Positions 1 through 64,000 of a DNA stretch of 64,000 nt are shown piece by piece. The number at the start of each line of letters is the position of its first letter. Position 1 is the first letter of the stretch. The DNA comes from an uncultured virus (IMG/VR IMGVR_UViG_3300042350_002513) (taxonomy: Duplodnaviria; Heunggongvirae; Uroviricota; Caudoviricetes). The stretch is from the IMG/VR virus record IMGVR_UViG_3300042350_002513, one strand, 5' to 3'. Below the pieces are notes generated by a model. That model worked only from the letters and a program-made list of their open reading frames with translations, did not search any database and was not told where the DNA came from. Position numbers and translations under genes: made by a program.

Positions 1-3000
1 TTTTATTTATCTCTCTAATAGTTTGAGCGCGATTTTTTTCTATATCAATTTGATTAGAGATTTGAAGATTGATGCTATTGTATTGAGAATTTAAAGATTT
101 AAGAACTTCTTCATTTTCTTTAAGTCTCTTAGTGTTTTCTGCTAAAATTTCTCCAAGGTTTTTCGATCTTTTGGCGAAATCAAAAACGTCTATTCCTGCT
201 TTTTTGAGCGAGTCGAATAAAGAACTTAATGCTACAGTATCAAATTCAGCAAAAGCTTTGTCAAGCTGATCAATTATTTCTTCAGGAATAACTGTATTCT
301 GTTTTAACTGAGCTTTTATATTTTCTACGCTCTCTTTATTAACCATTGGTTGTGCGCCTATGCGGGAACCATAAGGCCCAATAGTCTCTTGACTATAAAT
401 AATTGCTTGAGATTTTAAAGAATCAATAAATTTAGAAAAGTCTGCTGCGGCATTTTCTCCAGTAAATTTTTTAGTTATATCTTCTGATCTAATAGAAGAG
501 GTGAATAATCTATTAAACACTTCTTGATCTTTTGGCTTTAAACTACTTCTACCCAAAAAAGAAGATTGCTTTTCAATAAATTGCGTGATAGCTAATTGTC
601 GCTCTAAATTCTTTTGCGTATTGGCCATTTCTTTATTTACTTCACCAATAGCTTCAGTAACCTTACTTATCTCCGTCCCTGCGGCTAACACTTTACTTCT
701 GAACTGTTCAGGAATACTATTTAAAGCTTCTGTTAAATTATTTTGAAACTTTAATAGTGCTTCAGGCTTTGTCTTAGGATCATTTAAAGCGTTTTGTAAA
801 CCTTCTAAAGAAGTAGAGTAATTTTGAGCGGCACCAGAAAACTCAGCAGATCTTTCTTTTGTCTCTCCCAAAGATTTATTAATTTTATCAATAGCCTCTT
901 CAGCTTTGGCATCTTTTAATTTAATAAGAGCAGATCCAGCTCCTAAAATTACTCCTGCTATTGCTCCGTAAGGGCCAAACTGTGCCCCTAAGCCAGCAAA
1001 AGAAGCTATGTCTCCTAAGCCAGAAGCTGCGGCTCTTCCTGTTTTATTTTCTGGAGATATGAATTGTCCACCAATATTTGAAGCTACACTACCAATTAAA
1101 CCAATTTGAGTGCCAAGCCCTCTAACGTATCTATCTGCTTGCCCTCCAGACGCAAAACTTGCTCTTGAAAATACAGGAGCTTGAGCCTGTCTTATATTTT
1201 CTTGCGCTTGTCTTCGTCCCTCTCTAGCGGCAGATAATTCTTCTCTTGCTCTTTTTCTTAGTTCAGATTGTTGTTTTCTTAGCTCTTCTAATCTAGCTAC
1301 TTGTTCTGGAGACGCAGCAACAGGAGAGCTTGTAACAATACCAAATGGATCTTTAGTTGTTTTCCCGACTAAAGGAGCGGTAGCAGTGCCTTGAAGTTTT
1401 AAAGTTGTTTTATTTACATTTGTAAATGTTCTTTCAATCTCATCAGATATTGCTTTTTGACTCTTTTTGAAGTCTTTTGGTATTTGTCCTATCTGTTGAG
1501 AATAAGAAGCGGCAGCAGAAGCATTTGATTTAATTAAAGTATCAGAACTACCTTTTAAAGTTCTAAGGCTTCCTGCAACTTCTTTTAAAGCAGTACTAAG
1601 AGTTCCAAAAGCAGCAATTAATATAAAAGCATCTGCGCCCCCAAACTCAGCAAAATTAGGAATATGTCCTCTTGCAGACATTCCTTTTGTCTTAGGATCT
1701 ATTCCAGCTTTTTCTGCTAATCCAATTCCATTATTAAGAGAGCCTTCTGTAGAATTATAAACACCCAATCCCATTGGATTGAAGCTAGTCTTTAATTTAT
1801 CGCTTCTACCTAATCTAACCTGAGAAGCAGAATATCCAGCAGACATTTCTCTATTCATTGCCTCCATAACTGGATTAAAATTAGGGATATAACCTGAAGC
1901 AAATCTAAAATCATCTTCGTATCCGAGACTACCTAAAGAAGATTTTCTCTTAGAAGCTAGGCCGCTTCCTAGATTAAACATTCCTGTATCAACTATGCTA
2001 ACTTTACCACCCTTAGTAAAGATAGAGCTTAAAATTCTGTCAATTTGAGCTTCTGCATCTTTGTTGTCTTTTGATTCAATAGACTTTAGTAATTTCTCAT
2101 AATTTCTTCTAGAAATCTTAGACAAGATACCTTCAGCTACTTGATTATACATCATATTGCCAAGGTTTTGAGTTAGGTCAACTGCCTCCATTCTACCTCC
2201 TGCATTAATTTGAGAAGTAGCTCTGTCGGCTATGATTTCTGCGAGTTGGACAAATCCTCTTCTTTCTCCAGTATATTCGTCTAAATTTTCAGAAATTTCT
2301 TGTGCTGTTTTTCCAGAGAAAATCTCTTTATAAATAGCACTCTTTTGTATAGCTTTTGACAATGCTCCATAAATCTTAGGAGTTTCAAAAATTGGGTTTA
2401 ATTGTTCTGCACCAATCATCTGGCCAAGCTCTTGTGAAGCTAAGTATTCATTTGCTACATTAGATTTTGTAGATGATTTGTTATCTGGGAATTGTTTTAC
2501 TCCTAGATTTCCTCTTAATGCAGAAAATGTTCCAAAAAATCCGGGTTTTCCTAATTGCATTCTAGCAAAGTTAGGAATATGACCCGATGAATAATTAGAT
2601 ACGAAATCTCTAAACTTTGAAGCTTTGCCTTGATCAATTATAGATTTGTTTTGCTTATAAGTAGAGATAATGAAGTTCATCAACTCGGGAGTTAGTGAAC
2701 CTTGAATTTCTTTTAAATAAGAGCCTACTTGCTCTGCGTTAGCTGCCCAAACGCTTGCCATTGATTTAGCATGAGCTTCTCCTTCTGTTCTATTAACTTG
2801 GTGAGCGGCTTCATGAAAAACAGTATCTAATATTTCTCTAGAATAGATGTCTCTAAATTTACCAACTGATTTTATTTTCTTTCCTTGTTTAGCTTTTTCT
2901 TGAGAAATCTTTCTAATTCTATCTATAACTGTCTCTACATGAGCAAATGGTTCAACTATAGATTTCGTACCTGCTTCTTTTGATGAAGCAGTATTTAAAC

Positions 3001-6000
3001 CCATCCAATTAGCTCCAACAGCTAAACCTCTAAACGAAGCATTAGCCATTCTTGGATCAAAAATCTCAGAAGCCTGTCCAATTGTTTGTTCAAAAACGCT
3101 TTTTAAAGCAGCACCAAAATTTTGGAATTTAGGATTTCCAGCAATACTCTCCATTGTTCCTTTAGGCAAAGAAGAAGAAACATCAAGAAGCTCAAGACCA
3201 GAACCCATTTGATAAGAAGGGACATTCCTAACGCTATCTTCTTGAGCGCGTTTTAATTGTGCAGCTAAATCCTGTACGGCAGATTTTGCCATTTTGCCTA
3301 ATGGCCCTCTTAACTCAGTTCTGTCAGTATTCCAAGGATAATTTGGATCACCTGCACCAACATTACTCCTAACATTAAACATTAAACTTTTAGGAATATA
3401 GTCTACTCCTTCTACTTTATAGTTAGCATACTTCATTCCCTCTGACAGCATGGGAATCTGAGCGTATCCATAAGTTTTTTGAGGATCTCCTTGAGGATCA
3501 AACAATATATCTACTTCTCCACCTTCTGCCGTTAAAGTTCTTTGTACTGAAGATTTACTAGGATCAAATTTAGAAAAATAATATTTTCTATAGCTAGGAT
3601 CTTCATTTCTAGTATTAATTGTTTGCCTCAATAAACCAGAAGAAGCAGTAGTAAATTTAAATGGAAGTTCTGCTACTTTTCCTGCTCTATTCTCTAAATA
3701 ACTTCCATAAGATATATAACCCTCTTTAGAAGGAGAAGCAGCGAAAGTGGTTCCCATTATTGGAGTATTCTTTTTTTCTGGATTGACTTCTCTCCAAAAC
3801 ATTTTTAACCCATCAAAATTTAAATCACCTCTTGGTTGATTAAAAAGAGTTTCATCTAAACTTATTTTGCCCTTTTGTATGAAATTATTCCATCCTTCTG
3901 GGGTTCCAGAAACAATTGTTCTTATCTTTCTACCATTTATTTCTTTTATAGTATCAAGAAGGAACTTCTTGGAACCCATGAAAATAGAAGCTTTTCCCAT
4001 TCCAAATCCAGATAATCCTTTATTACCTCCTTCATTTCCTGTTTGAGCATATGGTAAAAATTTAGTGAATACATCTTCTGGAGACATTCCAGTACCAACA
4101 TCACTAATTGCAAACTCATTTGGCTTTCCATATCCGCTTACTCCAATGAAAACTCCCTTTTCTTGTCCTGATTGACCGTGAGCGACAGCGTTTTGCAAAG
4201 ACTCTCTAAATACTGTTTCGGGATTAATATCCATTTGTGCTAAATTAATTCCCATTAGTCTAGCGGTATTTACTGTTTGAAAGTCTTTTTGAGCAAAATT
4301 TGGTATAAAACCTTTTGAAAATCCAGTACTAAGCTGACTTACCTTTTTTTCTTGAGCCTTAAAATGCTCTGCCATTTGTAGGCCGAATTTCTTCTTAACT
4401 TTACCAATAAACGATCTTACAGCATCATCATTATTTCTTAATTTATAATCTCCATATTGATCTCCAAATCCGGGGAAAAACTGTCTTACATTTCCAATAT
4501 TTCCCCCAATTACGTCAAAATCTCCAACACCACCACCAGATTGATCTCTTGTGTAATTAGCGGCTAAATTAGTAGAAGCTTCAAAAATAGTACCAGCAAG
4601 AACAGAATAATTTTTACCTGCCTTATTAAAAAATTCATCAACAGAAGCATCCGAATATTCTCCGGGTCTAATATAATTAGCAATTTGTTTTGTTGTTCTG
4701 CGAGAGAAATCTGCTGTTTGTGTAATTAGATTAGTTTTTTCTTCGTTTTGAGAAGACGAATTTAAAGCATAAGATTTAATCTTAAAAGCTCTTCCGTCTT
4801 CTTTTCTCTTAGTTAATATTTCTTCGGTCTTTTCATCTGCAAATAGTTCCTTATTTTTTGCATCTAAATCAAATACAAGCATTGAAGCAGGAGGAACGTA
4901 AGGCTCGTAAACTTGTCTAATTCCTTCTTTAATATTTTCTTGACCTGCTATTTTCTTTCCGGGGGCAAAGTCGCGTCTTATGGTATTTAAATCTGATATA
5001 GCTCCAGATTTCCATCTTGGATCATCTTTTAAAATACTATCTGGAACATATTTTCTAATATCTCCATAAGTGGCTCCTCTTCTAACAAATGTATTTAAAT
5101 CATTTGCAGTAAAAGCAGAACCATCAGTTTTATAAAAACCTTTATCTTGACTCCAAGCTGCCGATGTTCCAGTTGTAATTTGAGAAAGAGAAACGGGAGC
5201 AGATAGACCAGACCCAAGCCACCAATCATTATCTCCATAAGAAGGATTGGTTAAAGGTTTTGGAGCAAAATTAGGAATGAATCCTTTAGCCATGTAAGGA
5301 TTAATTCCATTTTTAGCCATGGATTTTGAAGCTAATTGAGTTGCTGCGCGAGATCCTTGAGGAGGAAGAATATAAGGTTGAGCGAAACCGGGAATATATT
5401 TAACTGTTTCGGCAGTATTCATTATTCCGCCAATTGACTTTGGAGCAGCAACTACTCTACCGGGAGTATAACCACCTTGCATAGCTCCAACCATCTCTGC
5501 GGCTTGCTGTTTAGCTGGAATATACCCTTCTGCGCTTCTTCTTCCAACAATAGTATTCTTTTCAGAAACTCTTAAGCCTGAAGCTAAAAATCTACCGCCT
5601 ATATCAATAGAAGAATTTTTAATTTGTTCCGATAAAGCAGCTTGCTCTATAAGAGTTTGTTTTATTTGCTGCTCTACTTGCAAGCGGGTTCTAGATCCAG
5701 AGATAATGTCTTTAATTAGATCAGGATTATCAGAAAGAATTTTACCAATTTCTGATTGTAAAACAGCTTGTTGCCTTCCAAGAGTATTTAGCCCCAAAAG
5801 ATTTTTAGTCGCATCTCCAGCGAATTTAGTAAAGTTAGCTAATAGTTTTCCAATTGCAAAAGCTCCAATACCTAAACCGGGACCAGTTATAAAATTAGTA
5901 ACGCCACTTAATACACCAGTCGCAATTTTTTCGCCAACTCCCTCTGCGTCTTTTTCATTGTAAGACTCTAAGCTTGAATTAATATAGCCTAAAACTTTTC

Positions 6001-7165
6001 TAATTCCGGGTCCAACGCTTGCTTCTCCAATTGAGGTAGCAAATTTTGTGAAATTAATAGTTGTCTCATTAAGTAAAGCAGAAAGGCTTTCGTTTAATGC
6101 TTTATTCTTTAATATAGCTTCGTCTGCTGCCTTAGAGGAAGTTCTTGTAGCTTCTGCGAATGCAGAATTTTGTTTTGATACGTCTGCTAATGCCGCTTTT
6201 AAAATGTTAATTTGATAAACACCACCAACAAGTTCAGCAACTTGAGATTTAATAACAGGATTTAAATTTTGAAATGACTGAGCCAAGTTTTCAATAACTT
6301 TAATCGTTGGCAAAGCATTTCCTGAAATATCAGTAACAGCAATACCAAAGTCTTTCAAATCACTGATAACTTGAGGTCTTTCTATTCTTGTAAAAATAGT
6401 CTTTAAAGCGTTACCGATTACAGCACCACCACGGGCAGTTGTTTGCTGAACAGAAGTAACAATACCTAACAATTCATCAAAACTAACTCCAGCTTCGCTG
6501 GCTGAAGAACCTACACGCTGAATAGCTTCGGACAAGTCTCTAGAACTAACTGCGAATTTAGCGTCAACGGCGGCTAACTTATTTACTACATCAGTTGTAG
6601 TGAGAGCTTCTTTTGTAAATGAGTTTACAGCAGCAGTAAGAGCCTCAGTACTAGAAACGACATCAAGACCAGAAAGACGAGTTAAGATAAGAGCATCTCT
6701 TGTTCTCTTTAATGTCTCTTCTAATCCCAAACCTTGTCTTGAAAATTCTGTTGCAGCACTGGCTACATCTTTAAAAGCCGATCCAGTATTTTTTGCTACA
6801 CTAAATAACTGATCTCCAAATTGCTTGATACCCTTAGAAGATGTATTTAATACTACATTGATATCAGTAAGAGACTTTTCTACTTCGATAGTAGTATTTA
6901 CTAAAGAGGAAAATGACTTTTGAACTGCAAAAATAAGACCAGCAGAAGCTCCGAATGCGACTACACGGGCATTTGAAGCTTCCAAAGACTTTTGGAATTC
7001 ATTAGCTAAACCAGTAATTTTACCCAGTGGTTGAGAAAAATTTCTTGTATTTAGAGAAAGATTACTCTTGCTCTGGATACGGTTCAACGCCGACAACACA
7101 TCTTTTTCAAGTTGCGCGGCAGCAAATGTCGCTGAAATGGGAATATTTCCTGCTGATGTAGCCAT
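1..7165 (-). CDS. Tape measure protein (partial, runs off the left end), with inserted enzyme-like domains
   Basis: Not in the ORF track because there is no stop in the window. Hand translation from ATG 7165 gives MATSAGNIPIS...ASAATEFSRQGLG...VVNKLAAVDAKFAVSSRDLSEAIQRVGSSASEAGVSFDELLGIVTSVQQTTARGGAVIGNALKTIFTR, a TP901-type TMP domain. Frame spot-checked open at 5284, 4312, 2584, 1894, 1669 and position 2. Follows the chaperone and tube genes. Confidence 0.9.
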   Translation of the reverse strand, partial: MATSAGNIPISATFAAAQLEKDVLSALNRIQSKSNLSLNTRNFSQPLGKITGLANEFQKSLEASNARVVAFGASAGLIFAVQKSFSSLVNTTIEVEKSLTDINVVLNTSSKGIKQFGDQLFSVAKNTGSAFKDVASAATEFSRQGLGLEETLKRTRDALILTRLSGLDVVSSTEALTAAVNSFTKEALTTTDVVNKLAAVDAKFAVSSRDLSEAIQRVGSSASEAGVSFDELLGIVTSVQQTTARGGAVIGNALKTIFTRIERPQVISDLKDFGIAVTDISGNALPTIKVIENLAQSFQNLNPVIKSQVAELVGGVYQINILKAALADVSKQNSAFAEATRTSSKAADEAILKNKALNESLSALLNETTINFTKFATSIGEASVGPGIRKVLGYINSSLESYNEKDAEGVGEKIATGVLSGVTNFITGPGLGIGAFAIGKLLANFTKFAGDATKNLLGLNTLGRQQAVLQSEIGKILSDNPDLIKDIISGSRTRLQVEQQIKQTLIEQAALSEQIKNSSIDIGGRFLASGLRVSEKNTIVGRRSAEGYIPAKQQAAEMVGAMQGGYTPGRVVAAPKSIGGIMNTAETVKYIPGFAQPYILPPQGSRAATQLASKSMAKNGINPYMAKGFIPNFAPKPLTNPSYGDNDWWLGSGLSAPVSLSQITTGTSAAWSQDKGFYKTDGSAFTANDLNTFVRRGATYGDIRKYVPDSILKDDPRWKSGAISDLNTIRRDFAPGKKIAGQENIKEGIRQVYEPYVPPASMLVFDLDAKNKELFADEKTEEILTKRKEDGRAFKIKSYALNSSSQNEEKTNLITQTADFSRRTTKQIANYIRPGEYSDASVDEFFNKAGKNYSVLAGTIFEASTNLAANYTRDQSGGGVGDFDVIGGNIGNVRQFFPGFGDQYGDYKLRNNDDAVRSFIGKVKKKFGLQMAEHFKAQEKKVSQLSTGFSKGFIPNFAQKDFQTVNTARLMGINLAQMDINPETVFRESLQNAVAHGQSGQEKGVFIGVSGYGKPNEFAISDVGTGMSPEDVFTKFLPYAQTGNEGGNKGLSGFGMGKASIFMGSKKFLLDTIKEINGRKIRTIVSGTPEGWNNFIQKGKISLDETLFNQPRGDLNFDGLKMFWREVNPEKKNTPIMGTTFAASPSKEGYISYGSYLENRAGKVAELPFKFTTASSGLLRQTINTRNEDPSYRKYYFSKFDPSKSSVQRTLTAEGGEVDILFDPQGDPQKTYGYAQIPMLSEGMKYANYKVEGVDYIPKSLMFNVRSNVGAGDPNYPWNTDRTELRGPLGKMAKSAVQDLAAQLKRAQEDSVRNVPSYQMGSGLELLDVSSSLPKGTMESIAGNPKFQNFGAALKSVFEQTIGQASEIFDPRMANASFRGLAVGANWMGLNTASSKEAGTKSIVEPFAHVETVIDRIRKISQEKAKQGKKIKSVGKFRDIYSREILDTVFHEAAHQVNRTEGEAHAKSMASVWAANAEQVGSYLKEIQGSLTPELMNFIISTYKQNKSIIDQGKASKFRDFVSNYSSGHIPNFARMQLGKPGFFGTFSALRGNLGVKQFPDNKSSTKSNVANEYLASQELGQMIGAEQLNPIFETPKIYGALSKAIQKSAIYKEIFSGKTAQEISENLDEYTGERRGFVQLAEIIADRATSQINAGGRMEAVDLTQNLGNMMYNQVAEGILSKISRRNYEKLLKSIESKDNKDAEAQIDRILSSIFTKGGKVSIVDTGMFNLGSGLASKRKSSLGSLGYEDDFRFASGYIPNFNPVMEAMNREMSAGYSASQVRLGRSDKLKTSFNPMGLGVYNSTEGSLNNGIGLAEKAGIDPKTKGMSARGHIPNFAEFGGADAFILIAAFGTLSTALKEVAGSLRTLKGSSDTLIKSNASAAASYSQQIGQIPKDFKKSQKAISDEIERTFTNVNKTTLKLQGTATAPLVGKTTKDPFGIVTSSPVAASPEQVARLEELRKQQSELRKRAREELSAAREGRRQAQENIRQAQAPVFSRASFASGGQADRYVRGLGTQIGLIGSVASNIGGQFISPENKTGRAAASGLGDIASFAGLGAQFGPYGAIAGVILGAGSALIKLKDAKAEEAIDKINKSLGETKERSAEFSGAAQNYSTSLEGLQNALNDPKTKPEALLKFQNNLTEALNSIPEQFRSKVLAAGTEISKVTEAIGEVNKEMANTQKNLERQLAITQFIEKQSSFLGRSSLKPKDQEVFNRLFTSSIRSEDITKKFTGENAAADFSKFIDSLKSQAIIYSQETIGPYGSRIGAQPMVNKESVENIKAQLKQNTVIPEEIIDQLDKAFAEFDTVALSSLFDSLKKAGIDVFDFAKRSKNLGEILAENTKRLKENEEVLKSLNSQYNSINLQISNQIDIEKNRAQTIREINK

Positions 7166-7193
7166 ATATCCTTAAACCTAAGAATAATTACAC

Positions 7194-8210
7194 TTAAACG
7201 CCGTGTAATTTGATTAAATCTTCAAAACTTAATGAGCCGCCTTTTTTCTTTGCGGCTTCATCTAGAGAGATGGCTCCAGTATTGTCTTGCTTTAATTTCT
7301 TTAGGTCTTCCTTGGTAGCTCCCATCACAGAAACGGCTTGGACAGCGGTTTCTTTGCCTGAAGCCGCATTTTTATCTTCATGCAGTTTTTCAAGATTACT
7401 ACTAGACTCATACCAATCAATAATCTTATCTACATCATCATTATATTCATCAGGATGCTTGACGCTAGACTTGCTCATCAAGTCTTTGAAGTATCTAGCG
7501 TATCCAAACAATTCAACCTGATAGAATGTCAAATGAGTAACTGGTTTACCAAAGAAAAAGAATGGATTATCGTCTGCTAAGTAAAAATAATTAAGGAAAA
7601 AGCCGCTAACTCCTATTCTTTTTATATTATGGTTATTGAACTTTTGGGCGCATTTAGAATAAGCACCGACTAAATTAAATAACTCAACTTGATCTATATC
7701 TTCAAATTCTTCTAATGTAAAAGCCTGTTTTTCGCATTTTTCATCAAGGTATACAGAATAATAAATATAAAACTCATTCATTCTTTTGCCCGAATAAGTC
7801 TCGCAAGTGTTTTCTAGGAGATCGTCTTTCTTTTGCTGTAACCGATTAGTTTCTTCAGTTATCTCTTTCATCTGCCTATCAATATTCTCCAAGTCTCTAG
7901 TTAAGTATAATTTGCGGCGAGTTTTCATTAAATTCGCAAGAGTAAGTCTATTATTTTCTATCTTTTTATCGTCTTTTTCGTTGTATATATTTTCTTTAAT
8001 TAGCTCTTTTATCTTTTCTTCGTTTGTTGGAATACCTTGGGATTTAGCTTTGTTATAATAGTAATTTTCTTGAACTTCAATTGTTCCTGCGTCTTTTGGA
8101 GACATATGCTTAACATAGTAAGTCTTACCATTTAATTTAAATGAAGAAGACCCAGTTACTATATCCCAATAAAGAGATTTTAGATTTTTATTAAAAGCTT
8201 CTAGATCCAT
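7194..8210 (-). CDS. Probable tail assembly chaperone
   Basis: 338-aa charged helical ORF directly upstream of the TMP; function from position only. Confidence 0.5.
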   Translation of the reverse strand: MDLEAFNKNLKSLYWDIVTGSSSFKLNGKTYYVKHMSPKDAGTIEVQENYYYNKAKSQGIPTNEEKIKELIKENIYNEKDDKKIENNRLTLANLMKTRRKLYLTRDLENIDRQMKEITEETNRLQQKKDDLLENTCETYSGKRMNEFYIYYSVYLDEKCEKQAFTLEEFEDIDQVELFNLVGAYSKCAQKFNNHNIKRIGVSGFFLNYFYLADDNPFFFFGKPVTHLTFYQVELFGYARYFKDLMSKSSVKHPDEYNDDVDKIIDWYESSSNLEKLHEDKNAASGKETAVQAVSVMGATKEDLKKLKQDNTGAISLDEAAKKKGGSLSFEDLIKLHGV

Positions 8211-8215
8211 ATACT

Positions 8216-8241
8216 AAAAAGCCCCCGCTCTCGCAGGGGCT
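8216..8241 (-). terminator. Intrinsic terminator
   Basis: AAAAAGCCCC...GGGGCT hairpin with a U-tract on the minus strand. Confidence 0.65.
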
Positions 8242-8262
8242 AGGATTAATTAACGCAAGAAA

Positions 8263-9003
8263 TTAAAAGATTTTTTGTTCTAACTTTAGCACATCGAAGT
8301 CCTCCTTCGAATTTGCTCTACCGACGTACCAGAAACTAATAAAGTAAATGAAAGCGTTAGCTACTTTTACTAGATGAGGATCTTCTGATTCAAAGATTTC
8401 GTCATACCTGTTCATTCGGGCTTCATAATCTCCTTCACCAAAGAATGGTTGTTTCTCCCCGTTTTTCTCATAGTATGACAAAAATAATATCCACCAAGTA
8501 ATTACTTTATTACGCGCCCTTGTTTCTGCGGTATTGTCAAACAACGACTCTTTTTGTACCTCTAGTTCTGTTAGAGAGTTTTTAATTACAGTAATCTTGG
8601 TTTCTAGCTCTTCTTTTTTAGCTGTAAAATAATCTGGTCGATCTTTCTCTTCTAAAGCAAGAAGTCTTTGCAACTCGTTTTGAGCATCATACAAATCCTT
8701 ATAAGCATCTGCTTCTGCGTTTTTAGTTCTATCTGCTAAAATTCCACCATCATCAACATATCTCTTATTTAGTAGAGTACGAGTAAGAAGACCAGCTTTT
8801 ACTCCTTCAGAAAGCTTAACGCCATAAAACAATTCAGCTTCGTCAAACAAAGCTCTAGTAGGCTTTTTGATAAAATAGTTATGAGGAATCTGAGTAGTTA
8901 CGTCTTTAGTAATCGTGACTTTTTGACCAGCCTCGTTTACAGACTCTTCTGTTTCTTTTACAACACCTTCTTTATTTATTGCAAATTCGTATATCGTTTT
9001 CAT
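8263..9003 (-). CDS. Probable tail assembly chaperone
   Basis: 246-aa ORF between tail tube gene and TMP; function from position only. Confidence 0.5.
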   Translation of the reverse strand: MKTIYEFAINKEGVVKETEESVNEAGQKVTITKDVTTQIPHNYFIKKPTRALFDEAELFYGVKLSEGVKAGLLTRTLLNKRYVDDGGILADRTKNAEADAYKDLYDAQNELQRLLALEEKDRPDYFTAKKEELETKITVIKNSLTELEVQKESLFDNTAETRARNKVITWWILFLSYYEKNGEKQPFFGEGDYEARMNRYDEIFESEDPHLVKVANAFIYFISFWYVGRANSKEDFDVLKLEQKIF

Positions 9004-9221
9004 TATAAATCTATATTATTTAGTTCTTCTTCGAACTGTCTGATGGTATCATTGCCAGAATCAAGAACTTTTTTTCTTAGCCTTTGATACTTATCTTCAG
9101 AGATATTATAACCATCTTCTTTTAAATCTTCAAGTAAGATTAAAAAGTTTTTATATAGATTAATAACTTTACGCCGATTTTGAAAGAGAATAAACTCTTT
9201 CATTTTTATATCCATAGCCAT
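9003..9221 (-). CDS. Hypothetical protein
   Basis: 72-aa ORF whose stop overlaps the next start codon. Confidence 0.7.
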   Translation of the reverse strand: MAMDIKMKEFILFQNRRKVINLYKNFLILLEDLKEDGYNISEDKYQRLRKKVLDSGNDTIRQFEEELNNIDL

Positions 9222-9270
9222 AATACCTTTGAAATGCCTTTACCTAATAATCTTTACACGCATAAAAACA

Positions 9271-9300
9271 AAAAAGCCCCAGTTTTTAGGCTGGGGCTTT
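9271..9300 (-). terminator. Intrinsic terminator after tail tube gene
   Basis: AAAAAGCCCCAG-loop-CTGGGGCTTT hairpin. Confidence 0.8.
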
Positions 9301-9319
9301 GAAGTTGATATTTATTTAA

Positions 9320-10504
9320 TTAGTGGAGAGGCAAGGTCTCAAGCATGAATAGTCCTCTATCATTTTGTTGAGGAGAACCGACTTGAGTAGAGAAGTTCAA
9401 TGTAACCTGCTTGTTGGCTCCGATTGAAGAAGAGAAGTCTTGTGAATCCAAGTTAAGTCTCTTTAGAACGTAACCAACTCCCTCGCTGGCGATTAGATCT
9501 GTATTAGCAGTAGCAGGAGCAGCGAGAGTAATAACAGCGTCATAAAGACCGTCTGTATTTACTAGATCAACCAAGTTACCAGTAGTAAGATCTTGTACTA
9601 AAGCTGTGACAGAAAGAGTTACGGTAACTGGGAAATCAATTTCTCTTGAATAAGCGTATCTGCTTCCGATCTTTTGCAATGGAGTTCTGTTTAGACCCAT
9701 TGAGATAGAGAAGTTTTGAATAGCAGCAGAGGTAGTTAAATCTGTACCACCATAAGACTGACCTTGAGTCTTTGTTAGAGAGAAGGAAATATCTCCGTGT
9801 CTAAGAGCAGCAACTTTTCCTAAAGCATTTTCACCATTAGGATTGCCTGTAGCTTGAGGTAGAATAAAAGCACCTCCAGCAACGTTTCCAGCAGAAGTGA
9901 CTCCGGGGGCTGCGCCTGAATTTCCATTGCTGAAATTCATGTTTAAGCACTCCAAACTAACAGAAGTAGTTGGGAAATCTCCTACGGCGGCATTAATCGA
10001 ATAATTAGTTAAGAAACCATTTCCTAATCCAATTGTACTTCCTACTGTTTGGTTAGCAGCAGTATCACCAGCAAAAGAGGAAGCATCATTACCTTCAGAA
10101 ACTGTTCTGATAAAATAATTTTTAGTATTGACAAATCCACTAGTAAGAATTCCAGACAAGCAAGATTGAGTAGCAGCAGCACTAGTTATATTAACGATGC
10201 CAGTGATTCCAGCGTCAATAACTGAGAAGCCAAGATTTTTTTCATTAGCCATGTCTGTTAGCAAGTAAGTAAAATCAACTCCTACAGTGGGTTGCTCTAG
10301 AATAATACGATCAATAGCAGCTAGATCGCCGAATTGGTTAACGTCTCTTCTTGCAATATTGAAATTATAATTACAAGATTGGACGCGAGAAAACTGGTTA
10401 ATATATAAATTTCCAGTTTGTGGTGGTGTAGAAGCCGCTACGTCAACAATGTCTTTTGTGTTGAATAGTGCTTCTGATTGGTAAATTACACGATTTCTTG
10501 GCAT
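9320..10504 (-). CDS. Probable major tail tube protein (paralogue 1)
   Basis: Beta-rich, 394 aa, upstream of chaperones/TMP, followed by a strong terminator; paralogous to 10565-12226 and 43719-44993. Confidence 0.65.
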   Translation of the reverse strand: MPRNRVIYQSEALFNTKDIVDVAASTPPQTGNLYINQFSRVQSCNYNFNIARRDVNQFGDLAAIDRIILEQPTVGVDFTYLLTDMANEKNLGFSVIDAGITGIVNITSAAATQSCLSGILTSGFVNTKNYFIRTVSEGNDASSFAGDTAANQTVGSTIGLGNGFLTNYSINAAVGDFPTTSVSLECLNMNFSNGNSGAAPGVTSAGNVAGGAFILPQATGNPNGENALGKVAALRHGDISFSLTKTQGQSYGGTDLTTSAAIQNFSISMGLNRTPLQKIGSRYAYSREIDFPVTVTLSVTALVQDLTTGNLVDLVNTDGLYDAVITLAAPATANTDLIASEGVGYVLKRLNLDSQDFSSSIGANKQVTLNFSTQVGSPQQNDRGLFMLETLPLH

Positions 10505-10564
10505 ATTTTTAATCCTTTAAATTTCTTTTTATTATTACATTTTTTATTCTGTTTTGAGAAATTA

Positions 10565-12226
10565 TTATATGATTTCTTGTCTTTGCATCCAATAATCTCC
10601 CTGCATAAATACACCTTTAGTGGAATCTTGAGGAGAACTCATTTGACCTCCAAAGGTTAAAGTAGCTGTTTTGTTAGCTCCAATTGAGGAACTAAAGTCT
10701 AAAGATTCTAACTGCGCTGATTTAATTAAATATCTTACACCAGTTATCTTACCATAACTTGAAACTTCAGTTCCGGGTTTAATAAAAGATACTGAAGTAT
10801 TGAATTTGATATCTTTACTAGAAACTACATCAACTAAATTACCAGTTGCTAATTCTGAAACTAAAACATTTACAGAAAAAGAGTAATTAATTGGGAAAGT
10901 TATTTCTTTAGCAAAATTAAAAGTATTTCCAAGTTTATTTAGAGACTCTCTAGATAAACCAATTGATAAAGTGAAATTTTGAGCGTTTAAAGAAGAAGAT
11001 CTTGTGTCAATTCCTAATCCTCCAGAAGCATAAAAAGGACTTAAATCAAGTACAATACTTCCGGGTCTAAATGCAGATATATTTTGTGATAGATCTGATC
11101 TGCTATTGAAATCAGGAAGAGAATAAGTTCCATTTACTCTTGTGCCGCCTTCGTCTATTGAAGGCAAAGGATAACGTTTGCCAGCGGCACTAGATTTAAA
11201 GTCATTTGCTCCAGTAACGATAGAAAAGTTTCTAGCTTCGTTACTAATCGCTACGTTTGGAATATCTCCTACTGCTGCATTTACGGCATAATTTGTAATA
11301 ACTGAATTTCCAAAAGCAATAATAGCTTGATCTAATGTCCCAGTAGTCGCAACGCTTACGTCATTACCTTGAGGGACTGTCCTTACAAACAAGTTTCTTT
11401 CATCGCTTGCTTTTGTGAGTATTCCACTTAAACAAGTTACGTCTATAATGCTAGAAGTACCTTCTGGATAGTTATTTGCAAGAGTTGGAGAGAAAGTAGA
11501 AGCATTACTTGTTCCTCCAATACCAACATTGACAGGAACATTAGTATAAGAATTTGTAAAAGCTACTTGAGAAGAATTAATATAAATAACACCTGATCCA
11601 CCATTAGTTATTGAAACGCCAGTAGCTTGACCTGCATAGACACCTCCAGTCGCCACATTAAAAGAAAGGACGGGAGGTACATTCGCTCCTACTTGAGGTA
11701 ATGTTAAAGTAAACGAATTTAAATAGCCTTGACCCCCATCGGCAATAGAAACCTCAGTAATTCCAAATTCGGATTGCCCAGAAACAGTAACTGTTAAATT
11801 TACAGCAGCACTTCTCTTCAAAGAAGTTGTAGTGAAACCTAATTCTTTTTCGTTCTTAAGACCGTTTTGATAGTAATTAAAATCAATATTTATTACTGGT
11901 TGCTCTATAATGATTTTGTCTATTGCGGCCAAATTTCCAAATTGATTTACATCTCTTCTGCCAACATTAAAGTTATAATTAATACTTTGTATACGATCCA
12001 AATTAGCTAAATTTGGAAGCAAACCTGCTTGCATAGTAGCAAGATTAGTTGTGGTAGTACCTGCTCCAGAAGTTAAAGTTCTTGTAGCAAGAGGATCTAA
12101 TTGATTTAATTTTTGAGTAGGAACGTTTACGTTACTTCCTGTTACGAACTTATAGTGACCAGATATGGCTGGCGAAGGGCCAACGTATAATGCTTCGTTT
12201 TGGTAAATTACTCTAGTTTTCGCCAT
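10565..12226 (-). CDS. Tail tube-like protein (paralogue 2) with inserted beta domain
   Basis: Shares RVIYQ.EALY, RRDVNQFG.LAAID, NAAVGD.P and FSSSIGANK with paralogue 1; carries an extra GGQGY/GGSG-containing insert. Confidence 0.6.
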   Translation of the reverse strand: MAKTRVIYQNEALYVGPSPAISGHYKFVTGSNVNVPTQKLNQLDPLATRTLTSGAGTTTTNLATMQAGLLPNLANLDRIQSINYNFNVGRRDVNQFGNLAAIDKIIIEQPVINIDFNYYQNGLKNEKELGFTTTSLKRSAAVNLTVTVSGQSEFGITEVSIADGGQGYLNSFTLTLPQVGANVPPVLSFNVATGGVYAGQATGVSITNGGSGVIYINSSQVAFTNSYTNVPVNVGIGGTSNASTFSPTLANNYPEGTSSIIDVTCLSGILTKASDERNLFVRTVPQGNDVSVATTGTLDQAIIAFGNSVITNYAVNAAVGDIPNVAISNEARNFSIVTGANDFKSSAAGKRYPLPSIDEGGTRVNGTYSLPDFNSRSDLSQNISAFRPGSIVLDLSPFYASGGLGIDTRSSSLNAQNFTLSIGLSRESLNKLGNTFNFAKEITFPINYSFSVNVLVSELATGNLVDVVSSKDIKFNTSVSFIKPGTEVSSYGKITGVRYLIKSAQLESLDFSSSIGANKTATLTFGGQMSSPQDSTKGVFMQGDYWMQRQEII

Positions 12227-12230
12227 AATT

Positions 12231-13079
12231 TTATGTTTGTCTTGGCTCTCTAAATTTAACTAATTCAAAATCAATTAGTCCATAATAAGAACCGGGATTA
12301 ATATTGTTCTCTCTATCTCTTACACCTGCGACCTTTGAGACGGAAACCCTATCTATCATGCAGTAGTCTTTGCCGCTTGTAATGTTATTATAATTAAAAA
12401 CTACCCCGCTCTTAAAGCTGCCTAAAACATTAAATGGATTGTATGTTGGATCAATTAGAGGAACGTTGTCGTAATTTCTATCTCTAAATAATGAACAAAC
12501 TGCATCTAATGTATATTGTGAATCAGCAATAACAATGGCTCTAAAGTCTACTCTCGTTTCGTCTGTTCCGCCGAAAGCCCAAGGATCATTTGTGCTTCCA
12601 TTATTTTTGATGAAAATTACAGGGTAAGTTATTGTATTTTCTTTTAAAGAATCCTTTAAAGATCCAGCAGGGGTTTTATTTCTTCTAACGTATTGAGTTT
12701 CAAATAGCAGCACCTCTTCTGGTTGAGATGTCATCAACACGTTAAACTCTTTAACCGAATAAGTTCCAGAAACATTAAGAGATCCAGAACTTAAATAAAT
12801 CTGCCCCTCTGAATAGTTTATACCACTTAGAGGGCTTTGACCTAAATTGTAATTTGCGCCATTTATGCTAACTCCCGTCATTACTGTTGCTCCAGCAATT
12901 GAAGAGTCATATACTAATCCTTTATAAGGTCCGTTATAAGCATAAAAACCATTCACATAAGAAGAATTGGCGGGAAATGTAGTAGTTACATTATAGTAAG
13001 CCTCACCCTTGGATAATAGAGTGTGATCAAACCACATTAAAAATGATGAAGATATTTGATTGTCAAATTGCGGTTTCAT
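12231..13079 (-). CDS. Putative tail terminator/neck protein
   Basis: 282 aa, immediately upstream of the tube genes; YP.IFI motif; mostly positional. Confidence 0.45.
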   Translation of the reverse strand: MKPQFDNQISSSFLMWFDHTLLSKGEAYYNVTTTFPANSSYVNGFYAYNGPYKGLVYDSSIAGATVMTGVSINGANYNLGQSPLSGINYSEGQIYLSSGSLNVSGTYSVKEFNVLMTSQPEEVLLFETQYVRRNKTPAGSLKDSLKENTITYPVIFIKNNGSTNDPWAFGGTDETRVDFRAIVIADSQYTLDAVCSLFRDRNYDNVPLIDPTYNPFNVLGSFKSGVVFNYNNITSGKDYCMIDRVSVSKVAGVRDRENNINPGSYYGLIDFELVKFREPRQT

Positions 13080-13690
13080 TGTTTGAGTTTATCCTTTAGA
13101 TTTTTTAGTATTGTACTCAAGTATTTTACAGTAGAGAAAGAGCCTGATCTAACTTTGTCATCTGCCTGAATACCGCCGCCAGATCGGCTAGGCTCAGGAG
13201 ATTTAAATTTTCCAGACAAGTAATACCCCAATCCAGAAATACCTCTTTCAATTCCTCTAACCCAGCTTCTTCCAGCTTCCCAAGGTAATGGAGTTTTTTG
13301 TTCTATTGACTTTAATGTAGGAACTGAAACAGGGAATTCGAATTGAACACCTGTTTCTGTAGTTCTTGTTTTGGGAGTTCTATTTAGTAGGATTTCTTCT
13401 TCTAAAGCTTGCCTTACCTGCTGCGTAGGCTGAGAGTCTTGATCAAATCCAATAAATGAAAATAAATTAGAGTCAGGTTTTGTTCCGGGTAAAGTTTTTG
13501 AGATATTCTTTCCTTCGGCTCCCATTTCTAATTCGACAGTAACTGGGTGCTGATCAAATTCTTTTATTGTTTGATTTTTAAGTCTTTGAAATTCTTTTTC
13601 GGCTCTTTGGTAGGCTAAATTCTGAATATCTTTACTGAAAAGAAGTTTTTTGACTTCTCTATTTAAAATTGTCTTATTTATTGTAGCCAT
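13076..13690 (-). CDS. Putative neck/tail completion protein
   Basis: 204-aa basic protein in the connector cluster; positional. Confidence 0.4.
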   Translation of the reverse strand: MATINKTILNREVKKLLFSKDIQNLAYQRAEKEFQRLKNQTIKEFDQHPVTVELEMGAEGKNISKTLPGTKPDSNLFSFIGFDQDSQPTQQVRQALEEEILLNRTPKTRTTETGVQFEFPVSVPTLKSIEQKTPLPWEAGRSWVRGIERGISGLGYYLSGKFKSPEPSRSGGGIQADDKVRSGSFSTVKYLSTILKNLKDKLKQ

Positions 13691-14130
13691 TACATTATTT
13701 CCTTCATCATGTACTCGTAATAAGGTTCATCAATATACCTTTTAACTACAAAACCATATTGCACATTCCAAGACTTATTGTCGAAAGTTATTCTTTCTGT
13801 TTTACCATTTTCAATGTAATCTTTAGCTTCTAAGCGAACTCTTATTCTTGCAGTAGTATTAGGATTTTTAATCTCAGAATTTAAAGACACAATGTCTTCA
13901 TCTGGACTACCATAAAATATTCTAGCTTTATAAACTCCAGAGACTGGTGTATAAGTTACACTATCAGGCAATTGATCTGTAGGATAACCAAAGACAGGAG
14001 TTTCATTAACAGAAGTTATATTTTTAATAGGCTCTTTGTAAACGACAATATCCCTAGACAATGTATCAAAAAGATCATTGTAATTTGATCCAAAGCTAAG
14101 TCTTTGTGCGTCTGTTAGTAAAGATGCCAT
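13690..14130 (-). CDS. Putative head closure (stopper) protein
   Basis: 146 aa, beta-rich, ending RITFDNKSWNV; positional. Confidence 0.45.
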   Translation of the reverse strand: MASLLTDAQRLSFGSNYNDLFDTLSRDIVVYKEPIKNITSVNETPVFGYPTDQLPDSVTYTPVSGVYKARIFYGSPDEDIVSLNSEIKNPNTTARIRVRLEAKDYIENGKTERITFDNKSWNVQYGFVVKRYIDEPYYEYMMKEIM

Positions 14131-14132
14131 AA

Positions 14133-14627
14133 TTAAATTCTATTGAATGGTCTGATTGAATAATACTTATCGGTAATATAAGACCCAGCTACGGTATCGT
14201 CGCCAGCAACTTGTAGAGGACCAACGTCGTTAATATTGTAATCATTAACCATCGCAGTTAATTCATTAAGTGAATTTTTCTTTGCTTCTAAGTATATTTT
14301 ACTGGTTTCGTTTCGGTTGATTCTGCGAACAGTTCCACCGCCATCTGTAACTTCCAACAAGCTATCTCCATTTATTGCATTTAAAGTTTGCTTGACTTTT
14401 AGATCGTAGAAATAACATTCATAGATCTTTTTATAAATAGACTTCTCTGTTTCTCCCAAATTGGGCACAAGCTCCAAAGAAGCGTCGTCTATAATAATGT
14501 CTTTGTTCAGTTTATTATTAAGAATACCTATATTGCTCCTAAGCCAATAACTAATGGCTGGTACTGATAGATCACTTGGTTGACCTAATTCGAAATAGAG
14601 TTCTTGAGCCATGTCTACGATTTTCAT
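14133..14627 (-). CDS. Putative head-tail adaptor
   Basis: 164 aa, helical followed by a beta hairpin; first gene of the connector cluster. Confidence 0.4.
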   Translation of the reverse strand: MKIVDMAQELYFELGQPSDLSVPAISYWLRSNIGILNNKLNKDIIIDDASLELVPNLGETEKSIYKKIYECYFYDLKVKQTLNAINGDSLLEVTDGGGTVRRINRNETSKIYLEAKKNSLNELTAMVNDYNINDVGPLQVAGDDTVAGSYITDKYYSIRPFNRI

Positions 14628-14628
14628 A

Positions 14629-15009
14629 TTAGTATGTTATTTCTGGATTAATTACAAAATAGCCACCTTCAACAGTACGAGCATAATCTTCTCCCGAGAA
14701 AACTTGAACATCGTATAATAAGTAACTAGATGGTAAAGCCGCCATTCCTGTTCTACCTATGCTGATATCGATATATCCGCTGACAAAACTTTCTCCTGCG
14801 GCTCCTGATATGATTTGTGGCTTTAAGTCTAATAAAATACCAGAGCTTGGTACATACACATTGTCGTTTGTATACCCTGCCCCATAACTTGCCCTTACAT
14901 AGCCAGAAGCCGTGAAGCCCGATAAGTTCATTACAACTCCATCAGAGTCACGGGCAACAAGTCTCTTATAAAAAGAGTTTCCTTGTGTACCTGTTAAATT
15001 CATACACAT
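14629..15009 (-). CDS. Virion protein, BppU-N/Ig-like beta sandwich
   Basis: QGNSF...NLSG.TA...YDVQ...VEGG.F.I.PEIT pattern typical of phage structural beta-sandwich proteins. Confidence 0.5.
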   Translation of the reverse strand: MCMNLTGTQGNSFYKRLVARDSDGVVMNLSGFTASGYVRASYGAGYTNDNVYVPSSGILLDLKPQIISGAAGESFVSGYIDISIGRTGMAALPSSYLLYDVQVFSGEDYARTVEGGYFVINPEITY

Positions 15010-15017
15010 TATTACAC

Positions 15018-15040
15018 AAAAAAAGCCCCTTTCGGGGCTT
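15018..15040 (-). terminator. Intrinsic terminator
   Basis: AAGCCCC-TTTC-GGGGCTT hairpin plus U-tract. Confidence 0.8.
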
Positions 15041-15060
15041 GAGAAGAGATATTTTAAAAA

Positions 15061-15888
15061 TTAAGCATTATCTCCAGTTGGGACTGGTGGAGGAGGAGGT
15101 GGAGGAGTTGGCTCATTTACAGTTACAATAGCCACATCACTCTTTACAGATCCAGCAACGTTACTAACTGTTACAGAATAGTTTCCTGAATCAGAGATTT
15201 GAGCGTTAGCAATTTGGAAAGCACTTCCAGTGGCGGCTAGAATAATTTCACCATCTTTATCCCATTGGAAAGACAAAGGCTGATCACCCATGACTCCTAC
15301 GTTCAAGTAACCAAATCCGCTAACATTCAAATTAAGATTTTGAGGTTGAGATGTGATTACTGGAGCCTGAAACAAACTCAAGTAAACACTAGAGCTAACA
15401 GTTGAACCTGCTGGATTATTAATCTTAACATTATAAGAACCCAAGTCTCCAGTTCCGACGCTTGCTATAGAATAAATTGAAGAATTCGCTCCTTCAACAT
15501 CTAAATTATTTTTAGTCCACTGGTAAGTTAATGGAGAATCACCACTTGCCACTACGGAAAATTCAGCAGCTTGTCCATCTAGAACCTTTTGATCTACTGG
15601 TTGAGAAGTAATAAACGGAGCAACAGCTTCAGTGTATCCTAAATTTTCTAATACTACATTTTTTACATAATCATAATCAGCCTGAGCGGTTTGCTCAGGT
15701 GGCCAATCCTGCCAGTCATCTCCTGCAAGATTAGTATAAGTCCTATCTAATACTAGATCTGCTGGATTTTTCATCACAACAGAGAATTTCACTCCTTCAT
15801 GAGGATCAAATGCATTAAAGTCAACGCAAAGCTGCGTCACATTTGCGCCAGATGGCTTTGGGTAAACGGGGATAAATATTGTATTCAT
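15061..15888 (-). CDS. Immunoglobulin (I-set-like) domain protein
   Basis: Two AP.ITSQP...V.G..PL.YQW.K...D.G.Y.V...N.AGS Ig repeats and a poly-Pro C-terminal tail. Confidence 0.85.
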   Translation of the reverse strand: MNTIFIPVYPKPSGANVTQLCVDFNAFDPHEGVKFSVVMKNPADLVLDRTYTNLAGDDWQDWPPEQTAQADYDYVKNVVLENLGYTEAVAPFITSQPVDQKVLDGQAAEFSVVASGDSPLTYQWTKNNLDVEGANSSIYSIASVGTGDLGSYNVKINNPAGSTVSSSVYLSLFQAPVITSQPQNLNLNVSGFGYLNVGVMGDQPLSFQWDKDGEIILAATGSAFQIANAQISDSGNYSVTVSNVAGSVKSDVAIVTVNEPTPPPPPPPVPTGDNA

Positions 15889-15935
15889 TTTCTTATTTTA
15901 ATCTAAAATTAATTTATTCTAATATTTTTTACACT

Positions 15936-18056
15936 TTATAATCCGAATCTTCCTTTTGTAGCGTTGTAATTTTGCAAGACTTGAGCGGCTGTTAATTGTT
16001 TTGTATATAATCTTAAACTTGCGATAGTGCCAGTAAATCTTTCTCCTGTAGTCGCTGGATTAGATGCTATTTGAGGGGCAGAAGCAGATAATGTCGCACT
16101 GGATGTAGCATTAGTAGTAGATGCCACTCCGTTTACATAGACTATATATTGATTTGATGCATTTCTTACTCCCACGACATGATACCAAACATTTTGCGAT
16201 ACAGCAGTTTGATGCGTTGTAGTTGTTCTTACTCCTACCGCGTTAAAATCAGTTAAAGCAAATCCAGATCCATTTGGATAATATAAAGCAATAAATCCAG
16301 CAACATTTGATGACTGTGAAGCGTAAATAATATTATTTGTTACTGCTGCTGTAGAATATACCCAAACTTCAATTGCAAATTGTCCAGTTCCAAATGCAAG
16401 TCCACTTGTAGGCAATGTGCCATACTTAGCATTTGAATCAAATATAATTCCACCATTATTATTAGAAGTATAAACTGGAGATCCTATCAAAGTACCATTG
16501 TATCCATTTCCACTAACATCATACCAAGTTGCTCCCGATCCAGCATAACTATCCGTATTGCCAGCGTCTAAATCTAATACTAAATTTTCTCTTGCTATGT
16601 TGTTATCAAATCTAGCTTTAAAAGATTGATAATTAGACACTACTTCTGATTGACTTAAAGCCCTTTGATACATTCTGACTAAGTAATATTCATGTTGAGC
16701 AGGCCAGATATATCCTTGCGTAGTTGGATTTCCAACATAAGCAGATCCAATATTCATTTGAGCATAAGCAACTTGAGCAGTTGTCGCGGCTACAGTTGTA
16801 GGACCAGCAACTAAATTTCCATTTATATAAAGACTTAATACATCTCCTGATCTAGTAGCAGTAATGTGCATAATTTTATCTTGATAACTTGCAACATTGC
16901 AAGATATGCCTACAACAGTAGATGCGCTATTCCAATAAACATACCATAAATCTGTTCCAGCAAAGTATAATCCGCTATGTTGTCCTGTCCATAAAACTAT
17001 TGCTTGTACTGTTTGTGTTGTTAATGCATTATCATAAGTATAAACGCTTCGAAAACCTTTTGGATTTACTGCTACTTCTACTGTGTGGTCTCTGTATATT
17101 AAATTTAAAATTGTACTTGTTAAATTTTGACCACCAAATGAACTTATAGCATAAGGAGTGCTAGTATTAAAATTAGAAACAAATGCTTTAGCGTTATATC
17201 TTGGATTTGCCCCATTAAAAACAAAATCAAAACCATTACCACTCAAATCAAATACGCATCTATCTGTATTAAAAATACCCCATTTTTGCCCAAGATATGT
17301 GTGGACTTGTTTCATCTCAGTAGAGTTTAATGCTCTATTGAAAATAAGTATCTCGCACATATCGCCGTTATAATATCTTCCACCACCGTGGCCCCAATAT
17401 CCTATAGCTAAAGCAGTAGTAACCTGTGCAGTATTAGCATAAACAGTTCTTGTAGTCTGCGCAGTCCCGCTTATATAAGGAGTTGCATTCGCACCAGATT
17501 TATTTAATGATAATAATTGGATAACATTATCAGTATAAGTCCAAGGACTAGCAGAAGCATCTACGAAAGAAGATCCGTTTCCATTTGCATAATAAAATTG
17601 ACTTAAATTATTAACTCTTTGTATTACAAAACCTGCGGTTCCACCACCATGATAATTATCAATTAAAACTGCATAATTATAAACTTGTGTTGCCGGTTTA
17701 TAAATTATAAAAATACTTGCATCAGTTGGGAGAGATATTCCTGATGATATAATTAAATTATCAAGATTACCTGCATTAAAATTCACACCTTTTCTGCTAT
17801 TAATTATTGAACTTCTTGAAGGTTGATATGAAGAATTTGACTGATTTGCGTGAAAATTGTTTCCACTTTTATCACGCCATTGACTTACTTCTGTTCCAGA
17901 ACTATAACTAAAAGTTGAATCATCTGAAGCATCAAGCCAAAGCAGTAATCCATTTTTTACAGGCAAATCTGTAGTTGGATATGATTTATTTTGTGATGAA
18001 TCTAAACACATCACTAAACCATCTGTTATTAGGCGAGGAGAATATTGTAATGCCAT
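15936..18056 (-). CDS. LamG/concanavalin-A-like multi-domain virion protein
   Basis: GLV..LD...SY, W.D.SGN, WYHVVG, YING and QNYNATK.RFGL signatures; three LamG-like units. Confidence 0.85.
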   Translation of the reverse strand: MALQYSPRLITDGLVMCLDSSQNKSYPTTDLPVKNGLLLWLDASDDSTFSYSSGTEVSQWRDKSGNNFHANQSNSSYQPSRSSIINSRKGVNFNAGNLDNLIISSGISLPTDASIFIIYKPATQVYNYAVLIDNYHGGGTAGFVIQRVNNLSQFYYANGNGSSFVDASASPWTYTDNVIQLLSLNKSGANATPYISGTAQTTRTVYANTAQVTTALAIGYWGHGGGRYYNGDMCEILIFNRALNSTEMKQVHTYLGQKWGIFNTDRCVFDLSGNGFDFVFNGANPRYNAKAFVSNFNTSTPYAISSFGGQNLTSTILNLIYRDHTVEVAVNPKGFRSVYTYDNALTTQTVQAIVLWTGQHSGLYFAGTDLWYVYWNSASTVVGISCNVASYQDKIMHITATRSGDVLSLYINGNLVAGPTTVAATTAQVAYAQMNIGSAYVGNPTTQGYIWPAQHEYYLVRMYQRALSQSEVVSNYQSFKARFDNNIARENLVLDLDAGNTDSYAGSGATWYDVSGNGYNGTLIGSPVYTSNNNGGIIFDSNAKYGTLPTSGLAFGTGQFAIEVWVYSTAAVTNNIIYASQSSNVAGFIALYYPNGSGFALTDFNAVGVRTTTTHQTAVSQNVWYHVVGVRNASNQYIVYVNGVASTTNATSSATLSASAPQIASNPATTGERFTGTIASLRLYTKQLTAAQVLQNYNATKGRFGL

Positions 18057-18067
18057 ATAGTTTTAAA

Positions 18068-19249
18068 TTATAATCCGAATCTTGATTTATCTGCTTGGAA
18101 ATTTTGCATAATTTGTTGTGCGGATAATGCAGTATTATATATTAATACATTAGCTATCCTACCATCAAAATATTCTCCATTTAATTCTCCTTGTCTACCA
18201 ATGATAAGCGGACCAGTTCCTGTATAAGTGAAGCCAGATCCTTTTGTAGCGACTAATACTCCATTTAAATAAATATAAGCATTTGATACAGTGTATACTC
18301 CAACTAAATTCATCCAAACGTTTGTATTACCTGCGCCAGCCACTGTAACAGGAGTCCAATTATCAGTAAATCTTACATTACTATTCTCAAATCCAAAATA
18401 AAAAGAATTACCAGAATTTGCATTTGTCCATTGAGATAATAATTCTCTATAACTTAAATTATTAGAATTTCGATAACACCATACACTTACTGTATAGGGA
18501 GCAGTTGATGTAGGAACTATAGAAGAACCAACACTAGTTATATAATCATCCGAACCATCAAACGCAATACTTCCATAATTAGAAGCATTTAATAATGGAC
18601 CATTAGTTAATGTTCCAGATCTATTGTTACCGCTTACATCTCTCCAAATAGTATTACCAATATAATAAGGATTAAAAGTCGTAGCACTAGAAGCTCTTTC
18701 TACTTGCATTCCATCCCACCAAATATTAATACCTGCACCACCTGAATTTGGTCCATCCAATCGACCTTGGATGAAAGCTGTTGTTGCCGCTGATATTGTA
18801 GCGGTAAATGAAACCCTTGTCCATGAAGTAGATATTGATATTGCTCCATAATAACTAGTGATAGCCACTCCATTAGAATCTGCGGGTATTAGAAATAATT
18901 CTCCAGTAGTAGCTACACTAGCTTTTACATAAACACTTATTGTCCAAGTTTGACCATTGGCTGCTGGAGCTAAATTCCAAGTAGATAACGCGCCGGGACC
19001 ATAGTTAATTGTATTGGTGAATGGATCGTTTCCCGTAACTGCCATTTTCATTGGAATAGATCCATACTGCCTAGTCATCGTTGTATCTCTAGAAAGAGTT
19101 GCCGCATTTGCAGCATTAACTCCAGCCCATGCAAAAATATCAGTTGGATTTGGCATTACATTTGGACTATAACTTCTCATATAAGAAGCATCTAAATCTA
19201 AAACCAATCCATTTCTAACTATTTGCGGTCCATTATTTACTGTACTCAT
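18068..19249 (-). CDS. LamG domain protein with carbohydrate-binding-like insert
   Basis: LamG N- and C-terminal motifs enclosing a TWTISVYVKA...WTRVSFT...WWDGMQVE jelly-roll. Confidence 0.8.
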   Translation of the reverse strand: MSTVNNGPQIVRNGLVLDLDASYMRSYSPNVMPNPTDIFAWAGVNAANAATLSRDTTMTRQYGSIPMKMAVTGNDPFTNTINYGPGALSTWNLAPAANGQTWTISVYVKASVATTGELFLIPADSNGVAITSYYGAISISTSWTRVSFTATISAATTAFIQGRLDGPNSGGAGINIWWDGMQVERASSATTFNPYYIGNTIWRDVSGNNRSGTLTNGPLLNASNYGSIAFDGSDDYITSVGSSIVPTSTAPYTVSVWCYRNSNNLSYRELLSQWTNANSGNSFYFGFENSNVRFTDNWTPVTVAGAGNTNVWMNLVGVYTVSNAYIYLNGVLVATKGSGFTYTGTGPLIIGRQGELNGEYFDGRIANVLIYNTALSAQQIMQNFQADKSRFGL

Positions 19250-19252
19250 ATT

Positions 19253-21553
19253 TTATAATCCATATGTTGCACGGGTTGCATTGAAATTTTGTAATACTTC
19301 TGAAGAGGTCAATGATCGGCTATATATTTTTACATTAGGAATTTCTCCATCGTAACTTCTTGTTAAAACTCCACCAGCAGCCCCATCAAAATCTGCGCCT
19401 ATCGCAATTGGTGTTGTTACTGAGCGTAGAGGCTTGTTGCCATTAGTGTCTGTTTGAATAAAGACTCCATTTCTATACCAAGAAACATTACCATTATCAT
19501 ATACAACTGTATAATTGATATATGATGAAGTTGAAAGGCTATGAGGTATAGAATGTGTACTATAACCATCACCATTTGCGCTGCCCACCAAGAAATAAAT
19601 ACTTCCTTGAGCAAACCAATTAAAAAATAATAAGAAACAAAAGTTAAAATCAGCACTAGACCCCCATTTAGATACCAAACTAGTTTGCGTTGTTGTACTA
19701 TTTGGTTTTGTCCATACATCAATTGTTAATTGTGTATTGCTAGGTAATGTGATTATATTTGTATTTATAAAACTCTTATTTGCAGGAGTAAAAGTATAAC
19801 CGCTAGAACTATAAAGTATATTTGATATATTTGAATTGTTATTATTTCCACTTAAATCTACTATTCCTGCTCCACCAGAAGCAGTTCCTGTTTCGTATGG
19901 TCCAAATGCTAAATTGTAAACTTGTACGTTGTTATGATAAAAACTACTATCAAGATACAAAGGACTAGTTGAAGTTCTTCTGACTGACCTTGTTAGAACT
20001 CCATCTACAAAATAACTAACGTTTATTCCATCGTATATGATCTCAAAAAGTGTTGAAGAAGTGTAAGCTATTGAAGCACCAATACCAGTACCGCTTTCAA
20101 ACACAACTGCCGTGGCAGTGTCTGTTATATACCAAGCATAATCTAATGTTGTATATTGAATACCTTTAATTACTGGGTTTGTGTTTAAAGATATCATCGC
20201 CGCCAAATTTGTTTGGCTTGCATAGAAACTTACATAGCATGGAGTTGTATATGATTCTGTGCTATAAATTCTAGCATTTACCCAGCTATTTCCTGCTGTA
20301 TTTTTTGTAAATCTTGATTCTCCAGAAACAGATTGAGTTACGTTTGCTAAATTTGCAGTAAATGAATTACCGGGGTATTTAAAAGCGGCTGGTTTTTTTA
20401 ATGTATTTATTGTTAATGTCGGATTTTTCATTAACAGGTATCCGCTTGTAGCAAATCTACTTGGATTACAAAATCCGGGATATAAAAACACTGCCAATGT
20501 TCCGCCTCCTGCTCCTGCAACAGCACTGGTTAGAGTTACAGTTCTCCAAACCCCTTTAGTCAAGTCAGGAACACTTAAAGTACCTGCCGGTGCATTTCCT
20601 CCATAATTTTCAAGCACTAAAAGAGTAGCATTATTTCCATTTACTCCGGGATCAACAGCATCTGAACTAATAAAATAATCGCATGAGAAAACGGCATATT
20701 CTCCAGATTTTATATTGACAGTATTTCCATGATAATGACAACCATTTGTTCCCAAGTCGTACCTATAAACGATGTCATTTTGTTTTATTATGTAATCTCC
20801 AAATATTTGATTATAACCAAGTCTTGTAAACGTTCCAGTTCCATTAATAGCAAACGTTACGTTATTGTTCGCGCCAGATCCTTCGCCAGATGTTCCATAT
20901 GATTTAAACCAATTAATATCTTTTTCTCTACGAGGAACAATGTCGTTATTTTTAAGTTGATAACTTCTTACAAATGGAGTAGCATAAGATTTCTGCTCCA
21001 ATTGCCTACCATCAATATAATAAGTAGTACCTACAGTATTAATTCCTGCAAAATTTATTCTACAAACAACGAAAAAAGTATTAGACTGTGTTGTAAAAGT
21101 ATGAGTAACTCTTTTCCATTTTCCAACATCTGCTTGAGTTATCGCTCCGCCACCATTTTCTGTTATATATCCAATATCAGACCCATATTGCACGGGTCGT
21201 AATACATCTAAAGAAACTCCAGCAGGCATACTCTCTACATATACATAACAACTATAAGTATATACAGTTGAACCTCTAACAGGAATGATTGATTCCATGT
21301 CTAACATTGCATCAGCGCCAGTACTATTTCTAGACGCTCTTAAAGAGTAATCTCCAAAATAAGAAAATGCAGTAGATCTAGCTGCTGTAGCATTTGCTGG
21401 ATAATAAGTACTTACAGCGTTTTCAAAAGAGTCATAATCAGCAAAAATTAAATTAGTTGTAGGCTCACCACGAAAACTCTTTAAAAATTCTCGGTTATAG
21501 TACAACTGTAAATCTTTTTTTACTATTCCTCTGTTGGCGTGTTGAACGGACAT
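19253..21553 (-). CDS. LamG/CBM multi-domain virion protein
   Basis: YTYSCYVY...WKRV...IDGRQLEQ jelly-roll modules and a C-terminal LamG ending QNFNATRATYGL. Confidence 0.8.
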   Translation of the reverse strand: MSVQHANRGIVKKDLQLYYNREFLKSFRGEPTTNLIFADYDSFENAVSTYYPANATAARSTAFSYFGDYSLRASRNSTGADAMLDMESIIPVRGSTVYTYSCYVYVESMPAGVSLDVLRPVQYGSDIGYITENGGGAITQADVGKWKRVTHTFTTQSNTFFVVCRINFAGINTVGTTYYIDGRQLEQKSYATPFVRSYQLKNNDIVPRREKDINWFKSYGTSGEGSGANNNVTFAINGTGTFTRLGYNQIFGDYIIKQNDIVYRYDLGTNGCHYHGNTVNIKSGEYAVFSCDYFISSDAVDPGVNGNNATLLVLENYGGNAPAGTLSVPDLTKGVWRTVTLTSAVAGAGGGTLAVFLYPGFCNPSRFATSGYLLMKNPTLTINTLKKPAAFKYPGNSFTANLANVTQSVSGESRFTKNTAGNSWVNARIYSTESYTTPCYVSFYASQTNLAAMISLNTNPVIKGIQYTTLDYAWYITDTATAVVFESGTGIGASIAYTSSTLFEIIYDGINVSYFVDGVLTRSVRRTSTSPLYLDSSFYHNNVQVYNLAFGPYETGTASGGAGIVDLSGNNNNSNISNILYSSSGYTFTPANKSFINTNIITLPSNTQLTIDVWTKPNSTTTQTSLVSKWGSSADFNFCFLLFFNWFAQGSIYFLVGSANGDGYSTHSIPHSLSTSSYINYTVVYDNGNVSWYRNGVFIQTDTNGNKPLRSVTTPIAIGADFDGAAGGVLTRSYDGEIPNVKIYSRSLTSSEVLQNFNATRATYGL

Positions 21554-21580
21554 AATAAGTTTTACACTATTATTATATTG

Positions 21581-21856
21581 TTAATTTGAGGGTAAGAATA
21601 CTTTACCTACTACTGAATCTCTTTTACTCAATAGTTTTTGTTTTAGGACTTCAATTCGGTCTTTAACTTTTTCATAAACTAATTGGCACACCTCTTCTTG
21701 GTCTTTTCCTGTGCATTCCAATAAAGTAGCCACCTCTTCTATGTTTAAAGACTTATTATTAGTTGTGTCAGTTAATAAAAACCCAACAATAATTCTGTCA
21801 GGACTATCAACTGGGCATAACTCGTATTTGTATATTTTGTATTCAATTTCTTCCAT
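21581..21856 (-). CDS. Hypothetical protein (possible fibre chaperone)
   Basis: 91-aa ORF directly after the giant fibre gene. Confidence 0.6.
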   Translation of the reverse strand: MEEIEYKIYKYELCPVDSPDRIIVGFLLTDTTNNKSLNIEEVATLLECTGKDQEEVCQLVYEKVKDRIEVLKQKLLSKRDSVVGKVFLPSN

Positions 21857-21862
21857 AAAATT

Positions 21863-24800
21863 TTATTTGTATAGTGGTATAAATACTGTATCTCCGGGAT
21901 TGGCCGCGCCAGTTTGAATTGGCATCCATCCAACAAATGTTTTACCAGCCGTACCTCCTGCTGCTCCTACAAGTTGAGCAGTTTCAACTCTAAGAACTGG
22001 AGCAGTACCATCGCCTTTAATATGAAGCCTTGCTGCGGCTGGATTAGTTAAACCAATTCCAACGTTACCATTAGTTTCTAATGAGTGATAAGTGCTTGCT
22101 CCAGCGCCCAAAAGGAGTTTTCCATTGTCTGTCCTAATTGTAGAGTTTCCTAATCCGCCGTCTGTTGATCTATTAGAAGAATTAGTGAACATCACCAATC
22201 CATTAAGGTTACTATTTCTACGGAATACTAACGCAGCAAAAGCATTTGATCCTGTATTAGCATTTCTAACGGCAGAAATATTCCCTCCGTTTACATCATC
22301 ATAAACATCAAACTTTGTATCAGGAACTGTAGTTCCAACACCAACGTAACCATTGCTTGCGTCAATGCGCATTCTTTCTGATGTACCATTAGCATAGAAT
22401 CTTAAGTGAGCCGCAGTTGTACCATTGCTGTTATAATTAATGAACATACCATCTGTATTGACCGTAGATTCATTTCTAAGAACTCTTATGTTTGCGTATA
22501 TATCGTTAGCGCTAGAGGCAGTGTTTAATACCGCGACTGTTCCAAATCTTAGAATGTTTGCAGAAGCAATGCTAACATCACCACCAGAGACTTGCAATCT
22601 ATAAGCTGGATTTGTTAAACCAATACCAACATTGCCTAAATTATTAATTCTAACTCTTTCTACGTTAGGAAGATCAAATGGAGAAGTATGCAATGCAAGA
22701 CCGACTTTTCTATTATAACCTGCTCCTGCTCCACCAGCGCCGATGTCTTCTTCTGAAACAGCATATATACAAGCAGATTTTTCAAGAGCATTTGGCGCAT
22801 CAACGCTGCCGCCACCCATCTTTATACCCCATTTTGCATTATTATTTGAATTAGACGCTGGAACAGCGTTAAATGGAGCAGTTAATATTAAGAAGTCATT
22901 AACCAAATTAGCATTCATTAACGCACTGGTGCTAATTGAACCTAATTGTATTCTTGAACCTGTAGGAGTAGTTTCTACAACATGTAATCTACTGGTGGGA
23001 GTAGTTATATTTATACCAAAATTTCCACCATTTTTTAATGTAACTTGTTGAGAACCAGATCCAGCAGCACCAAATATTAGATCTCCGCCATTTGTATGGA
23101 GACGAACGTCATTTGAACCAGCCTCTCTTCTCATTCCATGAGACGAACCTCCAACGAAAAATCCTCCTGCTACCGCATTACTATTAGCATCAGATACCAC
23201 GAATCCTCTAACATCTAATTTTTGAGCAGCGGCTGTCGCGCCTATGCCTACGTTGCCATTTGTAACAGCTAAATATGTATTATAGTTTGTGCTTACAGTT
23301 CCATCACCATAAACAACCATTGAAGTAAGATTATTAGAGCTTCCTCTAAAAGATGTTGATCCACCATTAGTAGAGGATATAATGTTAGAACCGCCATCTA
23401 AATAATTCAAATGAGTGAAAAAAGAAGAACTTGATGCGATACGAATCTCACCGTTAACTTGTAATTTAGAAGCTGGATTAGTTGTGCCAATACCTAAATT
23501 TCCCTCAACGATTAATCCATTCGCAGGAGCAGCGACATTATAAGTATTTGAACCTATACTTGCGTTACCAATAACAGATAATTTATTAATAGGATTATTT
23601 GTGCCAATTCCTACTTCGTTATTTTTTACTACTAAGTCGCCGCTGCCATATTGACCCATTACTATTCTATCGTCTGCGAATACTTCAAGCACTGGTAAAC
23701 CAGCAGAGTTATTAACGGACATCAAAGAGTCGCTCAAATCATCTACAACACTAAACAACGTACCATTTGTTCCATCCGCTCTAAATACAGTATCATTTGA
23801 AACAGAAGAAACGACATGAAGTTTACCACTAGGCAATGTCGTACCTATTCCAAGATTTCCTGCGGTAGTAGTATTAATAGATCTAATATAATCTAATCGT
23901 GCTACCGCTTCAGACTCAGAAGTATCTCTTGTAAACCAAGTTAGCCAATTGCTCCCTGCTTTATTTAAGAATCTAATATTACTATAGTGATAAAGAATAT
24001 CGCGTAATTCTAGAGATCCAACTATTTGGAAATTGCCATCTGTTTTTAAAATATTTTCACCAATACGGTAAAGATTCACTTCAGTGTCTCCACCAAATGT
24101 TATACCACTAGCTGCCGTTGTAGAACCTAAACCACCAACAGATAATAAAGTAGTTGGGGTATTTGTACCAATACCGACTCTACCATTTTGTTTAATACGC
24201 ATGGTTTCGGGGCGGTTATAAAGATTTTCATTTACATAATTATTTTGAAATATATGATCTTGATAAGCACCATATATCATACTATCTGAACCTACAGCCG
24301 CTCCTGCATTTCCAAATGCGACATATCCACCAACATTATTATCTAAGAAAACTAAACCTGCATATGTTCCATTATCAGCAGAATTTCTGAATGTTATGTA
24401 ATTACTTGCATTAGAATCAAGTAACACATTTGTTCCTGCTGGAGTAGTGCCGATTCCCGCTGGAATAGAAGCGCGGACATTCAATAGCGCAGTAGGAGTA
24501 GTTGAACCTATACCGACAAATGATCCATCAATAACCATCCTTGTAGTACCACTTGTACCAAAAGAAAGAGGTTGGTTATTTAAAGTTTGTAATTTAACTT
24601 GATAGCTAGTTCCATCTCTTACAGCAGAAAATTCTCCCAAAGCAACCCCTAATTCACTCAATTTAAAACCTACTTTATTATTAGCAGAAACTCCATTGCT
24701 TCTAATATTAGCTAATATATTTTCGCCGCTATTTAAGTTAACTTGGAATTTGTCTCCGGGATTTGTTATACCTATACCAACATTACCATTACCAACTGGT

Positions 24801-27800
24801 ACAACACAAACATCATTTCCACCATAATTTAAATAAAGAGGTACACTTCCTTGGCTTTGAACTTCGGCTGCTGTCGCATTAGTGCCTAATGCTAAAGTAG
24901 TTGTCCCATTAGTTATTTTTTCTTGAAAGACTGAACCTAATGTTCCCGGACCGCTTACATTAAGTAAAGATGAAGCATTTGTTACTCCTATTCCAACATT
25001 GCCACCCATCAATGCCAACTTTTGTGTATCAATTCTTAGACGGGTAGTATTGATTATAAAAATATTTCTATTACTGAAATCAAAACAGACTATATTGCTT
25101 CCATTCCAAGCCCAACCAGTAATATTTGGCGGGAAAGTAGTTATAGTAGCAAGCGGAGTTCCATCTAATCCTACTTTATAAATATTTGCACCATTTTGTG
25201 TTGCCCATAAATAAGAACCATCATAAGTAATAGCTTGCGCAGATATAGTCCCCGCCGCCCCTACATACGTTGAAACTAAATCAATAGAAGAGCCATTCCA
25301 TTTATAAATATACAATGTTCCAGAATAAATTAAATATAAATGACCATCTGCATATTCAACATCGTAAGTAGCATTAATAGCAAGAGTCGCTGATTCCGCA
25401 ATTATTGTAGCTGTTTGAGTTGTAGTGTCTAAATCATAACCTACTATTTTACTTGCGGAACCTGTATAAACTACGCACCATAAATATCTACCATCCCAAG
25501 CAGCACCATGAGGAGCGCCATATCCAGATGGAAGAGGTAATGTTACGAAATAATAACCATAAGCATTAGTTATTTGAACAAAATTATTATCATAAAAATA
25601 CGCACGATAATTCGCTTGATCAGTAAAAATATAATGCTTGCCAGTCCAAACAATGCCTCTAAATTGAGTATTTGCGACAAGCTTACCAGTATCATAATAA
25701 GTTATGCCTGAATCAGTAGCGTCTGCGCCAAAAGAACTAATACCCGGATAAGAAGTGGTATAAGAAGCTGTTTTGTGAGAGAGGATATTAGAACTAGGTC
25801 TAATCGTACCAACTACGTCTAATTTTGCCCCCGGAGCAGTAGTTCCTATTCCAACATTATTGTCATAACCTACTGACATCATTACAGTAGCGGCAACATT
25901 AGCTACTCTATTTATAGCAAAATCAATTCTTGTATCTGTGTTGCTATTCCAATAAGGAGTAATTTGAGCGCGATAACCAGTGCCAGTATCGAATCTTAAT
26001 TGAATACCTTTGCCTTGAGTAGAAGCTATATCTAAATTAAAAAGAGCATTTTGTAAATTTCCTACTCCAAGATAACCACCATTTGTAAGTACAAGGACAT
26101 TGTTAGCATTTACATTTCCATTATAAGCTATATTTAAAAAGTTAGTATCAAGACCAACAGAATAAAAAACACCACCATTTCTTTGAAGTCTTACTACTTC
26201 AGAAAAAGCTCCCTGAGCATTATTAATATGCAAACCTCCAGAAGGAATAGTGGTGCCAATTCCTACGTTAGCACCATTTGGATTTAATAAAAGTGGATAA
26301 TTAAAATTTAATGCAGTTTCATCTGTTGATTGAATCCAAGCACCATTTCCTGCTGCTCTAATGCCAAAATCTAGGACAGCGTTGTCTGTAGTATTGCTTA
26401 TTCTGAAAATTCCACTTTGAGTTGCGGCAATAGAAGCAGGATTACCAACAGTTCCATCGATTTGGAATTTTTGAACTGGGAAAGCTGTACCAATTCCTAC
26501 TCTCCCCGCTTCATTTGTAAATATCTGTTTTGTATTTGCGGAAGTGGCGATTTGATAAGTGTAAGGTTGAACCCAGAAATTTGATAATGATACCGCACTA
26601 GGAGAAGGGCCATTTACTGTTACTGTAATAGTATTAGCAAGACCAGTACCGAGACCATTATTTACAGCACCATTAGTTTTTAAAACTAAAGATACGCCTC
26701 CAAAACCAGTAACAGGATTATCAGATAAAACTAATAATGTGACATCATCAGGGCTGCAACCATAAACAGCAAATTCTTGCAATTTTGCAGAACACCATAT
26801 TTCATTTGGCCTATAAGATATATTAGAACTAACTAGAAATGATCCCGCCCAACTAATATTTCCACCATTTACTAAAACTTTGACTGTTTGAGATGTATAA
26901 CTAGAATTTCCTAATATTATAGAGTATTGGCCCCAGTTAGCAGCAGCAGTCTTAGTGACTGAAGAATAATAAGCAGAGTTAGAATTATAAATTAATCCTG
27001 CGACGTTAAGAGATCCATCTGTTTTAATGGTATCTTCGGCGGCGCGATAAAGATTTGCTTGAGCATCATTGCCAAATGTAATACCGCTTGCAGCAGTCGT
27101 TGAACCCGCTCCACCAATTGCGAGAAGAGAAAGAGGGGTTACTCCACCAATTGAAACTTGAGAGTTATTTAAAACTTTTAATGAACTTTTCCAGTTAGCG
27201 TGAGAAACTGCTCCTCCAATATAAGATCCAACATCTACTAGTGGAGTAGTCGTGCCACTATAATCACCTACTAATCTTAAACCAGCAGTAGACTGATCCA
27301 TTCCAATACCAGCCCATCCACTATATGTACTTAAAATTAAAGGATTATTAGCTACAGTATTACCAAAAGAAAGAGCAATCGCCGCAGTTGTTCCTGAGAT
27401 AGATAATTTAGATTGAGGATTTGTACTTCCTATTCCAATAAATCCATTATTCTTAATAAATAAACCATCATAAGTGCCTTTAAATCTACTATCTGTTACT
27501 GGAAATTCATATCTGTTGAAGCCAAGAAGACCAGCAACAGTTGCGCCTGTACCTGTCGCAGTAGTTTCTGTTAATACAGTGTTTGCCTTTATTCTCGCAA
27601 AAACCGCCATTGCGGCACAAGCACCACCCAAGGATCTAAAACGCAAATCAACAGCACCGCCAGTAGTAGCTAATCTAGCATCAACAACCACACCATTAGG
27701 CTCACCTGCATAATGAGCTTGAGTTCTACTTGGTAATTGAACCCAATCTGTTGTCGCTCCAGTATAAAAATTAGCAATCAACTCAAACATTGAGTATTCA

Positions 27801-29296
27801 ATTGTGCCGCAATCATGATGAAATATTTCAATAGTAGCTCTAATAGAATTAGCAGAAGCAGCTAAAGCTCCAATTTCTGTAAAACTACCTGCTGCGGCGG
27901 CGACACTTCTTGCTATAGCTATTACATGCTCGTCTGCATTAGTATCATTTAAATTCCAATACAAACTTCCTTTTACATGCAGCCTTTTAGTTGGGTTAGT
28001 TGTATTTATTCCAAAATTACCATTTGATCCAATATAAGCACTTTCGTTGCTAGTATTTGTCCTAAAATACATCGCAGAATTTGCCGCTAATATCATGTTT
28101 CCATTACTTGACGCTTTCGTAGCTATGCCAAATGAACCACCATCTCTACCTCCAACTATTTGGTTACTACCAATTGTTCCTAATTGAACTTCGTCACCAT
28201 TGGTTCCAGTTACATGTAGTTTAAAAGCAGGATTTGTTAAGCCTATACCAACATTCCCACCGCTTGCAATATAAACAGTAGCACTTCCTAAAATGTCTGT
28301 AAATTGAATACCATTTGCTCTACCATATAATTGGCCAATAAAATTATTCGTTTGATCATTAAATAATGCAATACCATAACCACCAGCAGGTCCAATTTGA
28401 CCAACGCCAGTAACCCTCAAAGACCCAGCGACTTCTAATTTCGCTGAAGGATTATTTGTACCTATGCCAACATTACCATTAGTAGTAGAGAATATAGGAG
28501 CAACAAGCATTGAGTCTCCTCTAGACAAATACTGACCCCTTACTTCGCCATAATCTAAACCTTTGCCTTTATATATTTTAACTTCATCTATTATTCCATA
28601 GAAGAATTGGCCGACGGCGTGAGCGGATCTACCAATGTATCCCGCTGAAGCCACTTGAATGTTTGAACTATTTGCAACAGAAGATATTCTTGTTCCGTTA
28701 GAGTATACATTTAAAACAGAACTAACTCTTGTTACGACAATATGATACCAAACATTAGCTGCCCAAACTATAGCAGGAGCAGTTATTAAAGAATTTTGGA
28801 CATATACCTCTATAGTATTAAGATTAGCTTGAGGTCTAATTAGTATACCTGCTGTATACAGGCCAATTTCTATTAAGGTATTATTGAAGCCAGCAAAGCT
28901 ACTATTGGGTCTACACCAAAGTGAAACAGCAAAATCTCCAGTTCCAAAATCAAAATCAGTACTATCAGGCACAACTACATAATTAGCATTGCCTCCAAAA
29001 CCATCTAAAGCTGTACCTCTTATAGCAGTCGTCGTATAAGTTAAGCCAACAGAAGATGTATTATTTCTTCCTGTTTTATCTGATATTAATAATCCTGACC
29101 CTTCGTCAAATCCATAATAAGCCACTAACCCGTGATCGCTTGGAGCTGTTATTGTAGAATCGTTTGCTATTCTATAAAAAGACGAGCCGTCTATATTAAC
29201 ATTTCCAACGACATCTAGTTTAGCTCCGGGAGCCGTTGAGCCTATGCCTACGTTATTTTCATTTGTTTGAATTGCGGGAATTGTTTTATTAGCCAT
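21863..29296 (-). CDS. Giant tail-fibre-like protein, 2477 aa
   Basis: Many GNVGIGTTNP..KL.V repeats, an N-terminal LamG domain and a (W/Y)DG.YLW beta-propeller-like segment. Confidence 0.8.
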   Translation of the reverse strand: MANKTIPAIQTNENNVGIGSTAPGAKLDVVGNVNIDGSSFYRIANDSTITAPSDHGLVAYYGFDEGSGLLISDKTGRNNTSSVGLTYTTTAIRGTALDGFGGNANYVVVPDSTDFDFGTGDFAVSLWCRPNSSFAGFNNTLIEIGLYTAGILIRPQANLNTIEVYVQNSLITAPAIVWAANVWYHIVVTRVSSVLNVYSNGTRISSVANSSNIQVASAGYIGRSAHAVGQFFYGIIDEVKIYKGKGLDYGEVRGQYLSRGDSMLVAPIFSTTNGNVGIGTNNPSAKLEVAGSLRVTGVGQIGPAGGYGIALFNDQTNNFIGQLYGRANGIQFTDILGSATVYIASGGNVGIGLTNPAFKLHVTGTNGDEVQLGTIGSNQIVGGRDGGSFGIATKASSNGNMILAANSAMYFRTNTSNESAYIGSNGNFGINTTNPTKRLHVKGSLYWNLNDTNADEHVIAIARSVAAAAGSFTEIGALAASANSIRATIEIFHHDCGTIEYSMFELIANFYTGATTDWVQLPSRTQAHYAGEPNGVVVDARLATTGGAVDLRFRSLGGACAAMAVFARIKANTVLTETTATGTGATVAGLLGFNRYEFPVTDSRFKGTYDGLFIKNNGFIGIGSTNPQSKLSISGTTAAIALSFGNTVANNPLILSTYSGWAGIGMDQSTAGLRLVGDYSGTTTPLVDVGSYIGGAVSHANWKSSLKVLNNSQVSIGGVTPLSLLAIGGAGSTTAASGITFGNDAQANLYRAAEDTIKTDGSLNVAGLIYNSNSAYYSSVTKTAAANWGQYSIILGNSSYTSQTVKVLVNGGNISWAGSFLVSSNISYRPNEIWCSAKLQEFAVYGCSPDDVTLLVLSDNPVTGFGGVSLVLKTNGAVNNGLGTGLANTITVTVNGPSPSAVSLSNFWVQPYTYQIATSANTKQIFTNEAGRVGIGTAFPVQKFQIDGTVGNPASIAATQSGIFRISNTTDNAVLDFGIRAAGNGAWIQSTDETALNFNYPLLLNPNGANVGIGTTIPSGGLHINNAQGAFSEVVRLQRNGGVFYSVGLDTNFLNIAYNGNVNANNVLVLTNGGYLGVGNLQNALFNLDIASTQGKGIQLRFDTGTGYRAQITPYWNSNTDTRIDFAINRVANVAATVMMSVGYDNNVGIGTTAPGAKLDVVGTIRPSSNILSHKTASYTTSYPGISSFGADATDSGITYYDTGKLVANTQFRGIVWTGKHYIFTDQANYRAYFYDNNFVQITNAYGYYFVTLPLPSGYGAPHGAAWDGRYLWCVVYTGSASKIVGYDLDTTTQTATIIAESATLAINATYDVEYADGHLYLIYSGTLYIYKWNGSSIDLVSTYVGAAGTISAQAITYDGSYLWATQNGANIYKVGLDGTPLATITTFPPNITGWAWNGSNIVCFDFSNRNIFIINTTRLRIDTQKLALMGGNVGIGVTNASSLLNVSGPGTLGSVFQEKITNGTTTLALGTNATAAEVQSQGSVPLYLNYGGNDVCVVPVGNGNVGIGITNPGDKFQVNLNSGENILANIRSNGVSANNKVGFKLSELGVALGEFSAVRDGTSYQVKLQTLNNQPLSFGTSGTTRMVIDGSFVGIGSTTPTALLNVRASIPAGIGTTPAGTNVLLDSNASNYITFRNSADNGTYAGLVFLDNNVGGYVAFGNAGAAVGSDSMIYGAYQDHIFQNNYVNENLYNRPETMRIKQNGRVGIGTNTPTTLLSVGGLGSTTAASGITFGGDTEVNLYRIGENILKTDGNFQIVGSLELRDILYHYSNIRFLNKAGSNWLTWFTRDTSESEAVARLDYIRSINTTTAGNLGIGTTLPSGKLHVVSSVSNDTVFRADGTNGTLFSVVDDLSDSLMSVNNSAGLPVLEVFADDRIVMGQYGSGDLVVKNNEVGIGTNNPINKLSVIGNASIGSNTYNVAAPANGLIVEGNLGIGTTNPASKLQVNGEIRIASSSSFFTHLNYLDGGSNIISSTNGGSTSFRGSSNNLTSMVVYGDGTVSTNYNTYLAVTNGNVGIGATAAAQKLDVRGFVVSDANSNAVAGGFFVGGSSHGMRREAGSNDVRLHTNGGDLIFGAAGSGSQQVTLKNGGNFGINITTPTSRLHVVETTPTGSRIQLGSISTSALMNANLVNDFLILTAPFNAVPASNSNNNAKWGIKMGGGSVDAPNALEKSACIYAVSEEDIGAGGAGAGYNRKVGLALHTSPFDLPNVERVRINNLGNVGIGLTNPAYRLQVSGGDVSIASANILRFGTVAVLNTASSANDIYANIRVLRNESTVNTDGMFINYNSNGTTAAHLRFYANGTSERMRIDASNGYVGVGTTVPDTKFDVYDDVNGGNISAVRNANTGSNAFAALVFRRNSNLNGLVMFTNSSNRSTDGGLGNSTIRTDNGKLLLGAGASTYHSLETNGNVGIGLTNPAAARLHIKGDGTAPVLRVETAQLVGAAGGTAGKTFVGWMPIQTGAANPGDTVFIPLYK

Positions 29297-29300
29297 ATTA

Positions 29301-32300
29301 TTATGTTACTGATGCTTGTTGTCCCATTACATGATATGTAATTAGAGATGAATTTGTTGAAGAAGTTGCAGAAATTAATTTTAATTGTATTAAAAAGTTT
29401 TGAGTACCTGCGGCTGCTGGATCTACTATTTGGATATCTATTTTGTCTCCAGCGGGTCCTCTTGTATTGTCATGAGCAGTTATGATAGTTCCGGGTTCTC
29501 CGTACCCAGCATTATCACCATTCTGAATAAATAGTTCAGATACAAACGCTACTGCGCTATGATTACTCCAGTCTCCAAATGCTCCAATCTTGACATAGCA
29601 AGAATTGTGAGCCAACATATTAACTGTCAATACAGTAGTCCAAGAAGCAGTGCTTAATGTCACTGTCTTTTGACCATATATGTGACCATTTAAACTGGTA
29701 GTACCTGCTACTACTAGATTTCCATCTGTTTTTATTGTATCTTCGGCAGATCTATATAAATTTGCTTGAGCATCGCCTCCAAAAGTTAATCCGCTTGCTG
29801 CTGATGTAGAGCCGGGACCACCAACTGATAATAATGTAGTTGGACTTACTGTTCCTATTCCGACACTGCCAGCAAAATAAGCAGAGCCATTTGTTAATGA
29901 AATATAAGACTGTAATGTGCTGGTTCCTCCGCCAATGAAACCAATTGAATTTGCAGGAAGATTTGATACAGCCGAGTCAATTTGACGATGATAAATTCCC
30001 CAGTTGCTTGATGTATCAGCGGAATCCAAATAAATCCAAGAATCTCTGTCATTTGCTTGAGAATATAAAAATACATTTGATGCTGGATTAACGGTGGTAT
30101 AAGTATTGAGAACTAGGCTATTTATTCCTCTGTATCTTTCTCCCCTTATTGTTCCACTAACGTCTAAAGTATAAATTGGTATTGTTGTAGCTATGCCTAC
30201 ATTTCCATTATTACGGAAATACATTCTGGCACCAACGCCTTCCTGCCAAATGTAAAGGGCAGGACTAGTTGCATCAGTATCTCCGACATTACCAATTCTC
30301 CATTTTCTTACTCCGTTAGTATGTATGAAAAGTCCACCATATCCATTAGAAGAAGCATAATCGACAATAAATCCGGGTTCTATCGCTCCACTTGCAAAAG
30401 ATCTTATCGCTGTTCCGCTAACATCTAATGCCCATGCAGGGCTTGTCGTTCCTATTCCAATTGCGTTAGAAGTTAGTGAGATAGTACCTTTAGGTATAAA
30501 TCCATAAGTAAGGTCTAATCTATTACTAGCATAATAAATTAATCTAGCATTAGAATCACCTCCAACAGAATTTGTAAAGTCAATATAAGCTCCATTTGTT
30601 CCCAACAATTGTAATTGAGCATAATTATCTGCATTATTAAAGCCCATTGAACCCGCTTTATTTAATCCATATCTACTTCCAGCAGAAGAATTATCAGAAA
30701 CTACAAAGGGCCAGTTAGTATCAGAAGTTGAAGCGTTTATTCCTAATGAGCCATTTACATCTAATTTGTAAGATGGATTAGAAGTTCCAATTCCAACTTT
30801 ATTATTAACCAATACAAAATCACCACTTCCATATTGCCCAGCAACAATTCTATCATCAGCAAATACCTCAAGAACTGGGAGACCAGCAGAGTTATTGACC
30901 GACATTAAAGAGTCGCTTAAATCATCAGTGACTGAAAAAAGAGTACCATTGGTTCCATCTGCTCTTAATACGGTTTCTCCAGCAACAGAAGAAACTATAT
31001 GAAGTTTTCCGCTAGGAGTATTGGTGCCAATGCCAACATAACCACCCTTCTTTATCGTAAGAGGATAGCTTTCCCAATTATTACCAGCATTATTGCCAAC
31101 ATTTAAAACTAAATCAGTAGTAAAACTTCCGGGATAAATATTACCATTAGATGTTTGTAAATAAGTTCCCGCAAGTATATACGCACCTGCTACAAAACTG
31201 CCATCTGTTTTAATTTGACTAGTTGATGATCTATAAAGATTCGCAGAAGCATCTCCACCTAAAGTTATACCGCTTGCTGCTGTTGTAGAACCTGCGCCAC
31301 CAACTGACAAAAGAGTAGTTGGAGTATTCGTACCTATTCCTAATTTACCATCAGATGTAATTCTAGCTTTTTCAGTGTTATTTGTATAAATTTGAATGGC
31401 ATGAACACCGATTGTAGATAATACTGTTCCATTATTGTCTGCTCCTATAGCGAATCCTGCATCCGTAGCAAGATCTCTCGTAAACGTAGCAAGAGTAGCA
31501 GATGTATTAAATACATGTAGTGGAGAACTAGGAATTGCTGTACCTATTCCAACTTTGCCATCATAAGTAAATCTAACCGACTCTGTTAAATTGCTATTTC
31601 CAGTAGCTCTTCTGGAAGAGAAAGCTAAATCACCTATACCAAATCCTTGACCATTTAAAAATAAAGATTTAATTGCCCACTGAGGAGTATAAGTATTAGC
31701 ATCATTTAAAGTAGCAAATAAAACTGCGCCACCTTGATTTGAATTATTAAGAGAGCTTCCTACTAGAATTGAACCTCCTTTATTACCACCATCAACTAAA
31801 TCAGCAGTTGCTTGATTTGCGCCAATTACTGTTAATTGATAATTTGGATTCGTTGTTCCTAAACCAACATAACCATCGCTTTTTAAAACAAGAGAATTTA
31901 CCATATTTGTATTAGTAAATGCTCCCGCTGTTACGTTCATGAACCCAAATATCTTATATCCAACTGCTGGCGCAAATGCTTCAAAATAAGGTCTATAAGC
32001 TTGTGTAGATTCAACGGTTCCTGCTAATTCATTTGTCCAATTTAAATTTTGACCATAAGTATACCAAGGGCTGTTTTGCGAAGAATGATAAGTATGTTCA
32101 GATGTTCTGATGCCTCCATTAAGTCTTGTTATATTTAATCCAACGTTAGTAACCGAGTCGTTACCAATTTGAGCATTTCCTTGTACTTCTAATCTTTGAG
32201 TAGGATTTGTCGTTCCTAAACCGACATTGCCAGCAGTCGTCAAAATATGTTGACTTCCTCCCGCTCCTAAAAGTAAATTACCATAATCAGTTCTTATTGT

Positions 32301-35300
32301 AGAATTACCTGTACCACCGTCAGTGCTTCTAGTAGATGAATTTGTAAATAAAACTATGCCATTATTTCCACCATCTCTGCGCAATACAAATGCTGTATAT
32401 GCGTTTGATCCTGCGTTTAGATTTCTGACATAAGACAATAATGGACCATCTGTATTATCATAAACATCTAATTTACCAATGGTGCTTACTGTTCCAATTC
32501 CAACAGTGCCATCTGATCTAATTCTAACTTTTTCTGAAGAAGCCCCATCTAAAGTCGTATAAAAAGCCAAATAACCATCTTGAGTACTTGCAGTTGAAGT
32601 GAAATTTTGCTCTGCGGCGGCGACTATTCTTGCTCCCAAAATTGCAGTACCTGCCGCAGCAGAATTACCTCCATATCCTAAATTAAAATTAATAGAGGCA
32701 CCATAATTTGTTCCTGTTTGAGTATTTTCAAGAGTTAATAAGTTATAAGCACTATTATCATTTCCTTTTATTAATAATCCAAGAACTGAAGAGAAAGTAG
32801 AATATCTTGCATTAGCGTCTCCTTGAACTACCTGCAATTTTCCAGCAGGATTGGTTGTAGCAATTCCAACATAACCATCAGAATTAATCCTAATTCTTTC
32901 TACATTATTAGTATAGATTTGCCAGTATCCACCACTAGATGGTAAATATCTTATTGCTGTATGAGAATTTGTTGCATCCCAAATAGAAAAAGAATTAGAA
33001 CCATTATTATCTTGATCAACATAAAATGCATATTTTGCATCATTATTTGCTATATCTAAAGCTAGTAATTGATCTTTAGCTCCTTTATTAATAGACAACT
33101 TAGCGGTTGGAGCAGTAGAGTTTATACCGACATTACCGGCAGATGTAATTCTAACTCTTTCTGTTTGTTGAGTATGAAATGTTGTATGATTCCAACTGCT
33201 TAAAATCATTCCGTCAATTACAGAATCATATTTTAGATACTGAGAAGAAATATCATTCGCCCAACTTATAGCAGAGCCGCTTCCAGCGGCCATATAAATA
33301 CTACCATTAACATTTAGTTTTAAAGGAGCAACGCTTGTGCCAATTCCAATATTACCATTAGATAAAATTCTTAAAGCTTCTGTTTGAGTAGCAAAGCCTA
33401 CTCCAAAAGCCATTCCATAAGATGCACCGCTTGGATTAAATTCAATATAAGCTTGATTTGTTACATCTGTACGTTTTTGGATCTTTGTGCTGGCAGTTGT
33501 CCAGTCTCCTCCTGTTGCAAAACGTGTTTCTACTAAATTAATTTGCGAAACATTTCCATTATTAACAGCATAAGTAAATCCAGTAATAGTAGACCCAGCA
33601 GGAATACCGGGTAATGTTCCTGCATTTATATTTAAAGTAGTAACGGTAGTAGTATTAGTGTTAAAATTGCCATTAACTACTAAGCTACCATCTGTTCTTA
33701 TCGTATCTTCGGCTGATCTATATAAATTTGCCTGAGCGTCTCCTCCAAAAGTTAATCCGCTTGCTGCTGAAGTTGATCCAAGTCCGCCAAGAGAAAGAAG
33801 TGTTTGTGGATTTATAGTTCCAATTCCAACTTTGCCATCAGCCTTAAATACAGATATACCACTAGCACCAGCAGAAAGAACAATAGAATTAGGATTAGCT
33901 GAAAGTAAAATCAAATCATCAGAAATGCCTCCGGTGACAGCAGACGCTAACCCGATGCTGGCTTCTGGAGTTTGTGCTTTATAAAATTCAATTTGAGAAC
34001 CTGCATTATTTCCCGTACTTCCTACTAGTCTAACCGTAGCAATGCTTGATACTGTACCGCTATTTATTATATGTAATTTTACGGTAGGATTAGTTGTTCC
34101 TATTCCAACATTTCCGCCGTTTGCTACAGTAACAGCATTAGAATTAGTAGTTCTATTAAAAATAGCAAATCCATTTGTGCCATCTGCACCAGCGGACCAT
34201 AAATTACTTGTACTGCTTTGGAAATCCATCCAAGTACCAGCAGTTGATCCAGAAATGAATATCAATTGGTTGTCGCTTGAAGTGATATGAAGTTTTCTAA
34301 GTGGATTAGTTGTGCCGATACCAACATTACCTACATCAGTTACTGTCATTTTTACTGTTGGATCTGTAAGAACGCCTCTGGTGTATATATCTAAAATTCC
34401 CCCAACACTTCCAGCACTAACCGGCCTATTTCTAAACACAACGTGACTATATAGTCCTAATGCGAGAGATGTTGGATTAGCATCAGTTGCGGCGTCTATT
34501 AAATTCAACGTATGAGTATAAACACTTGTATTAGTTGTAATATCAGCGTTGATAAACATTGCTCTTTGATTTAAACCAAGTGTACCTGCTGAAACATAAA
34601 GTTTAGCATTTGGTGATGTTGTGCCTATACCAATATTACCATTATGGTAAATACGCATTCTTTCGGCATAAGTTTGGTCATTGAGTTGATTTGTATAAAA
34701 TGCTAAACTTGTGCCTCTATTGTAACCCAAAGTATCTTCGCTGACAGCATAAATTGCTGAAGTTTTCCCTAAGCTATTTGAAAGAGAATCGACCGCTCCA
34801 ATAAATTTAATACCCCATTTTGCTCCAATATTAGAAGTTGTCGCTGAATTAACGCCATAAGGAGCATTTAAAATTAATAAATCATTTGTAGAACCCGAAT
34901 TCATCAAAGCACTTTCAGAAGAAGTACCTAATTGAATTCTTGTTCCTGTTGCAGTAGTTTCTACTACATGCAATTTAGAAGTAGGAGAAGTCGTATTTAT
35001 ACCTACATCACCACTACTATCAATATAGACGGCATTGGTTAATCCATTTGTTTGAAAGTATAAATCTGAACCGCCTAATATTAAACTTTGATAAGAGCCA
35101 GCCAAAGTATTGTCTACGCCCTGTATATAAGTGCCAGCAGAGTTGAGATTAAATCTTACTCCTTTAGTTGCGCCTGCCACAGAAAAAGCATATGTACTAT
35201 CAGGACTTACAACATGTAATCTACCATTTGGAGTAACTGTACCTATTCCTACATTTCCTCCAGAAGTTATACTCATTAAAGTACTTCTTCCGCCACCACC

Positions 35301-37358
35301 AACAGAAGTCTGAGTACTAAAATATAAACTTTGACCACTTGCCCAATCAAAATAATTTATTCCATTATTTCTAAACAAAGAAAGTCTAGAGTTATTTCCT
35401 TCGCTAATTAATTCTCCACTTGCTCTTACTGATCCAATTACATCTAATTTATAACCGGGGTTACCTATTCCAATTCCTGCGTTTCCACTAACTAATAAAT
35501 TTGAGGTTATATTGGTAGTGCCATTTATTTTTGAATCACCAAATACTTCAAAAGTATCAGAAGACTGAGAGTGCGCTCCAAATCTTACTAGATTTATGTA
35601 TTGATTAGCAGTGCCTCCCGCTTGTTGTAAGTATAAAGGAATATTTGAGGAGCGATCTACTTTTATGAATCTATGTCTATATTGACCATTTGTATATGTA
35701 TTATGATCGAAAACTAAACCAAAAACTCCAGTAGCATTTGGAAATATATTAGAATCAGGAATTCCTGATTGACTAGTAAATCCCATGTTTCTCAAGTGTA
35801 GTTGACCTGATGGATTAGTTATACCTATTCCAACGAAGCCATTATCATAAATGCTTCCAGTAACTAATTCTTTAGACGTATTCCAACGAGGAACATAATA
35901 TTGCGTTCCAGATCCAGAAAGAAAAGTTTGAATTTCGTAACCACTTAGAGAATTAATCCTAGCGTTAAGAGTTGAACCAGTTGCAGCTAGGTTCGTGTTC
36001 GTAGTGTTGATCTTCGTATCAAGAGTCGAACCAGTGGCAGCTAGGTTAGTGTTCGTAGTGTTAATCTTAGTATCAAGGGTAGAACCAGTAGCAGCTAGGT
36101 TAAGGATCGTCGCAAAGTTCGCGTTGGAATAACCACTCAGAGCATTGATCTTCGTATCAAGGACCGAACCCGTAGCAGCTAGGTTAAGGATCGTTGCAAA
36201 ACTGTTGTTGGAGTACCCACTCAGAGTGTTGATCTTTGCGTCGAGAGTCGAACCAGTTGCAGCAATGTTTCCGCTCAAAGAAGTAATCGTTGGAGAAATT
36301 ATCCCAATAGCGACCTCTAAAGAACCATCGGTTTTAATTCTTGAGCTAGATATCCTATACAGGTTAGCAACAGCATCGCCACCAAAAGTTAAGCCGCTTG
36401 CTGCTAAAGTAGAGCCCGCGCCACCAACTGACAACAGAGTAGTTGGAGAGGCTGTGCCTATACCAACTTTATTATTTATAAGAACAAAATCATTTTGTCC
36501 ATACTGACCCATCACGACTCTATCATCTGCAAATACTTCCAATACTGGTAAACCTGCGGAATTATTCACCGACATCAAAGAGTCACTTAGATCATCATTT
36601 ACAGAAAATAAAATTCCATTTGTACCGTCTGCTCTAAGGACAGTTTCACCAGCAACTGAAGAGACGATATGAAGTTTACCTGTTGGTTGAGTAGTTCCAA
36701 TTCCAACATAAGAACCTCTTCCAATAAATAAACCAGCTTCCCAAGCATTTTGGGCAATATTTCCAACAAATACTGTTAAAGCTCCATAAGGAGCCCCGGC
36801 ATAAATTTGTCCACCAGCAGTTTGTAAATACGAAGCAGCATATACATAAGAAGAAGATGCCAAAGAAGCAGCAGTAAAAGCAGCATCTGTTTTTAACACA
36901 GAATCAGAAAGTCTATATAAATTTACAACGGCGTCTCCACCAAAAGTTATTCCACTTGCCGCAGAAGTGGAACCCGCACCACCAACAGACAAAAGGGTTG
37001 TTGGACTAATAGTACCTATTCCAACATTTGTACCATTATCATATATACTTCCAGTAATTAATAACTTGCTCCCATTCCAACGAGGAACATAATTAGTAAT
37101 ACCATTACCAGATAAAAAAGTATTATTCGCATATCCACTAAGAGAATTTATTCTATTATTTAATAAGGTTCCAGTAGCAGCAATCTGCCCACTTAAAGCA
37201 GCAAGATCAGTATTACTTGAATCTGCTTGCCACATTACGCCAGATGATGTAGACGTTAGAACTTGACCGGGAGTTCCTAAACGACTAGAGTAGTCAAATA
37301 TAAAACCGGATATCTGAATGCCCGTAGCAAATAATTCATCTATAGCAAATTGCGCCAT
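29301..37358 (-). CDS. Giant tail-fibre-like protein, 2685 aa
   Basis: Many GNVGIGT repeats, AATGS coiled-coil-like repeats, and modules shared with the downstream fibre gene. Confidence 0.8.
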   Translation of the reverse strand: MAQFAIDELFATGIQISGFIFDYSSRLGTPGQVLTSTSSGVMWQADSSNTDLAALSGQIAATGTLLNNRINSLSGYANNTFLSGNGITNYVPRWNGSKLLITGSIYDNGTNVGIGTISPTTLLSVGGAGSTSAASGITFGGDAVVNLYRLSDSVLKTDAAFTAASLASSSYVYAASYLQTAGGQIYAGAPYGALTVFVGNIAQNAWEAGLFIGRGSYVGIGTTQPTGKLHIVSSVAGETVLRADGTNGILFSVNDDLSDSLMSVNNSAGLPVLEVFADDRVVMGQYGQNDFVLINNKVGIGTASPTTLLSVGGAGSTLAASGLTFGGDAVANLYRISSSRIKTDGSLEVAIGIISPTITSLSGNIAATGSTLDAKINTLSGYSNNSFATILNLAATGSVLDTKINALSGYSNANFATILNLAATGSTLDTKINTTNTNLAATGSTLDTKINTTNTNLAATGSTLNARINSLSGYEIQTFLSGSGTQYYVPRWNTSKELVTGSIYDNGFVGIGITNPSGQLHLRNMGFTSQSGIPDSNIFPNATGVFGLVFDHNTYTNGQYRHRFIKVDRSSNIPLYLQQAGGTANQYINLVRFGAHSQSSDTFEVFGDSKINGTTNITSNLLVSGNAGIGIGNPGYKLDVIGSVRASGELISEGNNSRLSLFRNNGINYFDWASGQSLYFSTQTSVGGGGRSTLMSITSGGNVGIGTVTPNGRLHVVSPDSTYAFSVAGATKGVRFNLNSAGTYIQGVDNTLAGSYQSLILGGSDLYFQTNGLTNAVYIDSSGDVGINTTSPTSKLHVVETTATGTRIQLGTSSESALMNSGSTNDLLILNAPYGVNSATTSNIGAKWGIKFIGAVDSLSNSLGKTSAIYAVSEDTLGYNRGTSLAFYTNQLNDQTYAERMRIYHNGNIGIGTTSPNAKLYVSAGTLGLNQRAMFINADITTNTSVYTHTLNLIDAATDANPTSLALGLYSHVVFRNRPVSAGSVGGILDIYTRGVLTDPTVKMTVTDVGNVGIGTTNPLRKLHITSSDNQLIFISGSTAGTWMDFQSSTSNLWSAGADGTNGFAIFNRTTNSNAVTVANGGNVGIGTTNPTVKLHIINSGTVSSIATVRLVGSTGNNAGSQIEFYKAQTPEASIGLASAVTGGISDDLILLSANPNSIVLSAGASGISVFKADGKVGIGTINPQTLLSLGGLGSTSAASGLTFGGDAQANLYRSAEDTIRTDGSLVVNGNFNTNTTTVTTLNINAGTLPGIPAGSTITGFTYAVNNGNVSQINLVETRFATGGDWTTASTKIQKRTDVTNQAYIEFNPSGASYGMAFGVGFATQTEALRILSNGNIGIGTSVAPLKLNVNGSIYMAAGSGSAISWANDISSQYLKYDSVIDGMILSSWNHTTFHTQQTERVRITSAGNVGINSTAPTAKLSINKGAKDQLLALDIANNDAKYAFYVDQDNNGSNSFSIWDATNSHTAIRYLPSSGGYWQIYTNNVERIRINSDGYVGIATTNPAGKLQVVQGDANARYSTFSSVLGLLIKGNDNSAYNLLTLENTQTGTNYGASINFNLGYGGNSAAAGTAILGARIVAAAEQNFTSTASTQDGYLAFYTTLDGASSEKVRIRSDGTVGIGTVSTIGKLDVYDNTDGPLLSYVRNLNAGSNAYTAFVLRRDGGNNGIVLFTNSSTRSTDGGTGNSTIRTDYGNLLLGAGGSQHILTTAGNVGLGTTNPTQRLEVQGNAQIGNDSVTNVGLNITRLNGGIRTSEHTYHSSQNSPWYTYGQNLNWTNELAGTVESTQAYRPYFEAFAPAVGYKIFGFMNVTAGAFTNTNMVNSLVLKSDGYVGLGTTNPNYQLTVIGANQATADLVDGGNKGGSILVGSSLNNSNQGGAVLFATLNDANTYTPQWAIKSLFLNGQGFGIGDLAFSSRRATGNSNLTESVRFTYDGKVGIGTAIPSSPLHVFNTSATLATFTRDLATDAGFAIGADNNGTVLSTIGVHAIQIYTNNTEKARITSDGKLGIGTNTPTTLLSVGGAGSTTAASGITLGGDASANLYRSSTSQIKTDGSFVAGAYILAGTYLQTSNGNIYPGSFTTDLVLNVGNNAGNNWESYPLTIKKGGYVGIGTNTPSGKLHIVSSVAGETVLRADGTNGTLFSVTDDLSDSLMSVNNSAGLPVLEVFADDRIVAGQYGSGDFVLVNNKVGIGTSNPSYKLDVNGSLGINASTSDTNWPFVVSDNSSAGSRYGLNKAGSMGFNNADNYAQLQLLGTNGAYIDFTNSVGGDSNARLIYYASNRLDLTYGFIPKGTISLTSNAIGIGTTSPAWALDVSGTAIRSFASGAIEPGFIVDYASSNGYGGLFIHTNGVRKWRIGNVGDTDATSPALYIWQEGVGARMYFRNNGNVGIATTIPIYTLDVSGTIRGERYRGINSLVLNTYTTVNPASNVFLYSQANDRDSWIYLDSADTSSNWGIYHRQIDSAVSNLPANSIGFIGGGTSTLQSYISLTNGSAYFAGSVGIGTVSPTTLLSVGGPGSTSAASGLTFGGDAQANLYRSAEDTIKTDGNLVVAGTTSLNGHIYGQKTVTLSTASWTTVLTVNMLAHNSCYVKIGAFGDWSNHSAVAFVSELFIQNGDNAGYGEPGTIITAHDNTRGPAGDKIDIQIVDPAAAGTQNFLIQLKLISATSSTNSSLITYHVMGQQASVT
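35936..36280 (-). repeat. Intragenic tandem repeat, five copies of LAATGSTLDTKIN-like unit
   Basis: Visible in both translation and DNA. Confidence 0.85.
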
Positions 37359-37390
37359 TTTAAAACCTTATACCTTATTATTATTTACAC

Positions 37391-37431
37391 AAAAAAATCT
37401 TTAGCCCCCTAAAAATCGAGAGCTAAAGATT
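37391..37431 (-). terminator. Intrinsic terminator
   Basis: AATCTTTAGC...GCTAAAGATT stem with U-tract. Confidence 0.65.
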
Positions 37432-37458
37432 GCGTTTCTAATATTTTGGTCTAATATT

Positions 37459-37683
37459 TTAGACTTGCATCTTTGGGAACGGAGGAATCTCTGGTCCCTT
37501 TGTGTTGCTGATTAGATTTTGAAGAGCAGCGGTACACTTATCAAGATACACATGCTCATCATAACTCAATCTGCTTTGACGAGCTAGACCTACAAAAGTG
37601 TTTAGCGCAACTTGTGCAGTAGGATCTGGCAAGTCTTTGACGGATGGAGGTTGCTGTGGTTGCTGTTGATTAGTCTGTTCCAT
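37459..37683 (-). CDS. Hypothetical protein
   Basis: 74-aa ORF co-oriented with its neighbours. Confidence 0.7.
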   Translation of the reverse strand: MEQTNQQQPQQPPSVKDLPDPTAQVALNTFVGLARQSRLSYDEHVYLDKCTAALQNLISNTKGPEIPPFPKMQV

Positions 37684-37692
37684 ATATTTGTA

Positions 37693-38049
37693 TTATCTTC
37701 CTTCGGCTAAAATTTTCTTTACAGTATCAGAAACACTAGTATCTAAAACTTTCTTGGTGCTGGATACTCTCAAATAAGAATTATTGTATCTGCGAAACTC
37801 GTTCAACAATCGCTCTCTTAGCATCTTCATATTGTCAACGGGAATAAGATTCATCTTAAGAGCATGATTTTGAAGGTCGCTTTTAGTCATTGCATTTAGC
37901 TGACTCCAATACTCATCTTCACTAAAAGTACCATATTTATCAGCACCAGAATCACCAAGAATTTGGTCAAGAGTTTGATATTCTTTTTCTTCGATCTTGG
38001 CGTGAGTTTGACTCAAGTTTTCGATATTTTGCTTCTTCTTCTTAGCCAT
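37693..38049 (-). CDS. Hypothetical protein
   Basis: 118-aa ORF downstream of the major capsid gene. Confidence 0.75.
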   Translation of the reverse strand: MAKKKKQNIENLSQTHAKIEEKEYQTLDQILGDSGADKYGTFSEDEYWSQLNAMTKSDLQNHALKMNLIPVDNMKMLRERLLNEFRRYNNSYLRVSSTKKVLDTSVSDTVKKILAEGR

Positions 38050-38085
38050 ACCTTATATTAATACATATAGTTAAAAATGTAAAAT

Positions 38086-38116
38086 AAAAAACCCCGGAGG
38101 GGTTACCTCCGGGGTT
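38086..38116 (-). terminator. Intrinsic terminator after major capsid gene
   Basis: AACCCCGGAGG-loop-CCTCCGGGGTT stem plus U-tract. Confidence 0.85.
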
Positions 38117-38133
38117 AAAACCTAACTTAGATT

Positions 38134-39291
38134 TTATACGTCATCGAATCTCATACCGACGACAGCGCGAGCGTCGATACAGATACGGCCTTCCTCTAGG
38201 AATCCGTAGAATCCAGTCTTCTCGGCGCGGGTGATGAATTGATCATCAGGGAGAACAGTGAGTTGTCCACCGCTCTCAGCGTTTGTAGCAACTGGGCGAA
38301 TGAAAGCATCGCGGCTTAGATCAAGTCCGATAGCAATTTCCTCTGTGCTGGCGAAAGCAGCAGAGTTGTTTCCGTTAATATCAGTATAGGTGTTAGCACC
38401 AGTAAAGTTACTGAGAAGAACGTTATACTTTTGGCTTGCACCCAACTCAAGCAACTCAATGATATTGATACCAAAGAGGCTTTCCATACCACCACCTCTG
38501 AAGATCTCAGTGCGAACATCCTCAGACAATTGAGTTTGAGTAGTGGAAGTAGTTGCGAAGAGAGGATTGAATGAGAACTGACGAATCTTAGCTTTAGCTT
38601 CAGGACTGACGAAAAGATCAGTCAAGCCGCGAGCAGAATTATCAGAAGGAGTACCACCAGCAAAAGAAACATTAATTCTCTTGGTGCGGAGGATCAAATC
38701 ATTTAACATTTGAAGATTAAATGTAGCTGCACTGAAAGTTTGAGCAGGAGAAAGAATGTGCTTCAAAGCTCCAGAAGTTCCGAAAGCAACTGAACGTCCA
38801 TCCTTGGTGGAGGCGTTTGCTAGAGCCTTAAGAATAACAGCCCAAGCATTGCGCTCTTGCTTAACAAGAACCTCTTGAGCCATGCGATCCAAAGCTCCAC
38901 TAACTACGTCAAGACGAGCTTTGCGAGCATACTTCTTATTGAAGGAAACGGCAGAGTCAAGACGGTAAGTAGCAATCTTCAACTCTTGAACTGGTTGATC
39001 CATGTAGTTGGAGGGTAGACCACCAGCAACATTTTGTGCCCAGACGGAAACTAGACCAGCAGCCTCATTGTAATAGAGATCAAGAGGATAAGAAGGACTA
39101 TCGTCCTCATTAAACTCCATATCTCTATAGATCATACCGGCAGTACCAGCTTGAGCGAGTACCTTTTGGATAACTGGTCCAACGAAAGCGGCCAAAGCCT
39201 CCATAGCTTCAGCGGACTCAACGACATTGCGAGAACCAACCTTTTTGATTAGCTCTACTTGTTCTGGCGTATTTTTTAATTTAAGTCTCAT
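38134..39291 (-). CDS. Major capsid protein (HK97-like fold expected)
   Basis: 385 aa, follows protease-scaffold and decoration genes, C-rich codon bias suggesting high expression, strong terminator, MCP-like C-terminus GFYGFLEEG...D.RAV. Confidence 0.8.
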   Translation of the reverse strand: MRLKLKNTPEQVELIKKVGSRNVVESAEAMEALAAFVGPVIQKVLAQAGTAGMIYRDMEFNEDDSPSYPLDLYYNEAAGLVSVWAQNVAGGLPSNYMDQPVQELKIATYRLDSAVSFNKKYARKARLDVVSGALDRMAQEVLVKQERNAWAVILKALANASTKDGRSVAFGTSGALKHILSPAQTFSAATFNLQMLNDLILRTKRINVSFAGGTPSDNSARGLTDLFVSPEAKAKIRQFSFNPLFATTSTTQTQLSEDVRTEIFRGGGMESLFGINIIELLELGASQKYNVLLSNFTGANTYTDINGNNSAAFASTEEIAIGLDLSRDAFIRPVATNAESGGQLTVLPDDQFITRAEKTGFYGFLEEGRICIDARAVVGMRFDDV

Positions 39292-39328
39292 ATTATTTAG
39301 TTAATTAGTTAGTTGTTCTTGTTGGTTA

Positions 39329-39898
39329 TTATAGGTCGAGGTTCAATAAGGCATAGCCATCAGTATCAGCAGAACCTAAATAAGTTCCAACCTTAGCACC
39401 ACCGCTACCACCATAAATGGCAGCATTGGTTTCCAATTCACCATTAGCATTGATGAAAGCAGAGTTACCAGCGGTAGCTCCAGTTGCATAAGCCAAGATG
39501 ATGCCGCGCTTGAGAACGGGAACAGTTTGTCCAGAGACAACTGCGCTCAACTCAGCAGCTTTGCGAGGGTTATAGATAAGTTTCTCGCCGTTTTCGTCTG
39601 TTTCACGAACGTCATTGAGAAGGATTCCGATAACCTTGCCCAAGTCTCCAGTGCCAGCAGTAGTAACGCGAGCAGTGGTGGAATAACGATCAGAAACGAC
39701 GTTGCTGTAAGAAGCTCCTACAGCACCATTTGATAGAATGTTTAGAGCGTCGTCAGTGTTTCTCCAACCTGAGCCAAGGACTTTAACGAAAGTTCCTTTG
39801 TTTACAGTTTCGAGATCAAAAGCGAACATGTTGATAACTTCATGCTCACCATAACCACGAAATGGTTTAATTAATCTTTTAGTAGATGAATATGGCAT
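39329..39898 (-). CDS. Capsid decoration/cement protein
   Basis: 189-aa Gly-rich beta protein between scaffold and MCP (GILLNDV...V.V.KRG). Confidence 0.65.
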   Translation of the reverse strand: MPYSSTKRLIKPFRGYGEHEVINMFAFDLETVNKGTFVKVLGSGWRNTDDALNILSNGAVGASYSNVVSDRYSTTARVTTAGTGDLGKVIGILLNDVRETDENGEKLIYNPRKAAELSAVVSGQTVPVLKRGIILAYATGATAGNSAFINANGELETNAAIYGGSGGAKVGTYLGSADTDGYALLNLDL

Positions 39899-39929
39899 AG
39901 TGTTTTCCTATTATATATTTATTGTTTGT

Positions 39930-41399
39930 TTATTTTGTAATAACGAAGCCTTCGTCATTAAAAGCTGATTGATATTTTTGCTTAATTGTCTTTGATGGAG
40001 CAACAACGCCAGCAGTGATCTTGTCAGTTTGCTGAGTTCCGTTGCTAATAGCGTCATCAACGACAGTAGCATTTTCGGTAGAAGCAACAGATTGCTTGTC
40101 CTCTGTAGCCATTGTCTCTTTTTTCTCTTCTTTTGGCATCTTAGAGGCTTTATAAACTTTGTTCTTCTCCTTCATTAGAACGCCCATTTTCTTTTTGTAG
40201 GCGGCGAAAGAATCATCGTCTAAATCTCTGATATCGTTAGCAATTACTTCCCTATCTTCTGAATCAAGATCAAACTCTTCATCAAGTCCAGCCATTCTGG
40301 AAGAGAATAGTTCTTGCTTCTCCTTAGAAGCTTTTTCTTGTTGTAGGGTTTCTAAAGATTGCTTGAGGGTCTCAAGTTCTTTCTTTAGGTTTTCAGAATC
40401 AGTAGAGAGACTAGCGTACTTCTCTTCAGCATTCTTGATTGCGTCTTCTTTTGCTTTCTTCTCAGCAGCAAATTTCTCAGAGGCTTCTTTGAGTTGCTCT
40501 CCAATGAAATCTCTGATGGAAGAAGCGGTTGCTTCTTTAAGCAACTCATCAGTAATTTGCGATACTTCAGATATTTTCATATTCTTTCTTTCGATAATTA
40601 CATTAGATTCTAGGGTTTGTGAAATTTCTTCTGCTTTTTGCTGTATCATTTCTTCTGATTCTAGTTTTTTAATACTAACACCGGCGACATCAGCGGCAGG
40701 ATTCGCAGTTAAGCCAACTCCTAAAGGAAGCACTCTTCCTTTAATTTTACGGTAAACAGATTGATTTTCGCTTATTCTTCCGCTGCCGCCATATCCGGTT
40801 AATTTACCTTTAATTTTTTCAATCTCTTCTTTGTCAGAAATGATGGAAGCGTTCTCTATATTTTTCTCGCCGCCTTCTAAAACAGCTATCTCAAAATCAT
40901 TAAATCCTAGCTCCCAAGAGGCACTAACTTTCATGTAGTTATTGGAAGTAGGATCATTTGACTCTTCTATTACATTTGCTAGATCTTTATTTACGATTTT
41001 CCAAACAACGCCGCCAAGAGTAATGTTGTATGGCTCTTTTTTATCTTTTACTTGCTCTTCTGTAAGAGGTAAATCCGTTCCAAACTCAGAAAATCCTGCT
41101 GATAAAATAACACCAACTACATTTGAGCGATTATGTTCAATGTTAATTGGTTTATTTATAAAATTTTTGTATACTTCAGTGGCAATAGAAGAATCAATTA
41201 CATCTCCATTTTTATTAACACGATTTACAACACAAGCATTAAATGCAATAGGCAAAAGATCCATATTAGAATCAGCATTGACTTCAGGAATGAAATTCCC
41301 TACGTCAACTAGACTGGCTAATGATAGATATTTATCTTTTTCCTCAGATACTAAAGGTCTTATTGAGGAACTAAACGTTGTTGAAAAATCAAAATTCAT
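39930..41399 (-). CDS. Prohead protease fused to coiled-coil scaffold
   Basis: N.NGD...KPINIEH...G.I...VSASWEL protease-like N-terminal domain followed by an acidic/basic coiled coil. Confidence 0.75.
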   Translation of the reverse strand: MNFDFSTTFSSSIRPLVSEEKDKYLSLASLVDVGNFIPEVNADSNMDLLPIAFNACVVNRVNKNGDVIDSSIATEVYKNFINKPINIEHNRSNVVGVILSAGFSEFGTDLPLTEEQVKDKKEPYNITLGGVVWKIVNKDLANVIEESNDPTSNNYMKVSASWELGFNDFEIAVLEGGEKNIENASIISDKEEIEKIKGKLTGYGGSGRISENQSVYRKIKGRVLPLGVGLTANPAADVAGVSIKKLESEEMIQQKAEEISQTLESNVIIERKNMKISEVSQITDELLKEATASSIRDFIGEQLKEASEKFAAEKKAKEDAIKNAEEKYASLSTDSENLKKELETLKQSLETLQQEKASKEKQELFSSRMAGLDEEFDLDSEDREVIANDIRDLDDDSFAAYKKKMGVLMKEKNKVYKASKMPKEEKKETMATEDKQSVASTENATVVDDAISNGTQQTDKITAGVVAPSKTIKQKYQSAFNDEGFVITK

Positions 41400-41401
41400 A
41401 T

Positions 41402-41698
41402 TTATTCTAGAAAATAATTAATACTGCCGATTGCACTAGCTGTAGAAATTGCTACTCCTGAAAGATCAGGAACTCTAACAGGTACAGAAAAATTACAATT
41501 ACCTTGAGCTACATAAGCTAAAACATTTCCAGAAGTAACAGAAGAAGCATTAGTTAAAGTTATAGCAGAATTAGTAGCAATAACATCAGTAATATAAATT
41601 CTACCAACAGTTGGCGGTTGGATTACAACGCCGGTAGTTGTAAAATTAACAGTACTGATTGGTACTGAAGGAACTCCATATCTTATAAATTCTTTCAT
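41402..41698 (-). CDS. Small beta-rich hypothetical virion protein
   Basis: 98-aa ORF overlapping the upstream gene. Confidence 0.65.
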   Translation of the reverse strand: MKEFIRYGVPSVPISTVNFTTTGVVIQPPTVGRIYITDVIATNSAITLTNASSVTSGNVLAYVAQGNCNFSVPVRVPDLSGVAISTASAIGSINYFLE

Positions 41699-42060
41699 TT
41701 TAAAGTTAGTAAATATTTAGTTTTATTAACGCTTCCTAAAATTTCATCTCTGATATTTAGAAGATCAGTATCCTTAGCAGGGTCTAGCTGAGAAGGTAGA
41801 TCAGAGCTAAGGAAAGAAATAAAATTATTCATTGCCTCCAATGGGCTAACGGATTTGTAATTTTGAAGAGTTAGCACAAATGAATCTTTTGCAATGATGC
41901 GCCCATATTTACCCATGAAAACTTCAACAAATTCATCAACATGTCCAGAAAGGCTATCGTATAATTCTCCAAAACTCTGATGCTCTGAATAACCATAAGT
42001 TTGCCAATGGAAAATTTTGACTTGATTTTGAAACTCTAACATTGCAGACAGCATATTCAT
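41695..42060 (-). CDS. Ferritin/Dps-like four-helix protein (DUF5856-like)
   Basis: FHWQT..YSEH..F.ELYD.L...VDEFVE...G and DLLNIRDEIL....K.KYLL motifs. Confidence 0.75.
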   Translation of the reverse strand: MNMLSAMLEFQNQVKIFHWQTYGYSEHQSFGELYDSLSGHVDEFVEVFMGKYGRIIAKDSFVLTLQNYKSVSPLEAMNNFISFLSSDLPSQLDPAKDTDLLNIRDEILGSVNKTKYLLTLK

Positions 42061-42083
42061 ATTCTTTAGTATTTATACACTCT

Positions 42084-43100
42084 TTAACCTATTTGAACTA
42101 ACTGGTCTTGCGTTTTAGTAAGAAGATCTCCCTTTTTGTATGTTGGACCTTCATTTGTAACTTCATAAGAAATCACTTTACCCATGCGATTGGGTAAATC
42201 TTTAATTTCTTTTATAACTCCTTCGCTTCCATAATGATCACAGTCTTTGTTTACGTTCTTAACCATATTTCCAACCATGAACATTGGTCCCATAGGATAA
42301 GAAGCATCGCTTTCTTGAGCAAACATTACATAATTATGTATCATTACCATGTAATCTTCTGTGATAGCGATCTTGCCTTGTAAGAACGACTCAGTTAAAT
42401 TTTCTTTAACCTTTTCATTATTTAAAGCATTAAGAATATTTTCCGCATGAGTTTTAATAGAATTTAAAGAGCCAACTGACATTTCTAAATATTCATTCTT
42501 GTACTCTTCCATTTCGATCTCTTCGGATTCCATCTCATCTTCAGGCTCCATCATTTCTTCGGCCTTTGATAAATCAGGCCAAATTTTTAAGAGTTCACTT
42601 TGATCCCAAAGAGTAAAACCATCCCACTCTTCTTCATTAGCTTGAGCTTTCTTTAAAGCATCTTGCTTTGGATAGTCTTTTTCTCCGGGCTTTGCTGGCT
42701 TATAATTCTTACCAAGACGTTGTTTCTTCTTTTGGATATTGTACCAAAGACCTTTTCCAGCTTCTGTTTCTAAACTAAAAACTCCTTCTGAAGCTTTAAC
42801 TGGAGAACCCGCCCTCCATTGATAGCATGACCAATATTTAGCCTTCCATTTTGGTCCGGGGTTTTTGTCGCAGCCATGTCTTGCTCTAAAACTTTTTCTT
42901 CTAGCAGGATCATCTCTCTTGATCTCCATGTTAGGATCACCAAAGTTAACCTTTACGACATTTCCTTTGTCATTTTTGACATAAACAGAAAACTTTTTAG
43001 GCCCATCAGGAGTCCTGAATGGCTTATTTAATGTTTTCTTTTCTTTATCTGCGGCGACGATCTTAGAAGAAATATCAATTTCTAATTCTTTGGTTTTCAT
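42084..43100 (-). CDS. Head-cluster protein made of fused small domains
   Basis: LNKPFRTP.GPKKF.VYVK...VNFGDP...SFRARH.C...YWSC domain, a GLW.NI..K module, and acidic and SH3-like segments. Confidence 0.7.
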   Translation of the reverse strand: MKTKELEIDISSKIVAADKEKKTLNKPFRTPDGPKKFSVYVKNDKGNVVKVNFGDPNMEIKRDDPARRKSFRARHGCDKNPGPKWKAKYWSCYQWRAGSPVKASEGVFSLETEAGKGLWYNIQKKKQRLGKNYKPAKPGEKDYPKQDALKKAQANEEEWDGFTLWDQSELLKIWPDLSKAEEMMEPEDEMESEEIEMEEYKNEYLEMSVGSLNSIKTHAENILNALNNEKVKENLTESFLQGKIAITEDYMVMIHNYVMFAQESDASYPMGPMFMVGNMVKNVNKDCDHYGSEGVIKEIKDLPNRMGKVISYEVTNEGPTYKKGDLLTKTQDQLVQIG

Positions 43101-43101
43101 A

Positions 43102-43671
43102 TTAAATATATTCTAGCCAGTTTGCTTTTTCTTGTTCTGTATCTAAATATAAGTCATTCTCATCTTCAAAATCATAATCAAGATTATAATCTTGGATATC
43201 GGTATCGGCTTGAGAAAAGTCGCTATCATTTGGTTCCCAAGAATCAGAGATATCAAACTCTGAAGCTCTAGCAACATCACTATCAGCTTTACGATAAGAA
43301 TCTTTAACAGGTTTACCAGCCATCATTCTTAAAAACATATTTACCCTTGCTGCGGCCCATCTCCCTCTAGTCATTCCGGGTCTATGAGAAGAACTAAATG
43401 CACCAGCACCTCTGCGGTATACTTTCTTTAACTGAGTTAAATTAACTTTCCTAGAGTGCTTTGCATTATGATTCTTTACTTTGTTTTTAAGCATCTCTAT
43501 AACTTTAGCAGAAAACTGTATTGCTTTGTCGCTTTTTGTACCTGCGCTACCGGCAGGATTTTTCGCAGATCCTTTGCGTCTTTCAGAGGGTTTCGAAGGG
43601 GTCTGAGCAGAGCTTTTAGGCCCAGACCTCTTTGATTCTAAGATTTCAATTTCTAAACCCTGTAGATTCAT
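43102..43671 (-). CDS. Conserved phage head-cluster protein
   Basis: LKKVYRRGAGAF.SSHRPG.....WA.ARVN.F motif. Confidence 0.7.
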   Translation of the reverse strand: MNLQGLEIEILESKRSGPKSSAQTPSKPSERRKGSAKNPAGSAGTKSDKAIQFSAKVIEMLKNKVKNHNAKHSRKVNLTQLKKVYRRGAGAFSSSHRPGMTRGRWAAARVNMFLRMMAGKPVKDSYRKADSDVARASEFDISDSWEPNDSDFSQADTDIQDYNLDYDFEDENDLYLDTEQEKANWLEYI

Positions 43672-43718
43672 ATTTTGTAGCTTATTATTTATACACTAAA
43701 ATTTACCGATTAAGGAAA

Positions 43719-44993
43719 TTATAATGGACCGTTAGTATTAAAATTCGTGTAACTTAATCCTTTTAATAGTCCGCTCATAAACAAACCATTAGAATGAGGA
43801 TAAGAATTTAGATCCATGTCACAATAAAAACTAAAATCTAAAACAGCATTTGCACCGATTGAAGAGTCGTAAGACAAGTCTTTGAATTTTGCGCCTCTGA
43901 TATCGTATCTAATAATCGTATCAGAACTCTTATTCATCTTGATAACAATATCGTATTTAGAATTAGACTTTATATCTGATAATAAATCTCCTGAATAGTT
44001 TAAATTCCTATAAATAGTAGAAAAAGACCCTTCAACAGTAATTGGAGTGTTTATTTGTCTATCTACGGGATAAATATAGCCTAATGTTTTTAAAGGCTCT
44101 CTCTCTAGAGGAACGCTAAAGTTGAAGCTTTGTATTGCAGCATCTTGAACTATTCTATTAGACTTAGTTTTAGAAGTAGAATTTACATCATAAATATCAA
44201 TAACAATCTCACCGGGAAGCAAAACAGAAATAGCATTTCCAGTTTCTTCCACTAATGAATTGTAGTTTGGAATGTTGAAACGAACCCCAGTATTTAGTGA
44301 GCCACTTTTTGGATCTAGGTAAGGAGATGTTGCGTTTATTCCAGAAGAATAGTATATTACATTATGAGCCGCATAATTAACAGTAGCTTTAGGAAAATCA
44401 TTTACTTGAGCCTGAACTCCATAAGAAGTTATGTAGCAATTGCCAAAAGCTAAGACTGGAAAGCCAGAAATATTATTTCCTATTGCGTCTGTATTATTTG
44501 GAGTGATAGTTAAGAATAAATTACGCTGATCTCTGTATTTGAATGGATATTTAAAGGTGTTATTGGTGGCTTGAGTTAGGTCTGTATTAAAAGCATAACT
44601 TTGATCTCCAAAAGAAAATCCAGAAAGGATATTGCCACTAGGATAAACTTGACCGCCATCAAATTGGTCTAAGTTTGGAGGCCCGAGGTTAACATAGAAG
44701 CCCATACGAGCTTCATTTCTCAAATCTTTTATGTTATAATTAAAACTAATACTAACATCAGGAGGGGTTAATGTATAATCATAAATTGCAGAAGCATTTC
44801 CAATCTCTGAGAATCTTAATGGCTGAGTATTGATTTGATAACTGAATTGATTTATTCTTTTAAGAGGTTGAATTAGATTGTAAACCCCAGTATTAAACAA
44901 GTTACCATTTGGATCAGAAAAAAAGTAACCACTCGCTGGAGCAGGTCCAACGAATAGCAATTCGTTATTATATATTACTCTATTTGTAGCCAT
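43719..44993 (-). CDS. Tail tube-like protein (paralogue 3), next to portal
   Basis: MATNRVIYNNELLFVGP, FGN..ITSY.V.A.V.DFP and SSIGAN shared with 9320-12226. Confidence 0.6.
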   Translation of the reverse strand: MATNRVIYNNELLFVGPAPASGYFFSDPNGNLFNTGVYNLIQPLKRINQFSYQINTQPLRFSEIGNASAIYDYTLTPPDVSISFNYNIKDLRNEARMGFYVNLGPPNLDQFDGGQVYPSGNILSGFSFGDQSYAFNTDLTQATNNTFKYPFKYRDQRNLFLTITPNNTDAIGNNISGFPVLAFGNCYITSYGVQAQVNDFPKATVNYAAHNVIYYSSGINATSPYLDPKSGSLNTGVRFNIPNYNSLVEETGNAISVLLPGEIVIDIYDVNSTSKTKSNRIVQDAAIQSFNFSVPLEREPLKTLGYIYPVDRQINTPITVEGSFSTIYRNLNYSGDLLSDIKSNSKYDIVIKMNKSSDTIIRYDIRGAKFKDLSYDSSIGANAVLDFSFYCDMDLNSYPHSNGLFMSGLLKGLSYTNFNTNGPL

Positions 44994-46879
44994 TATATTT
45001 TGCTATGGTACAGCAAACTAGCCATGTAAGAATCGACTTGATGCTCGCAAGCTATTTCGTGAATTTCTTCAATTCTTTGAGGATTTTTATCTACAGGAGT
45101 TTCAATATATTCATTTATTTTAGAAGTCCAATTAGATTTGTCTTCATTAGCGACAATAATCTTAGTAATATCAAGGGCAACTTCTTTTTGTTTATCGTTT
45201 AGCTTTTTAAGCTTATGTTTCTTCTTTAAAGAAGCTTCTACTTCATCTCCTAATTTGCTTGTAGCTTCTACAATGTTTTTTAATTTCATAACACTGTAAT
45301 TAGCTTTAGAAGAAGTGCCGATTGGCTTAACATTTTTGGTAGCTTGTTTAATCCCTGTGGTTCCTCCGGGTCTACCCGCTTCTACTTTAGGACCACCAAT
45401 TAAGGGCTGATAAAATCCTTTGTCTTTCAAGTCAACAAACGATGTTTGAGACTGAACAGACTCATCTGGAGTTGGAAGGACTCCCGTTTCAATAGCCTTA
45501 AGACCCTCTTCTGGAGTGAGAACTCCAAGTTCAATAAGGCGAGTATAAATTCTGTTAAGATTTTGATCTGTCTTGAGATCCATATCCTCAAAGAAAGGAG
45601 TAGGAAATACTTTAAATCCAATTTCTTTAGAAATTCTTTTTACTTCAGGAAGCAGAAAGTCAGTTACGAAAGCTTGTCTAGCTTGTAATAATTTTTGACT
45701 CAATAAAGAAATCTTTGCGCTAGTGTTAGCAAATTTTTCGTTTGTTATTAAGATATTATTTAATCCAATATTAATGTCCTTATCAATTACTTCATACTTT
45801 TTAGGATCAAGAATGTCAGCAATTTGAGGGATAACAAACTCTGCTTTTGTTGTATAGTCTGCAATCAAAACTCTGCCAATTGATTGATTAGCAAAGAGAT
45901 TTTGCATTGTTTTTAAGTTCTCTTGGTTAACGCCGCCCTTGTCAGGTTCAGCACCCATTGTTACGAGCAAGATAACTTGCTGGATTGTTCTTGTAAGAGC
46001 CATATCCATACGGCGCATTTCGATTTTTGCGCTAATATCTTCAAGAACTGGGAAACCCATAGGCACAGCAAAAGGTTCATAGTCTTGCTTTTTGTAGAAT
46101 ACAGCATAGAATTTCTTGGTATCCAAATGTAAGAGAACTGCTGTAGCTTTTCCTTTTAAAACTTGCTCTTTTACTAATGGATCAAGAGAGTCTAATATTT
46201 CTTTGTCTTCTTCTGTTCTTGGATGTCTGATTTGCTCAAGTTCATAATCAGTCAATACTTTATAGTACTGCCCTCTATTGAAAGAAAGGTTACCATTTAC
46301 TTGAACATCTGCTGGATTAATAATTATGTATCTAGCAGGAAGAGAAACTTTTGCCGCCAAAGCTTCAGATCCGAAAACTTGGCTAATTTTAGACACATCT
46401 TCTTCTCTTATGGTAGTATCGTATCTATAAATGAAAACATTTCCAGAACGATAATACTCTCTAAAGAATTTATCTTGAAGAGCAGTAATATTTATCTTAT
46501 TAAATAAGGCTTGAAAGAAATCTCTTGCACTTTTATTGCCACCTTTAAGATGAATGTTACCACAAGACAATTCTGACATTAGGTCAATGGTATTTCTAAA
46601 AAGACCAAAATTATAATAAGCTTTTTGGCATAGAATTACTGTGTCTCTTACATCAATATTAGACTTATTATAATTATATCCAGTGGCATAATTAAATGGC
46701 ACCATTCCATCATCGATATTGCGAAAACGATCTGTTCTCTCAATCGTTGATGCGGCATTTCTACGGCTTCTCGTTTCAGTGACTTTGCTTGCTACGCCGC
46801 CATGAGCAGGAGTAGAGCCTTCTACCATCATTGGAGCGAAAGAAGATTCCTCAAATTTTTCTTTTTTAACCTTTGCCAT
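44993..46879 (-). CDS. Portal protein
   Basis: 628 aa directly downstream of TerL; YYRSGNVF and INP.DV portal-like motifs. Confidence 0.75.
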   Translation of the reverse strand: MAKVKKEKFEESSFAPMMVEGSTPAHGGVASKVTETRSRRNAASTIERTDRFRNIDDGMVPFNYATGYNYNKSNIDVRDTVILCQKAYYNFGLFRNTIDLMSELSCGNIHLKGGNKSARDFFQALFNKINITALQDKFFREYYRSGNVFIYRYDTTIREEDVSKISQVFGSEALAAKVSLPARYIIINPADVQVNGNLSFNRGQYYKVLTDYELEQIRHPRTEEDKEILDSLDPLVKEQVLKGKATAVLLHLDTKKFYAVFYKKQDYEPFAVPMGFPVLEDISAKIEMRRMDMALTRTIQQVILLVTMGAEPDKGGVNQENLKTMQNLFANQSIGRVLIADYTTKAEFVIPQIADILDPKKYEVIDKDINIGLNNILITNEKFANTSAKISLLSQKLLQARQAFVTDFLLPEVKRISKEIGFKVFPTPFFEDMDLKTDQNLNRIYTRLIELGVLTPEEGLKAIETGVLPTPDESVQSQTSFVDLKDKGFYQPLIGGPKVEAGRPGGTTGIKQATKNVKPIGTSSKANYSVMKLKNIVEATSKLGDEVEASLKKKHKLKKLNDKQKEVALDITKIIVANEDKSNWTSKINEYIETPVDKNPQRIEEIHEIACEHQVDSYMASLLYHSKI

Positions 46880-46903
46880 AAGCCTAATAATTAATTACAC
46901 ATT

Positions 46904-48745
46904 TTAAATTAAAATTGGTGTAAATCCCGCAGCTACTATTTTATTTTCAGTAGTCATGATATCATTATAGCATTTGGAACCCCATTTCGCTAACATTAAA
47001 GCCGTGTAATTATCTTTTCTTGCTCTGTTAGGGGAATTGGAGCGTTTTAAGTGTTGAGGTAAATCAAAATTAACAGATCCACGGCTGCTAGTAGTAAATT
47101 CTACAAGCGAGCATTGCTTTTTGGTATTGTAAACCAATAAATCTTGATGCTCTATAAGGTCTAGCTTATTCCAATCTTTAATGTCTTCTATGAATATAAG
47201 ATCTTCAGGTATTCTCTTGTTTATTTCTTCATTAAAGAAAGATTCATTGGCTACAGTTTTAGATGCGAACCAAATTTTCTTATAGTCAATGGCTGCTTGC
47301 AGATTTTCGTTACCTCTTCGAATAAATGTAGTTGTGAATACCTGAGTTACTGCTATTTGCCTATTCTCAAGATTATATTGACTCTTAGCCTTCTGAACCA
47401 TCTTCGTATATTCAATACCCTCAAGATCAGAATCGAAGTCAATAAACTTTATCTTCTCAGATTCCGAGTTTACATACTGAGATTCATTATAAGTGTTGAA
47501 GAAAATATCAGCACCAGCATTATCGCAAATGATATAAACAATATTAAAGCTAGTCATTAAGTAATGAAAATATTTAATATGACTATTTAAGCTTCCAAGA
47601 CCTGCGTATGCATGAACAAGAACATCATTCTTATTTTCTCGGTCTATTTCTAAAATTGCCATTGCAAAATAGTCAGCATTTGGACTGTCGCTCATGTTAG
47701 GGTCCATTGCTAAGATATATTGCTTGCCAGAATCTCCTCTGATTTGAGAATGTGGCCTTTCTTCAAACTTAAGAGTGCATTCTTCCATCTTCTTCATGCT
47801 GAAGTAAGAATCGCTACCGTCAGTAAACTGAGCGCAGTATTCTCTCAAGAAAGAAGCATGAGAAGAGCCACCGTTTTGAGCTTCTTCTGTAATAGAAGAG
47901 TCAATCATCTCTGGCGGCAAAGCTTCATAACTTAATTGTGATACAAAGTAAGTTGCACTTGTTGGTTCTTTGGAATAAATGTTGTCGCACCATTCTTTAT
48001 AAGTTTTATAAAGGTTTTCAAAAGTATAAGAAGCAGAGGAAAGAGCAATCATCTTGGAAGTATTCTTAAATTCCATGCGATCAGCTTCTGTCATTGCGCC
48101 TTGGCGAATTAATTCATCTTCTTGTTCACGAATACTAATACGTTCTTTAATGTCTTGAGGAACAATCAAGAATGGCATCAATACGTTTTTAATAATATCT
48201 TCTGGCAATAATAAAAACTCGTCTAGTACAAGAACATTAGCACGGAAACCACGAATCTTTTCACCGCTTAGAGGAATAGCTTTGATAGAGCCTTCGTTTA
48301 TTGACCAATCATATTCGTCATTGCGTTTTGATTTTGCGCCGAACGCTTGCATCAATAAATCTGCGCCTTTAGACTCAGTAATCTTTTCTATTGAATTAAA
48401 AATACTTCTTGCTGTTCTGAATGTAGGACCAGCAATTAGGATTTTGCTCTTAGGCTCAAAGATGCATTGCAAAAAACAGAATACCGCAGCAGAGAAAGAC
48501 TTGGAAGCACCACGACCCCATACGTTCATGCAGAAATTGCGATTCAACATTCCTTTGATTACGATCTCTTGATAAGGCCATAATTTTATACCAGAAATTA
48601 GCTCTGTAGTTATGCCTATATTTGAACGCAAAAATTTAGCCAAAGTTATTTTGGCTTCTTTATCTTCAAGAGTATCTTTTAGTTTAGAATATTCGTCATT
48701 TAAGTTAGGAATTATTCTATTGTACTTTTCTGGGGTATACCACAT
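46904..48745 (-). CDS. terL: Terminase large subunit
   Basis: LWPYQ, Walker A GRGASKS, IRGFRANVLVLDE Walker B, FLREYCAQF, RNase H-like AMDP...D and KDNY.A. Confidence 0.9.
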   Translation of the reverse strand: MWYTPEKYNRIIPNLNDEYSKLKDTLEDKEAKITLAKFLRSNIGITTELISGIKLWPYQEIVIKGMLNRNFCMNVWGRGASKSFSAAVFCFLQCIFEPKSKILIAGPTFRTARSIFNSIEKITESKGADLLMQAFGAKSKRNDEYDWSINEGSIKAIPLSGEKIRGFRANVLVLDEFLLLPEDIIKNVLMPFLIVPQDIKERISIREQEDELIRQGAMTEADRMEFKNTSKMIALSSASYTFENLYKTYKEWCDNIYSKEPTSATYFVSQLSYEALPPEMIDSSITEEAQNGGSSHASFLREYCAQFTDGSDSYFSMKKMEECTLKFEERPHSQIRGDSGKQYILAMDPNMSDSPNADYFAMAILEIDRENKNDVLVHAYAGLGSLNSHIKYFHYLMTSFNIVYIICDNAGADIFFNTYNESQYVNSESEKIKFIDFDSDLEGIEYTKMVQKAKSQYNLENRQIAVTQVFTTTFIRRGNENLQAAIDYKKIWFASKTVANESFFNEEINKRIPEDLIFIEDIKDWNKLDLIEHQDLLVYNTKKQCSLVEFTTSSRGSVNFDLPQHLKRSNSPNRARKDNYTALMLAKWGSKCYNDIMTTENKIVAAGFTPILI

Positions 48746-48746
48746 A

Positions 48747-49685
48747 TTATAACATCTTTAGATCGTAGCAAAGTTGTAGATCGTATTTAAAAAAGTTCTC
48801 ATCAGTTGAGAACATCTTCTCAATAATCCTAACAGATTCCTTACGCCCCTTTGCAAACAAGAATTGAACGTGTGGATATTTTTGTATTAGCTCTCTAACG
48901 TTATGAAAAATAAATTCTGGATTTACCTTCGTTGCTTTCTTATACACATGAGGTAAATAGTTAAATGAGAGTGTATTGCTCAAGCTTTCTTCAACAATAA
49001 TAACCATGTTAGCTTTTGCTTCGCTGGCTTTTTCAATCTCTCGACAGAATCTTTCGTACCCAGCACTCAAAGTTCCTATAAAATCAGAGATAGACTTTCT
49101 CTCAAAGTAAAGTTTGCCATCATAACTTGGATGACTAAATCCATAATCACCAAATTTAAGAGTGCGAACTTCAGAAGCCATGTTAAATATAAATGGTTTC
49201 TGTTCGCGGGTATCAATATAAATTATTGAGTCCTTAGTTTGTAGCTTGGGAAGGTTTTCCAAGCTCTTTGGATATACATATTTATTTTTAAATCCAATTT
49301 CTTCAGCAAGCTTATAGTAGTCGCCAAAAATTTCTTGCAAATAAATAACACTTGGACTTAGAACGCTCCTTAACTCAACTTGAGAAGGAGTATATTCTAG
49401 ATTTTTCTTTTCTTTGCGTTTAACTAAAAAGTTTCTACAGTACTCTTGCTGTTTCTCTAAGGACTGAGCTTTGAGCCAGTTTTTAAGATTGTTTTTATTG
49501 TTAAAATCAGTAGAGAAATACTGTTCTTTATTTTTGTAATTGATAATAGAATTATCGAAGAGATCATAGCGAGGCAATTGCTGTTGATAATATTCAATTA
49601 CTCTTATTTTATGAGCTTTAAGATGTCGATTAAAGTCTACATCAGTTTCATAAACTTTTTGACATATTTTACAGGTCTCAGCCAT
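48747..49685 (-). CDS. C2H2 zinc finger plus ERCC4 (XPF/Mus81) nuclease
   Basis: CKIC...H...H at the N-terminus; IDTREQKP, L..GDY and ERKS..DF ERCC4 motifs. Confidence 0.8.
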   Translation of the reverse strand: MAETCKICQKVYETDVDFNRHLKAHKIRVIEYYQQQLPRYDLFDNSIINYKNKEQYFSTDFNNKNNLKNWLKAQSLEKQQEYCRNFLVKRKEKKNLEYTPSQVELRSVLSPSVIYLQEIFGDYYKLAEEIGFKNKYVYPKSLENLPKLQTKDSIIYIDTREQKPFIFNMASEVRTLKFGDYGFSHPSYDGKLYFERKSISDFIGTLSAGYERFCREIEKASEAKANMVIIVEESLSNTLSFNYLPHVYKKATKVNPEFIFHNVRELIQKYPHVQFLFAKGRKESVRIIEKMFSTDENFFKYDLQLCYDLKML

Positions 49686-50796
49686 TTAACACCTCATCTT
49701 CTGAAATTCCCAAGATGCGACATTTGATTTCATCCATTGTAGAAAGCCTGTCGATCTCATTTTTAACCATTGCTTTTCTTCTTTCAGCAAGTTTCAATAG
49801 TTGAGCGCGGGACTCTTCTTCTTTCCACATCTGAACAAGATTAAGAATACTGGCATTTTCTTTTATTTGCTTGCTAAGGCGATCACTGCGCTTTACTTTG
49901 AGGTCATTGAGAAGCTTTTGTTGGCGAATAGTAGATTGATTATACTCATCTCTTGCTCCGCTAATTGCTTCAATGAGACCCATTGGAATTTTGCCGCCGC
50001 CGTCTACCTCTACATCAATCTGATCTTGTAAAGTTTGAATTGTCTCTTGAATATTAGCCGAGATTACTACTTCAGTAGCCAACACAATGTATTGGTCTAC
50101 TTCTTCTTGAGTGAGATCTGGTTTGTCAAACGTATAACGTACAAATGAGCTTTCAAATAATTCACGATCAATGTTAGAAGTATAACTATTTATCTGATGC
50201 AAGAAACGATAAGTGTGCATGTAGCCAATGATAGCATTAATAGCAGCTTTCTGGCGTGAAGTTACTTTGTCTTTATCAATACCTTCGTGAACATATTTAT
50301 TTATGCGAAACAACATCCGCTCAAATGTCTTTGGCGGCATATATTCAGAGTTAGCAAGAGTCTCTACTTCTCTTTGAGATACTGGACCTGCTTGAATTAC
50401 TTTCTGATCAAGAGTTTTAATGAAATCAATAACTGTACGAGTCTCTTGACTGAGACTAGTAAGATTTTGGTTATTAAAAATACTCTTAGTGATCTCAAGT
50501 GCGCCCATTGAACCGGCATTATTAGCAATAAATTCTCTCTGGTCTGGAGATAGTTCAATTTTATCTTTCGCTAAGTATTCGTAGGATGCTCTTGCTTTAA
50601 TTTGTCTTGTTGACAAGAACTCTTTGACCTTTTTACCGTGCCAACTTCTACCGTCTGCGCCATCAACGTTAGGAAAAGCAAGCCTGACAAGTTCAAGCAA
50701 AGAAGGAGGATTAGTAGGACGATTGTTCCACTCATTTAAAATTGCCAATCTTTGTTGATCATTAAGTTCTTGAGGCTGGTTTCCATTTTCAGACAT
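49678..50796 (-). CDS. Hypothetical helical protein (terminase small subunit candidate)
   Basis: 372 aa with a C-terminal coiled coil, upstream of TerL; function positional only. Confidence 0.5.
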   Translation of the reverse strand: MSENGNQPQELNDQQRLAILNEWNNRPTNPPSLLELVRLAFPNVDGADGRSWHGKKVKEFLSTRQIKARASYEYLAKDKIELSPDQREFIANNAGSMGALEITKSIFNNQNLTSLSQETRTVIDFIKTLDQKVIQAGPVSQREVETLANSEYMPPKTFERMLFRINKYVHEGIDKDKVTSRQKAAINAIIGYMHTYRFLHQINSYTSNIDRELFESSFVRYTFDKPDLTQEEVDQYIVLATEVVISANIQETIQTLQDQIDVEVDGGGKIPMGLIEAISGARDEYNQSTIRQQKLLNDLKVKRSDRLSKQIKENASILNLVQMWKEEESRAQLLKLAERRKAMVKNEIDRLSTMDEIKCRILGISEDEVLNG

Positions 50797-51481
50797 AAAT
50801 TTCTACTTCTCCATTTACAATGCACTTCTTAGCTTTGACAATAATAGAACGCTTAAGGTTCTTTATCTGCTTGTAACCGGGGGAACGATTTTTTTCAGTA
50901 GTCTTAAATCCTAATACTTTAGCTACTTCTTCTTCTTTTTGATTTCTTAGACAAAGCATTTCATACACAACCCACTCTGCTGGCTTTAATACTTTCTTTA
51001 GTGCTGACGATAAGCTTTGTGTGCTTCTCAAGAGATCAAAGCCTTCGTTTGTCATGTCATGAACTTCTTTAATGTGATTTTCAAGAGGAAGAGTTACTTT
51101 TGTATTGAAAGCGTCTTTTTTATTATTCTCCCAATGAGCATACAAGGGGCACTTCTTGCATTGCTCACCATATATTGAACAAGAATCATCCCATTCTGCC
51201 GCCGCACACTTCAAACAAGGTCTAGCATAATTGCCATAGTTGTTTCTTATGATGTTTTTTATTTGATTAGAAATGATAATGTTTAACCAAGGGGCAAGAG
51301 GTTTCTTTGGATCATATAAAGTCCACTTTTTGTAAATATGAATCCTTAATATCTGCTCAACGTCCTCGAAATCAATCCAAGACAATGCAGCAAGGTTCCA
51401 CTTGTTCTTGCGTTTGCGAATTTCTTCGTCTATTATAGCAATGTTCTTTTCAAATGATTCTTTTTGGACTTTATGAGCCAT
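50789..51481 (-). CDS. Phage sigma70-like factor with Cys-rich insert
   Basis: DFEDVEQ.L......W..YDP......W......NQIKN..R (region 2) and a C-terminal EEVAKVLG HTH (region 4). Confidence 0.7.
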   Translation of the reverse strand: MAHKVQKESFEKNIAIIDEEIRKRKNKWNLAALSWIDFEDVEQILRIHIYKKWTLYDPKKPLAPWLNIIISNQIKNIIRNNYGNYARPCLKCAAAEWDDSCSIYGEQCKKCPLYAHWENNKKDAFNTKVTLPLENHIKEVHDMTNEGFDLLRSTQSLSSALKKVLKPAEWVVYEMLCLRNQKEEEVAKVLGFKTTEKNRSPGYKQIKNLKRSIIVKAKKCIVNGEVEIYV

Positions 51482-51482
51482 T

Positions 51483-51884
51483 TTATTTTTGTCTTAATGT
51501 ACCGGCTTCTTGCTTAATCATTTTTAATATCTCTTTTTCAGAGAAGCCTTGTGGTTTTCTATCTATTGAACGGGAAAGATTATCAGGAAGTGAAGCGGCG
51601 ATTTTAGAAAGAGATTCTTTTCTTGGTGAATCAAATTCAATATCGACATCTAGTCCGCCCCTTAATTCAGGAATGGGAGTTGACTCTTGGTCGTCTTCAC
51701 CTTCATCATCATCTTCTTCATCATACTCTTCTTGAGCGCGAACTTTGTTTTCTCTTGCCTTTTTATCTTGTGGCTTTTCTACGATAACACCATAGAATGC
51801 TGTACCACAGGCAGAGCAGAACTTTGGTTTCGCTTGCGTGTATAAATTAGGATTTCCACATTGAGAGCAGTAAATTTTTTGCAT
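51483..51884 (-). CDS. Zinc-ribbon protein
   Basis: CSQCG...PKFCSACG followed by an acidic tail. Confidence 0.75.
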   Translation of the reverse strand: MQKIYCSQCGNPNLYTQAKPKFCSACGTAFYGVIVEKPQDKKARENKVRAQEEYDEEDDDEGEDDQESTPIPELRGGLDVDIEFDSPRKESLSKIAASLPDNLSRSIDRKPQGFSEKEILKMIKQEAGTLRQK

Positions 51885-51941
51885 AATTCATTAATTTATT
51901 ATAGGTTAATAACAGTAAAAAGTAAGTGTAATTGTAATAGA

Positions 51942-52217
51942 ATGAAGTATTCGTTTAAAAATTACGAAAAAGTTGAGTATTTCATCAATTGGGTTAAACC
52001 TCCTAAAGGGTGCTATGGCATATGCGACTCTCCAGAGATGGAAAACCCAAAGATTAAAATTGACCCAACTCTAACCAAACAAAAGACAGTCAACATTCTA
52101 ATACATGAAGTATTACACGCATTCTTCTGGCAAGAATCTGAATCAAAAGTAACTAAATGCGCTAATACTTTATCAAGACTCATCCACCAAAGGATGAAAC
52201 AAAAGTTTAATGAATAA
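51942..52217 (+). CDS. Small HExxH metallopeptidase-like protein
   Basis: YG.C...I.ID..L......LIHEVLHA...E motif; ATG 51942 lies after a GTGTAA motif. Confidence 0.7.
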   Translation: MKYSFKNYEKVEYFINWVKPPKGCYGICDSPEMENPKIKIDPTLTKQKTVNILIHEVLHAFFWQESESKVTKCANTLSRLIHQRMKQKFNE

Positions 52218-52929
52218 TTGATTTGTATTTAGTGATCTTATCAACGATAAAGCGAGTAATACCACTTCTCATAATATCTTCTTGCCCAAGTTTAAAGTAT
52301 TGAATGCCATTGTCTCGACTATCTTGGTCTTGGAAGATATCGCAGAACTCTTTGAACCCAGACTTCTTGCCTAAGTCATTTTGCATAATAGTATCACCAC
52401 AAATAAATAGCTTACTAAATTTACCCATTCGGGTTGCCGCCGTTACAAGAGAATCAAACATCATGTTCTGACCCTCATCCAAAATAACGGAATTAACATT
52501 GAAAGTATAACCGCGAAGCAGAGAAACAGGATAAGTTTTGATCCTTTCTTGCTTATTTAGTAATTCGATGCTGGATTTATTTAGTAATTCTTCTAGCTTA
52601 TCAAATAGAGGTACGTTATAGAAGAAAGTCTTTTCGTCTAAGTCGCCAGTTAAGAAGCCAGTTTGACCATCTGTGCTTTGAATTAGGGATCGGATATATA
52701 CAATATCAGAAATCTTTTTGGCCTTTAGTAATTCTAGCGAGCAATAAACACTCAGTAGAGTCTTGGCTGTTCCGGGAAGCCCATCTAGAATGATTATATT
52801 AGTAGACTTGTCTAAGGCCGCTTGTATAATTTGTTCTTGTTTCGGGGTCCATTTTAATTTACGAATTTCAAAGTCATCTTTTACTTTGTCTTTTTGGGAC
52901 ACATGTGGGGAGTTATCTTTTTTTGACAT
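52207..52929 (-). CDS. phoH: PhoH-like ATPase
   Basis: GLPGTAKT, GFL.G.L.EK, LRG.TF, ILDEGQN, TRMG..SK...GD..Q.D. Confidence 0.9.
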   Translation of the reverse strand: MSKKDNSPHVSQKDKVKDDFEIRKLKWTPKQEQIIQAALDKSTNIIILDGLPGTAKTLLSVYCSLELLKAKKISDIVYIRSLIQSTDGQTGFLTGDLDEKTFFYNVPLFDKLEELLNKSSIELLNKQERIKTYPVSLLRGYTFNVNSVILDEGQNMMFDSLVTAATRMGKFSKLFICGDTIMQNDLGKKSGFKEFCDIFQDQDSRDNGIQYFKLGQEDIMRSGITRFIVDKITKYKSIIH

Positions 52930-52970
52930 TTTAATTAGCCTTACTATTTTAATTACATGTATTATATATA

Positions 52971-53312
52971 ATGAGGAACAAATTTCAAGTTACAGTTGTG
53001 AACCCTAAGACTTGTAGGAAGAAGATTTGTTGTGAGGGGTGCGAACTGTCATATAGCAAAGAAGATTATTTATTATTCTTCACTGTTCGTAAACTTGTTT
53101 ATTTTAATATGATTGCTGAAGATGGGAAGCAAATGAAGATTTGTGACTCTTGTTTAGTGTCTCTCGCTTCGATGACTTGCGCGAAATATGATTTACCATA
53201 TATTACTATTATAATTAAAGGTGAGGAAAATACAAAACAAATAAATATCGAGTATACTGAAGACAAGTTATTCGAAGAGGAGTTAATGAAAGTATTTAAG
53301 AAGATTAAGTAG
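52971..53312 (+). CDS. Cys-containing hypothetical protein
   Basis: 113 aa with two CxxC pairs. Confidence 0.6.
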   Translation: MRNKFQVTVVNPKTCRKKICCEGCELSYSKEDYLLFFTVRKLVYFNMIAEDGKQMKICDSCLVSLASMTCAKYDLPYITIIIKGEENTKQINIEYTEDKLFEEELMKVFKKIK

Positions 53313-53798
53313 TCTATTGTATTTTTCGCCGTTTCTCTCTTCTCGCGGTGAGTTGATTATTATATATTCCAGCATGTTAATCGCGGAATGGAAATTGTTT
53401 CTATTTTTTAGGGAGTTGCCTTCATAAGAAACAATCTTAACATTCCCCGGCACATAGCCCTTATTTGGATCTATCCTATCTAACGATGCTGATCTTTTAT
53501 TATCTATTCCTGATTTGTATAGGATTTCGTGGCCTAAAATGGGGCAGGTATTATTTTTAATGTTTATTAAATCCCCCAGCGTAAGGTTGAATTCCAGATT
53601 TTTCTTTTTTGAACGCTTTTTTGCTTTGCTTAAGATGACTTTTTTGAGATAAACTATCTCGCCTCCATCAACGTTTCCCATCTTTTCTTTAATTTTATTG
53701 TATTCTTGGGAGTAGCAACAGGTGTTACATTTGCCTTTTACTCTGTTGAAATCTGTATCTTCTTTGTTAGCCCCGCAGACAGAACATTTGATTAACAT
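53283..53798 (-). CDS. HNH-like endonuclease
   Basis: CxxC/CxxC, FNLT..D, CPILG, SLDRIDPNKGYVPGNV..VS...N..K. Confidence 0.8.
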   Translation of the reverse strand: MLIKCSVCGANKEDTDFNRVKGKCNTCCYSQEYNKIKEKMGNVDGGEIVYLKKVILSKAKKRSKKKNLEFNLTLGDLINIKNNTCPILGHEILYKSGIDNKRSASLDRIDPNKGYVPGNVKIVSYEGNSLKNRNNFHSAINMLEYIIINSPREERNGEKYNRLLNLLKYFH

Positions 53799-53914
53799 TA
53801 GATATATCTACACAAGCTATATCTAAAAAAGGTATTTTTCAGGGGAGGCTCCGGGGATTTTTTGACCCTGCAAAGTTTCTGGGTTCTCTTTTTTGTTTTA
53901 TTTTTTAAGAAATA

Positions 53915-54062
53915 GGGGGGTCTTATATATGGAGATATATATTATTACATAGAGATAGTAAGTATTTATTAAATTAGGGGCAGAATGAATAGACTTCTTT
54001 AATAGGTATATTAAAAAACAAATGGTTTAATAAATTAGGGCAGAATGATTTTTAGACCCCCC
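53915..54062. repeat. Junction with inverted GGGGGGTCT/AGACCCCCC and direct AAATTAGGG(G)CAGAATGA repeats
   Basis: Inverted repeat at 53915-53923 and 54054-54062; direct repeat at 53971-53988 and 54032-54048. Confidence 0.7.
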
Positions 54063-54135
54063 CGCCCCTGTATTTGAGAAACGTCGGGCATTATTTCGAA
54101 AAATGGGGGGGAGTGTCAAGACAGAATCAGGGCAC

Positions 54136-54161
54136 AAAAAACCCCGCCGTGTGGGCGGGGT
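54136..54161 (-). terminator. Intrinsic terminator
   Basis: AAAAAACCCCGCC-loop-GGCGGGGT. Confidence 0.8.
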
Positions 54162-54169
54162 CGCGTTGG

Positions 54170-54604
54170 CTATTCTACGTTCGCCACGCTGTCAAGCCTG
54201 AAAAGCAGGAACTCGGGATCGTCCTTGTCGGGAGTGTATTCCCGGATCGTGGCGATTTCTTCGGGAGTGGCTTCCCGTCCGTCCACAAGGAATCGGATCG
54301 TCCTTTGGGCGTTGCTTGGCAAGCCCACAAGGTAAAGGTTCCCGTCCGTCTTATGGCGAGCCACGCCGTCCTTGACCCATTCCCACCAAGTCGGCTTTCC
54401 GACAGGCTCCCGTCCGTCCTTTTCCAAGCGGCGACCGTAGGAACCAAGCCCCGCCACGTTGACGACGACCCTGTGATCCCTTGTGACCCTTCCCGTCAAG
54501 GGATTGAGGGGAACGCCAGACCTGCCGCCCTTGTTCATTTTATGCTCGCCCTGAATCAGGATCGTGGCGACTTGACCGGCCCGGATGTTTTCGATGTTGA
54601 TCAT
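54170..54604 (-). CDS. Hypothetical protein, GC-rich paralogue of 55032-55460
   Basis: Start MINIENIRAGQ chosen by alignment with the paralogue. Confidence 0.85.
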   Translation of the reverse strand: MINIENIRAGQVATILIQGEHKMNKGGRSGVPLNPLTGRVTRDHRVVVNVAGLGSYGRRLEKDGREPVGKPTWWEWVKDGVARHKTDGNLYLVGLPSNAQRTIRFLVDGREATPEEIATIREYTPDKDDPEFLLFRLDSVANVE

Positions 54605-54656
54605 GCTGTGTTGCGTTTTTAGTTGGTGATCACAAGCGTCTCGCTTGCTTGACCTG

Positions 54657-54684
54657 AAGTTACTAAAGGCAAAGGACATTGCAA
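54657..54684 (-). promoter_or_regulatory. sigma70-type promoter
   Basis: TTGCAA-N16-TAACTT. Confidence 0.65.
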
Positions 54685-54723
54685 CGGAAAAGTGCGATTG
54701 TCACACAAAAGTAACAAATGCGT

Positions 54724-54909
54724 TTGGCACGGTCCATGCTCCCCAGCACGTTTCATGCCAAGTCTAAGTTGGCACACTTTTTGCTCCCCAGCAAGTCCTA
54801 TGCCAAGTCCGTCCAAACGATAGTTTTCCAATCTGGGGTCCCCAATTCCGAAAACTATCAAATCCCCATAGTTGGCATGGTTTCTGCTCCCCAGCAAGGG
54901 TCGTGCCAA
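54724..54909. promoter_or_regulatory. Three 38-bp palindromes, each two head-to-head sigma54-type boxes
   Basis: TTGGCA-N7-TGCT-CCCC-AGCA-N7-TGCCAA at 54724-54761, 54769-54806 and 54872-54909. Confidence 0.8.
54819..54859. repeat. 41-bp boundary element, copy 1
   Basis: GATAGTTTT CCAATCT GGGGTCCCC AATTCCG AAAACTATC. Confidence 0.95.
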
Positions 54910-55031
54910 GTGCCCGTTAACGTAGAAAATTAAAGTAGATTTAGTTCTTGTATATATATAAGTATATAGTAAATTGGCATAGTCAGTTTGGTTCTTATAT
55001 AAATACAACGTCACTATATAAATACAACATC

Positions 55032-55460
55032 ATGATCAATATAAATACAATACGCGCTGGTCAGATCGCTACTATACTACTAGAAGGCGAGTATAAATTA
55101 AACACTGGTGGCCGTAGTGGTATACCACTAAATATATACAAAGGCCGTGTCACTAGAAAGTTCCGTTTTACTATATCGTTGGCGGGTGAAGAAACCTATT
55201 ATAATATCAATCCCGATGCTATTGGTAAACCCACTTGGTTTGAGTTTATCAAAGACGGCGTAGTGAGAAACAAGAAAACCGGCCAATTGTATTTGGCTGG
55301 CATTCCTCATAACAACAAGAACAACAAGTTTGATTTATATATAGACGGTCGTCCTATTACTAAAGAAGAATACGACTATATTCAACAATATCGCCAAGAT
55401 AAAGAAGAATGCAAGTTCCTCACTATGTCTGTTGATAGTGTAGTAAATGTCGAAGACTGA
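55032..55460 (+). CDS. Hypothetical protein, AT-rich paralogue of 54170-54604
   Basis: MININTIRAGQIATILLEGE...GGRSG.PLN...GKPTW.E..KDGV.R.K..G.LYL.G.P. Confidence 0.85.
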   Translation: MININTIRAGQIATILLEGEYKLNTGGRSGIPLNIYKGRVTRKFRFTISLAGEETYYNINPDAIGKPTWFEFIKDGVVRNKKTGQLYLAGIPHNNKNNKFDLYIDGRPITKEEYDYIQQYRQDKEECKFLTMSVDSVVNVED

Positions 55461-55514
55461 TATATAAACAGTGGGGCGCGAATACTATAAACGCGCATTT
55501 AATACTAAAACACT

Positions 55515-55712
55515 ATGAATGCTAATAAAATAGGTGTTATGGAAATGATTGATATACGAATTGCTATTCAAGCAGAGATAGACAAATGTAATACGCTTAT
55601 AGCAGAGTGTGACAAAGGTAATTACAATAAGGACATCTTTGTTGATAAAAGAGATAGCCTTACTAGAGGTCTAGCTAAATTGAATAAGCAATACTATGAT
55701 TTCATGCTATGA
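55515..55712 (+). CDS. Hypothetical protein
   Basis: 65 aa, followed by a terminator; loosely similar to 61207-61395 (E..(D/E).R.A). Confidence 0.7.
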   Translation: MNANKIGVMEMIDIRIAIQAEIDKCNTLIAECDKGNYNKDIFVDKRDSLTRGLAKLNKQYYDFML

Positions 55713-55768
55713 TAATACTACTTCTTGTTGTCGTGTTAATAGGCATGACTAGATAAGCCCTTAATGAC

Positions 55769-55799
55769 AAACCCTCTGTAGTAATACAGGGGGTTTCTT
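55769..55799 (+). terminator. Intrinsic terminator
   Basis: AACCCTCTGTA-loop-TACAGGGGGTTTCTT. Confidence 0.75.
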
Positions 55800-55826
55800 G
55801 TTTATAAATAGTTGTTTATAAATAGC

Positions 55827-55867
55827 GATAGTTTTTGATTTTGGACACCCCGAATCCAGAAACTATC
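55827..55867. repeat. 41-bp boundary element, copy 2
   Basis: GATAGTTTT TGATTTT GGACACCCC GAATCCA GAAACTATC. Confidence 0.95.
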
Positions 55868-55988
55868 AAATCAGTGATAAATCACTAGTACTACTATTAT
55901 TTGGCATTTATTTGTTTAATATTTATTTAATATTTGCACAAAAAAACCCCACTGTTTATCACAGCGGGGTATTGTATTTGTTTAGTGT

Positions 55989-56405
55989 TTATTCATAATG
56001 TGGGCGAGGCTCCGCGCTATTGTCGGATTCGCCGCGCACCTGTTCGATGGTCACCCACAGTTCGCCGCCATCGTTCCATCCTGTGGGGATGTAGCCCTCA
56101 TCGTGGTACGCCGTGTCACATTCCTCGCCCGGAAGCGCGGCCATCGCACGATACCGCGCAGGGGCTTCCTCGCGGTTCTCGCGCTCCACTTCCGCCTTGG
56201 CCTTTTCAAGCCAAGCCTCGGCCCCCTCCGTGGTGGGGAAGTAAATTGACCCCTCCAGCGTATTCCTATCGTACCACCAGCCACCTTCCTCGGGTCCACC
56301 GTAGTTCTGGCTTCGGCGATACACACTGACCCACGCGCCTTGCGGCACGTTGAAGTCAGGATGGGATTCGATTTTTTCGATCAGCGACTGCATTGTTGTT
56401 TTCAT
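55989..56405 (-). CDS. Hypothetical phage protein (YGGPEEGGWWY family)
   Basis: VSVY.....YGGPEEGGWWY...P.RPHYE; promoter TTGTTT-N16-TATGGT 7 nt before the ATG; terminator at 55940-55970. Confidence 0.85.
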   Translation of the reverse strand: MKTTMQSLIEKIESHPDFNVPQGAWVSVYRRSQNYGGPEEGGWWYDRNTLEGSIYFPTTEGAEAWLEKAKAEVERENREEAPARYRAMAALPGEECDTAYHDEGYIPTGWNDGGELWVTIEQVRGESDNSAEPRPHYE

Positions 56406-56453
56406 CGTCCACACCATAACACCCGCACAAGGGAAAACAAGGGCGAAAGTGAT

Positions 56454-56496
56454 TTGTCACAGGAATTTAACAATCGCACTTGGCATGGTCCTTGCT
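56454..56496 (+). promoter_or_regulatory. Dyad plus sigma54-type box composite
   Basis: TTGTCAC-N6-TTAACAA-N6-TTGGCATGGTCCTTGCT. Confidence 0.7.
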
Positions 56497-56500
56497 TCAC

Positions 56501-56541
56501 CATAGTTTTCCGATTTTGGCACCCCAAAAGCAAAAACTATA
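56501..56541. repeat. 41-bp boundary element, copy 3
   Basis: CATAGTTTT CCGATTT TGGCACCCC AAAAGCA AAAACTATA. Confidence 0.95.
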
Positions 56542-56598
56542 AAAACTCCGCTATAGTAGTATAACGGAGTTATGTTATTTGTTATCTATTTAACAAAG

Positions 56599-57015
56599 TT
56601 AGTCCCATTTTAATGTCCATTCTTTACCAATAAAGGGACGCATTTCACGCAATTCAAAAGAACTAATACAAGAACTTCCGCACCTAGTCAATTCAGGATT
56701 ATCATTAGTCTTCCAATAAACAGTAGATCCATGTATAGAATTAACTATACAAGTACGGGGGCGATAGAAACCAAAATGCAAAAACTTATCTCCCACTTTA
56801 ATACTATCAGAAAGATCTTTCAATCCAAGTGAGTGACAGACAGAAGCTAATCTGCAATTGATCTTATCAAGCTCCAAAGCAATATCACTAGCAGAATGGA
56901 AATTAGCATTTGTTATGTTATTAGCGCAATCGTTGATTTGTTGAATGACAGACTTCACCTCATGCGCGAGCGCGAGGGTGGCGGCGGTAGTGGCGGGGCA
57001 GGAGGAGGAACTCAT
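56599..57015 (-). CDS. Hypothetical protein
   Basis: ATG 57015 lies 9 nt after TTGCAA-N16-TACCCT; terminator at 56541-56571. Confidence 0.75.
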   Translation of the reverse strand: MSSSSCPATTAATLALAHEVKSVIQQINDCANNITNANFHSASDIALELDKINCRLASVCHSLGLKDLSDSIKVGDKFLHFGFYRPRTCIVNSIHGSTVYWKTNDNPELTRCGSSCISSFELREMRPFIGKEWTLKWD

Positions 57016-57060
57016 GGTGCCCAAAGGGTAGCTGTCGGGAATGAGATTGCAAATCAATTT

Positions 57061-57101
57061 GATAGTTTTTCTTTTTGACCTGCCCAAAAGCGAAAACTAT
57101 G
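57061..57101. repeat. 41-bp boundary element, copy 4
   Basis: GATAGTTTT TCTTTTT GACCTGCCC AAAAGCG AAAACTATG. Confidence 0.9.
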
Positions 57102-57150
57102 AAAAAACCCCGCTGTACTAATACAACGGGGCTGTTTATTTATCACTATT

Positions 57151-57354
57151 TCACCAATCAGAATCTTGCCCAGTGGGGTCTTCGTCCCACCCGCGCTGCC
57201 ACTCAGAATGGCAGGGTTGGCAAACCGCGCTCCGTGCCTTCGGGGGCATCAAAACGCTGCAACGGGCGCAATGGAAACGCTCTGCGCCGTTTTCGTCGAT
57301 GACGGGGCAACCGCCAGCTTCGTGCCCACAACAAGGGAAGTCTTCGCAAGCCAT
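57151..57354 (-). CDS. Small Cys-rich (zinc-binding) protein
   Basis: CEDFPCCGH...C, CARC and CQPC; terminator at 57102-57133. Confidence 0.8.
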   Translation of the reverse strand: MACEDFPCCGHEAGGCPVIDENGAERFHCARCSVLMPPKARSAVCQPCHSEWQRGWDEDPTGQDSDW

Positions 57355-57438
57355 AATTTTGTATTGATTTTTTAATTGATTCTAACCGTCGCGCAGATTG
57401 TCGCTGACTTTTCATCTCAAATCAACGGCAAAAATCAT

Positions 57439-57481
57439 TTGTCACCAGAATTTAACAATTGGCTTTGGCATGAGATTTGCT
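57439..57481 (+). promoter_or_regulatory. Dyad plus sigma54-type box composite
   Basis: TTGTCAC-N6-TTAACAA-N6-TTGGCATGAGATTTGCT. Confidence 0.7.
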
Positions 57482-57485
57482 TCGG

Positions 57486-57526
57486 GATAGTTTCTGAAAT
57501 CGGGCACCCCAGATCCAAAAACTATG
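57486..57526. repeat. 41-bp boundary element, copy 5
   Basis: GATAGTTTC TGAAATC GGGCACCCC AGATCCA AAAACTATG. Confidence 0.95.
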
Positions 57527-57657
57527 AAATAGTGATAAATCAGTGATAAATCACTATTCTTTATTTATATTTGGTTATTATTTGCAGAACATTTGATTAA
57601 TATTTGACACAAAAAAACCCGCCGTATTACTACAGCGGGTCTCGTATTGTTATTGAA

Positions 57658-57915
57658 TTATGGTTCGTTGATGTATTGATTCCATTTATCAATAGCGTTT
57701 GTCAGAATGTATTCGTCAATCTCAGTGATAGAATCAGCATCAAACACTGATTTATCATAAGCAACGATACTGACATACTGTTGGCGAGTTTCGAGATCAT
57801 AATCAAATATCACTTCAACAGCAATATCAGAACCAAACACATTAATTTTGGAGTTACAAACACTGAGATTCCCTTTGTTTTTAAGGGTTCCGTTTACAAT
57901 AGGAATGAGATGCAT
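57658..57915 (-). CDS. Hypothetical protein
   Basis: 85 aa; terminator at 57611-57640. Confidence 0.7.
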   Translation of the reverse strand: MHLIPIVNGTLKNKGNLSVCNSKINVFGSDIAVEVIFDYDLETRQQYVSIVAYDKSVFDADSITEIDEYILTNAIDKWNQYINEP

Positions 57916-57923
57916 ATGATTTA

Positions 57924-58121
57924 TCAGAAGCGGCTGAGATGCAATTCGTACAATTCCTGAAAGTATAAATCAGTGATACTATCACACTCAGCTTCTGTTA
58001 AATCGCGATTCAATTGTTTATGAAAAGCGGAATCGACATAAGCATTGCAGCTACCGGGATTAATGATAATAACTTCCTCTAAATCACTAAACTTGATTGT
58101 GGTTTTTGTATTAGTACTCAT
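57924..58121 (-). CDS. Hypothetical protein
   Basis: Start MSTNTK after an A-rich leader; AYVDSA......R.LTE.E.D motif. Confidence 0.7.
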   Translation of the reverse strand: MSTNTKTTIKFSDLEEVIIINPGSCNAYVDSAFHKQLNRDLTEAECDSITDLYFQELYELHLSRF

Positions 58122-58215
58122 GTTGTGTTTATAAATAAGAACAGTCCGACACTGAAGCTTACCACGCCCACGGAAGGAGTAAACAGGTATTTTTGACCAA
58201 TTTTGATACCTAATC

Positions 58216-58256
58216 GATAGTTTTCCGTTTTGGGCTGCCCAGATCCAAAAACTATG
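58216..58256. repeat. 41-bp boundary element, copy 6
   Basis: GATAGTTTT CCGTTTT GGGCTGCCC AGATCCA AAAACTATG. Confidence 0.95.
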
Positions 58257-58327
58257 CCGAGAGCATAGGCGACAAACCCTGTCAAGCACTTTATTTGCAC
58301 TTTATTTGCGTCAAATTGGAATATTTT

Positions 58328-58355
58328 TTGACAACCGCCAGCGATCTGATAACTT
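58328..58355 (+). promoter_or_regulatory. sigma70-type promoter (leaderless)
   Basis: TTGACA-N16-TAACTT, ATG 9 nt downstream. Confidence 0.8.
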
Positions 58356-58364
58356 GTCCCCGTC

Positions 58365-58643
58365 ATGAATCAACACCAACACATCGACACCGCCAGCGAC
58401 CTCCGCGACCTCATCGCCATTGCGCCCACGGAGGAAACTCCCGTCGCCGAAGTCCCCACAACCCAAGTGCAAGTCAGTCAAGACATTTTTCTGGAAATGC
58501 GCGTCCAGCTTATGGCCTATCGCTCCGACGTTCGCTACTTCATGAACGGCATCATCGGCGAAGAAGAGAAGAAGAAAACCATTGACAAGTTGAACCAAGT
58601 CCTTGAAGACTCGGCTTGGGGAAAAGTCAAGATGATTTACTGA
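58365..58643 (+). CDS. Hypothetical protein
   Basis: 92 aa between a promoter and the CCCCGCTTCGGCGGGG terminator (58652-58671). Confidence 0.8.
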   Translation: MNQHQHIDTASDLRDLIAIAPTEETPVAEVPTTQVQVSQDIFLEMRVQLMAYRSDVRYFMNGIIGEEEKKKTIDKLNQVLEDSAWGKVKMIY

Positions 58644-58671
58644 AAAAACTCACCCCGCTTCGGCGGGGCTT

Positions 58672-58712
58672 CATAGTTTCCAGAACGGGGCACCCCAGAC
58701 GCAAAAACTATC
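58672..58712. repeat. 41-bp boundary element, copy 7
   Basis: CATAGTTTC CAGAACG GGGCACCCC AGACGCA AAAACTATC. Confidence 0.95.
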
Positions 58713-58789
58713 CCCTTCGCTCCCGCGAAGAAAAAGATTTTTGGTTTTTTATTTGACTCTTTCGGGCCAAAGTTTAATCTGTAGGGGTC

Positions 58790-58990
58790 ATGAGCAAAAC
58801 GATTGAATTTTACAACCGCGAAGTCTACGGCAACCTGCGCGAGTACGTTGCCAACGAAGGTGACGCAAACATCATTTACCGCTTGACGGGAAAGAAAACC
58901 ATCACTAGTGTGGAGCGCGAGTTGATTCGTGACCTCTCCGGTGGTCTGATTCATTTCAAACAAATTTTGCCCCCTTCGAAGTCGAAGTGA
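58790..58990 (+). CDS. Hypothetical protein
   Basis: 66 aa with VYG....Y.......I..LTGKKT motif; promoter TTGACT-N16-TAATCT at 58753-58780. Confidence 0.8.
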   Translation: MSKTIEFYNREVYGNLREYVANEGDANIIYRLTGKKTITSVERELIRDLSGGLIHFKQILPPSKSK

Positions 58991-59006
58991 GGGTGGGTTA
59001 AGGCAC

Positions 59007-59184
59007 AAGCGGCATGGTACGCAGGGAGACCCTGCGGCGGGTTAGTTGAACCTTTAGAAACACCGCTTTTTAGATTGGGTTCGCGTCAAATGGTACGCAG
59101 GGAGATCCTGCGGCAGGGTTTTTTCTAAGAGAATAAGACTTGTTCTCTTTTGGGTTTTGACCCTCATGAAACAGACGCGAATCC
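59007..59184 (+). ncRNA. Tandem pair of putative structured RNA elements
   Basis: Two copies of stem-AUGGUA-hairpin-GC-hairpin-NNNGAAACA-stem, with different but complementary outer stems. Confidence 0.6.
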
Positions 59185-59188
59185 TTTC

Positions 59189-59229
59189 GATAGTTTCGGG
59201 CAATGGGCACCCCCAACAAAAAAACTATG
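59189..59229. repeat. 41-bp boundary element, copy 8
   Basis: GATAGTTTC GGGCAAT GGGCACCCC CAACAAA AAAACTATG. Confidence 0.95.
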
Positions 59230-59246
59230 AAAAACGATTTTTCTTT

Positions 59247-59275
59247 TTGACAATCAACGCCGATTCCATTAACTT
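59247..59275 (+). promoter_or_regulatory. sigma70-type promoter (leaderless)
   Basis: TTGACA-N17-TAACTT, ATG 7 nt downstream. Confidence 0.8.
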
Positions 59276-59282
59276 GTCCCCG

Positions 59283-59588
59283 ATGAAATTAATGACGAAA
59301 CAACTCACTGAAAAACTCAAAAAGGCCGGTTCTGACGGCATGGTCCCCATTTGTAAGCTTTTCACCCCGTGGGGTGCCGTTACTTGGTTGATCACTGGGA
59401 TCGAAGGTGGCATCCTTTACGGGTTCGCTGACTTGGGCATGGGTTGCGTTGAATGGGGCGGGATCGCTTCCGTGGAAGAATTGGAAGCAATCAAGGGACC
59501 GCTTGGAATGACCATTGAGCGTGACTTGTACTGGCAACCCAAGGAAGGCGTGAATTACTTTGAACTTGAAACCCTCGCGGCTGTTTAA
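59283..59588 (+). CDS. DUF2958-like protein
   Basis: KLFTPWG..TW.I......L.G..DLG.G..E.G..S..EL....G..G..IERDLYW. Confidence 0.8.
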   Translation: MKLMTKQLTEKLKKAGSDGMVPICKLFTPWGAVTWLITGIEGGILYGFADLGMGCVEWGGIASVEELEAIKGPLGMTIERDLYWQPKEGVNYFELETLAAV

Positions 59589-59590
59589 TT

Positions 59591-59773
59591 ATGAGAGAAT
59601 CTGTTTATGCTGCCGAGTGTTGGGCTACTGATAAATCAAAAGAAGAAATCCAATCAGAAATCAATTACTTACAAAACCTTTGGAAGATTAAACACCCAAA
59701 CCCTTTCCCTAAAAACGCACACTATAGTCACATCAGGATTGTAACACTAAAAGAAATCCTTAAGAATAAATAA
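59591..59773 (+). CDS. Hypothetical protein
   Basis: 60 aa in a tightly packed operon. Confidence 0.65.
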   Translation: MRESVYAAECWATDKSKEEIQSEINYLQNLWKIKHPNPFPKNAHYSHIRIVTLKEILKNK

Positions 59774-59775
59774 AT

Positions 59776-59979
59776 ATGAATCCAAACTATAGACAACTCG
59801 CTGAACGTGAAAAACATTTAATCCCAAAAGAGTTCTGGGATATGATGGAATCACAAGCTTGGGAGCGTGGACATTCAAGTGGACAACAGGAAGTCGATTT
59901 ACTACTGATGAATCTAGTGAATGATTTTGTTGACGCTACTATCAAATACACTATAAGAACTGGTAAGACGCTTGTTTAA
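59776..59979 (+). CDS. Hypothetical protein
   Basis: 67 aa with AWERGHSSG..EV motif. Confidence 0.75.
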   Translation: MNPNYRQLAEREKHLIPKEFWDMMESQAWERGHSSGQQEVDLLLMNLVNDFVDATIKYTIRTGKTLV

Positions 59980-59983
59980 TAAT

Positions 59984-60109
59984 ATGTCAATCGACGAAAT
60001 TCTTTTTAATTACAACAAAGCATACGATAAACTAGTTCATTGCGCCGAAAATGAATATGAAGTAGCAGAAAAGAAATTGCAATATTGGCGGCATTTATTT
60101 TTCAGATAA
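59984..60109 (+). CDS. Small hypothetical protein (41 aa)
   Basis: Hand-translated MSIDEILFNYNKAYDKL...HLFFR; fills the operon gap exactly. Confidence 0.6.
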   Translation: MSIDEILFNYNKAYDKLVHCAENEYEVAEKKLQYWRHLFFR

Positions 60110-60110
60110 T

Positions 60111-60305
60111 ATGAAAGCTCTCACACTTCAACAGATACAAGCTAACTTAAAAGAATGGATGGGTGATAGTATAAAGCCCGATACCAGAAGCGGAAAACTT
60201 GCAGAGCGTACTTACATAAAGGCTCTTTTAGATACAGGCGCAACTGTTCCGCCGATTTGCATTATACTACTACAGAGTGGACGTAGTATTGTAAACTTCA
60301 AATAA
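60111..60305 (+). CDS. Hypothetical protein
   Basis: 64 aa ending PP...I...SGRSI; terminator at 60311-60332. Confidence 0.7.
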   Translation: MKALTLQQIQANLKEWMGDSIKPDTRSGKLAERTYIKALLDTGATVPPICIILLQSGRSIVNFK

Positions 60306-60332
60306 ATAGTAACCCCGCCCCGGCGGGGCTTT

Positions 60333-60373
60333 CATAGTTTCCGAAATTGGCCTCCCCGAATCAAAAAACTATC
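60333..60373. repeat. 41-bp boundary element, copy 9
   Basis: CATAGTTTC CGAAATT GGCCTCCCC GAATCAA AAAACTATC. Confidence 0.95.
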
Positions 60374-60390
60374 AAATCGAAAAAAAATCT

Positions 60391-60418
60391 TTGACACTCT
60401 CCAAGAATCTGATATTTT
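60391..60418 (+). promoter_or_regulatory. sigma70-type promoter (leaderless)
   Basis: TTGACA-N16-TATTTT, ATG 7 nt downstream. Confidence 0.75.
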
Positions 60419-60425
60419 CTCTCAC

Positions 60426-60818
60426 ATGAACAAAATCACTTTGTCTCTATTTGTCGTCGCCCTTGTAACCCTTGGGTTTTCCCGCCGCAACCACGGCACG
60501 AAGGAAGACTTGTTTCGCGCAATGGCCCAAGTTGAATCTTCAGGCAATCCCAAGGCAATCAACGCCAAGGAAACTGCCCTTGGAATTTACCAAATCCGCC
60601 CCATGTATTTTCTTGACGCTGGAGTCAAGGGGGCGCATAGTCAGGTGTATGACCCTGCGGTCGCCCGTAAGGTCTGTGAGCGTTACTTTATGCGATATGA
60701 GCCTAAAGCTTTTGCCAATAATGACATAGAGACTTTGGCTCGCTTGCATAATGGCGGTCCTAATTGGCGCAAAAAAGATACTGATAAATACTGGAATAAA
60801 ATCAAAAAACACTTGTAA
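60426..60818 (+). CDS. Lysozyme-like protein (destabilase/transglycosylase type) with N-terminal hydrophobic segment
   Basis: VESSG...G.YQI...Y..DA...ARLHNGGP...T.KYW. Confidence 0.8.
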   Translation: MNKITLSLFVVALVTLGFSRRNHGTKEDLFRAMAQVESSGNPKAINAKETALGIYQIRPMYFLDAGVKGAHSQVYDPAVARKVCERYFMRYEPKAFANNDIETLARLHNGGPNWRKKDTDKYWNKIKKHL

Positions 60819-60822
60819 TAAT

Positions 60823-60924
60823 ATGAGCAACAAAACCTTTGATAGAATCATAAATACTGTAATTACATTACTCGTCATTGCTACTGTTGTTAGTGTTACT
60901 GTGGTTTACAATATTATCTTTTAA
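60823..60924 (+). CDS. Small membrane peptide (33 aa)
   Basis: Hand-translated MSNKTFDRIINTVITLLVIATVVSVTVVYNIIF. Confidence 0.55.
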   Translation: MSNKTFDRIINTVITLLVIATVVSVTVVYNIIF

Positions 60925-60928
60925 TAAT

Positions 60929-61210
60929 ATGGAACTCACTTTTCTTTCTGACCCCGGCCACGGTTGGCTTCGCGTTCCTCATAAATTGCTTGAAGACTGG
61001 AATATTGATATCTTAATATCAGAGTATAGTTATAGAACAAGAGACTTTGCTTACTTAGAGGAAGACTGTGATGCTTCTATCTTCATTGACGAAGCCAAGA
61101 AAAGGAATTACAAATATTCTATTCACTATAAGTTGATTAAAGACTTCGATTACTATCTCAAAAGCGTTGGCAATTACTATAGATTCAACAATAACCTAAG
61201 AACAGCATGA
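60929..61210 (+). CDS. Conserved phage protein (DPGHGWL...YLEEDCD family)
   Basis: SDPGHGWL.V...IS.YSY.....YLEEDCDA..F motif. Confidence 0.8.
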   Translation: MELTFLSDPGHGWLRVPHKLLEDWNIDILISEYSYRTRDFAYLEEDCDASIFIDEAKKRNYKYSIHYKLIKDFDYYLKSVGNYYRFNNNLRTA

Positions 61211-61395
61211 GTGCAGAATTAAAAATAACAATACAAGAAGTAGTAGAACTCCGTGTAGCACTAAATAACGCAGAACGCCGTATCAAAGAGCTAATGGCGT
61301 TAAAGCATGAAGACTGGCATAAATTGTATCATTTAGATATTGATTCAATAGAAAAAGGGAAACAAGCCCTTAAAACTATTATACAAAGAGATTAA
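61207..61395 (+). CDS. Hypothetical protein
   Basis: 62 aa, ATGA overlap with the previous gene; terminator at 61401-61422. Confidence 0.7.
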   Translation: MSAELKITIQEVVELRVALNNAERRIKELMALKHEDWHKLYHLDIDSIEKGKQALKTIIQRD

Positions 61396-61422
61396 ATCAC
61401 AACCCCGCTTCGGCGGGGTTTT

Positions 61423-61463
61423 CATAGTTTCTGGAATCGGGCACCCCGAAGGAAAAAACTATC
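61423..61463. repeat. 41-bp boundary element, copy 10
   Basis: CATAGTTTC TGGAATC GGGCACCCC GAAGGAA AAAACTATC. Confidence 0.95.
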
Positions 61464-61526
61464 CCTTGCAAGAAAAGTGATCATTTCCATTGACGCTTTC
61501 CCTTTCAAGGGCTACTGTTGGGGCGT

Positions 61527-62402
61527 ATGAATAACACAGTTAAAAACGCTATCCGCCACCTCGTTTGCAAAGCCTATGACGCTTTCGCGCAAAACAAAAT
61601 AGACATTAGTGTCATATCACTCCCCGGTTCTTCGTGGGAGTTTGAGAAATACGTTGTTAATCACAGAGACTATTCTAATACGTTTACTACAAACGGATAT
61701 GGTCTTGAAATGTCACTGTTTGAATGTGACAGCAGTGAGTATCAGAGCAACTTGCGCCCAGTTGCTGCTATCTTTCCGCATAACAAGACTAGCGCATACA
61801 TGCTTTCTTGTTCTAATATTACTTATCGTAATGAATACATAAACGCTGATAGTGTTAATAAACTCAAATCCAAAAACATTTTCGCATGGTTTGATTTCTG
61901 CGGTAATCCTACTACACAAAATCTTGATTTAATTAATACCGCTAAGGGCAAGACTGCTACTTTTGTTTTTACTTTCAATACGCACTGGCGTTCTGTCAGT
62001 AATCTTAGCCCTGAGATTCTTGAAGTTGCTAATCAATACAACAAAGGATATGCCATTCAATGCTACTTGCTGCGATTGGCTATTGATTTAGGTTTGTCAC
62101 TGATTTGGTCTTTTGAGTATGTGTCAAATAATAATCCCATGATGACTATCTGTGTCAGTAATGACATTAATGTTATCACAAATCGTCCTTTGCAGGTTAA
62201 GGACTTCATCACTCACGAAAAGAAAGACAAAAAGATCAATCTTAATAAGACTAAATTGGTTCTCAATAAACGCGAATTGAGTGCCGTCTATGCGGATTTG
62301 AAAGAGCGTGTTAGTGATAGTGAAATCTGTAACAAACACAATATTAGTACAGGCACACTTGCGGCTTGTAAGGCTTGGATGACTATGTGGAAAGCTTGGT
62401 AA
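61527..62402 (+). CDS. Rossmann/methyltransferase-like protein with C-terminal HTH
   Basis: ISLPG..W.FE...LFE.D...FAWFDFCG resembles class I SAM-MTase motifs; promoter TTGACG-N17-TACTGT; terminator at 62418-62440. Confidence 0.55.
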   Translation: MNNTVKNAIRHLVCKAYDAFAQNKIDISVISLPGSSWEFEKYVVNHRDYSNTFTTNGYGLEMSLFECDSSEYQSNLRPVAAIFPHNKTSAYMLSCSNITYRNEYINADSVNKLKSKNIFAWFDFCGNPTTQNLDLINTAKGKTATFVFTFNTHWRSVSNLSPEILEVANQYNKGYAIQCYLLRLAIDLGLSLIWSFEYVSNNNPMMTICVSNDINVITNRPLQVKDFITHEKKDKKINLNKTKLVLNKRELSAVYADLKERVSDSEICNKHNISTGTLAACKAWMTMWKAW

Positions 62403-62439
62403 TACAATAGCATTATCACCCCGCCTTCGGGCGGGGTTT

Positions 62440-62480
62440 TATAGTTTCCAGATCCGGGCACCCCGAATCCAAAAACTATG
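62440..62480. repeat. 41-bp boundary element, copy 11
   Basis: TATAGTTTC CAGATCC GGGCACCCC GAATCCA AAAACTATG. Confidence 0.95.
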
Positions 62481-62535
62481 CGAAAAACCCCCTAGTGTTA
62501 AACACTAGAGGGTGCTTTATTTGTTATTTGTTGCT

Positions 62536-62730
62536 TTATTCTTTAATATTTTCTTTCTTATCAACAAGCCTATAGACTTTGAAACGAATATTATTAAGGT
62601 CTTTTCTAATACTCGCTAATTCGGCGCGAATCTTTTCGCGTCTGTTTAACAATAGCCTTGCAGACTTTTTCATCTGCTTAAGGTTATTGATTTTAGTTTG
62701 CAACTTAGTTATCTGCTTTTCTTGTGTCAT
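62536..62730 (-). CDS. Basic coiled-coil hypothetical protein
   Basis: 64 aa; terminator at 62483-62513. Confidence 0.65.
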   Translation of the reverse strand: MTQEKQITKLQTKINNLKQMKKSARLLLNRREKIRAELASIRKDLNNIRFKVYRLVDKKENIKE

Positions 62731-62794
62731 TTTCTTTTATTGTTTTCTGTTATTATACCTATAACTAATACTATTACAAGTATTGCTATAATCA

Positions 62795-63427
62795 TTAGTG
62801 CAATTTGTAACTAACGTTTTTAACTGATTTATCCCAACAGGCGCGGCAATTGAGACATTTATTATCTTGATTGGAGGCAGGACAATTGAATGTTTTATCT
62901 TTTGACACACCAGAAGTCGTTAATCCTAATATCTTAGCAATACCAGTAGGCGCATTGCCGTTTATCATTAGGGAAGAAAGGCGAATAGTGAGATTGGAAG
63001 GAATATCACCAAATTGTTTCTTGTATTGAGTAACAAATGAATATTCCCTAGTGGGTAACCAGAATTTAATACTAGGAAGATTGATAGCAATCTGACAAAT
63101 CTTTCTCAAATGCTCCACAGATTGAATATCTCCACTATCATGCCACCGGAAATAGCCACTAGTTTCTTTTCCAGCAATAGCAATAGTCATAGCGTCAACC
63201 CACTCGGGTTTGTTAATAGAGTCAAATCGTTTTTGTAAAGCGTTTCTGACATTGGGCATGTTATAGAAACCTTTTAATGCATAACACTTAGAACAAACAC
63301 TATTCTTAATAGACACTAATTTTCCGCCCGTTTTACAATACTTTGCCGGGATTGAATAGGAGCGGCACGGCATTTTTGAGGGCGCAGAGAGTCCACCAAC
63401 GAGGTCAAGGGCAAGGTCAAGATTCAT
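62795..63427 (-). CDS. GP88-family (radical-SAM-like, Cys-rich) protein
   Basis: LS.PSKMP..SYSIPA..C..G......SVC..CYA.KG.Y, FRWHDSGD, FWLPTRE, CPA......C..CRACW; start 63427 or 63430. Confidence 0.8.
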   Translation of the reverse strand: MNLDLALDLVGGLSAPSKMPCRSYSIPAKYCKTGGKLVSIKNSVCSKCYALKGFYNMPNVRNALQKRFDSINKPEWVDAMTIAIAGKETSGYFRWHDSGDIQSVEHLRKICQIAINLPSIKFWLPTREYSFVTQYKKQFGDIPSNLTIRLSSLMINGNAPTGIAKILGLTTSGVSKDKTFNCPASNQDNKCLNCRACWDKSVKNVSYKLH

Positions 63428-63482
63428 CATGGAAAGGTTAACGCAAAGGGCAAACCAGCGCAACACTTTTGTTGCGTTTTTC

Positions 63483-63523
63483 AATAGTTTTTCGCGCCGG
63501 GGTGTCCAGTTTCAAAAACTATC
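63483..63523. repeat. 41-bp boundary element, copy 12 (core inverted)
   Basis: AATAGTTTT TCGCGCC GGGGTGTCC AGTTTCA AAAACTATC. Confidence 0.9.
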
Positions 63524-63603
63524 AAAATGTAATAATAAACCCCAATCTATCAAATCGGGGCTTATTTGACTTATTTGCGGTTAATGTTTTTAATATTTGA
63601 AGC

Positions 63604-63867
63604 TTAATGAAAGAAAATTCTTGACTCGTCTTTGAATGTTTTCTCTTTGCCAGTTTCGTCCCATTCGATACCGTATGTCAAACCTTCTTCGACATGATGT
63701 TTATGTAAATAATTGAAACCCTTGTATTGCTTTGCTTCCATCAGCAGGTCCGTCACGAAGAACTGGAGAGTTCTGCGTTGAATGATCGCTTCGTTTTTGC
63801 TGGTGCAAAAGAAGTGATTGGCTTTCAGTTTGACTGATTCAAGGCTAACCGTTTTACGTTTTGTCAT
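63604..63867 (-). CDS. Hypothetical protein
   Basis: 87 aa with Y.GFNYL motif; promoter TTGCAA-N16-TACTAT 7 nt upstream. Confidence 0.8.
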   Translation of the reverse strand: MTKRKTVSLESVKLKANHFFCTSKNEAIIQRRTLQFFVTDLLMEAKQYKGFNYLHKHHVEEGLTYGIEWDETGKEKTFKDESRIFFH

Positions 63868-63910
63868 CGGGGAAATAGTAATTCATGGGCATGAGATTGC
63901 AAGGGTTTTT

Positions 63911-63951
63911 CATAGTTTTTTTATTCTGGCACCCCAGACCCGAAAACTATC
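63911..63951. repeat. 41-bp boundary element, copy 13
   Basis: CATAGTTTT TTTATTC TGGCACCCC AGACCCG AAAACTATC. Confidence 0.95.
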
Positions 63952-64000
63952 GTGGGCAGCGAAAAGGGGCACCCCGTAGGATGCCCCGTGCTGCTTCTAT

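What the first reader, a model, noticed from the sequence alone, without database searches (positions are those of the whole stretch)
59007..59184. Tandem three-way-junction RNA motif with covarying stems
Copy A (59007-59068): AAGCGG-C-AUGGUA-CGCAGGG aga CCCUGCG-GC-GGGUU aguug AACCU-UUAGAAACA-CCGCUU. Copy B (59077-59184): GGGUUCGCGUC-AA-AUGGUA-CGCAGGG aga UCCUGCG-GC-AGGGUU...(extended AAGAGAAUAAG/CUUGUUCUCUU hairpin)...GACCCU-CAUGAAACA-GACGCGAAUCC. The outer stems differ entirely but both pair, G-U pairs favour the plus strand, and the junction nucleotides are conserved. The pair occupies the 3' end of the 58790 cassette where other cassettes have a simple terminator. It has GUA and GAAAC like a hammerhead but lacks CUGANGA. 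I do not recognise it: candidate new ribozyme, aptamer or protein-sponging RNA.
Basis: partly seen in the sequence, partly recalled or inferred. Interest (0 to 1): 0.72.

Follow-up and report, generated by a model that had tools for sequence, protein, structure and literature searches.

The report
New widespread phage three-way-junction RNA
The two look-alike stretches are genuine copies of a small folded RNA, absent from the RNA family catalogue, that hundreds of uncultured phages carry once per genome, usually right after a gene's stop codon, and whose job is still unknown.

Summary
Seven bacterial genomes from several phyla also carry it.

On 90 distinct sequences, 16 of 19 base pairs show compensatory changes. 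G-U outnumbers A-C 59 to 9, so the + strand folds. No Rfam 15 family matches. No paper holds the core sequence, and no cultured phage carries it.

There is one locus per genome, single or tandem. It reads in the sense of its neighbours, and in 73 of 88 contexts the upstream stop codon lies within 30 bases. In one phage lineage it is written in frame into the disordered linker of a glycosyltransferase.

Function is unresolved. My best guess (0.33) is a self-folding module on the 3' flank of a cistron, read by a conserved host factor. A gene-specific riboswitch or a ribozyme is less likely.

The parts
59007..59068 (+). Copy A of the three-way-junction RNA. P1 is 59007-12 with 59063-68. Junction strand C-AUGGUA is 59013-19. 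P2 is 59020-26 with 59030-36, loop AGA. GC is 59037-38. P3 is 59039-43 with 59049-53. Junction strand UUAGAAACA is 59054-62. P1 is followed by UUU.
   Evidence: covariance model R1 48.6 bits, E 2e-10
59077..59184 (+). Copy B. P1 is 59077-87 with 59174-84, 11 pairs including G-U. AA-AUGGUA is 59088-95. P2 is 59096-102 with 59106-112. GC is 59113-14. P3 is 59115-20 with 59159-64, with an inserted hairpin at about 59127-59149. CAUGAAACA is 59165-73.
   Evidence: R1 60.1 bits, E 1e-13
58790..58990 (+). Upstream 66-codon ORF with no family match. Its stop codon lies 16 bases before copy A, so the tandem RNA forms its 3' flank.
59190..59228 (+). Separate repeated 'box' hairpin (TAGTTTC...GGGCACCCC...AAAAACTA) that follows copy B. 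It is one of five in the window and is not part of the motif.
59247..59275 (+). Promoter-like TTGACA, 17 bases, TAACTT in front of the next cassette. It fell below the scan's threshold and was read from the sequence.
   Evidence: reading; one search did not list it
59283..59588 (+). Downstream gene for a DUF2958 protein, with its own promoter-like site. It is probably not controlled by the motif.
   Evidence: PF11171, E 4e-22

Best explanation
SHOWN. Both copies belong to a large, previously uncatalogued family of about 70-110-base RNAs that fold on the plus (sense) strand into a three-way junction.
- The closing helix P1 is free to vary.
- The hairpin P2 has a fixed length: 7 pairs, plus two more beyond a bulged purine. 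It is capped by an invariant G-A-G-A-N loop.
- The arm P3 varies in length and begins with NGG/CCN.
- There are two conserved junction strands: (A/G)UGGUA on the 5' side and YNUGAA(A/U)CA on the 3' side.
- Uncultured phages and a few prophage-like regions of bacteria from several phyla carry it at one locus per genome, as a single or a tandem copy.
- It always reads in the sense of the neighbouring genes and usually starts within 30 bases of the upstream gene's stop codon.

INFERRED. The RNA is made as part of the phage message and folds on its own into a compact shape. I infer that the GAGA-type loop and the A-rich junction strand make tertiary contacts. It then acts in cis as a 3'-flank module of the upstream cistron. 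It would mark, process or protect that end of the transcript through a host RNA-handling factor that is conserved across bacterial phyla. The motif-bearing phages share no protein of their own.

In this window the tandem pair takes the place that a plain hairpin holds in the neighbouring cassette. Copy A's closing helix runs into a U-run, like a terminator.
For: Family and fold:
- The exact 25-mer occurs in 72 viral contigs. GAAACA follows in every one, although it was not part of the search pattern.
- On A2 (29 sequences), 95.1% of cells are paired against 81.2% when shuffled. 11 pairs have changes on both sides, and 0 of 500 shuffles reach that.
- On A5 (90 distinct rows), 95.7% are paired against 72.9%. 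16 of 19 pairs have changes on both sides, and versions slid by 1-3 columns drop to 36-51% paired.

Strand: G-U 59 against A-C 9, leaving out two near-invariant positions. The nearest long ORFs lie in the same sense on both sides in 56 of 72 loci.

Copy number:
- One locus in each of three near-complete phage genomes, and tandem copies in two other records.
- One per genome in 5 of 5 bacterial genomes.
- 2 of 101 genomes in one order.

Position: the upstream stop codon lies within 30 bases of P1 in 73 of 88 contexts, and within 10 bases in 54. A canonical terminator follows the motif in L055 and L083, and a U-run follows P1 in window copy A, L037 and the primase-type loci.

No phage partner: no protein is shared by the four motif-bearing phages at BLASTP 1e-4.

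In RNA libraries: contigs from river metatranscriptomes of separate studies cover 58961-59195 and 58987-59195.
Against: - No 3' end, cleavage site or bound factor was observed. The RNA data are assembled contigs, which cannot show ends, strand or level, and which may contain DNA.
- A plain stabiliser or terminator would not need near-invariant junction nucleotides across phyla.
- In 9 of the 72 loci, and throughout that protein family, the motif lies inside a translated frame. Ribosomes would unfold it there, and no transcript end is expected.
- In many loci a start codon follows P1 by only about 10 bases, which would equally fit a 5' leader role.
- The counts come from related phages and are not independent events.
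- Alignment A5 was fitted to the model, which favours the model's structure.
Confidence: 0.33

Rival explanations
1. Decoy or sponge. The RNA is a high-affinity binding site that holds back a conserved host protein or a widespread anti-phage defence protein. The tandem copies would bind a dimer or raise the capacity.
For: The invariant loop and junction nucleotides, together with a P2 of fixed length, suit recognition by a protein. There is no common neighbouring gene and no shared phage protein. Tandem copies recur in several lineages. In this window the motif lies in an early region of small genes.
Against: One or two sites per genome is few for a sponge. CsrA-type GGA is not conserved: column 30 is A in 20 of 90 sequences, which gives GAGAGA. 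No partner was identified. Being translated in some phages would disturb binding.
Confidence: 0.15
2. Ligand-binding aptamer. The RNA is a riboswitch-like attenuator: a small molecule stabilises P1, which then acts as the stem of a terminator or alters coupling to the next gene. The tandem copies would sharpen or widen the response.
For: The compact three-way junction with invariant junction bases and free peripheral stems is typical of aptamers. Tandem pairs come in two flavours, A...A against G...U at columns 18 and 111, 75 and 13 of 90. A U-run follows P1 in several contexts. Glycosyltransferase genes of three different folds are neighbours or hosts.
Against: There is no recognisable expression platform. 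Downstream genes are unrelated: primase-polymerase, HNH, radical SAM, PAPS reductase, helicase, integrase and small ORFs. The motif sits closer to the upstream stop codon than to the downstream start. It lies in frame inside an ORF in one lineage. In this window the next gene has its own promoter-like site.
Confidence: 0.14
3. A new class of self-cleaving ribozyme that cuts the polycistronic message at gene boundaries.
For: It shares several traits with small ribozymes in phages: a three-way junction with a conserved core, scattered placement without gene association, and occasional tandem copies. GUA and GAAAC recall the hammerhead.
Against: The hammerhead core CUGANGA is absent, and no ribozyme family scores even at E up to 10. 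The motif is kept in frame inside a conserved coding sequence, whose message it would destroy. RNA-library contigs run uninterrupted through both copies, though contigs can hide cleavage.
Confidence: 0.08
4. An element that works as single-stranded DNA. It would be a priming or initiation signal on the lagging-strand template, comparable to G4-type or RSF1010 ssi sites, or part of an origin.
For: There is one locus per genome. It is often next to primase-polymerase, helicase, RusA or RecT genes. It can lie inside an ORF's linker, as the lambda origin does (recalled). Folding that is specific to one strand would also fit ssDNA.
Against: G-U-type pairs are frequent: 26 of 90 at one P3 pair and 80 of 90 at the top of P2. 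A GAGA-type loop with an A-rich junction strand is the style of RNA tertiary structure (inference). In G002 the motif sits by tail-fibre genes, not replication genes. In this window it lies among small early genes.
Confidence: 0.08
5. A nascent-RNA processive antiterminator, working like HK022 put or nut/boxB. It would modify RNA polymerase so that downstream genes are read.
For: There are one or two sites per genome, at the edge of early or replication modules. The G-A-N-A-N pentaloop hairpin recalls boxB, and the 3' junction strand loosely recalls boxA (both recalled). Factors conserved across bacteria could explain the conservation.
Against: put is two stem-loops just downstream of the early promoters, and only ten sequences were aligned in that paper (passages of PMC9378689). 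The motif is translated in some phages, which should disable such an element. In this window it lies at the end of a cassette, before a new promoter-like site.
Confidence: 0.06

Closest known systems
Hammerhead ribozyme (type III topology)
   Same: Three helices around a junction, a GUA just before one hairpin, GAAAC on the strand that returns to the closing helix, and occurrence in phages.
   Different: There is no CUGANGA strand. The P2-P3 joint has 0-2 bases instead of 7, and the 3' junction strand has 9-11 bases instead of 3-4. No Rfam hammerhead model scores even at E up to 10.
Flavivirus exonuclease-resistant RNAs (xrRNA1/xrRNA2), recalled
   Same: Compact three-way junctions with conserved junction bases. 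They are placed just after a stop codon, often as a tandem pair, and act without a virus-encoded partner.
   Different: No sequence likeness, and no ring-forming pseudoknot was found or tested. The bacterial nucleases differ. Some family members sit before a start codon or inside an ORF.
Lambda/P22 boxB and HK022 put antiterminator RNAs (boxB recalled; put from passages of PMC9378689)
   Same: Phage sense-strand RNA elements, one or two per genome. boxB has a hairpin capped by a GNRA-like pentaloop.
   Different: Those are single or double stem-loops in untranslated leaders right after early promoters. This motif is a three-way junction placed against an upstream stop codon, and it is sometimes translated.
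RNase III processing signals of T7-type phages (recalled)
   Same: Structured punctuation between cistrons of a long phage message.
   Different: T7 has about ten per genome, they are conserved only among close relatives, and they are not branched. Here there is one locus per genome, with a core kept across phages of different bacterial phyla.
Three-way-junction riboswitch aptamers (purine class; tandem glycine aptamers), recalled
   Same: Free stems around an invariant junction, tandem arrangement, and variants that differ at single junction bases.
   Different: There is no expression platform, no common regulated gene class, no Rfam match, and the motif occurs in frame inside a coding sequence.

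Membership tests
Hammerhead ribozyme | Conserved CUGANGA strand between stems I and II | tested here: not met
   No CUGA occurs anywhere in 59007-59184. The P2-P3 joint is only (G/U/A)C.
Hammerhead ribozyme | Score at or above the gathering threshold of an Rfam hammerhead model | tested here: not met
   No hit at the gathering threshold, at E up to 10 over 58900-59300, or at E up to 1 on eight diverse members.
Hammerhead ribozyme | Self-cleavage after the UH site | not testable with these tools
   This needs an in-vitro assay. RNA-library contigs run through both copies, but contigs cannot show cleavage.
Any Rfam 15 family | Significant covariance-model match | tested here: not met
   Searches gave 0 relevant matches. 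The four weak hits lie outside the motif or are 13 bases long.
Riboswitch | Conserved aptamer with covarying stems | tested here: met
Riboswitch | Placement in the leader of one functional class of genes | tested here: not met
   Downstream genes are unrelated. The motif lies closer to the upstream stop codon. In 9 of 72 loci it is inside an ORF.
Riboswitch | Expression platform (alternative terminator or masking of the ribosome site) | tested here: inconclusive
   A U-run follows P1 in some contexts and not in others. No alternative pairing was identified.
Intrinsic terminator | GC-rich stem directly followed by a U-tract | tested here: inconclusive
   Copy A's P1 runs into UUUUU, and L037 and the primase-type loci have U-runs. 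L055 and L083 have a separate canonical terminator instead, and the in-ORF members have none. The scan tool does not score branched stems.
HK022 put RNA | Two adjacent stem-loops of about 70 bases just downstream of the early promoters | tested here: not met
   The motif is a three-way junction at the 3' end of a cistron. The put description comes from passages of PMC9378689.
CsrA/RsmA-binding sponge RNA | GGA in hairpin loops, in many copies | tested here: not met
   Column 30 is A in 20 of 90 sequences, giving GAGAGA. There are only one or two hairpins per locus.
Exonuclease-resistant RNA (flavivirus type) | Ring-forming pseudoknot around the 5' end that halts a 5'-3' exonuclease | not testable with these tools
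   No conserved loop-to-flank complementarity was seen by eye. This needs a nuclease challenge assay.

The most novel reading that the evidence does not exclude
The motif is a new class of autonomously folding functional RNA: either a ligand-binding aptamer or a catalytic or nuclease-blocking fold. Environmental phages of many bacterial phyla would use it as a portable module. Its function would be strong enough for one lineage to keep it for a long time inside the coding sequence of a glycosyltransferase, with protein and RNA constraints superimposed.
Probability: 0.22. Interest if true: 0.88.

Novelty: categorically new. Interest (0 to 1): 0.74.

Why it matters
Few RNA motifs keep about 25 nearly invariant bases across phages of different bacterial phyla while their stems covary freely. 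That pattern has in the past marked riboswitches, ribozymes and binding sites for core cellular machinery.

This motif is abundant in lake, river and soil viromes and absent from cultured phages and from Rfam. It is also small enough (62-85 bases) for direct biochemical and structural work.

The family further provides a rare natural case of a structured RNA and a protein linker encoded in the same bases. That case can be used to study how the two constraints are reconciled.

Even if its role turns out to be transcript punctuation, it would point to a host factor that very different phages rely on.

Tried and rejected
- Rfam at the gathering threshold and at lax thresholds gave nothing relevant.
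- A full-text search for the core sequence, written as RNA and as DNA, found 0 papers.
- The supplements of Fremin et al. 2023 (PMC10690425) gave 0 hits in the 6 files that could be searched. Files 1, 2 and 4 were not searched, so the motif may still be among their 10,000 unnamed candidates. I saw only the listing and abstract of that paper.
- Cultured phages: a 641-base query found no match. An 81-base family member gave only chance-level hits, with E of at least 0.7 and at most 42% coverage.
- One search used a mistyped pattern that was one N short. Its 2 hits are meaningless. One search is the corrected scan.
- Of the 31 pattern hits in bacterial genomes, 24 look like chance matches in coding sequence. 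L080 scores 25 bits but its P2 does not pair. I count only L074, L081, L083, L085, L087, L092 and L094.
- An extra helix AUG/YNU next to the junction is compatible with the data (A-U or G-U in 88 of 90, G-C or G-U in 85 of 90). Its middle pair is mismatched in 71 of 90 and no pair changes on both sides, so I do not claim it.
- A sarcin-ricin-type GUA/GAA pairing of the two junction strands was considered. It was dropped because G-C to A-U covariation supports extending P2 through the G and U of GGUA.
- A small ORF starting at the junction AUG or between tandem copies was rejected: the frames differ between loci.
- Dam-site and CsrA-site readings of the loop were rejected: GATC and GGA are both lost in variants.
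- A host core gene used as an attachment site was rejected: only 2 of 101 genomes in one order have the motif.
- Insertion of the motif into the glycosyltransferase as a recent mobile element was rejected: the whole 300-350-residue protein family carries diverged versions. Only distant homologues that match the N-domain alone gave no significant model match in the DNA held.
- The T7-type RNA polymerase search found nothing, but its control also failed to respond, so it says nothing.
- The RNA-library contigs cannot show ends, strand or abundance. Both contigs stop at 59195, but one carries a loose end there, so the stop is not evidence of a 3' end.
- Look-ups in the scan's own notes by sequence and by place found nothing on this motif.

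Full report
**What is in the window.** The window is part of an uncultured tailed phage. It encodes a large terminase subunit, PhoH, a sigma-like protein and giant Laminin_G_3 proteins on the minus strand up to about 53.8 kb. A plus-strand region of small genes follows. Its nearest cultured relatives share only 24% identity in the terminase.

The finding lies in the small-gene region. It sits directly after a 66-codon ORF (58790-58990) and before a repeated box hairpin and the promoter-like site of a DUF2958 gene.

RNAfold returns the drawn three-way junction for both copies. Copy A has z = -2.05, with 8 of 200 shuffles folding as well. Copy B has z = -5.02, with 0 of 200. The reverse complements fold about as well, so energy does not decide the strand.

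The shared 16-mer occurs twice in the window against 0.13 expected.

**It is a family.** The 25-base core, from AUGGUA through P2 to GC, occurs exactly in 72 IMG/VR contigs. In every instance a variable hairpin follows, then NNNGAAACA, then a strand complementary to the bases in front of the core. None of this was part of the search pattern (54 distinct sequences).

A covariance model built from 29 of these sequences found 95 sites in the 72 loci plus the window. These include diverged second copies that the pattern had missed.

The exact core reached the same limit in metagenome contigs.

In one-genome-per-species bacterial contigs the pattern matched 31 places. I accept 7 of them as real: Polyangiales (two), Acidoferrales, Chthoniobacteraceae, Verrucomicrobiia, a Burkholderiales MAG and a gammaproteobacterial contig. 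The rest look like chance matches in coding sequence.

**Covariation and strand.** The two alignments gave these pair counts.

| Measure | A2, MAFFT | A5, model-fitted |
|---|---|---|
| Distinct sequences | 29 | 90 |
| Cells paired, observed | 95.1% | 95.7% |
| Cells paired, shuffled | 81.2% | 72.9% |
| Pairs changed on both sides | 11 | 16 of 19 |

On A2, 0 of 500 shuffles reach 11 such pairs.

On A5 the 16 pairs comprise all seven of P1, six of P2 and three of P3. Structures slid by 1-3 columns fall to 36-51% paired. Because A5 was fitted to the model, it leans towards the model's structure.

P2 variants seen include CGCAAGG/UCUUGCG, CGCAGAG/UUCUGCG, CGCAUGG/UCAUGCG, CGUAGAG/UUCUACG, CGCGGGG/UCCCGCG and UGCAGGG/UCCUGCA.

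G-U pairs outnumber A-C 59 to 9 once two near-invariant positions are set aside, and 207 to 9 with them. The plus strand is therefore the folded one.

Invariant or nearly invariant bases are UGGU(A), the loop GAGA, the C after P2, the GG/CC at the base of P3, and UGAA(A/U)CA.

Two further pairs extend P2 beyond a bulged purine. In the glycosyltransferase lineage the outer pair changes from G-C to A-U.

**Not a known family.** Rfam 15 gives nothing at the gathering threshold for the window. It gives nothing over the motif at E up to 10, and nothing at E up to 1 on eight diverse members.

The hammerhead core is absent. No paper in the library holds the core sequence. The searchable supplements of the large phage structured-RNA survey do not hold it either, although three files could not be searched.

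No record among 50,697 cultured-phage genomes carries it.

**Where it sits.** Three near-complete phage genomes have one copy each. Two other records have a tandem pair.

Five bacterial genomes have one copy each. Only 2 of 101 genomes in one order have any. It therefore travels with mobile DNA and is not a host core gene.

The nearest long ORFs on both sides are in the motif's sense in 56 of 72 loci. Most exceptions come from small-gene regions such as this window, where the longest ORF is probably spurious.

In 73 of 88 distinct contexts with a recognisable upstream ORF, its stop codon is within 30 bases of P1. In 54 it is within 10 bases.

Distances to the next start codon vary from about 10 to more than 200 bases.

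Neighbouring genes are diverse:
- GT9-like and other glycosyltransferases
- primase-polymerase
- a primase-like protein
- RusA and RecT
- HNH and CoiA-like nucleases
- radical SAM and PAPS reductase
- a helicase
- integrases

No protein is shared by the four motif-bearing phages compared.

**The in-frame case.** In 9 of the 72 loci the motif lies inside a 316-343-residue ORF. The model of this protein shows three parts:
- a confident GT-A glycosyltransferase domain (Foldseek E down to 7e-7 against mannosylglycerate synthase and collagen glycosyltransferases)
- a disordered stretch at residues 228-250, which is exactly the part encoded by the motif
- a helical, basic C-terminal part

Of 120 homologues listed, 20 carry the identical peptide. 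Most others carry variants. In the 34 distinct DNA loci examined, these variants correspond to covarying P2 stems, altered junction strands (for example CUAGAG with UUUGAACA) and a long covarying P1.

The model still scores the nearer variants at 35-60 bits, but the deepest ones only weakly or not at all. Distant homologues that match the N-domain alone gave no significant model match in the DNA held.

The RNA has therefore lived inside this gene for a long time while being translated.

**Expression.** Contigs from river metatranscriptome libraries of separate studies cover 58805-59064, 58872-59124, 58961-59195 and 58987-59195. These are assemblies. They show presence in RNA libraries, but not ends, strand or level.

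**What it most likely does.** The shown facts are:
- a strand-specific, deeply conserved fold
- one locus per genome
- no shared phage protein
- no common regulated gene
- placement against an upstream stop codon
- occasional canonical terminators or U-runs just behind it
- tolerance of being translated

I read these as a self-folding module on the 3' flank of a cistron. It would work in cis through a host RNA-handling factor conserved across phyla. In this window it stands where the neighbouring cassette has a plain hairpin.

This reading is inference, and I give it about one chance in three.

The near-invariant junction would fit a decoy, an aptamer or a nuclease-blocking fold as well. The in-frame members weigh most heavily against a ribozyme and against a nascent-RNA antiterminator. 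The frequent G-U pairs and the GAGA-type loop weigh against an element that works as single-stranded DNA.

**Relation to earlier notes of this scan.** Word searches returned notes on other uncatalogued phage three-way-junction RNAs. Sequence and place look-ups found no note that shares sequence with this motif. I cannot say whether any of those notes describes the same family.

Noticed in passing
window 57488-57510, 58674-58696, 59191-59213, 61425-61447, 62442-62464 (+): There are five copies of a second repeated element, TAGTTTC-N-GGGCACCCC, against 0 expected. By reading, the 58674 and 59191 copies are closed by ...AAAAACTA into a long hairpin that holds an inner GGGG-CA-CCCC hairpin, and each lies just upstream of a TTGAC(A/T)-N17-TAAYYT promoter-like site. 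It may be a cassette-boundary signal or a regulator site of this phage.
   Followed up: partly
L001, L005, L019, L027, L028, L063, L070 and L239-L280 (viral contigs of about 40-47 kb): A GT-A glycosyltransferase has its disordered inter-domain linker encoded by the RNA motif. In the complete 42.5 kb genome the gene lies near collagen-repeat and LtfC-like tail-fibre genes. A related phage has a 2OG-Fe(II) oxygenase and two more glycosyltransferases nearby. This hints at glycosylated, collagen-like fibres.
   Followed up: partly
L012, L023, L031, L041-L043, L049, L058, L062, L065, L072 and many of L119-L198: Tandem pairs have a fixed order of two flavours. The upstream copy has GUGGUA...UGAAUCAG and the downstream copy has AUGGUA...UGAAACAA. 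The two junction positions change together (A,A in 75; G,U in 13 of 90), possibly through one inherited event.
   Followed up: partly
L009 versus L025/L026/L017/L053 (after the first copy): Where a second copy and a free-standing HNH or CoiA-like nuclease gene are present, they begin right after the remnant UUGAUUUAUGAAC. In single-copy phages that sequence is the start of the primase-like gene. It looks as if a nuclease cassette carrying its own motif copy had been inserted at that start codon.
   Followed up: no
family members upstream of primase-like genes (for example L011, L016, L022, L038): The P3 loop of one subfamily keeps CCUCC (or CCUUC) followed by GUGUGU. This is a conserved loop sequence with no partner that I could find.
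   Followed up: no
L328 and L354 (one 88,493-base metagenome contig): Two exact core matches lie 46.7 kb apart on one contig. This is probably a concatemer assembly of a genome of about 46.7 kb rather than two loci.
   Followed up: no
window 2-7165, 21863-29296, 29301-37358 (-): Three giant ORFs of 2388 (open-ended), 2477 and 2685 codons. The 2477-codon ORF and two smaller neighbours carry Laminin_G_3 domains. All have no other family match.
   Followed up: no
window 58652-58669 and 58711-58734: The GC hairpins of the neighbouring cassette score as terminators on the minus strand only, because the T-run lies on that side. They may therefore work in both directions or stop antisense transcription into the small-gene region.
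   Followed up: no
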